A DNA stretch of 64,000 nt from Caecitellus pseudoparvulus (GCA_965644315.1 CBFFRQ010000090.1:1-64000); one strand, 5' to 3'. Shown: positions 1-64,000, counted from the first letter of the stretch. The notes: generated by a model from the letters alone, not told the origin. Made by a program: numbers and translations.

Positions 1-22
1 GTCCCATTGAGTGGTTAGGAGG
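1..22 (+). repeat. partial left terminal inverted repeat (outer ~6-7 nt lie before base 1)
   Basis: GTCCCATTGAG-n6-GGAGG versus right-end reverse complement GTCTCATTGAG-n6-GGAGG. Confidence 0.55.
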
Positions 23-615
23 GGTTCGTTTTTGAGCTTGTCAGGAGGGCATGTTGGCGATAGTTGTATGTGATAATGTACTGAGTATAAAATAACGAAT
101 GCATACATTATTTTTGTCAGAGTGTGCTTGAAAGGTTGGGTCTGTGATGCAAACTGGATGCGGAATTTGCTTGCCCACGTTTGTAAAAGGAGGCTGCTGT
201 CTTATGTTCCAGTCTACTTGCGCGTATTCGTACACTTTCGTGATCCAATGCAAATTTTTATGAAGTGTGGGCCGAATTTCGAGGAATCGGGCCGTTTTGG
301 TGATCACCCTCTTTCGATTCGGGTGAGTTGTCTGTCGATTACGAACAGAGGGCCTGCGTCGTCATCGAGGTGCTCACAAACCCGCATTCGACACCGGCGC
401 AACCAGCACTCCAGCCCCCATGTGTCTTTCACAGTGTCGAACTACCGATCAAACGATCAGCGTCCCAGGGTTGCAATTCACAATTTTCACCTCGAAGGCT
501 TGCACTTCCCGCAAGGCGAGTTTCGCGGAAATCGAAATGAGTCTTGGTTGAGACAGGCCGAACAAGGCACTGTGAGAAAAGACTCCCCGTATTGTCTTGC
601 ACAGATCATACAACC

Positions 616-2349
616 ATGTCTGGCATGCAATTCCTGGTTTCCTTTTTACTGTTGCGCCGGCGGCAGCATGTCCGTAGGTTGCAAGCGCTCCAAGCACTTA
701 TTGCCACAGAAGCAGCACTGTTGCTGGCAGTGGTAGCAATGGCCGATGAAGATGGACACGAGCAGGCCGTGCCACTACCGTGCTTCGATGAAGACTGTGC
801 TCTGGAGGAGGGCGTGAGGGCCAGCGCACGTGGCCGCACCAATCCTCTTGCAGGTTTGGCATCCGGTGTGAGGACGTGGGTGGCACGGCAACATGGAGTG
901 CCTCTCGAAGAGCACGAGGTTTGCACAACCCCACATACGGTGTTGCAGTATACTATGAAGCAGTTGTGCTCTGTTGGTGTGAACACTATTTTAGCTCTAT
1001 CGGTGTGGTTCATGAAATCTTCTGCACCAAAACTCTGGTACAGGTGGGTCATGCATTCGATCCTACCCGTGGAAGTAGAGGCCCACGCTGTGGAGCTTGC
1101 AGGTGATGAACCTGCAGAGGAACCAGACTCACAAGAGCACAGGACCTGGCAGAGACAGCTTCGGCGCCACAGGGAAGACTGTCTGCACGAGCACTGCAGT
1201 CGCCTTGGGGCATGCGAGCGTCCCATGGTGCAGCAACAGCCATCAGTGGCAGACTGGTGGGGTGCTGTGGACTCATCATTCTGCGGCCAAGGATGCACTT
1301 TCAGTTGGCTGGAGGCTTGTTGCCTTGGAGTGCATTATATGTGCAAGGGTTTCAACATGAGAGCTGGACAAGAAGCGTTCACTGGGGCATCGAAGTCCAC
1401 ATGCAGTCGAATCCTAAAGGTTTTCTTGCGGTCTATCTCATCCAGCATGTTTGAACAGCAGGTGTACATGCCAGCACCAGATTCTGGGGAGTGGATGGAG
1501 AGTGTACGATTGAACTTTGCCCTGTCAGGCATGCAGCTGCCGTGCGTAGCAGGCAGCGTGGATGATACACATGTGCGTGCTTACATCAGTGAAGATAGTG
1601 GAAAGGGCGTATACATAAACAAGGATGGCGTGGCTTCGGTTAGTGCCCAGTGCATGGTAAGTGGCCACGGACTCTTCTGGCAAGCAGACATTGGGTATGC
1701 TGGTGCCGAAAGCGATCGGGGGAAGCTCATAAGGTCTCCCATGTTTGCGGCAATGGTCGGGAACCCAAGCTTACGTCCTTGTCCACTCCCATATACATTG
1801 GCAGCAGACTCGGGATTTCGTCCGGGGTACACATTCTTACTTCTTCCGTTCGACCAGCGGGACACTGATGTGGTGCAGCCGAATCATTTGGTGACAATTT
1901 TCCACGATGCACTTTTGCACATTCGAGTTAAGGTAGAATGTGCATTTGGAGAGCTCAAGAACAGGTTCCGCATCTTGAACAACACTGCGAATGGAAACCT
2001 TGGGCCAGCAGCAGTTGCACTGCGTCTACGTGTAGCTGTAGCACTGCATAACTTTGTACTGCGAGCTCTGCCATTGCGGGCATCTGTGTGGCATGCCCTT
2101 GATGTGACAGCGCCGGGGACTGTCTGGGGTGACCTGCTGGAAGAAGCAACGGCAAAGGTGGTAGAGGACTTGCTTGAGGCGCAGCCCCCTTCATGGAGTA
2201 TGCCGAGTGCCATGGGATGGAAGACGCAAGTGCTGGAGCTGGCGCTTGGCCAGCTTCCACCCACACCATCTTCAAGTATGCTGGGGTTCAGTATCGCTCC
2301 ATCATGGTGGGCACTGCCCAGTGGTGCCGCGAGAGAGTTGAAGAGCTAG
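616..2349 (+). CDS. Harbinger/PIF (HARBI1-like, DDE_Tnp_4) transposase
   Basis: Motifs AGSVDDTHV (GAIDGTHI-like), GAESD (GSxHD-like), LAADSGF (LLGDSGY-like), RVKVECAFGELKNRFRIL and ALHNF. All three DDE residues are present. First in-frame ATG is at 616. Confidence 0.9.
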   Translation: MSGMQFLVSFLLLRRRQHVRRLQALQALIATEAALLLAVVAMADEDGHEQAVPLPCFDEDCALEEGVRASARGRTNPLAGLASGVRTWVARQHGVPLEEHEVCTTPHTVLQYTMKQLCSVGVNTILALSVWFMKSSAPKLWYRWVMHSILPVEVEAHAVELAGDEPAEEPDSQEHRTWQRQLRRHREDCLHEHCSRLGACERPMVQQQPSVADWWGAVDSSFCGQGCTFSWLEACCLGVHYMCKGFNMRAGQEAFTGASKSTCSRILKVFLRSISSSMFEQQVYMPAPDSGEWMESVRLNFALSGMQLPCVAGSVDDTHVRAYISEDSGKGVYINKDGVASVSAQCMVSGHGLFWQADIGYAGAESDRGKLIRSPMFAAMVGNPSLRPCPLPYTLAADSGFRPGYTFLLLPFDQRDTDVVQPNHLVTIFHDALLHIRVKVECAFGELKNRFRILNNTANGNLGPAAVALRLRVAVALHNFVLRALPLRASVWHALDVTAPGTVWGDLLEEATAKVVEDLLEAQPPSWSMPSAMGWKTQVLELALGQLPPTPSSSMLGFSIAPSWWALPSGAARELKS

Positions 2350-2464
2350 CCCTTCTGCACCTGCAAGCACCTGAACAGCCTGGGGCTGCCGGCGAAGGTG
2401 ATGAAGGGAGTGACTGGGAAGGTGACTCTGTTGGCAGTCAATAATGCAGTGTGTTGTCTCATGT

Positions 2465-4685
2465 TCATGACTGCATGGGTTGCCCAGCAACACTACGCTT
2501 CTTCAGGGCTGTAACCATTTGAAGTCGGGCGCGTGCGACCTTCAGCTCCTTGTCTGCGTCTGACAGCGGGTGCGGTGGCATGCCACGCAAGGTTGGAGGC
2601 ACACTTCCGCTGTGCAGCTGCTCCAAAACAGTCTGAACCTGCTCTTGCATGCTAAGGTCACCGTCAATGATGCTTAGGTCCAACCACCCCTGCACTCTTG
2701 TAATTACACCTGATATCGCTGCATCTACCGCACGCTCACTATGTGCGGCAGCAGCACCTGGTGCAGGCACCGAAAGCGAAGGTGCGGGCTGCTGCACTTG
2801 CAAGGACTGCTGGAAAAACTGAAGAAGTGAGGCGTCCTGTTGTGCTTGTCGTTCCCGTGCTGCCTCTTCAGCAACCTGTCGTTTCTCCAGCGAATCTGCC
2901 AAACGGGCAACGATGTCACGCATGCCTGCGGCTGGTGGTGACGTGCCAGACCCCAGGCGACCTCCATCCAGGGCTCCAGTTGCTTTTGCAACAGCAGCAA
3001 CACGGCTTCCCGTGCTCGTTCCACTCCCCGCACCTGATAGGTACTCTCCGCCCTGTCGCGGACTTTCAGTGGGCAACGCAGCGGGCCTGCCACTCGCCAA
3101 CAGCGAGGCTACTGTGTGTGATCCTTCAGATCTAGCCTCTGCAAATATCCCGTTGGTGATGTTGCGAGGCACTGAAGACATCGTTGCCTTTGGCCTGGCT
3201 TTGCCTTGGCACACGCTTGCATAATTCATCAGCTCGCCCGGAAGCAGTCCACCGTTCAGGGGTGGATAGCGCAAGTCATCAGTTGGTCCCACAGGCAACC
3301 ACATTTCCTTGTTCGTTACGCTACACCGCAGGCGCTGGAAGCGCAAGCGCGCAGCGGCGCTTGCGTTTCGTGCCCTGCTCCACCCCACCTTCGTGATGTC
3401 CCAACGTGTGTACTTCTTTCCATTTAAATCAAGAGAGGGAGCACCAGGGTGGCTAGGGGCTGTGGGTTCGCTTGCCCCCCCGCTTCCCGTCCTTCTGCCC
3501 TCAGACCCGTTGATGATGTCAACCTGTTTCTTCAACGTTTCGAGGCTGGCCCAAGTACCTGAAGCTGGAACCAGAGCCTCACGAAGGAGGCTTGAAACCA
3601 GGACCAAGCCTGACCACGACAGGAAGGCTTCTTGGGAATCACTACCTGGTGTTGAAACCAACACCATGTACTTTGAGTCGTCTCGCTCCGGCCATGGCCT
3701 TCCTAGCATGTTCGTGTCATGCTCCTCGAAGGCAGTGAGCAGCAACGGCAAGAATTTGTGAGCTAGGCTCTTGCCCACAATGCCACTTCGCATCTTGTTG
3801 CTCCCTTGTGTGGCAAAAGTCCGGAACAGGCTTCTGTCAGAGCCTTCCGGGCATGGCTCACCCGACGAGACAACACGACCCCCAAGAGATGAGTAGTCAA
3901 TGGTACCCTCACGAACACCCAGACGAACGATAGCTCCAGACATTCTCCATGCACTTGCTTTGTTTCCAAAGGCAGCCCAGGTCGACGACGGCATCAAGGT
4001 GGCGAACTCCTTCTTGTCAGGGTGCGTCTGCACCCCATTCTTGGACGGTGTTTGCAACAGAGCTCGATCAGTAGAGGCCCACGGAATTGGGCTCGCTGAG
4101 TCGAGACGCATCAACGCACGGGCAGGGGAAGTGGCAGCTGGTGTCGCGCCGACGGCACCAGCAGCACTCCGTGGTGGGGAAGGGCTGCCAGCTGTCCAGG
4201 ACACACCACCACTCTCCAAGTCAGGACTTGAACTGTCACTCTTGCCCTCATCACCACTCATGTCAACGACCTCGTCTGCGGGCAGAGTCAGGAAGGCGTG
4301 TTTGCGAGAAGCGTTTCGGAGTTTCACACAGCGGAAATGAAAACGAACCGAAAGCTTCCAGTTGTTCCTTAGCGTTTGTCTTCATCCTCCTGGCAATGCT
4401 TGCTGTAAGGGCAGCAATCCGGACTGGTCTGGTAGGCGTTGCGATGGCGGGTGATTCTTGCGCAGCGAGTTCGCTTCCTGGAGGCGTTGCAGGCAGCTCA
4501 AACACCCGTCCTGCTGCCCCGAGCCTCGCGCCCGTCCGCAGTCGGGAAGTCGGTGCGTTACCTTGAAGGAACTGTCGGACCAGTGCATGTGTGTCCGCTT
4601 GCGAGCCTTCAACTGCGGTTCTTTTGCCACTCGTCGGCGCATCTGCCTGAACGCGTGCATTCCGGGGGCGCTTGCGGCCAGACAT
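2465..4685 (-). CDS. Harbinger accessory (ORF2) protein, ~715 aa, 2 exons (4349-4685, 2465-4275)
   Basis: A GTTCGT...CTGAC...CCCGCAG intron at 4276-4348 joins the 140-aa and 620-aa ORFs in frame (EAF-D-EVVDMSG). N-terminal NLS-like GRKRPR, C-terminal coiled coil. Position matches the Myb/SANT-like partner of Harbingers, but no clear Myb motif is visible. Confidence 0.7.
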
Positions 4686-4976
4686 GGCAGCAAATCATTC
4701 CAAGAGTATGCTCACAACTTACTGTGAATAGTTTAAAAGTAGAGTTTGATATCCATATCTGCACTGCTCGCCATGGTACACAAACCACTGCCAGCAAGTG
4801 GCAAATTCCGCATGCTAATAGGCTCGATAAACAACGCTCTGTTGCACACGACAGAGCGGCCGTTCAAGTCTAACATCCTCTGTTAGTGTCAAGGTGACAA
4901 AACATGCTGCCTGCAGCACTTTTCCGTGAACTTCAAAAAATGCATTCTCGTTTCACAGATTTTCTCGATTCAGAGG

Positions 4977-5004
4977 CCTCCGCTGGCCTCAATGAGACAC
5001 GGCC
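4977..5004 (-). repeat. right terminal inverted repeat (GGCCGTGTCTCATTGAG... on minus strand)
   Basis: Inverted match to the window start, at the point where composition returns to host-like high GC. Confidence 0.55.
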
Positions 5005-5388
5005 CTGCAAGCAGCAGCGCAGGTGATCAGCCCAGTCCCATCTCGGCGGCAGCTGTGTTGCGTGGAAGATCTGGGGCAGCAGCGGCGAGTGGCATGCAGC
5101 GGGTGAGGAGTGCAGCGTACCAGGCACGACACAGGCGTGAGAGACTGGGCGCACATTGCTGCTTTGCATTCCAACTGCTGCGCTGCAGCCTGCCTCGTTG
5201 GTGCACCCTGGGTCGGCAGGACTGCACGCTGAGAGCCCTCACCATGTCAGGGTTGCAGACCTTGAGCCATCAATGCTGCACCACACTGACTCGTGGGTGG
5301 GCCGCTCAAGCACACCTCCCATGGGACTCTGCAACTTCAGCGAGGCACGGGCAATGGGCAACTCAGCATTGCTCGCTGTCGTCTGCAT

Positions 5389-7050
5389 TCACGCCACAGT
5401 GTCAGGGTGCACAGCTGCGCACATGTACTTGCGGTACGCTTGCAGGCTGCCCAGGCTCAGACCACGAGGGTGGGGGACAAGCCATCCAGCATCTAAGGCG
5501 GTGTTGACGCACTGCTGAGTGGCAAGGGATGGTGCCAGGTGAGCGGCGCTGCCACCCGCTGCGGCTGCAGCCTGTTGCGGTGTCTGACGGGCGACGCACG
5601 CTTCCAGGGACCATATGAACGCTCTCTCGGTCACGGTGTACCCCCCAGAGTGGAAGGTGAGCAGGGTGTCCTTGGCCAGCTGTTCTTGCTTGTCGTCAGG
5701 CAGGATCTCCAGAACGGCACCCATCACCAGGTTGAGCGTGGATGCACTCTGACCAGAGAAACCTTTGCCTGCAGTTGCCTTAGAAAGTGGCCATGCCCCC
5801 GGAGTCTGACATGCTTGGACAAGCTTGGGCGCCGCGTTGGCGAGGTCTTGGGGTGTTTGCCCATACTGCTCCATGATGTGCACCAGGAAAGCGTCCAGCT
5901 TCTGTTCAGGGCTTGCATCAGCATCCCCCTTCCAGCCCCCCAGGCACAGCTTATCGAGCCTCCTGGCCACCCGAAGCGCCTCCTCTGACGGCTGCTGGTG
6001 AAGGTGGCGCTGGAAGAGGGAGAATGAGCTGTCCACTTCCCTGCACATGTGTGTGAGGAGGAAGGCCCCGAGAGACGTGCGGCTCCAGGCAGGCCCCCCC
6101 AGAGGAACGTGCTCGATCAAGGCCTCATCCCATTTCTGTCGAAGCTCGTGATGCGTGAAGCGGGACGGAAAGTCATGAGGATCTCCATCGTACAGGAACA
6201 GTTGGCTGGCACGCTGGAAGGCTGTGCACAGGACCACGCCAACAGCAGGGTTCTTCAGCGACAGTAGCCACCGCAGCTGAGCACACCACAGGTCTGCACA
6301 TTCCCGTGTGAAGTGCTTGCCCTGAAACAGGCAGTCGGCGTCGTCAATAAGCACAATGACGGCGATGTTGGCTTCTCTCAACACGGCGTAGGCCAGGCCC
6401 AGGTGACCCCTCGTGCCAGCGCCAGTCAGAGCTGCACACACCCGACGCGACAGCTCTGCGGAGGCAGCACTACCGGCACCGCCCTCTGACGATACCATGG
6501 CGAGCAGGTGCTCCACATCAACCGTCTCACGAGGTTCGCCATGTGCAGAGCTGGCCAGCAGCCCCAGCACCCTCGTGACAGACTCACACCCTTTCAGCTC
6601 TGAGAGCTTTCTTGAGATCGACCCGAGCAACCATTCATAAAAGCTCTCTGTGTCAGAAGGCTCACGTGCCCCAAGGTCGATGCTGCAGCACAGGGTGAGC
6701 CCGTCGCCTCCCGCTCTGGCGTTCCTCACAGCTGCCTGCCTGGCATATGCCTCCTGCAGGTGGGTCTTCCCAACGCCCCTGGGGCCTGTCAGAAGGCAGG
6801 CTTTTAACGCTGCAGGCCGAATGTGCAGGACCCGCGCCATATCCGTCAGTGTTTCGAGGGCCGGCAGCAGATGATCTATGGGCACGAAGGGGTGGCTGGT
6901 ATCGGCTGCCATGCCAGCCAACCAGGCTTTGTCCTCCTTGGACATGGCTTGATGAGTGCACAGGGGCTGCGTACCAGCACACATCTTCTCAAAGGGACCA
7001 GGCTGTTGTGTGCCACGCAGGGGGCGCGCGAGAGCCGCTGCTTGTCCCAT
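5389..7050 (-). CDS. P-loop NTPase, STAND/AAA_16-like
   Basis: Walker A LLTGPRGVGKT, Walker B VIVLIDDAD, following strand VGVVLCTA, GxP-like YGQTP, and a winged-helix-like C-terminus (ALDAGWL). Intronless; begins MGQAAA. Confidence 0.7.
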   Translation of the reverse strand: MGQAAALARPLRGTQQPGPFEKMCAGTQPLCTHQAMSKEDKAWLAGMAADTSHPFVPIDHLLPALETLTDMARVLHIRPAALKACLLTGPRGVGKTHLQEAYARQAAVRNARAGGDGLTLCCSIDLGAREPSDTESFYEWLLGSISRKLSELKGCESVTRVLGLLASSAHGEPRETVDVEHLLAMVSSEGGAGSAASAELSRRVCAALTGAGTRGHLGLAYAVLREANIAVIVLIDDADCLFQGKHFTRECADLWCAQLRWLLSLKNPAVGVVLCTAFQRASQLFLYDGDPHDFPSRFTHHELRQKWDEALIEHVPLGGPAWSRTSLGAFLLTHMCREVDSSFSLFQRHLHQQPSEEALRVARRLDKLCLGGWKGDADASPEQKLDAFLVHIMEQYGQTPQDLANAAPKLVQACQTPGAWPLSKATAGKGFSGQSASTLNLVMGAVLEILPDDKQEQLAKDTLLTFHSGGYTVTERAFIWSLEACVARQTPQQAAAAAGGSAAHLAPSLATQQCVNTALDAGWLVPHPRGLSLGSLQAYRKYMCAAVHPDTVA

Positions 7051-7844
7051 GGCTGTGAGTCAACGCGGAAGGTCGTGCTCGTACCGTTTGAGCGGCAACG
7101 CAGGCACGAGCGCCCGCGAGCAGCGCCACGCTATGCCACGAGGTTGCACTTACTCTTGACTTTGAGCGTCGAAATGGACGTCTGACGGTGTAGTCAAGAG
7201 GAATGATCACAGGTACGCCAGACAGGGCGCAGGTGGCGGGGCCTGCGGAAATTGAGCAGCCACCAAGTCACACCGCACACACGCGATGTGCGCAGCCACA
7301 GGGCTATACAGTCGCAGGCAAAAGGTGAGAAAGGGTATGTTGGCACAGGCAGAGTGCACATAGTTGTCCGTGAGCAGGTGCACGGCATGTGGAATGTGGA
7401 AGGGTACGGAGTGGTTCTTGTGGGGGGTGAGTGAGGCTGAAGAGGGGGTGACCGAGCAGCGGGGCCAGCGGGCCAGGCCACCGCGGCAAGCGGCGGCGGG
7501 CTGCGAGGCACAGGAGTGCAAAAGAAACAATACATCACTCTAACCGTGACGCTGCATCTACTTGCTCATGACAGTTTGCTGTGACTGCGAGCCCTCGCCA
7601 GCCAAACCGTTGCAGCGAGCAGCGTGCGGCAGCGGCGCAGTGCAAGCTGATGTGTGCAGGGGGCAGGAGTCATTAGCAGGCACAGACTCCGTCAAGTTTT
7701 TCCTGGCCACACTCCAAGTTCAGGACACACGAAGTGGCAGCCCTCTACATCGGGCATTTGACACAGCTGGTGCACGCGGGCGGGCAGGTGTCTGGCCGCG
7801 CGCGATCTTGACTGTTCAATTTCCGCAGCGAGCCCCCCACCGCT

Positions 7845-10800
7845 ATGGCAGACAGCGTCGGCCTGGCGCTGGCAGCGCTGATGCTGAACAATGCCCCCGT
7901 GACGACAGAGCACTCCGCGCCGCGTTTCGGGTGGGAGGAGCTGCTGCAGCGCATCGCCGATGAGCTGCACATCCTGGAGGATGGGGAGCCCTTCCTGACG
8001 CCCATTTTTGAGCTGTACGCGAGCCTGCACGACCCGCTGGACGTGGACTTCATGTCCTGCTACGGCTGGCGCAAGCTGTGCCTGGACTCGGTGGGCACGG
8101 CGCACGTGGGCGGGGACAGGGCCAAGGCCGGCGCCATGGCAGACCTGATCTTCCGTGAGATGGCGCAGGACCGCGTGGCAGCGGCGCGGGAGGTGCGCCT
8201 CATCTTCCCCACCTTCCTCCTGGCCCTGGCACGCCTGGGCATGTCGGAGTTGCTGGGGGTTCCCACCAGCGGCAGCCTCACCAGCCGCACCGACTACACG
8301 CCGGCGGACGTGGAGGCCGCCGTGCAACGCATCACAGAGGCCCTGCGAAACGCACGACGCGCGCCCGAGCAGGGCGACGCGGGCGCCCTGCTCACCGCCG
8401 ACGTCGTCAAGGTGTTGCGGCGGGAGCAGCAGATGCTGCAGCGCATCTTCTTCTATTCCTGCGACCGGTCCACCTGCACGCTGTCCTGGGCGGAGGTGTG
8501 CGGCATGGCCAAGGACTTCCACCTGGTGCCGGGGCTGCTGTCCAAGGTGGCGCTGTTCGGCATGTTCCGCGCCATCTCCCCCGAGCGCCACCCCCTCACA
8601 TTCCCCGGCTACATCGAGCTGCTGGGGCGGGTGGCACTGGCCGGCTTCGCAGTGGGCGGGTTGGCAGACCGCTTCCCCGCCCCAGGGGACAAGGTGCGGG
8701 GGTTGCTGGACCGCATCCGCGCCGCGCCGCGCCTTGCGGAATTTGAAGCGGAGGAAGACGCCCGTGGCGGCTCGGCGGGCGCGTCCATGATGACGCCGCA
8801 GCAGCTGGCGGGCATCCGGGTGGAGCGGCGGTCGGCGGCGCTGGGGAACATCCTCCCGGACCTGGCGGAGGAGGTGGATGTGGAGGGCATTGTGGCGCGG
8901 CGCCACAGCACGGTGGGCGCCCTGGCGCGGTCCGCGGGTGGTGCGTCCCGAGGGGCACCCTCTGTGCCCCGCACGCCCTCTGGCCACGCAGATTCCCTGC
9001 CCTCCTTCACATCCTCCCTGCCTGCGGTGCGGGAGGCGAGTTGGGAGGAGGGGGGGGGTGGGCGGCGGTCGCCGCCCCCCCCCTCCGCCGCCGCCCCCGC
9101 TGAGTCACACGAGCAGAGTGCAGACTCCGGGGTGGGGGCGCCGTCTGCGTTGCGGGCCATGGGCGCACTTGCGGGGGGTGGGCCCATCACCATCTCCATG
9201 GCCCAGGCAGTGGACCCGGCCGTGTCCCTGCCCCAGGCGACGCCTGTGTCCCCGGGAGGTGAGGGCGGGGGCGCCACCTCCCCGCCGCCCACCCTCACCA
9301 CGAACACGCCAGGGGCAGGGCGCGCCAGTGGAACAAGTGTTCCGACCCCCACCCGCATTGACGCCACACCTGACCGCCCCCCGACGGTGGTGACGTCAGT
9401 GAGCGAGCCCCCCCCCGGTGGCCGCCGGGAGGGGGGGGTCGGCGAGGACCCCGACACGGGCGGACCCCGCCGTCGCGGCATCTCCTTCACCCCCAGCACC
9501 AAGCCCATGACCGTGGCTGAGTTGCTGGCGGCGGATGAGGAGGGGGGTGGCGGCGGCATCGGCGGCGCCGACCTGACCTTCAACGCAGCAGGCACGGTGA
9601 CTGTGTCCAGGACACGCGGCGCGGGGCGGCGGCTGTTCAGCAGCGGCGCCTCTGTTCTGGATGGCGCCAAGAGTGTTCGGTCTGGGGCGTCGGCAGGGTC
9701 CCGTCGCACGGGGCGCAGTCTGGGCGCTTCCACCACCGGCGGCATCGTGTGGACGAAGCGGTACAAAAAGGGGGGGGAGGGGGATGCGGGGTCCGTGGGG
9801 GGGGGGGTCTTCTGTGGGGGGATGGGGGGGGGGGGACACCGCCCCCTCCACCCCCGCCGCCCTGCCTGCCTGGGCCACCCCCACCGACCGCACCCTGTCC
9901 CGTTCCGACACACGCCTGCTCGCTGCAGCGGTGAAGGGCGCCACGGCCATGGCGGGGGCAGGGGCGGACACCAGCAGTGACGAGGTGCGACGCAGTTGGC
10001 AGAACCAGTGGGCGCCGCCGGACATCGGGGAGCGGCACGCAGCAGCACTGTTGCGCAAGGCGGCGATAGCTGAGAACACGGAGGCGGAACACTCCCGCCG
10101 CGCTGCTGCGTTCAAGAAGTCGCGGCGGCGCGCGGCGGAGCGGGAGGGGGGTGCGGGGGGGGGTGAGGGCGCCATGGGCACCCCTGGCGCCCTGGCAGCT
10201 GCTGTACGCCCCACACTGGAAGGGGTGAAGCCGGGCCACGCGCCCAGCGTGTCAGAGGACATCCTGCAGGGGCTGAAGGGGGAGCTGCGGGGGGAGCTGG
10301 GCGGTGCGGTGCGGCCGGTGTTCTCGTTCTACGTGCGGCTGAACAGCAAGAGCACGCAGTACATCACGTACTCCCAGTTCGCGGGGCTGCTGCGGGACAT
10401 CGGCGTGTTCGACGACTACATCACGCCATCTGCAGTGCACTTGCAGCTGCTGGCCACGACGGCGGCACGGGCATCCCCCGCCGCCCGCCGGGGGGAGTTC
10501 GCCCGCACCGTGCGACTGGCCATGGCGTTCCGGCGGCGGAACCGCCTCATCCGCTCAGCCAGTGCCGAGGCGGGGACGGAGGGGGGGGATGCCGCCCCCA
10601 CCCCCTCTCTCGGCACCCCCGCTGTGCGAGAGGAGTATGGCGCCCTGTCCCCTGCAAACTTGGCAGAGCACGATTTGGGGGGGGGAGGGGGGGGTCGCGC
10701 ACCCCCCCTTTCCGCGGACACTACCCCTCGCGCCGCCGCCCCGCCGGCATCCAGCATCACCAGCACATCAACTGGCGTCGCGGCGGCGTTGCGGGGACAG

Positions 10801-13678
10801 GGCGCCGCGGTGGGGGAGGGTCCACCCCTGCCGCGAGGGTGTTTGGATGAGCCGGCGTTCTTCGAGGCGCTGCTGCGGGTGGCGGAGCTGACTCGCCGCG
10901 AAGCAAAGGCTGTCAGCGCGGCGACGGCTGGGGCGGGTGGGCAGAGTGTCGCGGGGTGGGGCGACGGCAAATCTGTCGCCACCATGGCCAGTCGTTTCTC
11001 CACCGCCACCAGCTCCACGGGGGCGGCGGAGTTGGTGGGCGAGGCGGCCCAGGCGGTCGCGCATGCGCGGAATTTCCTGCACCGCCGCGTGCTGCCACTG
11101 GGGCGAGCGGTGCAGGCAGAGGAGGGCATGGTGCGGGCCATCCGCACGCCGGAGGTGGCGGCTGTGCTGCTGGACAACGCCGCCTTCCTGGCGCTGCTGT
11201 TCCAGTACTACACCGACCACCCCACGGCGACGGGGGAGCTGCCGCAGGGGCACCGTCAAGCGGGTCGCAGGCGCCGACGGGGCGGCGGCGGTGCCGGTCG
11301 GCGCGGCGCGCGCCCCCGCATGCCGCCGCCGCATGCGGCCATGCAGAGTCACCAATTTGCGGAATTTGCCCGCGAGTGGGAGCTGACGCCGAAGCTGCTG
11401 TCGAACCAGGACGCACTGGGGCTGTTCCACACTACTGCCCGCCGCGCAGGAACCGATGCGACGTCCATTTTGGCGCGGCGGCGCGCGGCGGCGGCTGCGC
11501 GGCGGGCGGCAGAGCTGGCCAGCGGCACGGCGCTGCCTGCGGAATTCGAAGCCGCCGAGGCGGCGGACGCCGATGACGAGCACGCGCTGGATCGAGCTGC
11601 CGCGCGGCGGCGGTCGTTGGTGATGGGGGTGGCGCCCACGACGCCTCACAACACACCCACGGGCGTGGGACTCTCCCTCGCACGAAGCAGCAGTGGCGGT
11701 GGTGGCGGTGGGGACACGACGGTGGGGGGGTCGCGGGGGGGCCGTGCGTTGTGGGGCCGCCTGCGGTCGGCTGTGGCGACGGGGGAGGCGGTGGCCGCCG
11801 CCATGGCCGCGGATGGCGAGGCGGACGACGCGTTGCACATGCCCCCCCCTGCATCCGTTGCCGGGCCGGGCGCGGCGGGGGTGTTGCTGGCGACGCTGGG
11901 GGGGGGTGAGGGGGGCACAGCTGAGCCTGACGCCGCTGCGGCAGCGGAAACTGCCATGGCGAAGAAACGCTTCAAGGAGGCCATCCTGGGGCACCGGGGG
12001 GGCGAGGGGGGCATGGCATTCGCGGCGGGAGGGGGGGGTGCCGACCCCCCCCCCACTGCCCTGGACGCCTCCTATATCACCTTCCCCGCCTTTGTGGAGG
12101 CGGTGGCCATGGCTGGCATGCAGGGCTTCTCGCGACCGTACCTGTGCGAGGAGTACCCCACGCCGCTGAACCGCGTCGCGGGCGTCTTCACGTGGCTGCA
12201 GGCGTCAGGCAAGGCGGGGAAGGTGGCGGCGGCGGAGTGGACACGGGGGCGGCCGCGCCAGGGGGACCCCCGCCTGAAGGCTGCACTACGGCAGGCGGTG
12301 GAGGGGTGGTTGGCTGAGGCGGCGGGGGAGGTGGGCCCACCACCCCCCGCTGCGGCAGGGGGTGGGGTGGATGCCTCCCCCCCGCCCGCCTCGCGCCCGT
12401 GTCCGCCCATGTCCCCCCCTGCGCCCCCCTCCCCCGCCCACCGCCACGCACCAGGCACAGGAGAGCAAGGCGGAGCAAGACGTGCAGTGGGCGCTGCAAG
12501 GCAGTCCCGCCACTCGCACACTCATCGCCCTGGCACGGCGGGGGGAGCTGAGCAGCGCGGAGCAGCGGGGTGAGGCGCGTGCGGCGGCTGCGGCGGCGGC
12601 GGAGCGGCGGGCTGCCATGGTGGAGGGGTTGGGCACAACTGCAACTGCAACTGCAACTTGCGCCGCCTCCCCCCCCATCTTCTCGCCGCGGCCGGTGGAT
12701 GAGCTGGCCAAGGCCATTGCCGAGGGGCGTGCGAGGCTGCTGGAGGAGGGGGGTATAGGGGGGGGTGCCACACCCCTCCCGCCGCCCGTCAAGCACTCCA
12801 GCGTCGTGCAGCACTGGGTCACTGCCGCTGTCACCCTGCCTGAGACGCACACCCCGCATGGCACTGGGCCCTATGCGTTGAGCCCGGCGGGGGCGGCGCT
12901 GGGGGCGGTGTCCGGGGCCATGGGCCCACCCGCCGCGCCGTGGCAACCCCTGTTCCCCCCCGCCCGCACAGTTAACGCTCTGAGCCCCGTCACGACACCC
13001 TCCCCTCGGGGCGGCGGGGGGGCTCTCTCCACAGGCAGTGCCAGGTACACCCCCGGGTCCCTGACTCTGTCCCCTGACTCGCAGGGGGGTGAGGGGGCCT
13101 TCGCAGCACCCCCCTCCACCCAGCCTCGCGTGCAGGTGCGGGTGCAGGCGTCACCCCCGCCCACCGGCGCTGGCGTGCGCACGACGCTCAGCCCGGGGGA
13201 GATCGGGCACATGAAACGCATGAGCGCAGCCCTGCAGGGGCGCGCCGTCGAGGCGTACCTTGGCAAACAACGCAGCGTGCGGGACGAAACGCATGGGCCG
13301 ACCGAGGGCACGCCCCTCTCCACCACCGCCGTGGTCCCCAAGGAGGCCCTGGCGACTGACGTGGCCAGCATGGAACGGCACTCCCTCACCGCCGCTGAGC
13401 TGGCCCTCACCACTGGGCAGCTGTCGCCGTCGGGGAGGGCACGGGCAGGTGCTGGCGTGACGCTGCGGGGGTCCCCCAATTTCCGCGCCGCCAACGCAGC
13501 ACACGCGGGTCTGGACTCCTCCACCATCTCGTCGATTTCCGCAGCCAGCGACGGCCCCGGCCCTGCCTGGAACGTCTCCCTCGCGTCAGAGCGCAGCGTG
13601 GGCGGCGTGGCGGCCCGTGGCTCACACGCGCGGGCCGAGGCCCTGCGCATGCTCTCCTCCTTCTCACAGCGCCGGTGA
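7845..13678 (+). CDS. large protein with three EF-hand/p25-alpha-like helical domains and Gly/Pro/Ala-rich linkers; split by two apparent homopolymer frameshifts; true start probably upstream (~7567) via an intron
   Basis: ORFs 7845-9980, 9661-12573 and 12362-13678 hand over in a G-run (~9797-9807) and a C-run (~12377-12420). The repeated domain pattern is IFFYS..DFHLVP.LLS..LTFPGYIELLGRVA / VFSFY..DIGVFD..FFEALLRVA / LFQYY..EWELTP.LLS..ITFPAFVEAVA. Confidence 0.55.
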
Positions 13679-13838
13679 GTGGCAGACAATTCAAAATACA
13701 CACCACACACGCTTCCAATCGCTGCACGTCTGCACACCCAGGTAGTACGGTGCAGGCGCTGGCGAGGCGTGTGCAGGGCACCGGTGGCTGTGCAGAGGGG
13801 GCTGCAGCGGAAATTGGTTCGCGTTACGCCAACGAGCC

Positions 13839-14949
13839 ATGCCTTCCAACGCTGGGCAGGGCAAGGTGCCCTCTGACAGGTACAGGAACTTTGCTGAAAT
13901 GATCAGCGGTGGCATTGGCAGTGCATCTGGGTGCGTGGCGCGCAAGCCGCGGCGCAACGGCAGCTGCCAGGGCTGACACCCAACGCCCCTCCCCCCCACA
14001 GCCTCATGGCGTGCCACCCCCTGGACACCGTCAAGACACGGCTGCAAGTTTCCGGCGGCAATGAAGGCATGCTGAGCGTCCTGCGCACGCTGGCTGCGCG
14101 GGATGGCGTGCTGTCCCTGTGGCGTGGCGCGGCGGCTCCCACGCTCACCGTGGCCAGCAGCACATCCCTCGTCTTCACCATCAACTCCATGATCCGCCAA
14201 GCCCTGCTAGCAAACTTCCCGGCCCTGGCGCGGCCCAACCCCCACGTGGCGCGGGACGCCAGCCAGCCCCCCACCGTCCTCGCTCACTCGGGGTTTTTCG
14301 TGGCAGGCTTCATCGGCGGCGCCATCTCGTCCTTCATCACCGGCCCCGCAGAACTGGCCAAGACGAAAGTGCAAGCGCAAGGCATGGCTGTGAAGGGGCA
14401 GCACGCCGAGGCGGCGGCGGTGCGGTACCGTGGCAGCCTGCACTGCATGTACGAAGTGGGGAAACGCTACGGGCTGGCAGGGCTATTTCAGGGGCAGCTC
14501 TCCTGCACAGCGCGCAATGCTCTGGGGCAGTGTGCGTACTTTGGCATGTATGCGAAGGTGTCGGACGCCCTCAAGCCCGCGGACTCCATCTCTGTCCCGC
14601 TGCACATCGCCTTTGCGTCGGGCGGCATTGCAGGTGCGTTGCCACGCAACGCAGCGCCACGCGCCGCTGCGCCACGCCACGCCCCCCGCCCTGCTCAGGC
14701 CTCTCGTACTGGACTGCTTGCTACCCTGTGGACGTCATCAAGTCCCGCCTCACGGCTGAGCCGTCCAACCCTGCCCACCGCCGATTCAGCACCATGCGCG
14801 AAGCGTACAGGTACATCCTGGCGAACGAAGGCCTTGGCGGCTTCTACCGCGGGTTTGGGCCCTGCCTCGCGCGGGGGCTGGTTTGCAACAGTGTCGTCTT
14901 CCCAGTGTACGAGCTTGTGAAGCAGTACGGCTTTGGCATCGCCAAGTGA
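13839..14949 (+). CDS. mitochondrial carrier family (SLC25) protein, carnitine/ornithine-carrier-like; 3 exons
   Basis: Three PxD/ExxK/R signatures: PLDTVKTRLQ, PAELAKTKVQ and PVDVIKSRL. GT-AG introns at ~13931-14001 and ~14633-14698 restore the frame. Confidence 0.9.
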
Positions 14950-15163
14950 CCCGCGCGGCAGTGTGAGGGGGCCCTTCAAAAGCCGCACACCCCGCTGCCG
15001 CAGCACAATTCACAAGCCCTGCCACAGCCGTGCATGGATCCTGCCGTGCACGTGCACGGGCACATGGCGCACCCAGCCACAGGCCTGTGCACCCCAGGCG
15101 CCGTGGCCCGTGGCCCTGGTGGCCCTGCAGCCCTGCCAGGCTGCGTGGCGGTGCTGCCGCAGC

Positions 15164-18100
15164 ATGGCCAGTGACAGTGACAGTGACGGCGGGGAGGGGC
15201 GGCACCCCTCCCCGCTGGAGGTGGCGGCCATGCAGCTGTTGCAGCAGCGAGATGAAGCAGATGGCATTGTGTCTGCCATCCTGCCTGCGCTGCAGGTGCT
15301 GGTGTCAGGTGTGTGCGGCGCCAGCTTCGTGAGCTGCCTGTGGCAAGGCGCCTCAGCCCACACCCCGAGGATCCCTCCTGCTCGCAGGCGACAGCACGCC
15401 GGCTGTGCAGTCCAGCGCCATAGGGCAAGTGGCTGATTGGCTGCAGCAGTATCGGGCGTTTCGACAGTCCCAACGCGCAGACTTGGTGCGTGGAGCGCGC
15501 CTGCGAGTGCTGAGCGTGTGAAACGCCCCCGGCATGAAACTCCGCCAACCGCCCCCACCGCAGACCACCTGCCGCAGCGGGTGGTTGAAGAAGGTTGGCA
15601 CAAGCAAGTTCACCAACCAGCGCCGGTGGGTGGTGTTGGAGGCCTCCACGCTGTACTACTACGCTGACCGCGCCGAGACACAGCTGAAGGGCGTGCTGCG
15701 TCTGCCTGGCTGCCGGTGCTACAACTCCAAAAGCGTCACAGACTTGCACGGACACGTGTTCACAGTGACCACCAAGGCGCCCTCCAAGAGCGCACGGGGG
15801 TCAGCCCTGCCAGAGGAGGTGACGGGCGGCGGCGAGGGGCCTGCGCCGCCCACGGCGTGTATCCCCGCACCCCCCGCACACCTCGCCCTGGGCAGTGCGG
15901 GGCTGGGGGGGTCCGCTGGTGCCGGCAGGGGCCTGGAGGCTGAGGTGTTGAACCCCCTGCACGTGTCCAAGATCAAGTACCGGTGGGCGGCGGCAGACGA
16001 GGTGGACCGCAGGGGGTGGGTGCGAGCCATCCAGACGGCGGCTGGTCGCCCTGCGACCGAGCAAGTCGCCCTGCAGTGGGCGCGCGTCCTGAAGGGGGCC
16101 ATGTCCGCGCAGGGGTATCAAGGGGCTCTCATGGCCATGGTCCGGCTGGGGGATGGCCTCCCCCCCCACCCGCTGTCCCTGGCACAGGCCATGACGGGGG
16201 GGGGGTCGCCACCCCCCTCGACACCCCCCTCCCCTGCCCTGGCCCCCCCCCGCCACCACCGCCGCTCAACCAGCCTGCCCGCTGCCGCCATGCCCATTGA
16301 ACGGACACCCCCCTCCCCTCTGGGCCAGCACGAGCGTGTGAGCCCGGAGGGGGGTGAGGGGGGGGTACCAGCCCCCCTCCCCACGTCCACCCCTGCCCGC
16401 GCACCCCCCCCCGCGGAGCTCTTGGCGGGGCCTCAAACCCGCAAACGCTCCGTGTCAGGGGCCGCAGCCCGCCCCAGTGGCACCGCCTCCGCCCCCCCCT
16501 CGCCGGCCCCCGTCGCTGCGACAGGGGGGGGGGTGGACGCCGCGGCAGGTAGCGAGGGGGTGTCCCCTGCCGCTTGCCTGCCGCCCATGTGCGTCCAGCC
16601 CCCCCTCCTGAGCATGATGGCGGACTGGATCCGGGTGGTCATGCGGGCGGGGGAGCGCATGCGGGAGGGGGGTGAGGGGGGGGCCGCACCCCCCTCGCCC
16701 TCACCCCCCTGCCCGCATCACCCCCCTCCCACCCCCACCAAACGCTCAGGGGGCTTCTTCTCCTCCCTGTGGGGGGGTCGCAGCACCAGCGACCCCGGTG
16801 CGGAGGGTGGCGCCACCCCCCCCGCCCTGCCCCCCACCGTACGGGGGGACACGGGCGCCCGCACACTGGGCTCCACAGGTGCGCCCGGGTCCCCACCCCC
16901 GCCCAGCTCCCTGGACCCCACCGCCCTGGCTGCGGGGGCCGTGTCCCTGTCCGACCTCTCATCCAGCACCGGCGCCAGCCACGCCACATCCACTCTGCTG
17001 GCGGGTGCGGCGACATGGGGCGGCAGCGGCGTGGATGGCGCCACCGCCGCCGCCGACTCCGCCGCAGCCATGGCCCCCGGCCCCGTCCGCATGCGCCTGG
17101 GGGGGGCGGCATCCCCCTCCTCCTCCTCCCCCTCCGCCCACGGCTCAGGGCTGCGGGAGGATGCTCATGCAGCTGTGGCTGTCGCCCGGGCCAGCCACGC
17201 CAAGCGCCACGCAGGGCACACGCCAGGGGACCGCGTCACTCTGGGGCAGCTGGCGCGGGACCTGGGCCGCGACACGGTGGTGGCGGGGGTGCAGGTCCAC
17301 CCCCTGTACGTGGCGCTGGCACGGGCCCACGGCGTGCCTCTGGGCGGTGGCGCCAGCGGCGGTATCACACGGCACGTGAACCGACACCCCCACGCTCTGC
17401 TGCGGAATTTGACCCTGCAGCTTCTAGGCGTCGTGGCGGGTGTGAACAGAGCCCTGGTGCGGCAGCATGCGCACCCGGTGGCGGTGCCGCGGCTGCCGCC
17501 CCCCCGGTTCATGTTCCTGGAGGGGGCTTCCGAGGGCGGCGTGGAGGATGGGTACACGTCAGACGGCTCGTCCAGTGTGGGGGGGGGGTTGGGGGGGGGG
17601 CCCTCCCCCTTCAAGTCCACCCACTCGTCACAGGGCAGCATGCCCCCCCCCTCACCCCCCCGCAAGGCGTCCACAGACAGCGACTTCTCACCCCGGGGCG
17701 AGGGAGGGGGGGGTGGGTCCGAGGGGGGTCGACCCCCCTCCACCCTGGCCCGCACCCCCCCTCCCCCGGCCAGCGTGGCCCCCCCGTAGGGGATGCCCCC
17801 ACCTACCGCCCCCCCCCTGACCAACCCGCCTTCCACCTCACCGCCTGGCCGTACCAGCCTCTAGACACGCTCACCGCTGCAGGCAGCCTGGCTGCCACAG
17901 GGGCAGTGCAGGCTCGAGCCCTGAGTTTCATGCGGGAGGTGCTGCTGTGCTCTGCGCGCACAGTGACGGGCGGCGACACGTACGACGCGGCAGATTTCAT
18001 TTTCCGCCACGCGGAGTACACGCTGCTCATGCCAGATTCCGCCGCCACGCCGCCTGTCCGCCTCGTGCTGCAAGTGCTGCCCATTGCCATGGAAGGGGCG

Positions 18101-18424
18101 GGGCAGGTGGGAGATGGCGCGTCGCTGCCGCCGCCCCTCCTGCGTGTGCAGCTGCAGTCCAGCATGCACTTCCGCCTGCGCTCGACGGACTTTGAGGACG
18201 CTGCGTTGGTGGGGCCGCTGGAAACGCCGCTGCCTGACGCCGCCCTCACCCGGCGGTTCGAGGAGGGCGACTGGGCACGCATCACAGCAGTGTTTACGCG
18301 GGACTTTGTGTGGGGCCGCGCGCCCAGCCCTGCAGTCGTCTCCCTGCACGTGCACCCACACCCCAAGCTGGCAAGTGCAGTGCCGCTCAGCGCAGGCGCG
18401 CCCCGCCACACACGCAGCAAGTGA
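15164..18424 (+). CDS. PH-domain protein with long low-complexity region; 2 small introns at the 5' end, one C-run frameshift near 17780
   Basis: RSGWLKKVG..QRRWVVLEASTLYYY..LKGVLRL and AADEVDRRGWVRAIQ. The coding frame switches from ORF 15534-17789 to ORF 16769-18424 at a poly-C tract. Confidence 0.7.
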
Positions 18425-18466
18425 CTGCCCCTGCCCGGCACAGGCAATGCATTGACTGGCACAGCA

Positions 18467-19223
18467 TCACTCCCGCGCTCTCTTGGCGCCCCTGCCGCGT
18501 TTGCCGTCCTTCTTCGCCTTGCCGCTCCCCTTCCGTTGTGCGCTGTCGCTGCGTTTCGCGCGCTTGCTGCCGCCGCTGCCGCCGCCGCTGCGCAGGGCCA
18601 AGAACTGCTCGAGCATTTCATCCTCGTCAATGGCCTCAGCTTCAGAGGCCTTGGGCTCAGACGTGGGCTTGGCGTGCCCCAGGGCCGCGGCGGCTTGCGC
18701 CTTGACGCCCTGCAGAGCGGCGTTGTAATTGCGGAAGGAGTGACGCGCCCCCGCTGCCACCGCCCAGGAGGGCTCCCCGCCGGCTCCCAGTGTGCTCTCC
18801 GTGTCAGGCACACACAGAAGGGGTTGGCGTGCCTGGCCAGGGGGCGGCGGCAGGGGCAGCGTCCCGCCAGTGCCGCTGGCTGGCGCTTCTGCGCTGGGCA
18901 CATCAAATGACCAGTGTGCCGCCTGCTCACGCTCTGCTGCCTTGGCCTCCGCCTCCTCCCGGGCCTGGCTCTGCTGTGCGCGGGCCATGAACTGCACGCA
19001 GGGGGCTTCGAAGTGTGGTGGTGCCCCGCGCTGTCGTGCGCGTGCCGCAGGCGCTCACCTTCATGGAGGACAGCTTGGAGGAGATGCGGCGGGGCGCCTG
19101 CTCTGCCTCGCCAGAACTGGCGGCAGCCTGGTCCACAGCACTTGTCGCTGAGGTTGCATTCTCACCGCCCCCCGCCCCGCCTTCAGGCTGTGCGTTCCCG
19201 GGCTTCCAGAACGTCCGACGCAT
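18467..19223 (-). CDS. MPHOSPH6: M-phase phosphoprotein 6 (MPP6)-like exosome cofactor; 2 exons
   Basis: The intron at 18992-19058 creates ISSKLSSMKFMAR (MPP6 LSxxLLxMKFMxR motif). Second motif ARHSFRNYN and a basic C-terminal tail. Confidence 0.65.
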
Positions 19224-19334
19224 GCTCGGTGGTGAACACTGAAACGCGGGCGAAACGTGCTGCAAAGAAGCCCCTGCAGAGCTCTGCAGGCAGGTGCAGT
19301 GCAGACGGTTGACAGCAGATTTAGCGCAGGAGCA

Positions 19335-22300
19335 TCACGGCGCGAATTCAAATGCCCCCGCTGCCCCATCGTCGTCCTCCTCATGGAAGTAAGTGGGGGT
19401 GTCCGCGAGGGGTGCTGCTGGCGCTGGCGCCGTGGTGGGCCGCTGCAGACCAGCCAGCACCGAGTGGATGGAGGCGCCGACAGACACGCCCGCAGCGTCC
19501 AGCACTGCGGCAGCGGCAGAGTCTGGGCTGAGGTCAGCCACCCGCTTGACGCCCGGGGCCAGTGAGGGGGGGGGGCTGTCCACCCCCCCCTCACCCCCCT
19601 CCGGGCTCATGGCGGCCAGGTCCAGCAGCGACAGCCCCGAGGCATCCTGCAAGCCGCCCAGGCCTGCTGCATCCGGAACGGCAGTAGACCCCCCCCCCCC
19701 GCTGGTGTCCCCCAGCGTGGAGCGGGAGCGCTCCCGCGGCTGCAGCTCACGCCCCGCCGCTGCGAGGGCTGCGGAAATCGCATCCTCCGCCGCAGCTGCC
19801 ACATCGTGAGGCATGTCGGGTGGGGGTGTGCTGGAGTCAGCAGCGCTGGGGGCGTGTCTGGGTCCGGGGTCTGCTGGGCTGTGTGGCTGTGGCGGCGAGT
19901 CAGTGACCAGGTCCAGGATGCCCAGGCCGGCCAAGGCGTCAGGTGACTCGGCAGGCACGTGGTGCGTTGCAGCGCCAGGGCGGTCGCGGGGGGGGCTGCT
20001 GTCATCGGGTGCCGCCTCCCCTCCTTCACCCCCCTCGGAGTCCGAAGCCCCCCCTTCACCCCCCCCCTCCTCGTGCAGGGTGGTGGAGTACCCCAGAGAG
20101 CCGTGGTTGCTGGCACCAGGCGAGTCACCGGACACTGCGGAGGCGGGCGGTGACTCCCGCTGCCTGGCAGTGCTGGGAGTGAAGGTCACCACGGGGGGCG
20201 ACGCTGGTACCACGCCAGCCTTGGGCGCCAGCGCTGCCAGCCACGCTTCCGGGTCGATGCCGTCAGCGGATATGGTGCTACCGCCGATGGAGGGGGGGGC
20301 GGGCGGTGCCCCCCCCGGCGCTGGCGTGAGGGGGGGCTGTGCCGTCACACCCTCCTCCTCCTCCTCCTCAGTATCAGTGTGTGAGAGCTGGCTGCTGTCG
20401 CCCCACACGCCAAGCAGGGCGGGGTCCGTGGCACCCCCCCCCTCACCCCCCTCCTCCGCCAGGGCAGGGGGTGAGTGGCCTGCGGCATGGCGCAGGGCCC
20501 ACCCCTCTCCGCTATCAGAGGCCCCACTGGCGGCGGGAGAGGGGGGGTGTGGGGCTCCCACAGGGAAGGGCCCCATGGCACCGCCGGAGTCACTGCTCCC
20601 ACCCAGCTCCGTCCGCAGGCTCAGGCGGTGTGCGTCACGCAGCTCCTTGCGCAGCGTGTCCACTGTCACGTGGCTTGCCCGCACCTGCACCTTCAAATCC
20701 CGCACTTGGCGGGCCAGGGAGTCCCGCTCGAAGCTCACGTCTCGAAGCTGCCGCTGCGCCGCTGCCGCCTGCTGCGTTGCCAGGCTCGCCTTGTGGCGCT
20801 GGGACGCAACGCTGCGGTCTTGCGCCAGGCGGCTCGAACGTGAAGACGACGCAGCAGCACTCTCGGCAGCCTGAGCCCGGCGTTCGGCGGCGTCGGCGGC
20901 TTCTGCGGCCAGCGCTGTCGCGCGCTGTGCCGCAGCGAACTCTTTTTCCGCACCTGTCACGCGCCGCCTCAGGTCATCCCGTTCCTCCCGAAGGCAGCGC
21001 AGCTCTTCACGAACATCGCGCAGCTTGCGCTGCAACTCCAAGGCACCGGCTGCCTCTGCCGCATGTTCGGCGGCACGGGCCTCTGCCGCTGCCGCCTTGG
21101 CTGACAGCCCCCGCACCTGCGCCTGCGCCGAGGCACACGCAGATTGCAGCGCTTCAATGCGCGCTTCAGCCCTCGCCAACGCCTCTTCGCTCTCGCGCCT
21201 GGCGGCTGCTGCGCTCTGCGCGAGGGTCTCTGCAGTGGCGGCCCGTTCTTCCGCCGTGCCGGCGCGGGCGGTGGTGAGGGCGGTGCTGCTGACAACGGAA
21301 GCAGCACGGTCCTCAGCCGCCTCCAACTGAGCTGTTGTCGCTTGCAGCTCTGCCTTGGCTCGTGCAGCCTCCCGCACCGCTGTGTCCCGCTCTGTGGCGG
21401 CTAAGCCAGCCGCCCGCTGGCTTGCGTTGAGGGCGTTTCGTGCTGAAGCAAGGGCAGCACGGGCGGAGGCTGCGTCAGCCTTGGCGCGCGTCTCCGACCC
21501 CTGCACCGCGTCAAACGCCGTGCGCAGGGCAGCCAACTCGCTTTCTGCCGTTGCCAGGCGCTGGCGGCAGTCTGTCAGTTGTGCCTGGGCCGTGCTGGCG
21601 TTCCTGCGCAGCGACTCTGTTTCCTGCGCTGCTGCAGTTGTGGCTGCCTGCACGGCAGCATCTGCGTCGCCCCGGGCAGACGCCACAGCAGCGTCAAAAT
21701 CATCCTGCAATGCATGGCGGGCACGCTCACTCTCTGCCAGCTGGCGCTGCACGCCAGCCAGCGTCGCCTGGTGTGTCTCCGCAACATCTGACGCGCTTGC
21801 GGCACTGCGCTGGGCTTCGGACAGCTGGCGCATGGCACTGCTGCACAGCTCCACGAGCTCCCTCCCCGCTTGCGCCAGGCGCCGTGTCACAGGCGCATCA
21901 CTGCCGTCTTCGCCATGCACGCTGGCGGCAGTGGCGCCGCTCACGGCTGCCGGCACGAGTGCGGTGGAGCTGCTGAGCGATGCTGACGGGCCACCGCCGC
22001 CCCGAGCTGGCGCAAGGCACGCCAACGCCTGGCTGACATGATCAGCCAACGAAAGTACTCGATTGGACAGTTCCTCCGCCCTTGCGCGCTGCCGCTCGGC
22101 ACTGGCCTCGGCGGCAGCGCTGCTTGACGCGCCGGCGCTCTGCAGCGCAGCGATTTCAGCACGGCACGCCGCCACCTCTGCTTCCCGGGCCTGCAGCTGG
22201 GAGGCCAGGCCCGACGCGCGCTCCCTGGCGGCTGTCGCGGCTTTGGATGCCTCTGCCACTGCTGCAGCAGTGGCAGCCACGCGTTGCTGAGCTGCGCGGT

Positions 22301-23153
22301 CTGCGGCCCTGGCATTGGTCAGCTCTGCAGAAACGCCCTGCAACGCATCGGTGGCTGCTTGCTCCTGTGTGCGCGCACGCTGAGCAGCGTCGCGCTCATG
22401 CTGCACTTGTTGCCGCAACGTGTCCACTTCTCGCCGCCCGTCCTCCACCTCGCTCGTTGCCTGGGCGTGCTGCGTGCGCAGGTGTGCCAGCTGCCGCTGC
22501 ACCGCTGCATGGCGTGCCTCCGCCTCCTCCACCAGCCGCCTCAACGTGCCGTTCTCGCCCGCCAGATCGGCCAGGCGCTGGGACACTGCCGGGTCGTGGG
22601 CTGCCTGGGCCGGGGCGGGGGCTGGCGCGGCAGAGGCTTGCGCTTGCAGCTTGGCGTTGGTGGTGGCGAGCTCCAGCACCCGCTGCCGCTCACGCCGCAG
22701 TGCCGCACGCAGGGCGGTGATGGTGCCCTCTTGCTCCACGACGGTGTGGCTCGTCGCCGTCAGCTGCGCCAGCATGGCGCTGGAGGCGGTGCTGTCGTCG
22801 TGCCCCCCTCCGCCCTGTGCAGCGCCGTGGCCAGCCCAGGCCCCGTGCGCTCCGCCTGACGCCACAGCGCCGTCAGGCGCCTCGCCACGCCCCATTCCCG
22901 GCAGCATGAGGGAGTCATCCAAGTCCACAGTGCCGCCGTGCTCCACAGGGCGCCCGCCCGTGCCTGTGTGGCGAAGGGGAGCCGGGGGGGCGAGGCGTGC
23001 AGCGCGACCGTTGGAGCCCGCCTCGGCAGTGCTTGCGGCACACGCACCTCCACCTCGGGGGGGAGACAGCGTCAGATCTGCCTCTGTGCCATAGCCACCA
23101 AGGTCTTCGTGTGCCATGGCGGCTGTGGCTGCCTCCAGGGCTGTGCCTGCCAT
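19335..23153 (-). CDS. long Ala/Glu/Arg-rich coiled-coil protein with disordered C-terminus
   Basis: Uninterrupted ~1270-codon ORF from MAGTALEAA, with a long heptad-rich segment. Confidence 0.75.
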   Translation of the reverse strand: MAGTALEAATAAMAHEDLGGYGTEADLTLSPPRGGGACAASTAEAGSNGRAARLAPPAPLRHTGTGGRPVEHGGTVDLDDSLMLPGMGRGEAPDGAVASGGAHGAWAGHGAAQGGGGHDDSTASSAMLAQLTATSHTVVEQEGTITALRAALRRERQRVLELATTNAKLQAQASAAPAPAPAQAAHDPAVSQRLADLAGENGTLRRLVEEAEARHAAVQRQLAHLRTQHAQATSEVEDGRREVDTLRQQVQHERDAAQRARTQEQAATDALQGVSAELTNARAADRAAQQRVAATAAAVAEASKAATAARERASGLASQLQAREAEVAACRAEIAALQSAGASSSAAAEASAERQRARAEELSNRVLSLADHVSQALACLAPARGGGGPSASLSSSTALVPAAVSGATAASVHGEDGSDAPVTRRLAQAGRELVELCSSAMRQLSEAQRSAASASDVAETHQATLAGVQRQLAESERARHALQDDFDAAVASARGDADAAVQAATTAAAQETESLRRNASTAQAQLTDCRQRLATAESELAALRTAFDAVQGSETRAKADAASARAALASARNALNASQRAAGLAATERDTAVREAARAKAELQATTAQLEAAEDRAASVVSSTALTTARAGTAEERAATAETLAQSAAAARRESEEALARAEARIEALQSACASAQAQVRGLSAKAAAAEARAAEHAAEAAGALELQRKLRDVREELRCLREERDDLRRRVTGAEKEFAAAQRATALAAEAADAAERRAQAAESAAASSSRSSRLAQDRSVASQRHKASLATQQAAAAQRQLRDVSFERDSLARQVRDLKVQVRASHVTVDTLRKELRDAHRLSLRTELGGSSDSGGAMGPFPVGAPHPPSPAASGASDSGEGWALRHAAGHSPPALAEEGGEGGGATDPALLGVWGDSSQLSHTDTEEEEEEGVTAQPPLTPAPGGAPPAPPSIGGSTISADGIDPEAWLAALAPKAGVVPASPPVVTFTPSTARQRESPPASAVSGDSPGASNHGSLGYSTTLHEEGGGEGGASDSEGGEGGEAAPDDSSPPRDRPGAATHHVPAESPDALAGLGILDLVTDSPPQPHSPADPGPRHAPSAADSSTPPPDMPHDVAAAAEDAISAALAAAGRELQPRERSRSTLGDTSGGGGSTAVPDAAGLGGLQDASGLSLLDLAAMSPEGGEGGVDSPPPSLAPGVKRVADLSPDSAAAAVLDAAGVSVGASIHSVLAGLQRPTTAPAPAAPLADTPTYFHEEDDDGAAGAFEFAP

Positions 23154-23362
23154 GTTGGCGCGGGGGGCAGGCAGTGCGTGCGGAAATTGCCTCCCAGCAC
23201 CCTCCGCAGTGGCCCCTCCAGGCACACACAATGACGTGCGGACGGGTCGGAGGGTAAAATGCAGATGGAGTCCGTCCCAACACACGCTGGACACGTTGCA
23301 TTCGTATTGCGAGGACCCTTTGAACTGTCCCCGGCTTCCACGTCCGCCGCTGGCAGCTTGGC

Positions 23363-24385
23363 ATGGCACACGCACAGCCCTCTGCCGGCGCAGGCACTGC
23401 CACGGCAGCTGAGCCGCCGAAGACCCCCGAGGTGTCTGCTGCAGGAGTGTCACACGGCTTTCTGTCCCCGATGCAGGCCAAGCTGCAGCAATACAGCGCA
23501 GAGGTGCGCTTCAGGGCCAGCGTTTCGCCCCCTTGCGTTTCACTTCCGCACACGCCTTGCTCGCTGCTGCCCCAGGAACTTCGAGAGTTCGCGGCCCTGA
23601 TCGAGTACAAGGACCTTCGCAGCTCAGCAGTGTCTGGCGTGTATGTCCTGCCAGACTTGCGGGACCGCTTGCTGTGGCACGGCGTCGTCTGCCTGTCCGC
23701 CGGCCTGTACGTTGGCGGCGCCTTTCGCTTCCAGGCACGCCTCAGCCCCGACCAGCCCTGCGAGGGCGCCTACCCCACCATTGCATTTTGCTCCCCCGTC
23801 CTGCACCCGCTGGTGGACGCCGTCACGGGGCAGCTGGACCTGCACACCCGCTTCCCGACGTGGACAGAGACGTCCCGCACGGCAGATGCCGTGAACTACG
23901 TCAAGGAGGCGCTCATGCTGCCCCTGGAGCAGCTGGCCCGCCTCAAACCCACAAACCAACACGCCCACGACCTCCTCCGCTCCGACCCGGGGGCGTTTCG
24001 TGAGCAGGCGGCGGCATGTGCCGCGTCCTCCCGTGCACCGGTGTCTGAGGGGGACCTGGACGCGTTGGGCGTGCAGGGGGGGGCGGACGGTGACGAGCCA
24101 GGAGCAGGGGAGCAGTCAAGAGGCAAGGGCTTGCTGAGCTGGGCCAGGCGCTTTGCGGGTGGGTCCAAGGGGGGGGGTGACACTCCCCAGGGAGGGGACG
24201 GCGGCGAGGAGAGGGTGCTGGACGCCTCACAGCACTACCTGGGCCCAGCCCCCATCACGCCCGCATCAGAGGACCTGCGCCAGTGGCTGGTGGCTGAGAA
24301 ACGCAGCGGGAAGGAAGTGCTGGCCCGGTTGCTTCGGGGGACAAGGGGGGGTGGGCCCATGTCCCCCGCTCCGCCCCGCACCTGA
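23363..24385 (+). CDS. AKTIP: AKTIP/FTS/Crossbronx-like ubiquitin E2 variant (catalytically inactive UBC fold)
   Basis: LIEYK..SGVYVLP..LWHGVV..GLYVGGAFRF..HPLVD..GQLDL, with Asp at the catalytic-Cys position. Probable in-frame intron at ~23503-23575. Confidence 0.75.
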   Translation: MAHAQPSAGAGTATAAEPPKTPEVSAAGVSHGFLSPMQAKLQQYSAEVRFRASVSPPCVSLPHTPCSLLPQELREFAALIEYKDLRSSAVSGVYVLPDLRDRLLWHGVVCLSAGLYVGGAFRFQARLSPDQPCEGAYPTIAFCSPVLHPLVDAVTGQLDLHTRFPTWTETSRTADAVNYVKEALMLPLEQLARLKPTNQHAHDLLRSDPGAFREQAAACAASSRAPVSEGDLDALGVQGGADGDEPGAGEQSRGKGLLSWARRFAGGSKGGGDTPQGGDGGEERVLDASQHYLGPAPITPASEDLRQWLVAEKRSGKEVLARLLRGTRGGGPMSPAPPRT

Positions 24386-24534
24386 GCGCACAGAAACAGG
24401 ATTGCGCACAGGCTGCCTTGTGGTGGGTACGAGTCCATGTCTTTGTGGCTGGGTGTGCTGTGGCCCTGCGGTGCGCCGTCATATGCGCAGCAGCCCTGCC
24501 AGCAGGTGGTGGGGGGGGAACCCTGCACGGCGTT

Positions 24535-25863
24535 TCACACACTGCCCTGCAGCCAACGCGGCAGGCGTGGCAAAGGCGCTTTCAGGCTGTGCAGGGTAGA
24601 GGGCGCTTGTGAGTGTGGGTGAGTGAGGGGGTGGCGGATGGGGGGGGGTTGCAGGGCACGCACGGGGGGGGCCAGGGTGAGAGTGTGGAAGCGCCAGGTC
24701 ATGAGCGGCTGCCAGTCTGGCGTGCCGGCCCCAGGCTCGTACGCTGCAGCGGGCGGGAAGCCCTCGTCATCCTCTGCTGCCCAGTATGCCGCGGCGGATG
24801 GCCGGGCGTCGAATTGGCGCACAATCGCCAGGGGCACTGCGACGGGGCGTGGGTGAGGGCGGTGCATCGGTGTAGATTTACGCGAGCGTGTGGGTGTGCA
24901 CGCACACTGCTCTGGCATGCGCAGGCATGCCACTGTGCGCTCCCCTAGGCCGGTATCGTGTGTCCACTCCTGGAAGGGCGGCGCCACCAGCGCGCCACAC
25001 ACACCAGCACCGTTTGAGCGCGTGAAGTCTTCCGTGGAGATGGGAGGCAACATAGCCTCAGCTGTGAAGAGAAATGGCGTTCCGCTGAGGCGAGGGGCTT
25101 CGGCCTCCTGCCTGCTGGACTCACAGAGGTGTGCGAATTCGCAGCTCTCCTCGCCCCCTGCTCGTGTGACTTGGATCTCCTGGCGCCGGCCGCTGTACAG
25201 CTGTAGGGTCGACACCCCAGCGTGCATTCCAGCAGTGAAATTGAGTGCACTTCGTCTGCCTGTCCAATCAAAATGCACCAGCACTTTCGCAACGCGAGGG
25301 GGCCAGCCGCCGTCGTCCTGCGCGAGGCAGGTGAGCAGAGCAGTGAAACGCAAGCGCAACGCCCGCCGCAGGCAGGCGGCCGCACCGCAGGAATCAAGTG
25401 TGCAGTGGAGACTACCTCGGCTGAGAACTGCGGTGGAAGGCCCAGTCTCTTCGCTCGTGTGCACCGTGTACCCCCCATACAGGCTAACGTGAAGGCCGCA
25501 GCCAAGCGCAGCATGTTTGAGCGGGGCATCGTTGCCAAGCGTCGAGCACTCGCGCTGCTGTGTAGGGGAGGGGACCTCGTGAGCTGGATGCAGGCATTCT
25601 AGGGTCGTTTCGTTGTGTCGCGCTACCTCCACCACGTACCTCGTTGTTTTGACCCTGAGGAGGAGCACGCAGAGATCCCTGAGGTGCTCCGTTTGCAACC
25701 CACACAGTCGTGAGGAGGGGCAATATGTCCAGCGAGCTAAACTACAAGTGGCTTCAAATTGTGTCCTACGCAATGCAACTGCAGCAGAGTATACAGTTTG
25801 CGCATTCCTCGCGCTTACGCATACCTCAGCAGCGAGCCTCGCCTGCCCGGTGCCTTCCCACAC
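24535..25863 (-). CDS. hypothetical protein (5' end uncertain)
   Basis: A 442-codon ORF fills the gap between AKTIP and the next gene. No recognisable motif. Confidence 0.35.
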   Translation of the reverse strand: MWEGTGQARLAAEVCVSARNAQTVYSAAVALRRTQFEATCSLARWTYCPSSRLCGLQTEHLRDLCVLLLRVKTTRYVVEVARHNETTLECLHPAHEVPSPTQQRECSTLGNDAPLKHAALGCGLHVSLYGGYTVHTSEETGPSTAVLSRGSLHCTLDSCGAAACLRRALRLRFTALLTCLAQDDGGWPPRVAKVLVHFDWTGRRSALNFTAGMHAGVSTLQLYSGRRQEIQVTRAGGEESCEFAHLCESSRQEAEAPRLSGTPFLFTAEAMLPPISTEDFTRSNGAGVCGALVAPPFQEWTHDTGLGERTVACLRMPEQCACTPTRSRKSTPMHRPHPRPVAVPLAIVRQFDARPSAAAYWAAEDDEGFPPAAAYEPGAGTPDWQPLMTWRFHTLTLAPPVRALQPPPIRHPLTHPHSQAPSTLHSLKAPLPRLPRWLQGSV

Positions 25864-25940
25864 CCGTTGTACCGGGAGCCGACTTGCGCAGCCGTCTGTT
25901 CACACGCACGGACAGCATGTGCGCTGAACGCTGTGCACAG

Positions 25941-27061
25941 AAGCGGGGGTATGGTGTTGGGGGCGAGAAACTCAGTGAGTGCCTTGTGAAGAGCAGCGCG
26001 GCGCAGGGTCAGCTGCAGTGACTAGCCCGCCATTGCTGTTGTGTTGTGCAAACGCGCGTCACACGACCCATCTTCGTGACTGCACAGAATACCTGGGCGT
26101 TTCTGAAGACCCAAACAAGCCTGCCCTCTACTCTGTCCACCGAGGTATGCCTGTGAACCCCCCATTCCGGGCGTTGCAGAGCATGTGGCGCGTGCAACAG
26201 TTTCCGCACTTGTTGCCGCCTGCCTCCCGCAGACAGGCCATTCAACGCAAAGCTAAAAGGCGCCCAAATGCAGACAAGCATGGGAGGGGTGGTGCGGAAG
26301 GGCCTTGGGCGTGCTGCCAGCGTGCAGCCTGACACGTTCTCAGCCCTGTGAGGACACTGCACTGCGCTTCAGCTGGCGCTGCACTCTGCCTGCACTGCAG
26401 CCCCGTCACCCCCCGGCACCGCAGCGAGTACAAGAGCCACCCCTACGTGGCCCCTTCAACTCTGGCGTACCAAGCCACCAACAAGGCGAGCCAGCGGGGC
26501 TTCAACTCGACTGGCCCCCGCCCCAGCGCCCTCATGCAGGCCCTCTTGCAGAAGTGGACGGACAAGGAGAACCGGCGGTGCATGCAGCTCATGGAGCGCA
26601 CGGGCGCCCTGGAGGCAGCACGCACCGCCCTGGCAAACAAGAAAGCCAAGGAAACACAAGCTTCCTTCGCGTTGGACCCCTTCAGCGAGGAAGCCAAGGC
26701 CAGCAGGGGGCACGCCGCGTCACGCCCTGATTCCCGCGGAACCAGCGGGGTGTGGTCACTTGGATCAGGGCGCACGGGGGCGAGCGGCACTTCCCGCCCG
26801 GCATCTGCGCCATACACACGCAGCTCGAGAGCAGTGCGGTCCCGACGAGTGTTCGCGTACGACCAAGTGCACGGCGACGAGCGGTGGGACATGCAGCCCA
26901 CCGCCAAGCTGAAGGACAAGTCGCGTGACCGGCGGTACGGCCTCATTCGGCCCTCCTCTGCCAGCATCGGGGAAGGCACGCGGAACATGCAGGCGCAACG
27001 GCCGGCATTCGGCAAGACAAACTCCCTTCGTGCATTCTACACGCCTGTGTCACAGCATTGA
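25941..27061 (+). CDS. hypothetical basic protein, possibly cilium-associated; multi-exon, start uncertain
   Basis: Short exons (YLGVSEDPNKPALYSVHR, RPFNAKLKGAQMQTS) flanked by GT/AG, followed by a terminal exon EYKSHPY...RAFYTPVSQH. Confidence 0.45.
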
Positions 27062-27140
27062 CACAGGCTGCGCTGCCAGTGCCCCTGCAACCTTGAGCCT
27101 ACAATGCAGCGGCACAGCAACCTCGTCCCGCCCACCGGCG

Positions 27141-29049
27141 TCACCAGTGACTCAGGGACATCAGCATGTTGTCCATGCGCAGCAGCACCGCATCCAGGCG
27201 CTCAATGGCGGTGCGGATTTTGCCCACCGACGCCTCGAACGCGTCCACATCTGCTGCAGTGCGCTCGGCACGCAGCAGCTTGTCTTGGCGCTTGGCTTCC
27301 TTGTGCCGGCGCACGCGCAGGTTGTACATGACACGGAAGGTCTGGGACAGCACGGCAGCCTTCACAGCCTCCATGCTGGCCTCGTACAGGTACACCGTGT
27401 GCTGTGGCAGGAGGTTGGGGAATTTGGGCAGCGCCTGCTGCGTCAAGATGCCCGTGCTGTGCAGGTGGTACAGCGTGTTCCTGGCCGTCTTCAATTCCAC
27501 CAGAGCCGCGTCAGCTACCATCTGGTCCGTCATCATGCCTTTGCTCAGCAGCAGGCGCACGATGCGCGGGGCGTGCACGCCGTGCTGCTGCAGCAGCACG
27601 TTCATGAGGGTGGCTTCGGCCAAGTCGTCCATGACGCGGCGGAAATTGACACTCCACGTGCCGCCGTCAGCACCGGCGGTGTGGCGGTCCACGATGCCAC
27701 CACACGCCCCAGCCATGACTTCTAACACCTTTGTCACTTGTTCCCAAGTCAGCTCCTTCGCAGGCGCCCCCCCCGGGCCTTTGTCCAGCCGCGTCGCGGC
27801 AAGGATGTCGCGCGCCGAAATGGCCTTGCTGTGACTCTGCCCGCTGCCCGTCTCGAAGGGCAGAGACAGCCGCAGCAGCGCCTCCACCACTCGCTGTGCG
27901 CGAGGACTGAGTTTTAACCGCACGTAGCTGGACAGGGCCTCGTGGCGCAGCAGGCGCTGCACCGCCGCGAAATCGAACCGCCACAGCAAATCATGCGGCG
28001 CCTCCCCTGCCACGTCGCCCGCCTCCAGCACGGCCGAGGTGAGGGCGCCCCCGGACACCATCTCCGCCCGAGTGCGCTTGCCTGGTCGCGGCACACCGCC
28101 GCCTGCCGCGGTGGAGGCGGCGGTGGCTCGGCGGCTGGAGGTGCCTGCCGTCGCCTGGCGAGCCCGGGCAGCAGCCAGGGCAGAGTGTGCCTTGGCGCCG
28201 CCACTGCCCTTGCGCGACTTTGACGTGGACGGCTTGGGCACCAGCTCGTCGTCGTCGTCACTGTCTGTGTCGGGTGCCACCAGCGCGTCGCCCAGCAGCG
28301 GAGGCGGCAGGATGGCCAGCTTTGTGCCCGAAACCTGCTCAGGGGGGAGAGGCACACCCTCTGCTCGTGTCAGCATGCGCGCAGAGACCAGGGCCCGCCA
28401 GCCTTCTTGAAACGACGTCTGGCTCAACTCCTCGCCTGCGTTTCGTGGCGTAACGCTCTCGGCCTGCTTGGCACCCGCGATGGCTTGCTCCTGAGACGCA
28501 ACACCGTGGTGCAGCACCTGCTCGGCAAGGATCGCTGCTGCCGTGCCCAGGTGCTCCTGCACGTACACCAAGCAGCGAGGCACGCGCAGCAGCAACACAG
28601 CTGCGTCCACAACAAAGCTGTATCGGATGGTGCCCAGAGACATGACAGCCCCGCCTTCCTTAATTGGCGCACGGTCCACACGTGCCGTCGCCAAGCCATG
28701 CTTCAGCAGCACGATCAACGCGTACCGCACCTGTGGCGTGGGAAAGGCGCTGCAATCGACGGCTCTGCGGAAGTTGACCTGGCACGCTCTTCCGCACCTC
28801 TGCGGCATCCTGCCTGCTGGGCACTCGGTCGCGCCGGTCTGTCACTGCTGCAATGAGTTCCACAAGAGTCAGCTGCCCCCGCTGCTGCAGCGTATCAGCA
28901 ACGTTCTGTGCAGGCGAGCAGCGCGGGGAGCGAGCACGGTGCGGACTTTGCAGGCGAAGCGTAGCCGGCGCAGATCTCACCCCAACCAGCGGGCCAAAGT
29001 GCTGCGTGGTCAGGTCCACCGCCAGCAGCACCTTGTACATATCTGCCAT
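27141..29049 (-). CDS. POLR3C: RNA polymerase III subunit RPC3 (RPC62/RPC82); 3 exons
   Basis: N-terminal HFGPLVG-NVADTLQQRGQLTL..VRYALIVLLKHGL after two GT-AG introns. Also GVHAPRIVRLLL, ARNTLYHL, and a C-terminal coiled coil YNLRVR..ERLDAVLLRMD. Confidence 0.88.
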
Positions 29050-29388
29050 GACTGCCACCACCTTCTTTCCTCAGGCGAATGCCCTCCGCGTGCCTGGGCA
29101 AACCTCGCAGCGTGGCTGGCCCGTGCTGCCTTGGCCGTCCCCTAGCAAGGCGCGGCAAAGCCCGGCAACGTCACCACACCGCAGCCAGAGGAGCGGTGAG
29201 CGAGCGGCGTGGCAATGCTGGTTGAAGAAAGCGGGGATTTGGCACGTGCGGGTGTGCCTGCAGAGTCAGGCAACCTGGTCGAACTGAGCGCGAAAGCGAG
29301 CTTCACCACCACTCCCTTGCGGTTTGCATTGCGCTCTGTGAACTGAGGCACGGCGGCGGCTGGCCATGACGCAGCAGACACACCAGCA

Positions 29389-30399
29389 CTACCGCACTGA
29401 CCCTGCCGCTCGCACCAGCACCATGGACCGCCTGCCCTGCCGAGTGCACGTGCCGGCCCACACGGCATCCTTGGCGGGCTGCACAGCCACCTGCCCAGCG
29501 GCAAGCCGTGTCTGGAGGGGAATGGCTCGATGGCCGGTGAGGCCCAGCAGCTCTCTCGTCAAGGCCGGATGCCCAGCGGTGCAAGCCTTCCGAAATGCGT
29601 TCTCTGAGACCGCATGAACATCCACCTCACGGTGCCCGGTCAGAGCAAGCAGCTCACGAACCACGTCCAAGTGGCCATTCTCACAGGCCAACTGGAAGCC
29701 ATACTCAGGCCAGTCCGTGGGCCCAGCGTGCACATTCACTTCTCGATGTCCATCCAGGGCAAGCAGTTCGCGCACCACATTCACATGGCCCCACTCACAT
29801 GCAGATCGGAAGCCACCCTCGGGCCCACCCCAACCCTTGGCGTGCACATTCACTTCTCGATGCCCCGTCAGCGCGAGCAGTTCACGCACCACGTCAAGGT
29901 GCCCATTCATACATGCGAATTGGAAGCCGACCTCTGGATTGCCCATCACTCCAGCATGCACGTCAACCTCACGGTCGCCCGTCAAGGATAGCAGCTCGCG
30001 GACCACATCCACGTGCCCCCTCTCACAGGCCAGCCGAAAGCCACCCTCAGGATTGCCATCCTTGCTCACTGCGTGGACGTCCACAGCTCCTGGCCCCTCC
30101 ACGCCCAACAACTCACGCACCATCTCAACACGGCCCGCGCCACACGCCTCCACAAATGCCTCGTCCAACACGCCGTGCATGTCACAGGCCCCGCCCTCGA
30201 CCACACGCAGCACCCTGTGCAACAGACCGGCCAGGCCTAGCTCACACACCAGTCGCGCTGCCCCAGAAACATCCAGCGCCGAAAGTGAGCCCACACTGGC
30301 GTCATCGCCCTTTGAGCGCTCTTCTGCCAGTGCCACCAACGCCTCAGCATTGCCAGGTCCACACACCTCCCACCCGCCAGCATCGTCCGCCTCGGCCAT
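29389..30399 (-). CDS. ankyrin-repeat protein, copy A (N-cap + 4 internal 38-aa repeats + C-cap)
   Basis: Repeats of GFxxACxxGHxDVVRELLALxGxREVDVHA. Intronless. Confidence 0.9.
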   Translation of the reverse strand: MAEADDAGGWEVCGPGNAEALVALAEERSKGDDASVGSLSALDVSGAARLVCELGLAGLLHRVLRVVEGGACDMHGVLDEAFVEACGAGRVEMVRELLGVEGPGAVDVHAVSKDGNPEGGFRLACERGHVDVVRELLSLTGDREVDVHAGVMGNPEVGFQFACMNGHLDVVRELLALTGHREVNVHAKGWGGPEGGFRSACEWGHVNVVRELLALDGHREVNVHAGPTDWPEYGFQLACENGHLDVVRELLALTGHREVDVHAVSENAFRKACTAGHPALTRELLGLTGHRAIPLQTRLAAGQVAVQPAKDAVWAGTCTRQGRRSMVLVRAAGSVR

Positions 30400-30680
30400 G
30401 GCGTGTTGGCGTCAGATTCCGCAGGTGGCCCAGGCTGATGCTTGCCGCTGTGGGGCTGCCAAGGCGCGGCTGGGTGTGCGTGCTTGTTGCTGTGTGTGAG
30501 GCAATCGGATGCAGTGTCGGTGTTGTGGAATTGGCTGGTATGCAAAAGTGTTGCTTGGTCGTGTGGCCCAGCCAGTGGCGCTGGCTCGTCCACCCTTTGG
30601 ATGTGATTGGTCATGCAAGGCAGAAAGCGGGTGCTGGTGTAGCTAGGGGCATGCCGGCTGCTGGCCGTGTCACACCAGCA

Positions 30681-31802
30681 CTACCGAGCTGACCCTGCCG
30701 CTCGCACCAGCACCATGGACCGCCTGCCCTGCCGAGTGCACGTGCCGGCCCAGACAGCATCCTTGGCGGGCTGCACAGCCACCTGCCCAGCGGCAAGCCG
30801 TGTCTGGAGGGGAATGGCCCGGTGTCCAGTGAGGCCCAGCAGCTCTCTCGTCAAGGCCGGGTGCCCAGCCGTGCAAGCCTTCCGAAATGCGTCCTCTGAG
30901 ACTGCATGCACGTCAACCTCACGGTGCCCGGTCAGAGCAAGCAGCTCGCGCACAACGTTCAGTCTGCCAAAGCGGCACGCCTCACGGAGCCCAAACTCTG
31001 GCTTGCCCTCAGGCCCAGCGTGCACATCGACAGCTCGGTGCCCATCCAGCGCAAGCAGTTCGCGCACCACGTCAAGGTGCCCATTCATGCAGGCAAATCG
31101 AAATCCTTCCTCAGGGTTTCCCTCAAACCCTGCGTGCACATCCACCTCGCGATGTCCATCCAGCGCAAGCAGCTCACGCACCACATCTATGTGGCCAAAA
31201 CTGCAGGCTCCCCGGAAGCCGGCCTCCGGACCCTGCACATCCCCGACATGCACGTCAACCTCACGGTCGCCCGTCAGCGCTAGCAGCTCTCGCACCACGT
31301 CTATGTGGCCAAACCTGCAGGCTCCCCGGAAGCCGGCCTCGGGTCCATCCTGGTCAGCAGCATGCACGTCCACCTCGCGATGCTCCGTCAGTGCCAGCAG
31401 CTCGCGGACCACATCCACATGCCCCCTCTCACAGGCCAGCCGAAAGCCACCCTCGGTGATGTAGAAGTGCTCTGCGTGGACGTCCACCGCTCCTGGCCCC
31501 TCCACGCCCAACAGCTCACGCACCATCTCAACACAGCCCGCGCCACACGCCTCCACAAATGCCTCGTCCAACACGCCGTGCATGTCACAGGCCCCGCCCT
31601 CGACCACACGCAGCACCCTGTGCAACAGACCGGCCAGGCCTAGCTCACACACCAGTCGCGCTGCCCTAGAAACATCCAGCGCCGAAAGTGAGCCCACACT
31701 GGCGTCATCGCCCTTTGAGCGCTCTTCCGCCAGTGCCACCAACGCCTCAGCATCGCCAGGTCCACATACCTCCCACCCACCAGCATCGTCCTGCTGAGCC
31801 AT
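30681..31802 (-). CDS. ankyrin-repeat protein, copy B (N-cap + 5 internal 38-aa repeats + C-cap)
   Basis: Same repeat as copy A, with near-identical caps and upstream region. Confidence 0.9.
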   Translation of the reverse strand: MAQQDDAGGWEVCGPGDAEALVALAEERSKGDDASVGSLSALDVSRAARLVCELGLAGLLHRVLRVVEGGACDMHGVLDEAFVEACGAGCVEMVRELLGVEGPGAVDVHAEHFYITEGGFRLACERGHVDVVRELLALTEHREVDVHAADQDGPEAGFRGACRFGHIDVVRELLALTGDREVDVHVGDVQGPEAGFRGACSFGHIDVVRELLALDGHREVDVHAGFEGNPEEGFRFACMNGHLDVVRELLALDGHRAVDVHAGPEGKPEFGLREACRFGRLNVVRELLALTGHREVDVHAVSEDAFRKACTAGHPALTRELLGLTGHRAIPLQTRLAAGQVAVQPAKDAVWAGTCTRQGRRSMVLVRAAGSAR

Positions 31803-32526
31803 GGCGTGTTGGCGTCAGATTCCGCAAGTGGCCCAGGCTGATGCTTGCCGCTGTGGGGCTGTCACAGTGCGGCTGGGTGTGCGTGCTTGTTGCTGTGTGT
31901 GGTGCAATCGGGTGCAGTGTCGGTGTTGTGGAATTGGCTGGTATGCAAAAGTGTTGCTTGGTCGCATGGCCCAGCCAGTGGCATTGGAGCGGAGTTGCGT
32001 CAAATCGTGCGTTGACAACACAACAAGGTGCACGTTGCTTTCCACGCTCAGCCAAAGACACACCCCCATTTCGAGTCATGGGGCACGCCACTTGACGGTT
32101 GCAGGAGAAAATGTGTCACCCAGTTGGTTGGAGAGGCGTGTGCCAAGCCACGCTGACCTGTCTTCGTTCAACTGCAGGCCTCATGGATTCCTTCATTGGC
32201 ACCCGATTGGCGAGCGACTTCAGAGCCTTAGTGTTGGTCCACTTGGGACATGTCTCGTTGATTCCAGATGCGGTGATGCAGGGATTCTCCATCTGGTTCG
32301 GAGTAAGCGCCTACTTTCGCTTGCACAACTACTGCCATCCAATGCATCACATTCACGTCGCAGCGGCAAACCAAAAACTAGCTGCCCATGCACCACCGAG
32401 CCGCCTTCCTCACTATTTGCAGCCTCGCATTCAAGCCGCGGCAAAGGCAAGTCCAGCGTGGCATTCAAACGGCACACAGCACCACTGCCTGTGGCGCACG
32501 GGAAGTGCGACGGACGACACCGCTGC

Positions 32527-35448
32527 ATGGAGGGCGCGCCCCTTGAAAGGACAGAGGAAGTGCTCATTGTGCTGTCTTGTGGGGGCAGCCATGCTGAGTT
32601 CCTGGCTGCGGCTGGCCCGCTGGCAGGGTCACTGCCAATGGCAGGCGAGTGTGCCGAAGCAGTGCAGGAGCTGGAGGCATTCAGCGTGGAGTTGCCTGAA
32701 ACGCCGCACGCGTGGCTGGCAGCAGTGCAGGAGGGCGTGGACAACGGCCTGCAACACTTTCGTAGGTGCCTGGAAGAGGCCCTGGCAGACTGCGCGGCTG
32801 GAGGCGGCGTGGGCGTGGCAGATGTGCGGTATTTGACAGAGTTTCACGGGCCAGCCCTCGTCCGACTGGCACGCCTGGTGCGTTCGGAGGCCGTCAGCGG
32901 CACAGGCTGCACTGTGGGCTCCATCTGTGACGCCTTTAGCGAGGCGGGGGACAGTCTTCTGGAGCCCTTCCACACATACACTTCTCTGGTGAATGTGGCG
33001 CTGCAGTGTGCCTTGCTGGGCCACATGGGCGCGTGGGTGGCGCACGGCATGCTGCTGGGGCCCGCTGGAGACGCGACCTTCTTCATTCAGGACACGTGGG
33101 AGGCACATGCCGGGGCGGTGGGGGGTGCCACGCCTCACGCCGAGTGGCAACAGCGATTTCAAATCGCGCCCGGCGCCCTGCCCCTCTCCCTCCTCTCCCT
33201 GCGCCAGGCCCAGCTGACGCTGGATCTGGGCAAGTTCACACGCCTACTGACGGGGGGGGACACGGGGGACCTCATCGCCAAGGCTGCCGCGGTGGGGGGA
33301 CGGCAGGACCAGGTGCGCCTGTCGGTCGCGGCACAGCGGTCCATCGGGGCAGTGTTCACAGCCCTGCAGGCGGCTTGTCGTGCCAGGGGCGTGTGGGACG
33401 GCACCTCCCTCAGTGTCGCCTTGGACAAGGTGCATGCCGTGCTGCAGAAGTACCTGTGGGCAAGCATGGTGCATGGTGCCCACTTGGGGCGGCACCTGGT
33501 GGCGCTGCGAAATGTTGCGCTGTTAGGTCGCGGGGAGCTGTTTCGGCACTTTCTGGACATGGCAGCGCCTCTGCTGGGCCACCTCGAAGCGGTGCTGGGG
33601 CGTACGCCCGCCTCGCCTGCCGCGGCACGCGCCCCAGCAGCTTGTGCCGCGAGTCACAAGAACACTGGGGCCTTGGTGGCGTTGCAGGGGCACTTGAACG
33701 CAGGGCCGTGGGCGGCTGCGGTGCTGACGTCAGAGGCGGCCCATGACCCGACCTTAGCTCGCGTGGCGTGGCAGCTGAGGCCGCCCCGTCTGGACTGTGT
33801 TCTGGATGTGGCGCTTGCAGGGTATGGGCGGGAGCCGCCCCCCCCCTCTGCCACCACGCGTGCGAGTCGGGCCCACGAGGCTGCCCTCGCCACCCACAGC
33901 CGTGTCACGGGGTGTGTTGCAGTGCAGGGACAGGCGGCAGTGGGGACGGGTGGGGCCACCCTCCCCGCCCCAGCCGACGTGCCCAGTGCTGTGTGGCTGC
34001 GCTGGCCGCAGCGTGTGCGAGGGGGGTTCATTGCCGCCGTGACTGCCGTAGTGAGTGCACCTGAGGGGGAGGATGAGGGGGGGGGAGAAGGGTGCGGCCT
34101 CCCCCCCTCAGGCACGCTGTGCCTGCTGCTGCAGGGGGATGCGCGGGGGACGAGTGTTCCGCTCGGAACAGGCCGATCTGACGACCTGCCTCTCACAGAC
34201 TTCCTTATGGTGGAAGTGGGCCCACTGAGGGGGGGGGTGCAGGGGGGGGCTGCGTGCGGGCGAGTTGTGAGCGGCGGCCAGGGGCGACCGCTGGAGCACT
34301 TGGCTGGCCTTGCCTGGCGGGAGGAGGGGGGGGGACAGGCCGCCCCCTCCCTAGACACCCCCTTTACCGTGCAAGTGGAGTACAGTGCGCCCTCTGCCAC
34401 TCGGCCGGGGGCGCTGGCTGTGTCGTTGCTGGGTGAGGGGGACACCACGCCAGTGGTGGTGGGCACCTGTGCCTTGGACATGCCGGAACACGTGACTCTC
34501 ACAGGCGTGCACGGAACAGCGACGTTTGGCGTCGTGAGTGACGGGCAGGACCAGCGTGTTCGTGTTCAACGAGTGTTCTGGGCCGACCAGGGCGCCGTCC
34601 TGTCCCAAGCCACCCAGTGCCTCCACCTGCAGTACACGCTGCCCTGGCCAGCCCACCTCGTCATCCCACCTGCCGCCCTGACACAGTACAGCAACCTGTG
34701 CGCCTTCATGCTGTCTGGGGCCCGGGCCGGCCACGCCCTGCACGCTGCCTGGCAGCACTTGAAGCAGGTGAAGGCCGCCTGCGGCTCCCGTACCCTGGCC
34801 CTCACCCGGCAGCAGTCTCGAGGGGTGCAGGGCGCCTGGCTCCTCCTCGCCCGCGCCAAGCACACACTCTCCACGCTGCAGTACCACCTGCTCGTGGACA
34901 GCGTGGACGCTCTCTTCCCCCTCCTTCTCAACCGCACAGCTGCTGCCAGCAGCCTGCTGGCGCTGAACCAGGCTCACGCTGACTTCCAGCGGCAGCTATT
35001 GGAGCGCACGCTGCTCGCCAGCTCTGCAGCGGCACGGTGTGTTCTGCATGTGTTCCGGTTCATCCTGGAGCTGGGTTCCTGGGTCACCAGCCTGCACGTG
35101 CCAGCGCCCCCACCGCGGGTGTACAAGGGGCGCACCCGCAGGGGACGAGGGCGCCAGCCCCCCCCCGCCACTGGCGCCACCCCCCGCGCTGCCGAGCCTG
35201 GGACGCTGGCCCACGAGCTGGGGACGCAGACGGGGCAGGGGCGTCTGTCCTCCCTCAGCGCATCTCTGCGGCGGGAGGTGGAGTTCCTGTTCCGGCTCGA
35301 GCTAGCGGTGGCCAGTCGAGGGGGCGGGGGAGGGGGGGGCCGCGGCTCTGCCCTGCACGATGCCCACGCCGGCCTGGCCCTGCGCCTGAATTGGAACGAC
35401 TTCTTCACCTCTCCCATCGCTGCCAAGCCCATCCTGGCAGGGTCATGA
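32527..35448 (+). CDS. TUBGCP4: gamma-tubulin complex component, GCP4-like (Spc97/Spc98 family), with an inserted beta-sandwich domain
   Basis: HLVALRNVALLGRGELFRHFLD, LHLQYTLPWPAHLVI..QYSNLCAFML, LQYHLLVDSVD and LALRLNWNDFF. Likely start MEGAPLE at 32527. Confidence 0.8.
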   Translation: MEGAPLERTEEVLIVLSCGGSHAEFLAAAGPLAGSLPMAGECAEAVQELEAFSVELPETPHAWLAAVQEGVDNGLQHFRRCLEEALADCAAGGGVGVADVRYLTEFHGPALVRLARLVRSEAVSGTGCTVGSICDAFSEAGDSLLEPFHTYTSLVNVALQCALLGHMGAWVAHGMLLGPAGDATFFIQDTWEAHAGAVGGATPHAEWQQRFQIAPGALPLSLLSLRQAQLTLDLGKFTRLLTGGDTGDLIAKAAAVGGRQDQVRLSVAAQRSIGAVFTALQAACRARGVWDGTSLSVALDKVHAVLQKYLWASMVHGAHLGRHLVALRNVALLGRGELFRHFLDMAAPLLGHLEAVLGRTPASPAAARAPAACAASHKNTGALVALQGHLNAGPWAAAVLTSEAAHDPTLARVAWQLRPPRLDCVLDVALAGYGREPPPPSATTRASRAHEAALATHSRVTGCVAVQGQAAVGTGGATLPAPADVPSAVWLRWPQRVRGGFIAAVTAVVSAPEGEDEGGGEGCGLPPSGTLCLLLQGDARGTSVPLGTGRSDDLPLTDFLMVEVGPLRGGVQGGAACGRVVSGGQGRPLEHLAGLAWREEGGGQAAPSLDTPFTVQVEYSAPSATRPGALAVSLLGEGDTTPVVVGTCALDMPEHVTLTGVHGTATFGVVSDGQDQRVRVQRVFWADQGAVLSQATQCLHLQYTLPWPAHLVIPPAALTQYSNLCAFMLSGARAGHALHAAWQHLKQVKAACGSRTLALTRQQSRGVQGAWLLLARAKHTLSTLQYHLLVDSVDALFPLLLNRTAAASSLLALNQAHADFQRQLLERTLLASSAAARCVLHVFRFILELGSWVTSLHVPAPPPRVYKGRTRRGRGRQPPPATGATPRAAEPGTLAHELGTQTGQGRLSSLSASLRREVEFLFRLELAVASRGGGGGGGRGSALHDAHAGLALRLNWNDFFTSPIAAKPILAGS

Positions 35449-36934
35449 ACCCCCGACGCCAGCTGCCAGGGAAGGGGGTGGGTCCTCCGACCCCCCTCCC
35501 TGCCGAGCCGCCTCTGCTGTGGACCCAGGCACCCGTCCCTCGCCCTCAGGGTGCTGTTTGGCCAGTGCTGCCGCCAGCATGGCTGCCTTGTCCTTCTCAG
35601 CACCGCCACCCTTGGCGCTCCCCTTGCCAGCGGCAGCCTTGTCGACTGGGGCGGAGGACCAGGTGCCCCCCCACATCTGCACCACTGTGCTCACTGCTCG
35701 AGGCGGCATCTGCACCAAGTTCACAGCCAGAGCCAGCCACGCTGGGTGATCTATTGGGGTGGCCGCTGCCCCATCCCCTGCGCCACTTGGCCAGGGGGCG
35801 TCCACTAGGTCTGGAGGGGGGGCTGACCCCCCCTCCGCCGCTGCCACCGCCGCTCCGGGGGGTGCAGGGTCGCCCACCCCTCCCTCAGCCCCCCCTCCTT
35901 GGCCTGCCGCCGCCGGCCCCTCCTCCCCCTCGTCCTCCTCTGCAGGGGGGGGTACGGTGGGGTCCTCCCCGCCACCCCGCTCCGCCTCTCCCCGCCGCAG
36001 ACGGAGTCTGGCCAGGCGAGCCGCACGGCGCACACCACCCACAGCCTGTGCGCTCTGCTGCAGCACCTGCTGCAGGAAGGCGCCACTGGCGATGTGGGCG
36101 CAGTGCTCCGCCAAGTGCACATTCCCGTGGCGCCGCGCCACCACCTCTGGCGAGTCCCCATACGCGTCTAGGAGGGAGAAGCAGGCCCCAGACAAGGCCA
36201 GCGCACTGGCCACTTGCTTGGCTACGGCCACGGGGGAGTACCCAGGGGGGGGCGCCTGCACCCCTCCACCACCTGCCGTGGCAGGCACGCCTCCGCCAGA
36301 TGCAGCCAGGACGTGGGCGGGAGTCACACCTTCCCTGTCTTGCGAATTCACACATGCACCCCCAGCAATGAGCAGGGACACCATCTCAGGACTGACAGTG
36401 CCAGCGGCGGACGTCGCGCAGGCAGCGTGCAGGGGAGTGCGGTGGCGGAAGGCTTCCTGTGCGTTTGCGTTGGCCCCCGCCACGAGCAACTGCAGCGCGA
36501 TGCCAGTATCCTGCCGCTTCACGGCAATGTGCAGGGGTGTGGCGCCATTGGAAGCTGCACAGTTTGGCTCAATGCCTGGCTGCCGCAGCAGCGCGGCAAC
36601 CATGTCAGCTGCTTGGGCGTCAGCGGCCAGGTGCAGCGCCGTTTCGCCGCGCTGCGTTTCGGCGGCATTGACCTCCACCCCAGGGCACTGCAGAACTAAG
36701 TGCAACAGCGTCTTGTCTTGGACGTCGCAAGCAATGTGCAGCATGCGCCAGCCCCCGATGGCGTCTGCGGCCGGGAGGGTGGTGCAGGGCCAGTGGCGCT
36801 TGTGCTGCCGACAGTCTGCCCCTCTTCGACGCACCATTGACACAGGCTGGGGACTGGGTGAGCGCTTTTTTCACAGCAGCATATCGCTTTTGACGGGCCT
36901 GCAGCACCACAGAATGCGTGTGGGCTGCAGCCAT
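35443..36934 (-). CDS. ankyrin-repeat protein; 2 exons
   Basis: GETALHLAA, GATPLHIAV, RTPLHAAC and GVTPAHVLA. An intron at ~36765-36834 links it to the MAAAHTHS exon. Confidence 0.8.
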
Positions 36935-37111
36935 GCTGCGCTGTCGCGCTTGCGTCTGTGCAGGTGCACTGCACTTCCCGGATTCCGTGCGCCACCACGC
37001 CGGTTGCTGAGCCACGCAGGGCTATGGCGGTGCACAAAGCACCTGAATGGACGAGGAACTATTCACAGGCTTGTATTCTGCGTTGCATTCTGCTGGCAGT
37101 GCGTGAAAGCA

Positions 37112-40100
37112 CTACAGCCGTGACGTCTTGGACATGCGCACTTTTTGCCCAGATGGCTTGACCCGCCTGCGTTGCTTCGCGGCAGCTGACGTCATGGTGC
37201 GCGCCAGGGTGCGCCGGGATCGGGCCTTGCCCTGCTGTGCCTTTTCGTCTGGAGGTGAGTGGGAAGTCGGCCCCACCAGAGTATTCAGCACTCGGGCTGA
37301 GGAGGCCACTGTGTCTGCCAGGACACTGCGTGACATGCGCACGCGCCCGTCGCCGCCCCCGCGCCTGCGCCCCCCTCTGGAGCCAGCCCGTGACCGCGAG
37401 CCTGAGCCAGAGCGAGTGCTGACACTCCGGGGGCGCAGACCTGGTGCTGCTGGCGCACTGCCCATGACTCGCTTCATGATGCCTTTCAGGCGAGCCTCTA
37501 CGCTACCGTGGCCGCCGCCTGCACGGGCTGGCGCCCTGCCCACTCCTCGGGACCGGGCACGGCCTGTGCTGCCAGAGCGAGCGGAGCGTGTTCGGGACGA
37601 TGCCCTGGAGGACGCGCTCCTGCCCCTGCTCGCTGAGCGGCTTCGACTGGCCGCACGGGACGCCGCCCGCCGACGCCGCCGACCACTGCGACTGCGACTG
37701 CGACTGCGACGCCGCCGACGACGCCGACGACGCGGCAGGATGTAGTCGGAGTCACTGTCAGAGTCATCAGACGTCTCGCCGGCGATGGAGGCGGCCGCGG
37801 CACCTGCTGGCATGGCGCCGTGCACGGGTGGTCGCAGCATGTGTCGTGGAGCTCCCCGCACACCCCCCTCATCGCCACTGCCCCACGCACCCACAGCCGC
37901 ATCCCGGCTCACCCCGGCAAGGCTGCCACCGGGCCCGATCAAGCCCAGCAAGCGGCTCGAGCCATCGAACGCTGCCTGTGCCGTGCGGGGCCGGTTCCAG
38001 CCAGAGTCAGACTCGGCATCGGATGGGGCGGCCGATCTGACCCCCCCTCCCCCTCCGGCCCGTGGGGGGCTCACCTCCAGCTCACGCCTATGCGAGCGCT
38101 GTGGTGTGCTGGATCTGCCTGCCCGTCTCATGTCACTGTCCACGTCGCTGTCCCCGCTAGGAGGGGATGGGGAGGGGGGGGATACTTGGAAAAACTCACT
38201 CTCTCGGGTCGTGCCTGGAGCGGGAGTGCGACGTGCCGTCTCCCCCTCCCCGTGCCGACGTGCCGTCCCTGCCCTGTACACCGCCCCTTCCCTCCCGCTC
38301 TCCCTGCTCGATCCGCCTGAACTGTGTCTGCCACTGCCACTGGTGCTGCGCTGAGGATGTTGCTGCCGCTGTGGCGTGCCGCGGGATCGGCGAGTGGCGG
38401 CGCCGACGAGGCCTGCCTCGGCGTCTGCGACCAGGGTCAGCGCTCGCCGCGTCATGTCCCGCTCCTGCTCCAGCTCTTGCCGCAGCTCCGCACACTCCTC
38501 TGCCGCAGACTGCAGAGCTGCCTCCTGGTTGCTCACGGTGGTTCGCAGGGTTTCCAACTGGGAGGCCAGCTCGCTCGAGCCACTGGAGCGGGCCTGCAAG
38601 TCAGCGGTGAGGCCCGCAACCTGCGCCAGTGCGTCGCTCTTCGCGCGCTCGGTGTCTGCGACCTGGGCCTGGGTCGACGCGACCTCCGCCTTCGCCGCCT
38701 TGAGCTCTGCCGACACCTGTCGCAGGGAGGCCTTGGTCGCCCGCAGCGACTTGCGCAGGGAAAGCGTCTCGGCCTCTCCCTCTGCCTCAATGGCATCCAG
38801 GTCTTGCCGTGCGTCCTCCAGCTCGCACTGTGCGACCTGCGCCGCGCGTCGAGCCGCGACCAGCTCGGCAGCAGCAGTGGAGGCTGCCAGCGCGAGGTGG
38901 GGCAGTGCCGCAGGGAGGGGCGCCTTGCACCACCACTTGTCTGCCAAGATGTCCACGGCAGGTACCGGTGCACAGCCAGAACACGCGCCTGCACACAGCG
39001 CCACGGCTGCCTCGGAGCCCCCCTCACCCTGGGCGTGCGTCGGCACCAGACCCGTGGCCCGGCCCACCTCCACATCTGCCACCAGGAGTCGTTCCTTCCA
39101 CTGGCCCAACTCGCCCAGCCGTGCCTCGGCAGCGGCCAGTCTGCGCTCCAGGTCCTCTGCCTCCTTCGTGGCGGCTTCTGCGATGGCGTGTGCCTCAGAC
39201 AGTGCCGCGTCGTGGGCAGCGTTGGAGGAGGTGCAGGCACGCTGCGCGGCTGTCCGCGCTAGCCCGCTGACGATGCTGCGCACCGCCTGGTACATGGGCA
39301 GGTGCTGCAGACTGTCCAGGCCCTCCAGCAGGCCTGCGCAGTCAGCCTCCTCCTGATGCTGCTGCCTGGGCAGTGGAGCTGCTTGCCACAGGGCCTGTCC
39401 CGGCACTAGCCCAGCGGCCGCTTGCAGGCCGCGTTCGAGGCGCCGGTACTGCTTCAGGTCTTCCTCGGCACGCCCCCAGCGCCGCTCCTCCCGCGCACGG
39501 GCCGCTTCAGCGGTGGCAGCTGCGCTGCGGGCCTGAGCAGCCTCGGCCACAGCGGCGCGCTGCTCTTCCTGGCACTGCGCCAAGGAGCTGCGCAGCTCAG
39601 CCTGCTGGGCGCTCAGCTCTGCAATGCGGTCCTGCAACATGGGGATTTCAGACAGCTTGTGCTGCTGGGTGTCCACTTGCCGCTGGGAGGCCTGCTGTGC
39701 GCTGCGTGCAGCCTCCGCCTCTTGCTGTGACTCCGCCAGTGCCGCTTGCAACCGCTGCACGTCACTTTTCGCCGAGGCCAGTGCAGCCCTCAGCTCGGGC
39801 ATGTCGGCAACAGTGCTCTCCAGGCGAGTCACTTTTTCCTTGGCATCGGCTGTGAACCCCAGCAACGCAGAGCGCTCCTCGCGCAGAGTTTTGACTTCCG
39901 CCTGCAACGCAGCGAACGGCGCCAGCTGCTCCCGCAGCGATGCCACCTGCTGCCGGGCCGCATCCCGCTCTTGTCTGGCCTTCGAAGCAGCAGTCTTCGC
40001 GGCAGAGAGTGCTGCAGCTGCATCGCCTGCCGCGCCTGCTGCTGCAGACTGCTCGGCAGCCCGCTCGGACAGCCGCTTGCGCAGCATGTCGTTGGCAGAC

Positions 40101-40597
40101 TTCAGCGCCGCCATGTCGCCCGCATCTTTGTCGGCCTGCGCCTTGTACGCTTCCAGTTCAGCCGCCAGGGCTGCCACACGCCGGTGCTGGGGGTCAGCGG
40201 GGCCTGCAGCGTCGCTGGCCGCTTGGTGCCGCCCTGCGGAACTTGCGCTCACGCCAGAAGCACGCTGCTCTGCGCCAACGGCAGCCACTGCCCCCCGACT
40301 GCTGGACGCATCCTGCACACAGATAGAAGACAAGGGGTAATATGAAACAATTGCCATGGGTTCACGGACTGGGGGTTGCCTCGAGGCGGCAGCAGGGCGA
40401 GACACTCAGCGTGTGCCGTTGGCACTCACGCCTCCAACGGGCGTCTGTCGCCGGCGCACACCGTGGCGTGCCGGGCCCGGCCTCGACCTCGTCTTCACGC
40501 CATCTGGCTCATTTCGAATCAAACTCTGCAGAACACTCCGGTTTCGCCGCAATGCCGCGTGCAGCGGCCTGGCGGCCTTGGCTGCAGCAGCCTCCAT
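37112..40597 (-). CDS. coiled-coil protein with Arg/Ser-rich C-terminal region; 2 exons
   Basis: A GTGAGT...GTGCAG intron at 40313-40429 joins the MEAAAAK exon to a 1097-codon ORF. Long heptad region and an RRRRRRRRRSRSRSRS tract. Confidence 0.7.
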
Positions 40598-40992
40598 GCC
40601 GAGTTTCGCCTTCAAACCCTGTGCGCCAGATGGGCGGCATGCAGCGACGAGCTCCTTCGTTGCCACAGCGGGTAGACACAGCGCGAAAAAGGCAGACACA
40701 GCGGCTCGACAGCCACAGTCTGGCCTCGAAGAGTGACAGGACTTTGCGCCGGCATGTTGATTGTAGGCTGTCGTTGGCCTTCCACCCAACACATGCGCAT
40801 TGCAATGGACTGCGCACTCAGCCCAATCAGTCAAAAGTCCAGACACTGTTGTCACGAAGTTGACACGCTTGCAGCCATGTACTCTGTGTTCGTTCAGGCG
40901 TGCCTGTGACAACGTCCCTCACACCTGGCGTTTCGTTGGCGTTGAGCACGTAACGCCAACGCTCTGCTTGCCCACGTCTCCTGTCTGCCCCA

Positions 40993-42741
40993 ATGAATGC
41001 CAGCGAGGCGGTGGACTTGGCCAGTCTGCGCAGTGGCACAGGTCGGTTCAAGAACGTGCCCCATGCCGTGTGCGAGGTGCTGGCGGCAGTGGTCGGAGAC
41101 TTGGCAAGCCTGCGCACCAGTGTGGACAGCGTGCCGAAATTCTCAGACCTGACGGCGGCGGTGGCCAGCAAGCCCAGCAAGCGGGACGTGGAAGGCGCAA
41201 CACAAGCCACCCTTGCCCGTGTACATGCCCTGGCCGAGGTGGCCACCAGCGCTCGCGAGGATCTGCGCACCAGCACCGACGCCGAGTTGCAGCGCATGAC
41301 TGAGCGCGTGCAGCGGCTGGAAGGCACCGTGTCCGCCCTGGCGTCCACGGTGGCGGGCCTGCAGGCCCAGCTGGCAGAAAAAGCCGACAAGTCCGCCCTG
41401 GCCAGCCTGGCACCCCTCGATGCCCTGCACCGCAAGGCCGACTCCGCCCGACTGGAGGAGGCCCTGGCCAGCAAGGCCTCTGTGGAGGCCCTACGAGCCG
41501 TGCAGGATGAGGCGGTGCCCCTCCCACGCTTCCGGGCGGTGGAGGCGGCGGTGGAGGCTGCCTGCACGCAGCAGGACATGCAGGCAGCAGTGGAGGGGCT
41601 GCGAGGCATGGTGCAGGAGCGATGCGCTGCTGCCAGTGACTGTGCGTCTGGCGCCGCTGCCGCTGCAGCCGAGGCACGGGCACTGGCTGAAGACCTGCCC
41701 AGCCACAAGCAGGTGAAGGGGGTGGTGAGGCAAGCTCTGGCCCCCTACGCTACGCAGGAGCAGGTGGCCAGTGCCGTGCAGGAGGCGGTGGGGGCGCTGG
41801 GGCGGCAGGTGGAGGGCAGTGTGCGGCAGAGTCTGGGGGAGGTTATTGCCGTAGTGAACGATAAGGCGTTCAAGGCAGACGTGGCGCGGGGCCTGGCCAG
41901 CAAGGCCAGCGATCGGGATGTGCGGGGAGCGCTGGCAAGCAAGGCTGACCGGGCGGAGGTGGCTGAAGCGTTACGCAGCAAGGCCGAGTCAGGGGACGTG
42001 ACGTCTCTGCAGGTGGCGCTGCGAGAGGTGCAGCTGGCGCTGGCGGAGCGGGGCGAGGCACATGGGCCCACCTCTGCCGCCACAGCAGCGTCTGCTGCCG
42101 CTGCCGAGGCCGGCATCGCCACCGTGGCCGCCAGTGTGCGGCGGCTGGAGGAGGCGCTGGCAGGCAAGGCTGACAGGGGGGAGGTGTTGGCCTTGACGAG
42201 CAGCATGGGCGAAGCGTGTGGAGGACAGGCAGCACGCCACAGCGGCACGGCTAGCCCGGCTGGCGTGGACTCCAGTGAAGCCACAGCTACGCAGGGTCCA
42301 GCCGCCACTTCTGGTCGGTGGCTGTGGAAGAGCCGCGATTTGGACCTGGCAGGGTGCATTCCGTGGGACATGGAGGCGTGGAACACACGCCCCGAGGCAC
42401 TGACGTTCCGCCGTGGCGAGGCAGGCGTCCAAGTGTCTCGGGGGGGGCTGTACGAGCTCTGCGCAGGCATCTTCGCGACGACGCCGCCTGCAGTGCACCT
42501 GCAGGTGAACGGAGACACAGTTGCCACCCACCGGCACAGCTTCCGCCGTGCAGGTGGGGTGGCGGGGGGTGAGGCGGCAGACAAGGCTCCGCCAGGGGTC
42601 ACGCTAGCAGCCCATCCAGAGGGGTGTGTGGGGGGGGTCACCATTCTCCAGTACCTCGCCCTGTCCCCTGGCGCCACGGTGGCCCTCAACTACGACGGGG
42701 ACGTGCGGGGACAAGGCTTCATGCAGCTGACCAAACTGTAG
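40993..42741 (+). CDS. coiled-coil protein with LAxKAD-type repeats and a C-terminal C1q/TNF-like beta domain
   Basis: Repeats LASKAS/LASKAD/LRSKAE/LAGKAD. C-terminus GRWLWKS..IPWDME..GLYELCAGIF..LQVNG..GFMQLTKL. Confidence 0.75.
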   Translation: MNASEAVDLASLRSGTGRFKNVPHAVCEVLAAVVGDLASLRTSVDSVPKFSDLTAAVASKPSKRDVEGATQATLARVHALAEVATSAREDLRTSTDAELQRMTERVQRLEGTVSALASTVAGLQAQLAEKADKSALASLAPLDALHRKADSARLEEALASKASVEALRAVQDEAVPLPRFRAVEAAVEAACTQQDMQAAVEGLRGMVQERCAAASDCASGAAAAAAEARALAEDLPSHKQVKGVVRQALAPYATQEQVASAVQEAVGALGRQVEGSVRQSLGEVIAVVNDKAFKADVARGLASKASDRDVRGALASKADRAEVAEALRSKAESGDVTSLQVALREVQLALAERGEAHGPTSAATAASAAAAEAGIATVAASVRRLEEALAGKADRGEVLALTSSMGEACGGQAARHSGTASPAGVDSSEATATQGPAATSGRWLWKSRDLDLAGCIPWDMEAWNTRPEALTFRRGEAGVQVSRGGLYELCAGIFATTPPAVHLQVNGDTVATHRHSFRRAGGVAGGEAADKAPPGVTLAAHPEGCVGGVTILQYLALSPGATVALNYDGDVRGQGFMQLTKL

Positions 42742-42781
42742 CGTGCAGGCCAGCCAGGAGAGGGGGGGTGGTGCTCCCCAC

Positions 42782-45236
42782 TCACCCTGACTTCCGAGTG
42801 GACCGGCGTCGAGGTGACCTGCGCAAGGCAGGCGTGGGTGCGCCCTGTCGACCGGCAGACCTCGCACGCTTGGGCGGCGAGGCGGGCTCGAGGGAGGTGG
42901 GCCCACCTTCCGCCTCAGTTTCGCCTGCCTGAGGCGGGGTGCTGGTCAGGCGCTCCCGTGCGCTGCGCAGCTGCCGCCCGTACAACTCTGCCTTCGCAGC
43001 CGCCCGTGCGCTGGCAGCCTCCTTCGAGAAGTAGCCGTCGTCCACATGCATGACCTGCAGAAACGCCTGGCCGTCAATTTCCGCCCAGAACTTGTTCTCT
43101 TGGCGCAGGCGAGCCTCGTAGCTCATCTCGCTCTCCACGGCGCTGATGATGCGTGCTCGCTCCAGGCTCCACGCCTGCTCAGCGGCAGCCAGCACCTTAT
43201 CGTAGGTGCTGCTCATCATGGCCACGAACAGGTTGATGAGCAGGACACTGGCGACGACGACGTAGATGAGGAGGAGCAGGTTGGCCACGGTGGGGTTGGC
43301 ACTGCCCACGGGGCCCTCCACGTGGAACACGAAGTTCCCCAGCATGGCCTCGAAAGCGGAACGCACCTCCTGGACGAACTGCCCCGAACCGACCTTGTCC
43401 ATGAGCACGAAGGAGGCCTGCGCGAAGCCCATCTGGAACACGAACAGCAGGCACAGGAACTTGATCATGTCGCTGGCCATCATCTCCGCGATCATGATGA
43501 CGAACGGCCCCGTCAGCTGGAACCCCAGCAGGAACCACAGCGCGTAGGCCCAGGCGGCGACACTGGCGGCTGCTGTGGCGGCCTGGGCCAGGTGCCCTGC
43601 CAGTGGGGACACCCCCCCCCACTGGCTCAGGATCGCAGCAGTCAGGACGGAGGTGCTGAACACGGCTGACAGGGCGTTGTCCAGGAAGGCAGCCCCTGAG
43701 GAGGCCCAGTGCTCCGCCCAGCCCCCCGGCCGTCCACGGATCTCCTGCACCTCCCGCCACCCCTTCACCAGGGCGACGAGGAGGATGCATGCGTCACCCA
43801 CGGCGCTGATGGCACACAGCGGCCCCTGTCCCTGGGCGGAGCACTGTGCCCAATCCCGCACCAGCCAGGGCGTCCGTGAGGGCAGCAGGGACCGCAGCAC
43901 CACCGTGGCGGTGAACAGACACATGAATGCACAGTAGAAGCGCAAGCGGCTGTAGAACACCCGCTGGCCGAAGGTCTCCCACTTTTTGGACAGCAGGCGC
44001 TTCACGCGGGGGTGCTCCAGCAGTGCCAGCTGCTGCTGCTGCATGATCACCTCCAGTGCGCTGAGCGGGCGGTCCGTGATGGCCAGCGTGCCAGCGGCCA
44101 ACGCGACACGGTTGCGCAGGATCCAGCCCACTGGGTCTAGCTCCTCCAGGGGGACCTGCAGGCAGTCCACAGGGCCATACCGCCACTGGGATGCCGTGTG
44201 GCGCTGCAGGACATGCTGGAACATGCGCCGGAAGCCCAGGCTGGCAGCCAAGGTGAGGGGAGTCAGGCCAGCCTTGTTGAGTCGCCCCTGCAGGGGGCAG
44301 GAGGGGCTGCCGTGCCGCTCTTGCCACAGGTCGCAGATGAAGTCGTACATGTCGGGCTGGTCGTGCAGCACCATGAAGTGCAGGGCGGTGTTGCCGTGCG
44401 AGTCAGTGCAGTCCAGGTCAGCGCCCCACTCCTGCACCAGGTAACGCACCAGCTCGGGCTGATTGGTGCAGGCGGCGAAGAGCAGGGGCAACTCGCCGTA
44501 GTAGCAGCCCTGCCCGCTCTCCAAGAAGCGGGCCGCCGAGAAGAAAGACCCCACCGCCCGACTGGCCAGGAGGGGATTAGGCGCTGAGCCAGCCGCCGTG
44601 CCCCGAGAAGCATCTGCCAGCGCCTGCGACCGCTCGAGCAGCATGCGCACGCTCTCCAAGTCACCATTCACAATGGCAATGTGCAGGCAGTTCTCGCCCA
44701 GGTACTCTTTCCCACTGTACTCCTGCAGCACAGTGGAGGGGTTGGTGTCGAGGATGAACTCTGCCAGCGCTTTGTGAGCCGGCGCGTGGTACCTGCGCCG
44801 AGCACGCGAGAGTAACGGATTTAAGCATGCGGCTGCAGTATGAGAAGCGCAGGTCAACTTACAGAAAGCAGAGGTGCAAGGGTGTGTCCCCTACGGCACC
44901 ACGCTGGTGCAGTGCATCCGGGTCTGCGGTGGGCAAGAAGCGTGCGGCTTTTGAACGGCTAAGGGACACTTTGCATGGGCACCCAGGTGGCACCAAGCAC
45001 GAAGAAGGCAAGCAAGCCCAGTCGACCACACACTACCAGCACGGACCTCGTTGTAGCAGGAGTTTCAGCTCCTCCAGATCTCCCTGGTGCACTGCATGCC
45101 ACACAGTGCCGTGCCGGTGAGCAGCCTCTGTCTGGTCCTCCACTGTCTGCTCCAGTTGCACGCCGTTGCCTGTCGCAGCTTTGTCCCCAAGCACCGCCTG
45201 GACGCAAGTAGACAGAAAGCTCTGCAGTGCATCCAT
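42782..45236 (-). CDS. TRPV-like cation channel (ankyrin repeats + 6TM + TRP-box-like helix); 3 exons
   Basis: YLGENCLHIAIVN, YYGELPLLFAACTNQ, DSHGNTALH, GLTPLTLAA, WRYGPV, LLSKKWETFG, GFQLTGPFVIMI, LLINLFVAMMSSTY and WSLERARII. Upstream exons include RGAVGDTPLHLCFL. Confidence 0.92.
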
Positions 45237-45443
45237 GGTCGGAAACGCCGCTTCGAGAATCAGGCCCTGCCTGCCGGCCAGTTGGCTTGTCTGGTCGCCA
45301 AGAGGGTGCACACTGGCCAAGCTGGGGCGCACGGGCTGCCATCAGCCACAATGGGTCGATGGTGTCGCGCCAGGAGGATTGTGGCGCGACCGGTTTCGCT
45401 CAGAGGCTGCATTTGTCCATGCGCACCGGGGGGGGGGGGGTGC

Positions 45444-46631
45444 TCAGTCGAAGAAGTAGAGCTGGGTGAAGTGCCCCACGCTCTCCTGCGTGAACTGGGG
45501 CTGGTAGTTGTAGATGAGGGCGGCATACTCGTCTGCCAGGCTGGGGAAGGACCGGTGGTTTGCGTGGGTCTGGCCGATGAAGTACTGTGCCGTGAGCAGG
45601 TTGGCCCGCACGGAGTCAAAGGAGTGGTCCATCACCTCGCGGGGGTCCCACTCAAACACCGGCTTCTCAGGGTGCCACTGCGTCGCCGTAATGGGCCACT
45701 CCTTGCCCTCCACTGTAGACACGAAAGGACGGCCGTTACGGTCCTGCGCAAGGTGGACACAGGCGGGGTGAGAGCGGGGCGCAACGGGAGGGGCGTGAAA
45801 CCGCCGGCAGGCGCACCTCGTTCGTGCTCCACATGTAGAAGTTGTCTGACAGATCCGCGTTGGCCTTGAATGCCGCCGGCTCCACGCCGGAGTGGTGGGC
45901 GTTCATGGTCACAGCCTGGCCGGTGAGGACGTCGAGAAGCCCCTCGCTCTGCGCCAGCTGGAAGAAGCGGCTGTGGGTGGCGGCACCTGCCGTCAAGTTC
46001 AGCGGCACCGTGTAGTTCTCTGCGTTGAAGCCCGAGACGAGGACGCCAGGCACAGCGCCGCCGCCGAGGAAGTTGACCATCTCGAAGCCCAGGCAAGTGC
46101 CCTGTGTGTACAGAGGCGGGTGGTGGTGGTGGGAGCAGGGCGGCGTGGGGCGGCGCCAGGCGTACCCAGAGCGGGAAGATCTCGCCAGCCTTGTACGCAG
46201 ACACGACTTCGTCAAAGACAATCTGGCCCTTGCGAGCGTATTGCGTGAGGGTTCCGTTGGGGAATGTGAAGTCTGCGCCACCACCAGTGAAGAGGACACC
46301 GTTGATGTTCTTCAGGGCAGCCCTGAAAGAGTCCTCGTCAATGTCATGACGAAGAGGCACGACTTGTGCCCCTCCTGCCTCGATCCATTTCACATACGAT
46401 GCTGCAGGCGCGTGTGGGCAAGCGGCGTCATGACAGAGAATGCGCGCTGGCGTGTCCAAGCATCGTTTTCCGCACGCAGCCCCGCTCACCTGGGAAGTAC
46501 GCCGGCTTCGTTGACACGTCGGTGTAGTGGTTAGGCAGGGTCAGAATGCCCACAACAGGCCTGTTGTTCGGGGCAGCAGCGGCCAGCAATGCCCCTGCGG
46601 CAGCTACGAGGCAGGCAGCCAAGCACCGCAT
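45444..46631 (-). CDS. GGH: gamma-glutamyl hydrolase (peptidase C26) with signal peptide; 4 exons
   Basis: NNRPVVGILT, ASYVKWIEAGGAQVVP, INGVLFTGGG, W-GTCLGFE (catalytic Cys) and TQWHPEKPVFEW (His/Glu). Confidence 0.93.
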
Positions 46632-46832
46632 CTTGTCACGGGCAATCGGCGCAGGACGAGCACAACTCTGAATGCAGGAACACGGTGCTCCTTGCACGCT
46701 GCCGAGAAGCAGCTCCACTCTTGTGTATGTTGGGGGTAATTGAAAGTTGTGTGCGCACAGCGTTTGTCACTCGAGGTTGCTGCAGCGGTTGGCTCAATTT
46801 GTCCCGCTGGGTTTCCAGGCGGCTCAGTCAAC

Positions 46833-47836
46833 ATGGCCAGCGTCGCTGCTGCTGCACAGCTTGGGGCAACCGATGCCCTTCGATCTTACGTCGCGGATGG
46901 GCACGATGTGGATGCCGTGATCCACCCTGTGAGTGGAGTGCAGGTGGCATGAGAACGGCTGAAACGCTCTTCACCGCTGTCGACGCAGGTCTCTGTCAAG
47001 TGGAGCGCGCTGCAGTATGCAGCTGCAGTGGGAAACTTGATCGCAACCAAGGCATTGCTTGATGCAGGTGCTGCGGCAAATAAGCGGACAGTGCGTGCAG
47101 AATGCCAGCTGGTCTGCGTTTCGCTGGCGTTTTCATGAGCCTCGAGCTGGCTTCATCATTTCACAGGAGGAGGGCCAGACAAGTCTGCACTTGGCTGCGA
47201 GATTTGGACATGCGAACACTGTTGAACTGCTCCTTGCGGCTGGCGCAGACGTGGAGGCGTCTGACAAGGTGCGTGGCGCGGGAGCATTGCCAACGGGCGC
47301 TCCGCAGGCACAATCTGCTTTGCCTGCCACCACAGCTTGGGTACACGCCCCTGCATTACGCGGCTGCATTCGGGAACTTGGAGGCTACGCGTGCCATTGT
47401 GCAGTACGGTGCTGATGTGCAGGCTGTGAGCGCGGAGGGCAGCTCGGCGCTTGACTTGGCGAGTGAGGGGCGGCAGGCTGCCGTGGCGCAGTTCCTGGCG
47501 GCTGCTGGCTCCACGCGGTCAGCCACGGCACGGCTGAAGGACTGGCTGCACGCCATCCGCCTGGGGGGCTACTTTAATGCCTTCCTGGCGCAGGGCTTCG
47601 ATGATGTGGATTTCATTGCGACGTCTGGTCTCACTCAGGCTGACCTGGACGCCGTGGGAGTGACCCTGGCAGGGCACCGCAGCAAGCTGCTGCAAGTGTA
47701 CCGCATTTCGGAGTTCACGTCTGGCTCTGCCGCGGCAGGGGCAGGAGAGGGCTCTGACTCGGACGACGGCTCTGACAGCGGCAGCGATTCGGGCTCTGGC
47801 TCGGACAGCGGCAGCGACACAGACGAAAGCGAGTAG
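46833..47836 (+). CDS. ankyrin repeat + SAM domain protein with acidic Ser/Asp tail; 4 exons
   Basis: SALQYAA, GQTSLHLAA and GYTPLHYAA. SAM domain LKDWLHAIRLGGYFNAFLAQGFDD..LDAVGVTLAGHRSKLL. Confidence 0.85.
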
Positions 47837-47841
47837 GCCCC

Positions 47842-48257
47842 TCACAAGGAGGCCTTCTTCTTTTCGTACTGACTGGGAGTCCACGTCTTCATTGTGAATG
47901 CATGGATGTTCGGCATTTCCTTTGACAGGCACTCGTTCACAGAGCGCTGCCGCGCCAGCAAGCCAACACCTGTGAGGAGTGCACCGTGCTCGTCGTGCCT
48001 CGGCAGGCACGCTGCCACGTCGGCCACGCCGCACCTTCAAACTTGGTGGAAACAATGATGGCATCAAGCTTGGAGCCACAGCCGTCAGATTCGTCCACAA
48101 CCTGGATGAAAGACGGCTCGAATTCCCTGCAGAGGGGGGTGCAAATTCCGCATTCGAGAGCTCCAACTCCGTGCCTTTGCTTTGACTTCATGGGCAAGTC
48201 TCACGCTTCCAGCTTGGACTTGACCACTGCAACAATGTCTACATCTCCAGATGCCAT
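47842..48257 (-). CDS. BolA-family protein (BolA2-like), ~90 aa; 3 exons
   Basis: Spliced product MASGDVDIVAVVKSKLEAEFEPSFIQVVDESDGCGSKLDAIIVSTKFEGVGLLARQRSVNECLSKEMPNIHAFTMKTWTP... Confidence 0.88.
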
Positions 48258-48413
48258 ACCTGGCGCTTGTCGTGTACTTGACGGCGGGTAGAGGGCCGCG
48301 GCGCCTCGTGGTGTGGTCTGGCGGGAAGCGATTGCTTTGAATCTGTGTGGTATGCAGGGCAGGTGTGAATGCATTTAGCTCGTTGTGTGATGGTAGGATA
48401 TTTGTATGAGTGA

Positions 48414-50830
48414 TCACTCCCCTCTACTTTCCTCCCGCAAAGCTTTGATGGCTTGCCGAGCGTCAGCGAAGACAGCCTGCGCCACACGCGCCAGCGACCG
48501 CCGCGAGCCGACGTTGGCGAGCAGGGCGCTAGGCTCGTGCCAGCGAGAGGGCAAGGAGGAAAGCAGCTGGTACATCTCCGCAGGACTGCCCTGCAGCGCG
48601 GCGATTTCGCGCTCTGCGCTGCAGACGAGGTTGACACAAACGTCGAAGATGCTCCACCAGCCATGGAGAAACAGCGTATCCCACACGCGGAAAGCCAGCG
48701 CCGAGGGCAGGCTTGTGGTCAGCAAGGGCATGATCCAGCCCGAAAACACCATGCTGAGGGGAATCTGCATACCCAGCAGGTGCCTGTGCAGCGCTGGGGC
48801 GCGGGAGGAGAGGACTTGCTCCAGCACGTGCACGGCTGCGTGCGTGTCCTGCAACGCATCAGCGAAGACGAACGGCGGCAGCACCTCGTTCACCAGCGTG
48901 TCCACCAGCCAAAAGGCTTGCTCTTCCTCCATCACCGTCAATGCGAAGCCTGCCAGCATGTTCAGGCCCTGTGTGTAGCCGATGGCCGGGTTGTTGGCGG
49001 CCAGCGCAAGCAGCACGCGCTCCAGTGCGGCCAGTCCCGCAGGCGTCTCAAACAGTGGATGCCCAGGCCACGTTCGAGGAACGTCCTTTTCAATGAGCCG
49101 CACGACGTCGTCTCGCGGAGTGCAGTGGTGGATCAGGCGGTGGTAGTGCAAGGGCGGCGCTGCGCAAGCCTTGGCTGCAGCGCCTGACAGCTCCCACCAA
49201 ACGCTGCCCCGAAGAGACCCTGGCACGCCCCCGTCCACCAGGCGCTGCAAGGTCTTGGTGTGCTGCGCCACTTCCTCGGGAGACAGTTCCGCCGGGCTCC
49301 ATGCGGCCAGCGCCTTGGCAATGCCACAGTTCAAAGACGCGGGGGTGGGCCCATCGGCCACTTGGAGTGGGTCACCCGTGGGTGGTGGATCTATCTCACA
49401 CCTCTCCTTTGAGTCTTCCCCCAGCAGGGCAAATAGAGCGCTGGGTGATGGTGTGGAGGCACTTGCCTGCATGCCAGGCTTGGGCTGCGCGCGGTGCTGC
49501 TCTCCGACGATACTCCCCAGCACAAGTTGCGAGATGGAGTCCCCCCCTTCTGCTGAGTAGAGGCCCTGCAGCCAGTGCTGCAAGCCTTTCATGCCTGCCT
49601 GCTGCCCGTGCACTTGGTGGCTGAGGGCACACCTTCCCCACGCTCCGCGCTCTGGCGTGCTGGCTTGCCCCATGCCCAGCGATGGGCCCACACGGGGCCT
49701 CTCACACCCAGATACGCTGGCGGGCCACACGCTGCGCAACCAAAGCACCTGCACACTCTGATACGAGTGCTGCAGTGCCTCCTGGCGCTGCAAGGGGGGC
49801 AAGGCCACCGTATCCACCCCCTGCGCAGACAGCGCCGCCCGGGTCCGCTGGGGCGCTGATGGTAGGCTGGCAGGGAGGGAGGGCAAGCAGCAGGAAGCGC
49901 CGGCAGAGCAGCTGGCCTCTGTGTGGCCCCTCCAAAAGGCCGTAAAGCTGGAATCCCGCGAGGGAAGGGCGGCCGGTGCGGGGGCGGCGCACGGCGAGAG
50001 TGGCTCAACCCGAGTCCAAGCAGAGGCCTGGCTGGCCTGCACGATCGCCCGGTCCAAGGCTCCTAAGGCGCTCATCATGCGGGCCGAGGCCAGGAGGCCC
50101 ACGACTTCTGTGGACACCCACCCATGAGCCGGGTCGGTGGGGTCGGCCAGCTCACTGGTGGCTCGGGGGGAGCGGAAGGACACGGTGCCGGCAAGCCCGC
50201 GCCGCAGCCGGCAGGAGCCAGCCACACACAAAGCAGTCTCCGATCGAGCGATTTCAGGAAGCCCCTGCAGTTCCAAGGCACCCAGTCGTCCAAGGAAGCG
50301 TTTCCAGGCCGCTTCGTGCTGGGCTGCTTGCCTCGCATGGGATTGGAGCCACTCTGCCTCTGCCGTCTGCACTGCCTTGCTCGTGGGGAAGCCATTGCTG
50401 TCTCGATGTAGCACCTGGTGCAAGTCAGAAAACAGCAGCTTCACCGGCCTTCCCACAACCCGCAGCATCTTCACAATCTGTGCCACACGCAAGGGGATGC
50501 GGGGCGTTACGGGCTCGTTTCATACTGCGCTTTGCCCTCCTTGCCGTACCTTTTTCAGTGGAGTGTGCTGCACACTCAAGCCATTGACGCTTATGAGCTG
50601 ATGACCTGGCTTGATCGATCCGCTGTCTGCTGCTTCTTTGACCTCCCCCTCAATCCTGAGCAAGTGGCGGCCGGGTGTGATGGTCTCAGTTGCTCGCAAC
50701 CCCACCAACTCGCCTCTCACTTGTCAAAACGGCTCACAATGGCGCCTATCTGCCCCTTCCATGGTTTCAACGTTATGCCCAGGACCTGACTTGACACAAC
50801 TACTGGGCTTGTTCGGAACGATGTCGTCAT
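48414..50830 (-). CDS. Rab-GAP TBC domain protein with N-terminal PDZ-like domain; 3 exons
   Basis: TBC motifs GVPGSLRGSVW, IEKDVPRT (Arg finger), GYTQGLN (Gln finger) and EEQAFWL. Spliced N-terminus LGITLK..GAIVSRF..AADSGSIKPGHQLISVNG..IVKMLRVVGRPVKLLF. Confidence 0.85.
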
Positions 50831-50998
50831 GGTGCTTGAGGAGCAAGGCCACAGCCGAACTGGACTGGTGTGCCTTTCAGCCCGCCAGGTGCCGGAGCAG
50901 CACCGGCTTTGGCGGCGTAGGCAGCCACGCCCGCACTTGGCAACAGCCTTGCACACACGTCACATCTGCAACTTTTGTGAATTGATCGACCCCTCGCC

Positions 50999-53900
50999 CT
51001 ACTCCGCCCCCCCCCCTTCACCGGAGGCAGAGCGTGAGGAGCTCGTCACGGCAGCTGGCAGAGTGATGACTTGGCTCAAGTCGCTGCTGCCCGTGTCCAC
51101 CCCTGCTGCACTGATGCACGGCACTGCGTCGACATCTGACGCAAGTTGCTGGGCGCTGACAGGGTGTGGGTCACCCCACGTCGCTTCTTGGGAAGCCGCC
51201 ACTGCCGGAGTGGCATCTTGCCACAGGCCGTGCTTCTGGCACAGGCGTTTGACAGAGGCCAGGATGACATCGGCAGTGGCCGGCTTCGTCAGCACGCTGT
51301 GTGCGCCCGCCATCCGGTACCGCGCCACATCGTCACCCAGCGCGTTCCCCGTCAACCCCACAAACACCAACCGACCACCCCCTCCCTCACCTGACCCCGC
51401 CAGGCGCCCCTCACCCACCAGCGCGCGAGCCAGACTCGGCCCATCCAGCAGCGGCATGGACATGTCACACACCACCGCATGCAGGGGGTCGTGTGTGCCG
51501 GCTTGCAGGGCTTGCAGGGCATCCTGCCCATCGGGCGCTTGGAAGACGGTGGCCCCGCGGCGTGTGAGCTGCCTGGCGAGTTGCTGCCTGAGGGCACGGG
51601 AGTCCTCGACGAGGAGGAGGCGGAGGGGGGGCTGGGCAGCTTCAGCCGCCAAAGCACCCGTCTTGCTGCGGTGTGAGTGCAGCCCACGGCTGGACATGTG
51701 CAGGCCCAGCGCAGTGCTGTCCATGCGATCCAGGTCGATCAAACACGCCTCCGACCCGATGCTGGGAATGGAGCTGGAAAGGCGTCCGGGGATGAAGGCC
51801 TTGCTTCCAAGCCCATGGGATAGGCTGCTCCGAGAGCCCACTGCAGAGGACAAGGCCTGCAGATATGGCACTCCCTCGTCGGCACTGCGGTGAGACACGG
51901 CTTCTGTTTCGCGGGTCAAGCGCACAGGCAGTGCGATGGTGAAGGTGCACCCCTTCCCACGACCCCCACTCACCACGCTCAAATCCCCACCCTGCGCCTG
52001 CAACAGCTCACGCATCAACCACAGGCCCAGACCCGTGCCCTGCTGCTGCATGCCTGACCGCAGGCGGGAGAAGGGTTTGAAGAGGGAGGCGATTTCATCG
52101 GCGCTCATGCCACGTCCGAAGTCGGTGACGTGCACGAGCAAGTCGAACACCGTCCCTTCTTCAACACGGGCTGAAGTCCGCGCAGAGGCAGGCGGAGCAG
52201 TGGATGAAAACGAGGCAGACGGCCCACGTGTCTGGGGAGGGGAGCGAGGGTTGGGCAGGTGGGCATGGCCAGCAGCAGGTCGCACACCCAGCCCCACCAC
52301 CACCGCATGCCCATCCTCAGCCTGACTCCCCTCGCTCCCCCCATACTTCACCGCGTTGCTCATCAAATTCAACACCGCCTGCTTCAACGTCGTGAAACCC
52401 ACCAGCGTCTCCACGTGCAACGGCGGGAAATCACCCACACGACCCCCGCCCCACCCCACCAACGCCGCCAGCTCGCTCGACACACGCTGCTCCAGCCGCG
52501 GCACCCCATGGTCCAGCGACTCTGCCAGTTGAGGTGCCATGTCGCACACGTGTGCCACGGCAGTGGTGGCGTTGTACGAGTGGGTGGGTGCGGAGCCCTC
52601 ACCCACCCGGCTCCGGCGCTTGGCGTTGGTGGTCTTCAGGAACATGAGCATGTTGTCCAGGATGCCGCTCAGCATGGTGAGGGGCTGGTTCACCTTCTGG
52701 GCCGTGGACTGCACAGCTGCATACGCCTGTGCCACCCGGGCGTTGCGGTGCATGGCCGCGGCAGCGGAGGGCGCACCGGATGCCGCGACGAGGAGGTCCT
52801 CCACGTCCTCTTCGAGGAGGTTGCCCATGGAGAGGATGGCGACGTTGATGGGTGAGCGGCATTCGTGTGAGAGCCAGCGCAGCATGGCTTCGGAGCGTGC
52901 GGCAAGGTCTCGCGCCCGGCGCGTTTGCTCGGCGGCAATGGCACTGAGGCGGACAAAGCTGGTCATGATGTTCAGCGCCATGAACACTGTACTCACAAGC
53001 AGCATCAGGGTTGTGTGCCAGTCGCGCACATGCACACCTGTCGTGCCCTCAACTCGGCACTCTGCCCAAGAGTCCCGCACTTCCCGCTGAAAGGCGGGGT
53101 GAGGTCCCGACAAGCCTCCTTCAGCGTTACGCTCACAGATGAGGACGGAGAAGTCAAGGGCAACACATGCCGCCGTGCTGGCTGCAGCTAGCGCAATGGC
53201 GAGGGTCAGCAGCAGCTGGAAGCGCCCCCCTTGGGCGGCAAGGCGAGCCCGCACAGCAGGCAGGGGCACGGGGCTGCGGTACCAATCGTGAGGGCCGGGC
53301 AAGCCAGTTTGCGAATGATTGCACTGGGGTGTCGCCTGGCTACAACGCAGCTTGCATGAGTACGGCCCGCCACCCCCAGAGCACGTCCAGGCCATGATGG
53401 TTGCGATGAGAATGGCAGGTGCAACGAGTCCCAGGAATGCCGCGTCCATGGCCAGCCCAGCCCTCAGGTCAAACACAGCCGCAAGTAGGGGGCCAACGTT
53501 GAGGGTGAGCACCAAACCCGCCTGCACTGCCACTGCCGGTAGCTGGGAGAACCCCACAGGCGAAAGGTGGAGCACGACGGACCGTGTCACGAAGTCCCAC
53601 GATGCGGTGACAAGCAGCCCCAGCACCGCAAGGGCACTTGTGGGTGGAATGCGCTGCCCGTCCCCGTACGTCACGTTGGAGAAGATGGAGGCAGCGCCCG
53701 GCGCAAGGAACAGCACGCTCAAGTTCTGCAGGTGCAGCCCCGATGTAGAAATGGCAAGGCGATGGGCGTGTGCCTCAGCGCCGCCAGACGCAGCGCCAAC
53801 GGAACGCATCCACCCAAACAGGACGCAGCCAAAGAGCACCACCCAGATGCCTTGCGACATGAACCACATGGTGATGGAGGAGGCGGAGTCTGTCACCTCT

Positions 53901-54238
53901 CTCGTGCTCATGCAGCCATGGTTTTCACATTGCAGCCACTGTGCCACAAAAACCGCCCCGGTGCAAAGGCCGCTGGTGATGAGCAAAAACGTGGGCACAT
54001 CCCACTCAGAGAAGCAACAGCAGTGCCTTCCCGTGCATGGTGTCTCGCCGCCACAACAGCTTCTCATCCCACCTGCACTTTGACGCTGCTGAATGCTGCC
54101 GCCGCTTTGAGCCGACGAAGAGCGCGTCCTTTGCGAGGTGTGTCTGTGCTTCAGTGCACCGGACAACAACGCGCCCCCTGAGGCCTCATCCTGCAGGACA
54201 GCAATGCAAGGGTATTCCATATTCATGGGGTGTATCAT
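50999..54238 (-). CDS. membrane-bound hybrid histidine kinase HK1 (multi-TM sensor-HisKA-HATPase_c-REC); start may be a downstream Met
   Basis: H-box WLSHECRSP, N-box NLMSNAVKY, G1 VTDFGRGM, F-box LFKPF, G2 GTGLGL. REC motifs LLVEDS..VCDMSMP..GLTGN..TKP. Confidence 0.93.
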   Translation of the reverse strand: MIHPMNMEYPCIAVLQDEASGGALLSGALKHRHTSQRTRSSSAQSGGSIQQRQSAGGMRSCCGGETPCTGRHCCCFSEWDVPTFLLITSGLCTGAVFVAQWLQCENHGCMSTREVTDSASSITMWFMSQGIWVVLFGCVLFGWMRSVGAASGGAEAHAHRLAISTSGLHLQNLSVLFLAPGAASIFSNVTYGDGQRIPPTSALAVLGLLVTASWDFVTRSVVLHLSPVGFSQLPAVAVQAGLVLTLNVGPLLAAVFDLRAGLAMDAAFLGLVAPAILIATIMAWTCSGGGGPYSCKLRCSQATPQCNHSQTGLPGPHDWYRSPVPLPAVRARLAAQGGRFQLLLTLAIALAAASTAACVALDFSVLICERNAEGGLSGPHPAFQREVRDSWAECRVEGTTGVHVRDWHTTLMLLVSTVFMALNIMTSFVRLSAIAAEQTRRARDLAARSEAMLRWLSHECRSPINVAILSMGNLLEEDVEDLLVAASGAPSAAAAMHRNARVAQAYAAVQSTAQKVNQPLTMLSGILDNMLMFLKTTNAKRRSRVGEGSAPTHSYNATTAVAHVCDMAPQLAESLDHGVPRLEQRVSSELAALVGWGGGRVGDFPPLHVETLVGFTTLKQAVLNLMSNAVKYGGSEGSQAEDGHAVVVGLGVRPAAGHAHLPNPRSPPQTRGPSASFSSTAPPASARTSARVEEGTVFDLLVHVTDFGRGMSADEIASLFKPFSRLRSGMQQQGTGLGLWLMRELLQAQGGDLSVVSGGRGKGCTFTIALPVRLTRETEAVSHRSADEGVPYLQALSSAVGSRSSLSHGLGSKAFIPGRLSSSIPSIGSEACLIDLDRMDSTALGLHMSSRGLHSHRSKTGALAAEAAQPPLRLLLVEDSRALRQQLARQLTRRGATVFQAPDGQDALQALQAGTHDPLHAVVCDMSMPLLDGPSLARALVGEGRLAGSGEGGGGRLVFVGLTGNALGDDVARYRMAGAHSVLTKPATADVILASVKRLCQKHGLWQDATPAVAASQEATWGDPHPVSAQQLASDVDAVPCISAAGVDTGSSDLSQVITLPAAVTSSSRSASGEGGGAE
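51273..51646. repeat. 374-nt receiver-domain block nearly identical to 54755-55128
   Basis: Direct comparison shows only scattered substitutions. Confidence 0.9.
51918..52141. repeat. ~200-nt ATP-lid (G1-F-G2) block nearly identical at 55571-55794 and 58990-59186, and partially at 63239-63313
   Basis: Direct base-by-base comparison of the four kinase genes. Confidence 0.9.
52275..52897. repeat. 623-nt HisKA-to-N-box block nearly identical to 56015-56637
   Basis: Direct comparison shows only scattered substitutions. Confidence 0.9.
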
Positions 54239-54693
54239 GGTGGCCTGGCCTGGCTGAGAGCTGTTCTCAGCAGTGCATACGGTTCCTTTTGGTTGCGGCA
54301 GTCTCCACTCACAGCTGGTCCCACAGCGACGTGCGCTGGAGGTCTTGAGGGTGCAGCCATGGCAGGGCCAGGGACAAGGGCTGGCACTGGAGAAAGAGGG
54401 CGGCGAGAAGACTCAACTCCGGCGATCTCCACACAGCTCGCGCTGGCTGTTCAAATCGCCAGGGGTGTGCCCCAGTCGATTTCCGCTTGGATCCCAATAA
54501 TGCCGCACTCTCCGCCTCACGGCAGGGGGTCAGAGTTTGCCTCCTCCAAGCGTCGAGTACCTTCGGTGCAAGCTGAACGCTAGCGCACTTTGCATTCCCG
54601 TGCGTGCACCTTGTCCCGAAACGTCGTTGATTGCATTTGTAGGGTGTGTGGGTTTGACAGGCAGCCGGAGCTGCGCCGAAGCCAGGCGCTGGA

Positions 54694-57600
54694 TCAGCGG
54701 GCCTGCCCGGGCAGGCGCTGGAGGAGCCGCCGCACCTCAGACAATACAGTATCAGCAGTGGCCGGCTTCGTCAGCACGCTGTGTGCGCCCGCCATCCGGT
54801 ACCGCGCCACGTCGTCACCCAGCGCGTTCCCCGTCAACCCCACAAACACCAACCGACCACCCCCTCCCTCACCTGACCCCGCCAGGCGCCCCTCACCCAC
54901 CAGCGCACGAGCCAGGCTCGGCCCATCCAGCAGCGGCATGGACATGTCACACACCACCGCATGCAGGGGGTCGTGTGTGCCGGCTTGCAGGGCTTGCAGG
55001 GCATCCTGCCCATCGGGCGCTTGGAAGACGGTGGCCCCGCGGCGTGTGAGTTGCCTGGCGAGTTGCTGCCTGAGGGCACGGGAGTCCTCGACGAGGAGGA
55101 GGCGGAGGGGGGGGTGGGCAGCTTCAGCAGCTTCTGCTTTCCCCAACGTTTGCCTGCGATGGTGCTTAGGCGGCTGGTGCTTGCCATCACCTGCCTCGTG
55201 GCCCTTTCGTGGGGTGGGGGTGCTGCCTGTGCCGGCCACGCCTGCATGGCCAGAGTCCACTGACCGAGTGCCTTCTGATGAAAGCACTTCATCGGTCCGC
55301 ACGCACTCAAGGAATGTATCCAGGGGGGCACCGCTACTGCGGGTTTGTGAGGTGGGCATGGCGATGGAAGAGGCAAAGTCAGAACGCACGGTCGGCACGC
55401 TGCGAAGGGAAGTCGTGCCAAAGCCCTCGCGAAGCGAACCCGTTTGTGGAGACGGCGCCGATGGCCTGCCCAGCTCATCACTCAAGCCAACAGCGTGCCT
55501 AGGCCTGAACAAGGATTCTTCAAGCAATGAAGACGGCTGCTGGCTGTCAGTGTCTGCTGTCTCCGCTACAAAGCGCACAGGCAGTGCGATGGTGAAGGTG
55601 CACCCCTTCCCACGACCCCCACTCACCACGCTCAAATCCCCACCCTGCGCCTGCAACAGCTCACGCATCAACCACAGGCCCAGACCCGTGCCCTGCTGCT
55701 GCATGCCTGACCGCAGGCGGGAGAAGGGTTTGAAGAGGGAGGCGATTTCATCGGCGCTCATGCCACGTCCGAAGTCGGTGACGTGCACGAGCAAATCGTG
55801 GACTGATGCTCGAAGAACAGCGCGCACTTCAGGGGATTCGTCGCGGCCAGCAGAGGCGCCGACTGCAGCCTGGGTGCTAGAAACAGACTCGATGGAAACG
55901 GAGCCATCTGCTTGGGAGTCCAGTTTCAAATGTGGCGCCTGTGATGCGCGCAAGACCAGAGAACGCGTGCGAGCCATGCGCGCCCGATTCAGTGGAGCCC
56001 TGCCTGGGTCAATGGCAGGTCGCACACCCAGCCCCACCACCACCGCGTGCCCATCCTCAGCCTGACTCCCCTCGCTCCCCCCATACTTCACCGCGTTGCT
56101 CATCAAATTCAACACCGCCTGCTTCAACGTCGTGAAACCCACCAGCGTCTCCACGTGCAACGGCGGGAAATCACCCACACGACCCCCGCCCCACCCCACC
56201 AACGCCGCCAGCTCGCTCGACACACGCTGCTCCAGCCGCGGCACCCCATGGTCCAGCGACTCTGCCAGCTGAGGTGCCATGTCGCACACGTGTGCCACGG
56301 CAGTGGTGGCGTTGTACGAGTGCGTGGGTGCAGAGCCCTCACCCACCCGGCTCCGGCGCTTGGCGTTGGTGGTCTTCAGGAACATGAGCATGTTGTCCAG
56401 GATGCCGCTCAGCATGGTGAGGGGCTGGTTCACCTTCTGGGCCGTGGACTGCACAGCTGCATACGCCTGTGCCACCCGGGCGTTGCGGTGCATGGCCGCG
56501 GCAGCGGTGGGCGCACCGGACGCCGCGACGAGGAGGTCCTCCACGTCCTCTTCGAGGAGGTTGCCCATGGAGAGGATGGCGACGTTGATGGGTGAGCGGC
56601 ATTCGTGTGAGAGCCAGCGCAGCATGGCTTCGGAGCGCTGTGCTTCGCTTTTCCTGCGCTTGGAGCTCACCAAAGCGGCGGTGCTGATGCGGACGATAAG
56701 AATGAGCACATTCATGAACACTGCCAGCGTACATGTGCCAAGGATGAGCACGTGCTCCAGTCCCCCCTTGCTGCGCAGCTCAAAGGCAGGCCCAGGCTTG
56801 CTTGTGCCAAGGAAGCTGCCATCTTCACATTGTCGCAGCGTGCGCACAGCGTCGGGGTGCCAGCCAGGAGTGAAGGAGGCTGGGAGAGACTCGCCCCACA
56901 TGCAGGCGGCGTCCTCTACGATGAGCGCACAAGCAATGACGAGGAGGACGGCAGGAACACCCACCGTTCCCAGGAATACGACGTAAAACTTGCTGGAGTG
57001 CGCGCTGAGATCTTTCCGCACCTCCACACGGGGGGTGGGTGACTTGAACCATGCCCCTGGCACGAGAGAAGCGTAGCTGTACTCTGCAGACGTCCGGATG
57101 GCAGCTTCCATCTCCCGCCCATTGCGCCAGCAAAAGGAGCACGTCCAGCCAGGGCAGATCCAGGGCAGGAAGATGGAGGCGTACATGATGGGCACGGTGA
57201 TGACAATGAACGCAGAGCCACCCAGCAGACTTCCACGAGAGTCAATGAAGAAGGACAAGACAGGGACTATGCCAAGGAAGATGGCAATGGAGGCAAGGGG
57301 CAGGAAACTCCACAGCTGGCTAAAGTTGAGTGGGGCCACCTGCATGACGACGCTGCGCAGACCAAAGTCCAAGGAGGCGCTGGAGATGGCACCCAGCAGT
57401 GCCAGGCCCAGTTCTGTGCTCAGTGCAAACCGAAAGGAGCCCAGGATGAGCGTGGGGAACAGGATGGTGCAGCTGATCCAGAGGATGAGGAGTGTGTGCT
57501 GGAGGTGGGCCCACAGCGTGGACTCTGTGACGCGGCGCCCGTGCGAGGTGAGGGTGGAGCTGTGCTTGGAGTTCAGAATAAGGCCCCCCAGCAGCATGGT

Positions 57601-58113
57601 GTACAGGGCTGCGACGGGGGCAGCGATGACGACCCACAGCATGTGGACCGCTTCAATGGACCCTGATCCGCCGTGGCCACACCCGCCCTCGGGGCATAGA
57701 AACAGCTGCGCGATGCAGATGATGTGCAGGCACACCAGGCACACCACCACACACACTGCAGGCCAGTCCCAGAACGAGTGGAAGAGGCACGGTATCCCAG
57801 GCTGGCGGGCCCCGCCGCGCCCCGCCGCGCCACCCCTCTCAGCCCTGTCTGAACCATCACTCACTCCGAGGCCGGCGGAGGAGGTCTGAGAGGGGTCCGT
57901 AGAGAAGCTCACACTGGCTGAGCCATGCGCGCTGAAGCTCTCGGCACGAAGGGATCCAGACAGGATCGGCCCTTGGTGCAGCTGCGGTACGAAGGGCGGC
58001 AGGCAGTGTGAGGAGTGTGCGGGAGGTCGCTGCGAAGCGCCGTGTGCTGCCTGCATCTCGCACGGCAGAAGACAGGAGCCCACGCCACGAGACAGCCTGC
58101 ACAGGGCATGCAC
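54694..58113 (-). CDS. membrane-bound hybrid histidine kinase HK2
   Basis: Same architecture and motifs as HK1. Intronless 1139-codon ORF. Confidence 0.93.
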   Translation of the reverse strand: MHALCRLSRGVGSCLLPCEMQAAHGASQRPPAHSSHCLPPFVPQLHQGPILSGSLRAESFSAHGSASVSFSTDPSQTSSAGLGVSDGSDRAERGGAAGRGGARQPGIPCLFHSFWDWPAVCVVVCLVCLHIICIAQLFLCPEGGCGHGGSGSIEAVHMLWVVIAAPVAALYTMLLGGLILNSKHSSTLTSHGRRVTESTLWAHLQHTLLILWISCTILFPTLILGSFRFALSTELGLALLGAISSASLDFGLRSVVMQVAPLNFSQLWSFLPLASIAIFLGIVPVLSFFIDSRGSLLGGSAFIVITVPIMYASIFLPWICPGWTCSFCWRNGREMEAAIRTSAEYSYASLVPGAWFKSPTPRVEVRKDLSAHSSKFYVVFLGTVGVPAVLLVIACALIVEDAACMWGESLPASFTPGWHPDAVRTLRQCEDGSFLGTSKPGPAFELRSKGGLEHVLILGTCTLAVFMNVLILIVRISTAALVSSKRRKSEAQRSEAMLRWLSHECRSPINVAILSMGNLLEEDVEDLLVAASGAPTAAAAMHRNARVAQAYAAVQSTAQKVNQPLTMLSGILDNMLMFLKTTNAKRRSRVGEGSAPTHSYNATTAVAHVCDMAPQLAESLDHGVPRLEQRVSSELAALVGWGGGRVGDFPPLHVETLVGFTTLKQAVLNLMSNAVKYGGSEGSQAEDGHAVVVGLGVRPAIDPGRAPLNRARMARTRSLVLRASQAPHLKLDSQADGSVSIESVSSTQAAVGASAGRDESPEVRAVLRASVHDLLVHVTDFGRGMSADEIASLFKPFSRLRSGMQQQGTGLGLWLMRELLQAQGGDLSVVSGGRGKGCTFTIALPVRFVAETADTDSQQPSSLLEESLFRPRHAVGLSDELGRPSAPSPQTGSLREGFGTTSLRSVPTVRSDFASSIAMPTSQTRSSGAPLDTFLECVRTDEVLSSEGTRSVDSGHAGVAGTGSTPTPRKGHEAGDGKHQPPKHHRRQTLGKAEAAEAAHPPLRLLLVEDSRALRQQLARQLTRRGATVFQAPDGQDALQALQAGTHDPLHAVVCDMSMPLLDGPSLARALVGEGRLAGSGEGGGGRLVFVGLTGNALGDDVARYRMAGAHSVLTKPATADTVLSEVRRLLQRLPGQAR

Positions 58114-58340
58114 TTACATAGCGAGTGCCCCCAGACATGGCGCCCTCAGCACTGCCCCCTTCCGCCGAGGCCTTGCGTTGCGCGTCGGTGATGCCAGCTG
58201 AAAGAAACCGCCCCGCTCGGCGCATGCAGCGGGGTGGGCTGGGAGGAGTGTCGGGCCGACAGCCGCTAGTGCTGGCCTGGCGAATTCGCTGTCACATGAA
58301 TTGCCAGCAGCGGTGCTGCTTGTCTTGGCGCCGCTGGGTT

Positions 58341-61244
58341 TTATTTCTGCAGCAGTCTTCGAAGCTCAGCCAGCACCTGCTCAGCGGTGGACGGCTTGGT
58401 GAGCACGGCATCAGCGCCAGCCTCACGGAAGGCACGCACGTCCTCCTCCAACGCCTGGCCTGTCAGGCCGAGGAAGCGGACAGGCTGGGCGGGGTTCTGT
58501 TGGGCCCGCATGGCCCTTGCCACTTGCAGGCCGTCCATGATGGGCATGGACATGTCGCAGACCACAGCGTCGAATGCAGCATCCGGAGCGGACCATCGCG
58601 CCATGGCAGCCTCTCCGTCCGCGGCAGTGGTCACACGGAGTCCCTGGCGCCTCAAGCGGCGGGACATCTGGTCTCGCTGGGGCTTGGAGTCATCCACCAG
58701 CAAGACGTGGCAGCCGACCAGCCCCTCGCGCGGTGCCGCCGCTGCCCCGTGGGGCGGCAGAGGAGAGGCACGTGCGTTGCCGGGGCCGGGATGCGCATCT
58801 GGCGCCCCACTGTCACCTTTAGGCAGAGAGTCGCCCTTGCTCATCGTGGACCCGAACCTTGACAGTTCTTGGGACATGGCTTTCTCTTCAGGGGTCTGTA
58901 TGGGAATGCTGGAATTCCCTGAAGCTGAGACCATTGTCCGGCGCAGGGCATGCAGGCAGCGCAGACTGGTGCGGAATGGAAACGACGCAGTGAAGGTGCA
59001 CCCCTTCCCACGACCCCCACTCACCACGCTCAAATCCCCACCCTGCGCCTGCAACAGCTCACGCATCAACCACAGGCCCAGACCCGTGCCCTGCTGCTGC
59101 ATGCCTGACCGCAGGCGGGAGAAGGGTTTGAAGAGGGAGGCGATTTCATCGGCGCTCATGCCACGTCCGAAGTCGGTGACGTGCACCTTCATAAACACCA
59201 GTGCGCTCTCTGTCGTTGGCTTGCTGTCCATGGGGGCACTGGCCAGGGGCGGCGCGGGCGAGGGCGGTGCGGGCTTGGCGGCGCCCAGCGGCGCAACAGC
59301 GACGCCCGTGTGCTCGCCGTCGGAGTTGCTGCTCATCACTTCACCGACGATGGCATCCAGGCCTAGACTCGCTGCCCGACTGGAGTCGCGGATGTGCCCT
59401 CGCCCCCTCGAAGTCGCCACGGAGGTGTCTGGAGAGAGACCTAGCTCCACCAGTACGTGGGCCCGCGCGGCATCATCGTCACCGCCAGTGCTGCCATACT
59501 TGATGGCATTGCTGAGCAAATTCAGGAGAACTTGTTGGAGCGTGACGGTGTTCACGCTGGAGCGGCCCGTGAGCAGAAGGCAGGCAGAATCCCTGCCACT
59601 GGACAGATGCATACTCAGCGGGGCACTCCAGCCCGACCCGGGCATCCGCACCTCAAGAGAGAGCTCAGGGTGGGTGTAGCCCATGGCCACCCCAACTTGT
59701 CCTGCCAGGTCAAGCGAGTACGTCGTGGCGCGGCCCAGGTCCAGGCGCTCCACAAGGTCCTGGCCGCTTCCTTCGGGGCGTCGCCTGTGCTTCAAGTACG
59801 CCAGCATGTTGTCCAGCACGCCCACCAGCATGTTCAGTGGCGGCTGCAGCTGCAGGACTGCCGCGCGGGATGCCCGGGCCTGGTCAATGGAGGCTTCTGC
59901 GAGCCGTGACACGTCGTCGCGGCCGAGGTCTGAGCAAGCGCGCTTCAGCCGCCGCAGTCGCCGCAGCAGCGGGTCGAAGTCCTCCTCCGCCACGTTCTGG
60001 ACGGACAGGAGGGCCACACTTACTGGGGACCGACATTCATGGGACAACCAACGCAGCATGGCCGTGCTGACAGTTGACTGCTCTTGCAGCACAGAGGAAG
60101 TCAAGCTGTTGGCCAGCCACGTCCATGCCAACACGTACACCAACAACATGACGAAGTCACTGGACACATGCATACTTGTGAAGGTCATGTGCCAGGGTTC
60201 CCTTGTGCCCAGTCGGGCGCACTCCACCGCCCGAGCATCGGTAACCAGGCCCGAATCTGGCTGAAGCGATGAAAGGTCGGAGTCTGGCAGGCGCTCTGAG
60301 AAACAGCTTGCGACTCCGATGGTGGCACCGCTGTGCAGGGCCGCCATTACCATGTTCAGTCCGAACACAGGAAGCACAGAGGCTCGAAGGATTTTGCGGG
60401 CATCCTGGCGAAGAGTGGTGCCAAGGGCTCGCTCCAGGTGCTGCACTTCGCCTTCCATGTACCACTTGACGTGCGGGGCGATGTTGCCCCACGTTGGCAC
60501 AGCGTCGGGGCACGTGAAGCTCTGCACGGTGATCGCCACGGCCCCTGTCACAATGAGGCAGAGGAAGGCAATGTTGCTCACAAAGTCTACCCTGAAGTCC
60601 AGCACGAAGGTCAGCAGAGGGCAGATGCTGCCGTGCAGCAGCACGAGGCCCTGGACGATCAAACCTGTGGTGTGCGAGACGTAGCCCGCCCCGAAGGGAA
60701 TGACGATGCCGCGGAGCAAGACCTCCACGGAGGCTGCAGTGGACAGCCCCGACATGCTCTGGCTGATGATGAAGGGCGAGTGCCGCGCGCCTCCAAAGCG
60801 CCCTGGCAGGATGGACCATGCAACCTGCAGCAGCACCAGCACAGCGATCATGCGGGCACAGGCAAGACGTGAAATGAAGACCGTCGCAGCCGAGAGCCGC
60901 TGGGGCATACTGTTTTTCTTTGCTGCGCTGTTGGCGACGACCTGGCGACCCCCCGCTCTGTGTGAAGTGGCGTCGGCGGCAATTGATGCGCTTCGAGCTT
61001 GGGCAAGCCAGAGAACCAGCACGATGACCGTCGCGTGCAGTCGGAACGAGAAGGCGGACGCTGAGAGAGGTGGTGGACTTCTGGCTATGTCCAGGGTCTC
61101 ATGGGACACGCGCAAGGCGAAGGCCAGGCCCACGCAAACTGCCGCGGCAGCCCACACAAAGAGAGCCGGTACATCTGGCCTGCCACACCAACACGGCCCA
61201 CAGCGCAGGCAGCAGGGAGCGGACGGCTGCCTTCTACTGGCCAT
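58341..61244 (-). CDS. membrane-bound hybrid histidine kinase HK3
   Basis: WLSHECRSP, NLLSNAIKY, VTDFGRGM and GTGLGL. REC motifs LLVDDS..VCDMSMP..TKP. Confidence 0.93.
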   Translation of the reverse strand: MASRRQPSAPCCLRCGPCWCGRPDVPALFVWAAAAVCVGLAFALRVSHETLDIARSPPPLSASAFSFRLHATVIVLVLWLAQARSASIAADATSHRAGGRQVVANSAAKKNSMPQRLSAATVFISRLACARMIAVLVLLQVAWSILPGRFGGARHSPFIISQSMSGLSTAASVEVLLRGIVIPFGAGYVSHTTGLIVQGLVLLHGSICPLLTFVLDFRVDFVSNIAFLCLIVTGAVAITVQSFTCPDAVPTWGNIAPHVKWYMEGEVQHLERALGTTLRQDARKILRASVLPVFGLNMVMAALHSGATIGVASCFSERLPDSDLSSLQPDSGLVTDARAVECARLGTREPWHMTFTSMHVSSDFVMLLVYVLAWTWLANSLTSSVLQEQSTVSTAMLRWLSHECRSPVSVALLSVQNVAEEDFDPLLRRLRRLKRACSDLGRDDVSRLAEASIDQARASRAAVLQLQPPLNMLVGVLDNMLAYLKHRRRPEGSGQDLVERLDLGRATTYSLDLAGQVGVAMGYTHPELSLEVRMPGSGWSAPLSMHLSSGRDSACLLLTGRSSVNTVTLQQVLLNLLSNAIKYGSTGGDDDAARAHVLVELGLSPDTSVATSRGRGHIRDSSRAASLGLDAIVGEVMSSNSDGEHTGVAVAPLGAAKPAPPSPAPPLASAPMDSKPTTESALVFMKVHVTDFGRGMSADEIASLFKPFSRLRSGMQQQGTGLGLWLMRELLQAQGGDLSVVSGGRGKGCTFTASFPFRTSLRCLHALRRTMVSASGNSSIPIQTPEEKAMSQELSRFGSTMSKGDSLPKGDSGAPDAHPGPGNARASPLPPHGAAAAPREGLVGCHVLLVDDSKPQRDQMSRRLRRQGLRVTTAADGEAAMARWSAPDAAFDAVVCDMSMPIMDGLQVARAMRAQQNPAQPVRFLGLTGQALEEDVRAFREAGADAVLTKPSTAEQVLAELRRLLQK

Positions 61245-61864
61245 GGCCTCTACAAACTTGGAAGTCTACACAGGAGGTGGAGCGTGGCTTCCAACGAGCC
61301 GTGTGGGGCCACAGCAACGTCTTCGATGTGGCGGAGGGGGCGTGCACCTCGTTTGCCGGCTCAGGACTGGCCACGTCAGCGCAAGCGGCAAAACAGCCAC
61401 GTGCGAGGACCCAAAGCCCCCTGCATGGCCCAAGTTCGTCGAGGGCTTCCGTGTCTCGCTGCCTTGCAGAATATGCGCGGCGTAAACGAGTGCAAGCTGC
61501 GGCGGAAAATGGCCCGAGGAGGGGCTGACATCGGGCGGCGTTACAAGCGCGCCTGCCGCTGGAAGTGACAGTTCCAAAGCTGCGCGTGGCGCCACGCGAA
61601 GCTCCCAGTTGTTTTCCCTCGCAGCGCGCGAATAGGCGCCCATCGACGCATCGTGCACATACCCCACATGCTACCGTGAGCAGCTTCATTCTAGCCGCGC
61701 ATGTTTCTTTGGAACGCACTTCCAGAGTGCGCAACCTGCCTGTCTGCCGCGGCGTTGCATTCGTGTAACTCCGACATCACAACGCAGTCACTCAGCAAGA
61801 GCCACTGCAGGCAATTCATGCGCTCTGGGACGGTTCAAATCGCCCCCATGAACCCTGGCTGCTG

Positions 61865-64000
61865 TCATCCATCCTCGGCATGGAGTTGCTTCGCAACTTC
61901 ATGCACTGCGAGAAGCATGTCTTCAGCCCGGACTGGCTTGGTGAGCACCTCATCAGCACCGGCAGCTTGAAACACCTCCAGGTCGATGTCCAAGGCGTTG
62001 CCGGTCAGCCCGATGATGGGAAGCCGGCATAGAGACCCTGGAGGGCGCTGTAAGGCCTGTACTATTGGTGCGCTTTCTGTTGTGCTGGCGGAGCCAGCCA
62101 GAGGAGCGGTGCCAAGGTACACTGGCGCAGTAAGGGTGGCTTCAGCAGTGCTTGCCCAACGAGGAGGCGGCGGTGTGTGCCTGCCCTCTCGGCCAGTCTC
62201 GTACAGCGAACTTGTGCGTGAGCCCCGCCCGTGTGCAGTCTCATGGGGGCCAGTGGCCGCCGTGGAATCATCGATGAGTTGGAGTGAAGCTGGCGCTGCT
62301 GCTACTGCGGGGGTTGGGACTGCCTTGCTTGGAAGCTGGAGCTGCACCTGGCTCGCCGCAGGGGGTTCACTGGCGCCTGACGTCACGTCAGACGCCTCGT
62401 GCACAGAGGTCTCAGGCGCACATTGCTTCGCGTCGCCGGAAGCGCCTGCTTGGTGTGGCGCTGAGTGACTGCGGGTGATGATGGCTTGTAGTGGCGGGCC
62501 ACCCCGCATTGATGTATCTGGGCTGGTAGGCTGCGTAGGGTCATGCCGACGCTGGCCTTTGGAGGACCGCCCCGAGGCTGACCCTTGCTCTGCACCACCA
62601 ATGGGGCCGTGGTGCGACGGCGCAGACCCCGCAGCGCTTGCTGTGCCACTAACGCTGCGCAAGCCAGATGACGTGGGAGGCGGCGGCTGGGCAAAGAAGG
62701 TGCCATCTGCCTCAAGCTGCCGCACGGCTTCAACGAGTGCCGGGCCGTCCATGACAGGCATGGACATGTCACAAATCATGCACTGCAGCGGCGTGAGGAG
62801 GTTGTGCAGCGTCGCCAAGGCTTCCTCCCCATCCTTCGCCGTTGCAACGGTGCAGCCCAGGCGTTTCAACGCCCGAGCCATTTGCGTGCGCAGGGGCTTG
62901 GAGTCATCCACGAGGAGCACATGCATGGACAGCCGGGAGCGGCTGACAAACGAACGCAAGTTGCTATGGCTGCGTCTGGCTGGAGGAATGCTGCCCGATC
63001 CCGAGCTCGCACCTCCAGTAGGCACAACTGGCGGAGCACCAGGAGGAGATGCAGCCACCGACACAACAGCACGGGCTGGAAGTCCTGCACTGTGTGGGGC
63101 GAGTGCAGCCGATGGCAGCGCGCACGCGCTCAGTACTGCTGCTGCCGCCTCGGGTGACATCAGCACAGGAAAAGCCAGAGTGAAAGCGCAGCCCTGGTCC
63201 CGGCCGGGGGAAGCCACAGTCAAGTTGCCGCCCTGGCTCTGCAACAGCTCGCGCATCAACCACAGGCCCAGACCAGTGCCCTGCTGCTGCATGCCTGACC
63301 GCAGGCGGGAGAAAGGGCGAAACAGGCTGTCCATCTCATCTTCGCTCATCCCTCGGCCGTGGTCTGCGAGGGTGATCTTCATAAGGTACAGGGGCGTGCT
63401 GGAATGGGCACCTCGCGGGGAGTGCAGCCAGTGGCTGGTCAGCTGCTCCCTCGCCTCGTGCGGGTGCACCGAGACACTCAAGTCCAACAGCACCTGCTTG
63501 CGCCCATCAGTAGACTCGCAGAGGCCATACTTTAGCGAGTTTGTAAACAAGTTCACGAGGACTTGTTTCAGCGTCGCAGCGGTCACAGAGGAGCGGCACT
63601 CCAGCCCTGCGCCACAAAGTCCGTGCAGGGCTTGGGGGCCAGCCACAGTGGCAACGTCAGCACTGGTGGAAACCTGAATGTGCACGCTCCCGTCAAACTG
63701 GGGTGACTCAGGGGCGTCGTAGGTCATGGATAGGTGCCCTGTCAGCTCGAAGAAGTCGCGTAGAGCTGCGGACACATCGAGAAGTGCTGGGGCCAGCCCT
63801 CGGCCGGAACCCCCTCCCACCTGCTGCTTTGCTCGTAAATACACGAGCATGTTGTCCAGTACACCACTGAGCATGGTGAGGGGCTGCTCAAGCGCTGCTA
63901 CGTCCTCGCTGAGGGACTGCTCCAGGCGTGCGAGGGAAGCCGCAGCGCCGGCTCCTGCCTGGTCCCCCGTCTTGCTGCTGGCGGTGCTCATGGAGGCTTT
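61865..64000 (-). CDS. hybrid histidine kinase HK4, 5' part outside the window; receiver domain split by a long insertion
   Basis: QPLTMLSGVLDNML (HisKA helix 2), NLFTNSLKY, LADHGRGM and GTGLGL. REC motifs LLVDDS..ICDMSMP, then ~200 aa low-complexity sequence, then PIIGLTGNA..TKP. Confidence 0.9.
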   Translation of the reverse strand, partial: KASMSTASSKTGDQAGAGAAASLARLEQSLSEDVAALEQPLTMLSGVLDNMLVYLRAKQQVGGGSGRGLAPALLDVSAALRDFFELTGHLSMTYDAPESPQFDGSVHIQVSTSADVATVAGPQALHGLCGAGLECRSSVTAATLKQVLVNLFTNSLKYGLCESTDGRKQVLLDLSVSVHPHEAREQLTSHWLHSPRGAHSSTPLYLMKITLADHGRGMSEDEMDSLFRPFSRLRSGMQQQGTGLGLWLMRELLQSQGGNLTVASPGRDQGCAFTLAFPVLMSPEAAAAVLSACALPSAALAPHSAGLPARAVVSVAASPPGAPPVVPTGGASSGSGSIPPARRSHSNLRSFVSRSRLSMHVLLVDDSKPLRTQMARALKRLGCTVATAKDGEEALATLHNLLTPLQCMICDMSMPVMDGPALVEAVRQLEADGTFFAQPPPPTSSGLRSVSGTASAAGSAPSHHGPIGGAEQGSASGRSSKGQRRHDPTQPTSPDTSMRGGPPLQAIITRSHSAPHQAGASGDAKQCAPETSVHEASDVTSGASEPPAASQVQLQLPSKAVPTPAVAAAPASLQLIDDSTAATGPHETAHGRGSRTSSLYETGREGRHTPPPPRWASTAEATLTAPVYLGTAPLAGSASTTESAPIVQALQRPPGSLCRLPIIGLTGNALDIDLEVFQAAGADEVLTKPVRAEDMLLAVHEVAKQLHAEDG

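Follow-up and report, generated by a model that had tools for sequence, protein, structure and literature searches.

The window, by which we mean the whole 64,000-nucleotide stretch of DNA that was analysed, belongs to contig C90 of Caecitellus pseudoparvulus, a marine, eukaryotic, non-photosynthetic stramenopile. Four uninterrupted open reading frames, HK1 to HK4, occupy positions 50999-64000; all are on the minus strand and follow one another head to tail, and the positions given below for these genes are on this strand. HK1 (50999..54238) is a complete gene of 1079 amino acids in a single reading frame, comprising an eight-helix sensor, a DHp domain, a CA domain and a receiver. HK2 (54694..58056) and HK3 (58341..61244) are also complete, with 1120 amino acids in HK2, counted from the first ATG at 58056 (the frame is open to 58113), and 967 in HK3. 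For HK4, the window holds the 3' two thirds (61865..64000); the gene runs past the window to C90:65518 and encodes 1217 amino acids from its first ATG. Extension of the contig beyond 64000 completed HK4 and revealed two further genes on the plus strand, HK5 (C90:65937-69350) and HK6 (C90:76980-80750), giving a cluster of six hybrid histidine kinase genes between 51 and 81 kb. The preliminary description had recognised at least four intronless hybrid kinases on one strand, running off the end of the window. The reading frames, Pfam domains and motifs of these four bear it out, with the qualification that the array counts six, and the absence of splice joints from contigs aligned on the region is consistent with intronless genes. 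In the public gene model CAE7713201.1, HK2 and HK1 are fused into a chimera.

All four window genes encode a HATPase_c domain (57-65 bits; Pfam cut-off 26.4 bits) and a Response_reg domain (46-74 bits). The CA domain matches the solved kinase domains of ZraS, WalK/YycG, EnvZ and ETR1, and in the alignment it carries the ATP-site motifs LNLMSNAVKYG (N-box), D-x-G-R-G-M (G1), FKPFSR (F-box) and GTGLGL (G2). The receivers contain the D-D (LLVEDS or LLVDDS), CDMSMP, T (GLTG) and LTKP motifs. CDMSMP includes the receiver aspartate, Asp925 in HK1 (codon 51464..51466), with matching codons at 54946-54948 in HK2, 58554-58556 in HK3 and 62768-62770 in HK4. A long insert interrupts the otherwise complete receivers of HK4 (about 190 amino acids), HK5 and HK6, and low-complexity inserts are present within the CA and receiver domains.

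The match to Pfam HisKA (13.9 bits) lies below the cut-off of 26.9, and the assignment of the phospho-histidine therefore rests on the H-box motif. In all four genes this motif is SHECRSP, and in HK1 the putative phospho-acceptor His458 is encoded at 52865..52867; the corresponding codons are at 56605-56607 in HK2, 60039-60041 in HK3 and, beyond the window, C90:64211-64213 in HK4. All 26 members of the family that were found have the pattern S-H-E-x-R-x-P without exception. We regard HK1 to HK4 as hybrid histidine kinases, in which phosphotransfer is predicted from the motifs. The intact ATP boxes and receiver aspartates and the multi-pass N-termini (six to eight hydrophobic segments each) reported earlier were found in every gene, and the phospho-histidine stands by its motif but not by its Pfam score.

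Gene conversion and family history

HK1 and HK2 share three tracts of nearly identical DNA. Tract A (HK1 52275..52897, residues 448-655) spans the DHp domain and the N-box half of CA and is 99.0% identical to HK2 56015-56637; tract B (HK1 51918..52145, residues 699-774) spans the G1, F and G2 boxes and is 99.6% identical to HK2 55571-55798; and tract C (HK1 51269..51649, residues 864-990) spans the receiver and is 98.2% identical to HK2 54751-55131. An inner part of tract B, 197 nucleotides long (HK1 51939-52135), is 100% identical in HK2 (55592-55788) and HK3 (58990..59186), and the remaining HK3 core is 30-60% identical to those of HK1 and HK2. The HK1/HK2 tracts cover exactly the folded domains, with sharp borders, identical synonymous sites inside and unalignable flanks outside. 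They skip the sensors and disordered inserts, which leaves a mosaic inside each gene, and the genes that share them always lie on one contig. The shared blocks are also present in contigs from other samples, which extend from them into the flanks of HK1, HK3 or HK4. Judged from these patterns, the near-identical cores of neighbouring genes derive from recent gene conversion confined to folded domains. The ‘variable sensor, constant core’ layout noted earlier is real in that the sensors are diverged and the cores alike, but the constancy among neighbours is partly a product of gene conversion and not simply of receptor diversification.

The genome of 30.6 Mb encodes about 23 histidine kinases: nine of the SHECRSP family, to which the cluster contributes six, eight of a SHEVRVP family and six others. 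In a tree of kinase cores, the SHECRSP family forms a single clade (99), with the SHEVRVP family as its sister, apart from the sampled bacterial kinases. The proposal of an expanded family of membrane receptor type is upheld by these counts: the four genes described at first are joined by five more, and their sensor matches no known domain (see below). The family is lineage-specific, being confined to a narrow group of heterotrophic flagellates among the marine stramenopiles.

Paralogous sensors are 19-28% identical, with branch lengths of 1.2-2.4 changes per site, and the paralogues are saturated for positive-selection testing. The HK4/5 type is linked with the HK6 type in a related species as well. 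Because of the low identity and the conserved linkage, we consider the sensors to be old paralogues and not the result of a recent burst. Between orthologues of related species, cores are 50-68% and sensors 32-39% identical, a gradient of the usual kind among sensor kinases. The 33 synonymous and 7 non-synonymous differences between strains show that the kinase genes are constrained, as is characteristic of purifying selection. Metatranscriptome RNA-seq contigs lie on HK1, HK2 and HK3, and contigs from DNA runs cover the same parts; they give a faint hint of transcription.

The sensor domain

In HK1 the sensor (52892..53998, residues 81-449) consists of a helix TM0 and a seven-helix bundle, of which TM7 continues toward the H-box. 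The HK2 sensor (56632..57789, about residues 90-475) is 26-28% identical to it, and that of HK3 lies at 60066..61172 (about residues 25-393). TM7 joins the DHp helix directly, with neither HAMP nor PAS between them; the sensor is mostly buried in the membrane and has no extracellular ligand-binding domain. No Pfam family matched any of six sensors, even at E values up to 5, and the Atlas gave no match by sequence or by fold search. When 1.84 billion protein representatives were searched exhaustively with a sensor profile, only 16 relatives came up, all of them kinase-fused or fragments, and HATPase_c was present, with or without a receiver, in the relatives of sufficient length that were checked. 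The eight-helix domain has no earlier description. Some of the relatives come from contigs deposited as Symbiodinium sp. KB8 that are contaminants.

An AlphaFold model of the sensor, built on 18 sequences and of low confidence in its loops, has eight long helices (pLDDT 73, pTM 0.76). Aligned with microbial rhodopsins in VIA-align, the model gives Z scores of 10.5-12.4 (rmsd 3.8-5 Å), within the range below about 13 that the program flags as ambiguous for helical bundles. Subject to the same caution, the 27 highest-ranking matches consist entirely of microbial rhodopsins and a rhodopsin-derived design (Z 10.9-12.4, 207-264 residues aligned), followed by GPCRs at a Z of about 10. The alignment spans all seven helices of the bundle, with 5-12% sequence identity to the rhodopsins, and a Foldseek search with the model gave nothing significant (E 0.6-0.7). 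The modelled resemblance to seven-transmembrane (7TM) bundles is borderline.

Across the 16 members, R219, D257, R259, C368 and C394 are conserved (HK1 numbering for the cysteines), each cysteine being kept in 15 of 16. These cysteines and charged residues are located where the membrane boundary is predicted; in HK1 the Cys pair is in the TM6-TM7 loop (53057..53137), which would face outward.

Proposed signalling and alternatives

The kinases would need partners, and the preliminary description had seen neither an HPt protein nor a stand-alone regulator in the window. Our scan of the window reading frames likewise found none, and genome-wide family matches inside the window are the kinases' own receivers only. 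Elsewhere in the genome there are three receiver-only proteins: one with PAS and REC domains (contig C43, 946 amino acids), one with REC and an unrecognised N-terminus (C56:270 kb, 618 amino acids) and one with REC and IQ motifs (C62). The search for an HPt gave a single candidate just under threshold, at C19:272469-272627 (23.5 bits in six-frame translation; Pfam cut-off 24.6), whose reading frame scores 21.1 bits (E 3.8e-4), contains the motif SEAHALKGTASNL and retrieved a near-identical fragment alone in a homologue search. By its sequence, it is probably the genome's single HPt.

We propose, with a probability of roughly 0.7, that the locus is part of a cluster of six intronless genes for membrane hybrid kinases with eight-helix sensors, relay through an HPt protein, and cores homogenised by gene conversion. 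A stimulus in or at the membrane bundle would shift TM7 and, with it, the DHp helices, altering autophosphorylation of the histidine; phosphate would then pass to the receiver aspartate of the same kinase, on to the probable HPt and from there to one of the three receiver-only proteins. Each neighbouring gene would retain its individual sensor and disordered linkers, with repeated short conversions homogenising DHp, CA and receiver, which would leave every copy able to work with the single downstream partner that they share. A small ligand, either extracellular or membrane-soluble, or else an ionic or redox state is the most likely stimulus.

More tentatively, and with the odds against it, we speculate that the eight-helix domain is a genuine 7TM receptor of a non-retinal kind, kin or convergent to rhodopsin and GPCR bundles, which binds external small molecules and signals by direct His-Asp relay, through a covalently attached kinase and receiver, without G proteins. 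If so, it would define a class of eukaryotic 7TM receptor kinases that has so far gone unrecognised, and the paralogues would be a small panel of chemical senses for a bacterivorous flagellate, all kept wired to one HPt by conversion.

The preliminary description went further and compared the cluster to chemoreceptor repertoires, in which each paralogue would be tuned to a different external chemical, with diversifying selection on the sensors, in the role that GPCR clusters have in animals. The strong divergence of the sensors over a common core, the clustering of the genes, the likeness of the model to 7TM receptor bundles and the Cys pair in a predicted outer loop agree with such a role. 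A study of a different organism is also in line with it: in Cafeteria burkhardae, another heterotrophic flagellate, the genes that go up during stationary phase are enriched in histidine kinase domains (PMC7852580). However, nine members are few beside chemoreceptor or immune-receptor families, the age and conserved linkage of the paralogues speak against a recent birth-and-death burst, the sensor-to-core gradient recurs between orthologues, and conversion explains the constancy of the core. We consider a repertoire of this kind doubtful.

A similarly unlikely alternative is that the sensors report a physical or membrane state, such as osmotic or ionic strength, membrane tension or the redox state of the Cys pair, akin to Sln1-type osmosensing. 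A sensor that is mostly in the membrane and lacks an extracellular ligand-binding domain, its boundary cysteines and charged residues, and the direct connection of TM7 to the DHp helix would all suit this role, but nine highly divergent sensors exceed the needs of one physical cue.

Retinal-based light sensing, in the manner of histidine kinase rhodopsins, is very improbable. It would account for the rhodopsins at the top of the structural matches, eight-helix enzyme rhodopsins included, and for the order 7TM, kinase, receiver. The retinal-type lysine that was sought in TM7 is, however, absent from all 16 members, which excludes such a mechanism; Bac_rhodopsin is unmatched in the six sensors at E values up to 5, and the identity to rhodopsins in the structural alignments is very low. 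Finally, the notion of decaying duplicates, or of identical blocks made by assembly or polishing, to which the sub-threshold HisKA score, the low-complexity inserts and the chimeric public model might be taken to point, is largely refuted by frames open over 967-1257 amino acids with all catalytic motifs intact, by the excess of synonymous strain differences, by a protein 98.5% identical to HK6 with the same stop in an independent metagenome assembly, and by the contigs of independent samples that share the blocks and extend into individual gene flanks.

Comparison with known systems

Fungal and plant phosphorelays (Sln1-Ypd1-Ssk1/Skn7; AHK-AHP-ARR) combine many hybrid kinases with very few HPt proteins and few regulators. 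The many kinases, one HPt candidate and three receiver-only proteins found here resemble this layout, with the differences that no DNA-binding output is recognised in any candidate regulator and that the HPt is only probable. A relationship to ethylene receptors was considered and rejected: these have a three-helix domain followed by GAF, whereas the present sensors have eight helices and no GAF, and the likeness to ETR1 is limited to CA. As in the concerted evolution of tandem families by short-tract conversion, linked paralogues share tracts of 98-100% identity, but here the tracts match the folded domains (DHp/CA, G1-G2 and receiver).

Seven-helix membrane domains that serve as kinase input are known from the bacterial 7TMR-DISM hybrids LadS and RetS (PMC4866733) and from BtsS, a LytS-type 7TM sensor kinase that binds pyruvate (PMC10653868). 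The SHECRSP family shares this principle. It differs in being eukaryotic, in lacking the periplasmic DISMED2 domain and in the separate position of its core clade, and neither 7TMR-DISM_7TM nor 5TM-5TMR_LYT matched the six sensors at E values up to 5. The green-algal histidine kinase rhodopsins of Chlamydomonas and Ostreococcus have the same order of 7TM domain, kinase and receiver (PMC6798134, PMC12558739), and the eight-helix enzyme rhodopsins (7d7q, 7pl9) also have a seven-helix bundle, preceded by one more helix at the N-terminus, that is fused directly to a cytoplasmic signalling enzyme (Z 11-12.4, again in the ambiguous range). Lacking the retinal lysine and rhodopsin sequence similarity, the SHECRSP family is not a member of the histidine kinase rhodopsins.

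Expansions of multi-pass hybrid kinases have been described in the protists Naegleria gruberi (24), Tetrahymena, Paramecium, Capsaspora and Thecamonas, in surveys that included neither Caecitellus pseudoparvulus nor bicosoecid-like flagellates (PMC6324907, PMC10463195). The likeness extends to the combination of kinase and receiver, several hydrophobic N-terminal helices without a recognised sensor, expansion within a single lineage and a presumed HPt relay. By description, the SHECRSP H-box and the eight-helix sensor set the present family apart from the surveyed groups. The family is a further instance of the known protist membrane hybrid kinases, with a new sensor and a new H-box signature.

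Hybrid kinase genes and their genomic setting

From position 50999 to the end of the window, the minus strand contains four long open reading frames (ORFs) in head-to-tail order, and all four carry HATPase_c and Response_reg domains (Pfam). The motif set of these kinases, HK1 to HK4, is complete, with the H-box SHECRSP, the N, G1, F and G2 boxes, and the D-D, D, T and K residues of the receiver. The array of same-strand hybrid kinases running off the window end, as given in the preliminary description, is thus confirmed. The Pfam HisKA model scores below threshold on the kinases, and the assignment of the phospho-accepting histidine (His458 in HK1) therefore rests on the invariant S-H-E-x-R-x-P motif. 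The genes were also described as intronless, which is consistent with their being single ORFs and with the contigs of four sequencing runs aligned over 52500-58499, which show no splice joints.

Extension beyond position 64000 brings HK4 to its end at C90:65518 (minus strand; C90 is the contig that begins with the window) and raises the number of cluster genes on C90 to six. HK5 (C90:65937-69350, plus strand) diverges from HK4, and HK6 (C90:76980-80750, plus strand) is separated from HK5 by three unrelated ORFs. The receiver of HK6 is complete within one frame, which rules out a frameshift or intron in it. One of the three ORFs between HK5 and HK6, outside the window, is a His_Phos_1 gene (121 bits; C90:73960-75018, plus strand, equal to L040:3960-5018), and a gene of the same family also adjoins the HK6 orthologue on an independent metagenome contig (L034). 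The histidine-phosphatase superfamily, to which these genes belong, also includes the SixA-type phosphohistidine phosphatases; the gene between HK5 and HK6 could be a relay phosphatase, or its position could be coincidental.

C90 is 126 kb long, and the whole genome comprises 30.6 Mb in 215 contigs. The surroundings of the kinases in the window are eukaryotic, with genes for a gamma-tubulin complex protein, a RabGAP-TBC protein, the RNA polymerase III subunit Rpc82 and a channel ORF (window 42782-44857, minus strand) that combines N-terminal ankyrin repeats with a C-terminal PKD/TRP-type ion-channel domain. The GC content is 61-75% across most of the window; positions 1-8000 have 52-61%, and the remainder 64-75%. 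The ORFs in 1-8000 encode 553-620 amino acids, one of them with weak AAA-ATPase matches, and this segment may be foreign or mobile. A genome-wide look revealed no light-harvesting protein genes, and the best named matches of HSP90 are oomycetes and diatoms (73-75%), with Cafeteria absent by name among the top 120 matches. From the lack of light-harvesting genes and the affinity of HSP90, the host is a non-photosynthetic stramenopile.

Predicted structure and relatives of the sensor

The AlphaFold model of the N-terminal sensor, made with 18 sequences (pLDDT 73, pTM 0.76), contains eight long helices, TM0 and TM1 to TM7. The last helix continues toward the H-box, which is located only ~25-30 residues past the membrane. 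In a structural search against representatives, microbial rhodopsins rank first (Z 10.5-12.4), including eight-helix enzyme rhodopsins, and align over 207-264 residues across all seven helices with an rmsd of ~4-5 Å; GPCRs come next (Z ~10). Because the search tool rates such Z values as ambiguous for helical bundles, we read the fold, assigned from one medium-confidence model, as a probable seven-helix bundle of the rhodopsin/GPCR arrangement with TM0 added, and not as homology. A Foldseek search of the same model against the PDB gave no match at E up to 0.001. Retinal binding, and with it a rhodopsin identity, is excluded, since no member of the family has a lysine in TM7. Residues conserved throughout the family are R219, D257 and R259 (HK1 numbering) and a cysteine pair, C368 and C394, in the loop between TM6 and TM7. 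Given a cytoplasmic kinase and a sensor of eight helices, this loop would face outward.

At the sequence level, six sensor domains found no match in Pfam at E up to 5. Searches of the ESM Atlas with the sensor gave uninformative scores of at most 0.84 by features, and by fold they reached only unrelated families, with TM-scores no higher than 0.45. A profile of 18 sensors retrieved 16 proteins at E up to 0.001 from 1.84 billion representatives. Seven of the eight that had been found previously contain HATPase_c and a receiver, and the eighth, P0001, a chimeric gene model, has HATPase_c only. HATPase_c is present in four of the eight new matches, two of which have a receiver as well; the other four (228-566 amino acids, no Pfam match) look like fragments. 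The gene contexts of the longer relatives are eukaryotic. “Symbiodinium sp. KB8” is the only name among the matches; the contigs that bear it are 1-4 kb long and must be contaminants.

Gene conversion, age and size of the family

The genome-wide copy count proposed in the preliminary description, made by six-frame searches, yields ~23 kinase genes, which divide by H-box into nine SHECRSP, eight SHEVRVP and six others. Six SHECRSP genes are on C90, and the remaining three are on other contigs (C19:348 kb, C77:33 kb and C89:725 kb). Multi-pass N-termini are present in at least 17 of the ~23 kinases; several dispersed kinases are represented by partial loci with incomplete N-termini. In the core tree, the SHECRSP set and its metagenome relatives form one clade (support 99), sister to a separate SHEVRVP clade (support 100). 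Both clades lie outside the bacterial hybrid kinases sampled for this tree. The sensors of the two subfamilies are unrelated in a profile-to-profile comparison.

Variable sensors on constant cores had been taken as the layout of a receptor repertoire. The divergence of the sensors stands: those of HK1 and HK2 share 26-28% identity, with saturation at the DNA level. The near-identity of the HK1 and HK2 cores comes from gene conversion, and the contrast between core and sensor is not simply a matter of receptor diversification. In three segments of these genes the DNA identity reaches 98.2-99.6%, and almost every synonymous third position matches; the segments correspond to the DHp domain with the first half of the CA domain (623 nt), the G1-F-G2 boxes (228 nt) and the receiver (381 nt). 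For HK3, the match is limited to the inner 197 nt of the G1-G2 tract (100%). Among HK1 to HK3, neither the flanks nor the disordered inserts that separate the tracts can be aligned, and synonymous sites between paralogues are saturated outside the conversion tracts. SHEVRVP paralogues linked on the same contig (C48:70 kb and 30 kb, L013/L018; C68:281 kb and 286 kb, L021/L023) have tracts of 1605 nt at 96.3% and 358 nt at 97.8%, and near-identical tracts were never seen between dispersed kinase copies. The identical blocks are no artefact of assembly: contigs of independent runs break at the same tract borders, and their loose ends enter the private flanks of HK1, HK3 or HK4. The sequence pattern is one of short-tract gene conversion between linked paralogues, limited to stretches in which selection preserves enough similarity for pairing. 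Orthologues from related species are 49-68% identical in their cores and 32-39% in their sensors, which is the usual gradient. The conversion mosaic offers a clean natural case of a multigene receptor family with a uniform signalling interface and inputs that drift apart, and cautions against taking a constant core with a variable sensor for diversifying selection.

A public protein filed under Symbiodinium sp. KB8 (CAE7713201.1) is a chimera on a 4.26-kb contig, in which amino acids 1-444 correspond to the HK2 sensor (window 56653-58056) and 444-893 to HK1 (window 52058-53464). The contig is a contaminant, and the chimera reflects either collapse during assembly or, in that strain, a recombinant HK2/HK1 gene. 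Position 55108 is also linked to 53876 on one metagenome contig, with 40 other nucleotides between.

The sensor tree places HK1 and HK2 as sister genes (support 97) and joins HK4 to HK5 (support 84). Near-identical counterparts of HK6 and of the genes at C89:725 kb and C19:348 kb occur in metagenomes, and for the first two a second species supplies further, more distant orthologues. On a contig of that species (L045), the HK6 orthologue P0009 is located 9.6 kb from P0122, a 2060-residue kinase that groups with the HK4/HK5 clade, and an M16 peptidase gene separates the two; the linkage within the cluster is therefore in part older than the species split. Of the strain differences listed on HK2 and HK3, 33 of 40 are synonymous, and a protein from an independent assembly matches HK6 at 98.5% identity over 1254 amino acids and ends at the same stop. 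The kinase genes are under purifying selection. The cluster could possibly be a chemosensory receptor repertoire, as the preliminary description proposed, but the size and the age of the family speak against this reading.

One metatranscriptome RNA-seq run yields contigs that match portions of HK1, HK2 and HK3 and include the first 46-62 nt past the stop codons of HK3 and HK2. Contigs from DNA runs cover the same parts, and intergenic stretches are bare in all runs; these data hint only weakly at transcription of the three genes. Cafeteria burkhardae, another heterotrophic stramenopile, offers no more than an analogy: its genes that rise in stationary phase are enriched in histidine kinase and receiver domains (PMC7852580).

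Candidate relay partners and comparison with known systems

Inside the window there is no HPt gene and no kinase-free receiver gene, in agreement with the preliminary description. Genome-wide, a search for such partners yielded three receiver proteins without a kinase domain and, on the HPt side, a single candidate on C19, just under the Pfam cut-off (21-23.5 bits versus 24.6). The candidate carries the canonical H-x-x-K-G motif. It had no match in a sequence search against the PDB, a word-based homologue search returned solely a 99% identical fragment, and its single-sequence AlphaFold model (pLDDT 42) is too low for use. The three receiver proteins comprise a PAS-REC protein, one with IQ motifs and one with an N-terminus of no recognised type. 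The second of these (C62:488 kb, L044) has at least 1323 amino acids, with calmodulin-binding IQ motifs and a weak alpha/beta-hydrolase match, a combination that would be uncommon as the output of a response regulator.

Among the main consumers of bacteria are heterotrophic marine flagellates, and to our knowledge their sensing of prey, starvation or chemistry is almost wholly obscure. The kinase family provides a concrete candidate for such sensing in the form of a compact receptor. Its input (the eight-helix bundle) and output (kinase and receiver) lie within one intronless polypeptide, which should therefore be easy to express. We know of no two-component receptors in animals. If the membrane domain binds ligands, eukaryotes would have in this family an equivalent of the bacterial 7TM sensor kinases and a signalling route other than G-protein coupling.

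Expansions of multi-pass hybrid kinases without a recognised sensor have been described in Naegleria, ciliates, Capsaspora and Thecamonas (PMC6324907, PMC10463195), and 7TM-kinase fusions occur as algal histidine kinase rhodopsins and as bacterial 7TMR-DISM or LytS-type kinases (PMC6798134, PMC4866733, PMC10653868). Judged by the features that define these fusions, the SHECRSP family belongs neither to the histidine kinase rhodopsins nor to the bacterial 7TMR-DISM or LytS-type 7TM kinases. We file it as a eukaryotic, non-retinal hybrid kinase with a predicted eight-helix sensor; both the H-box and the sensor are its own.
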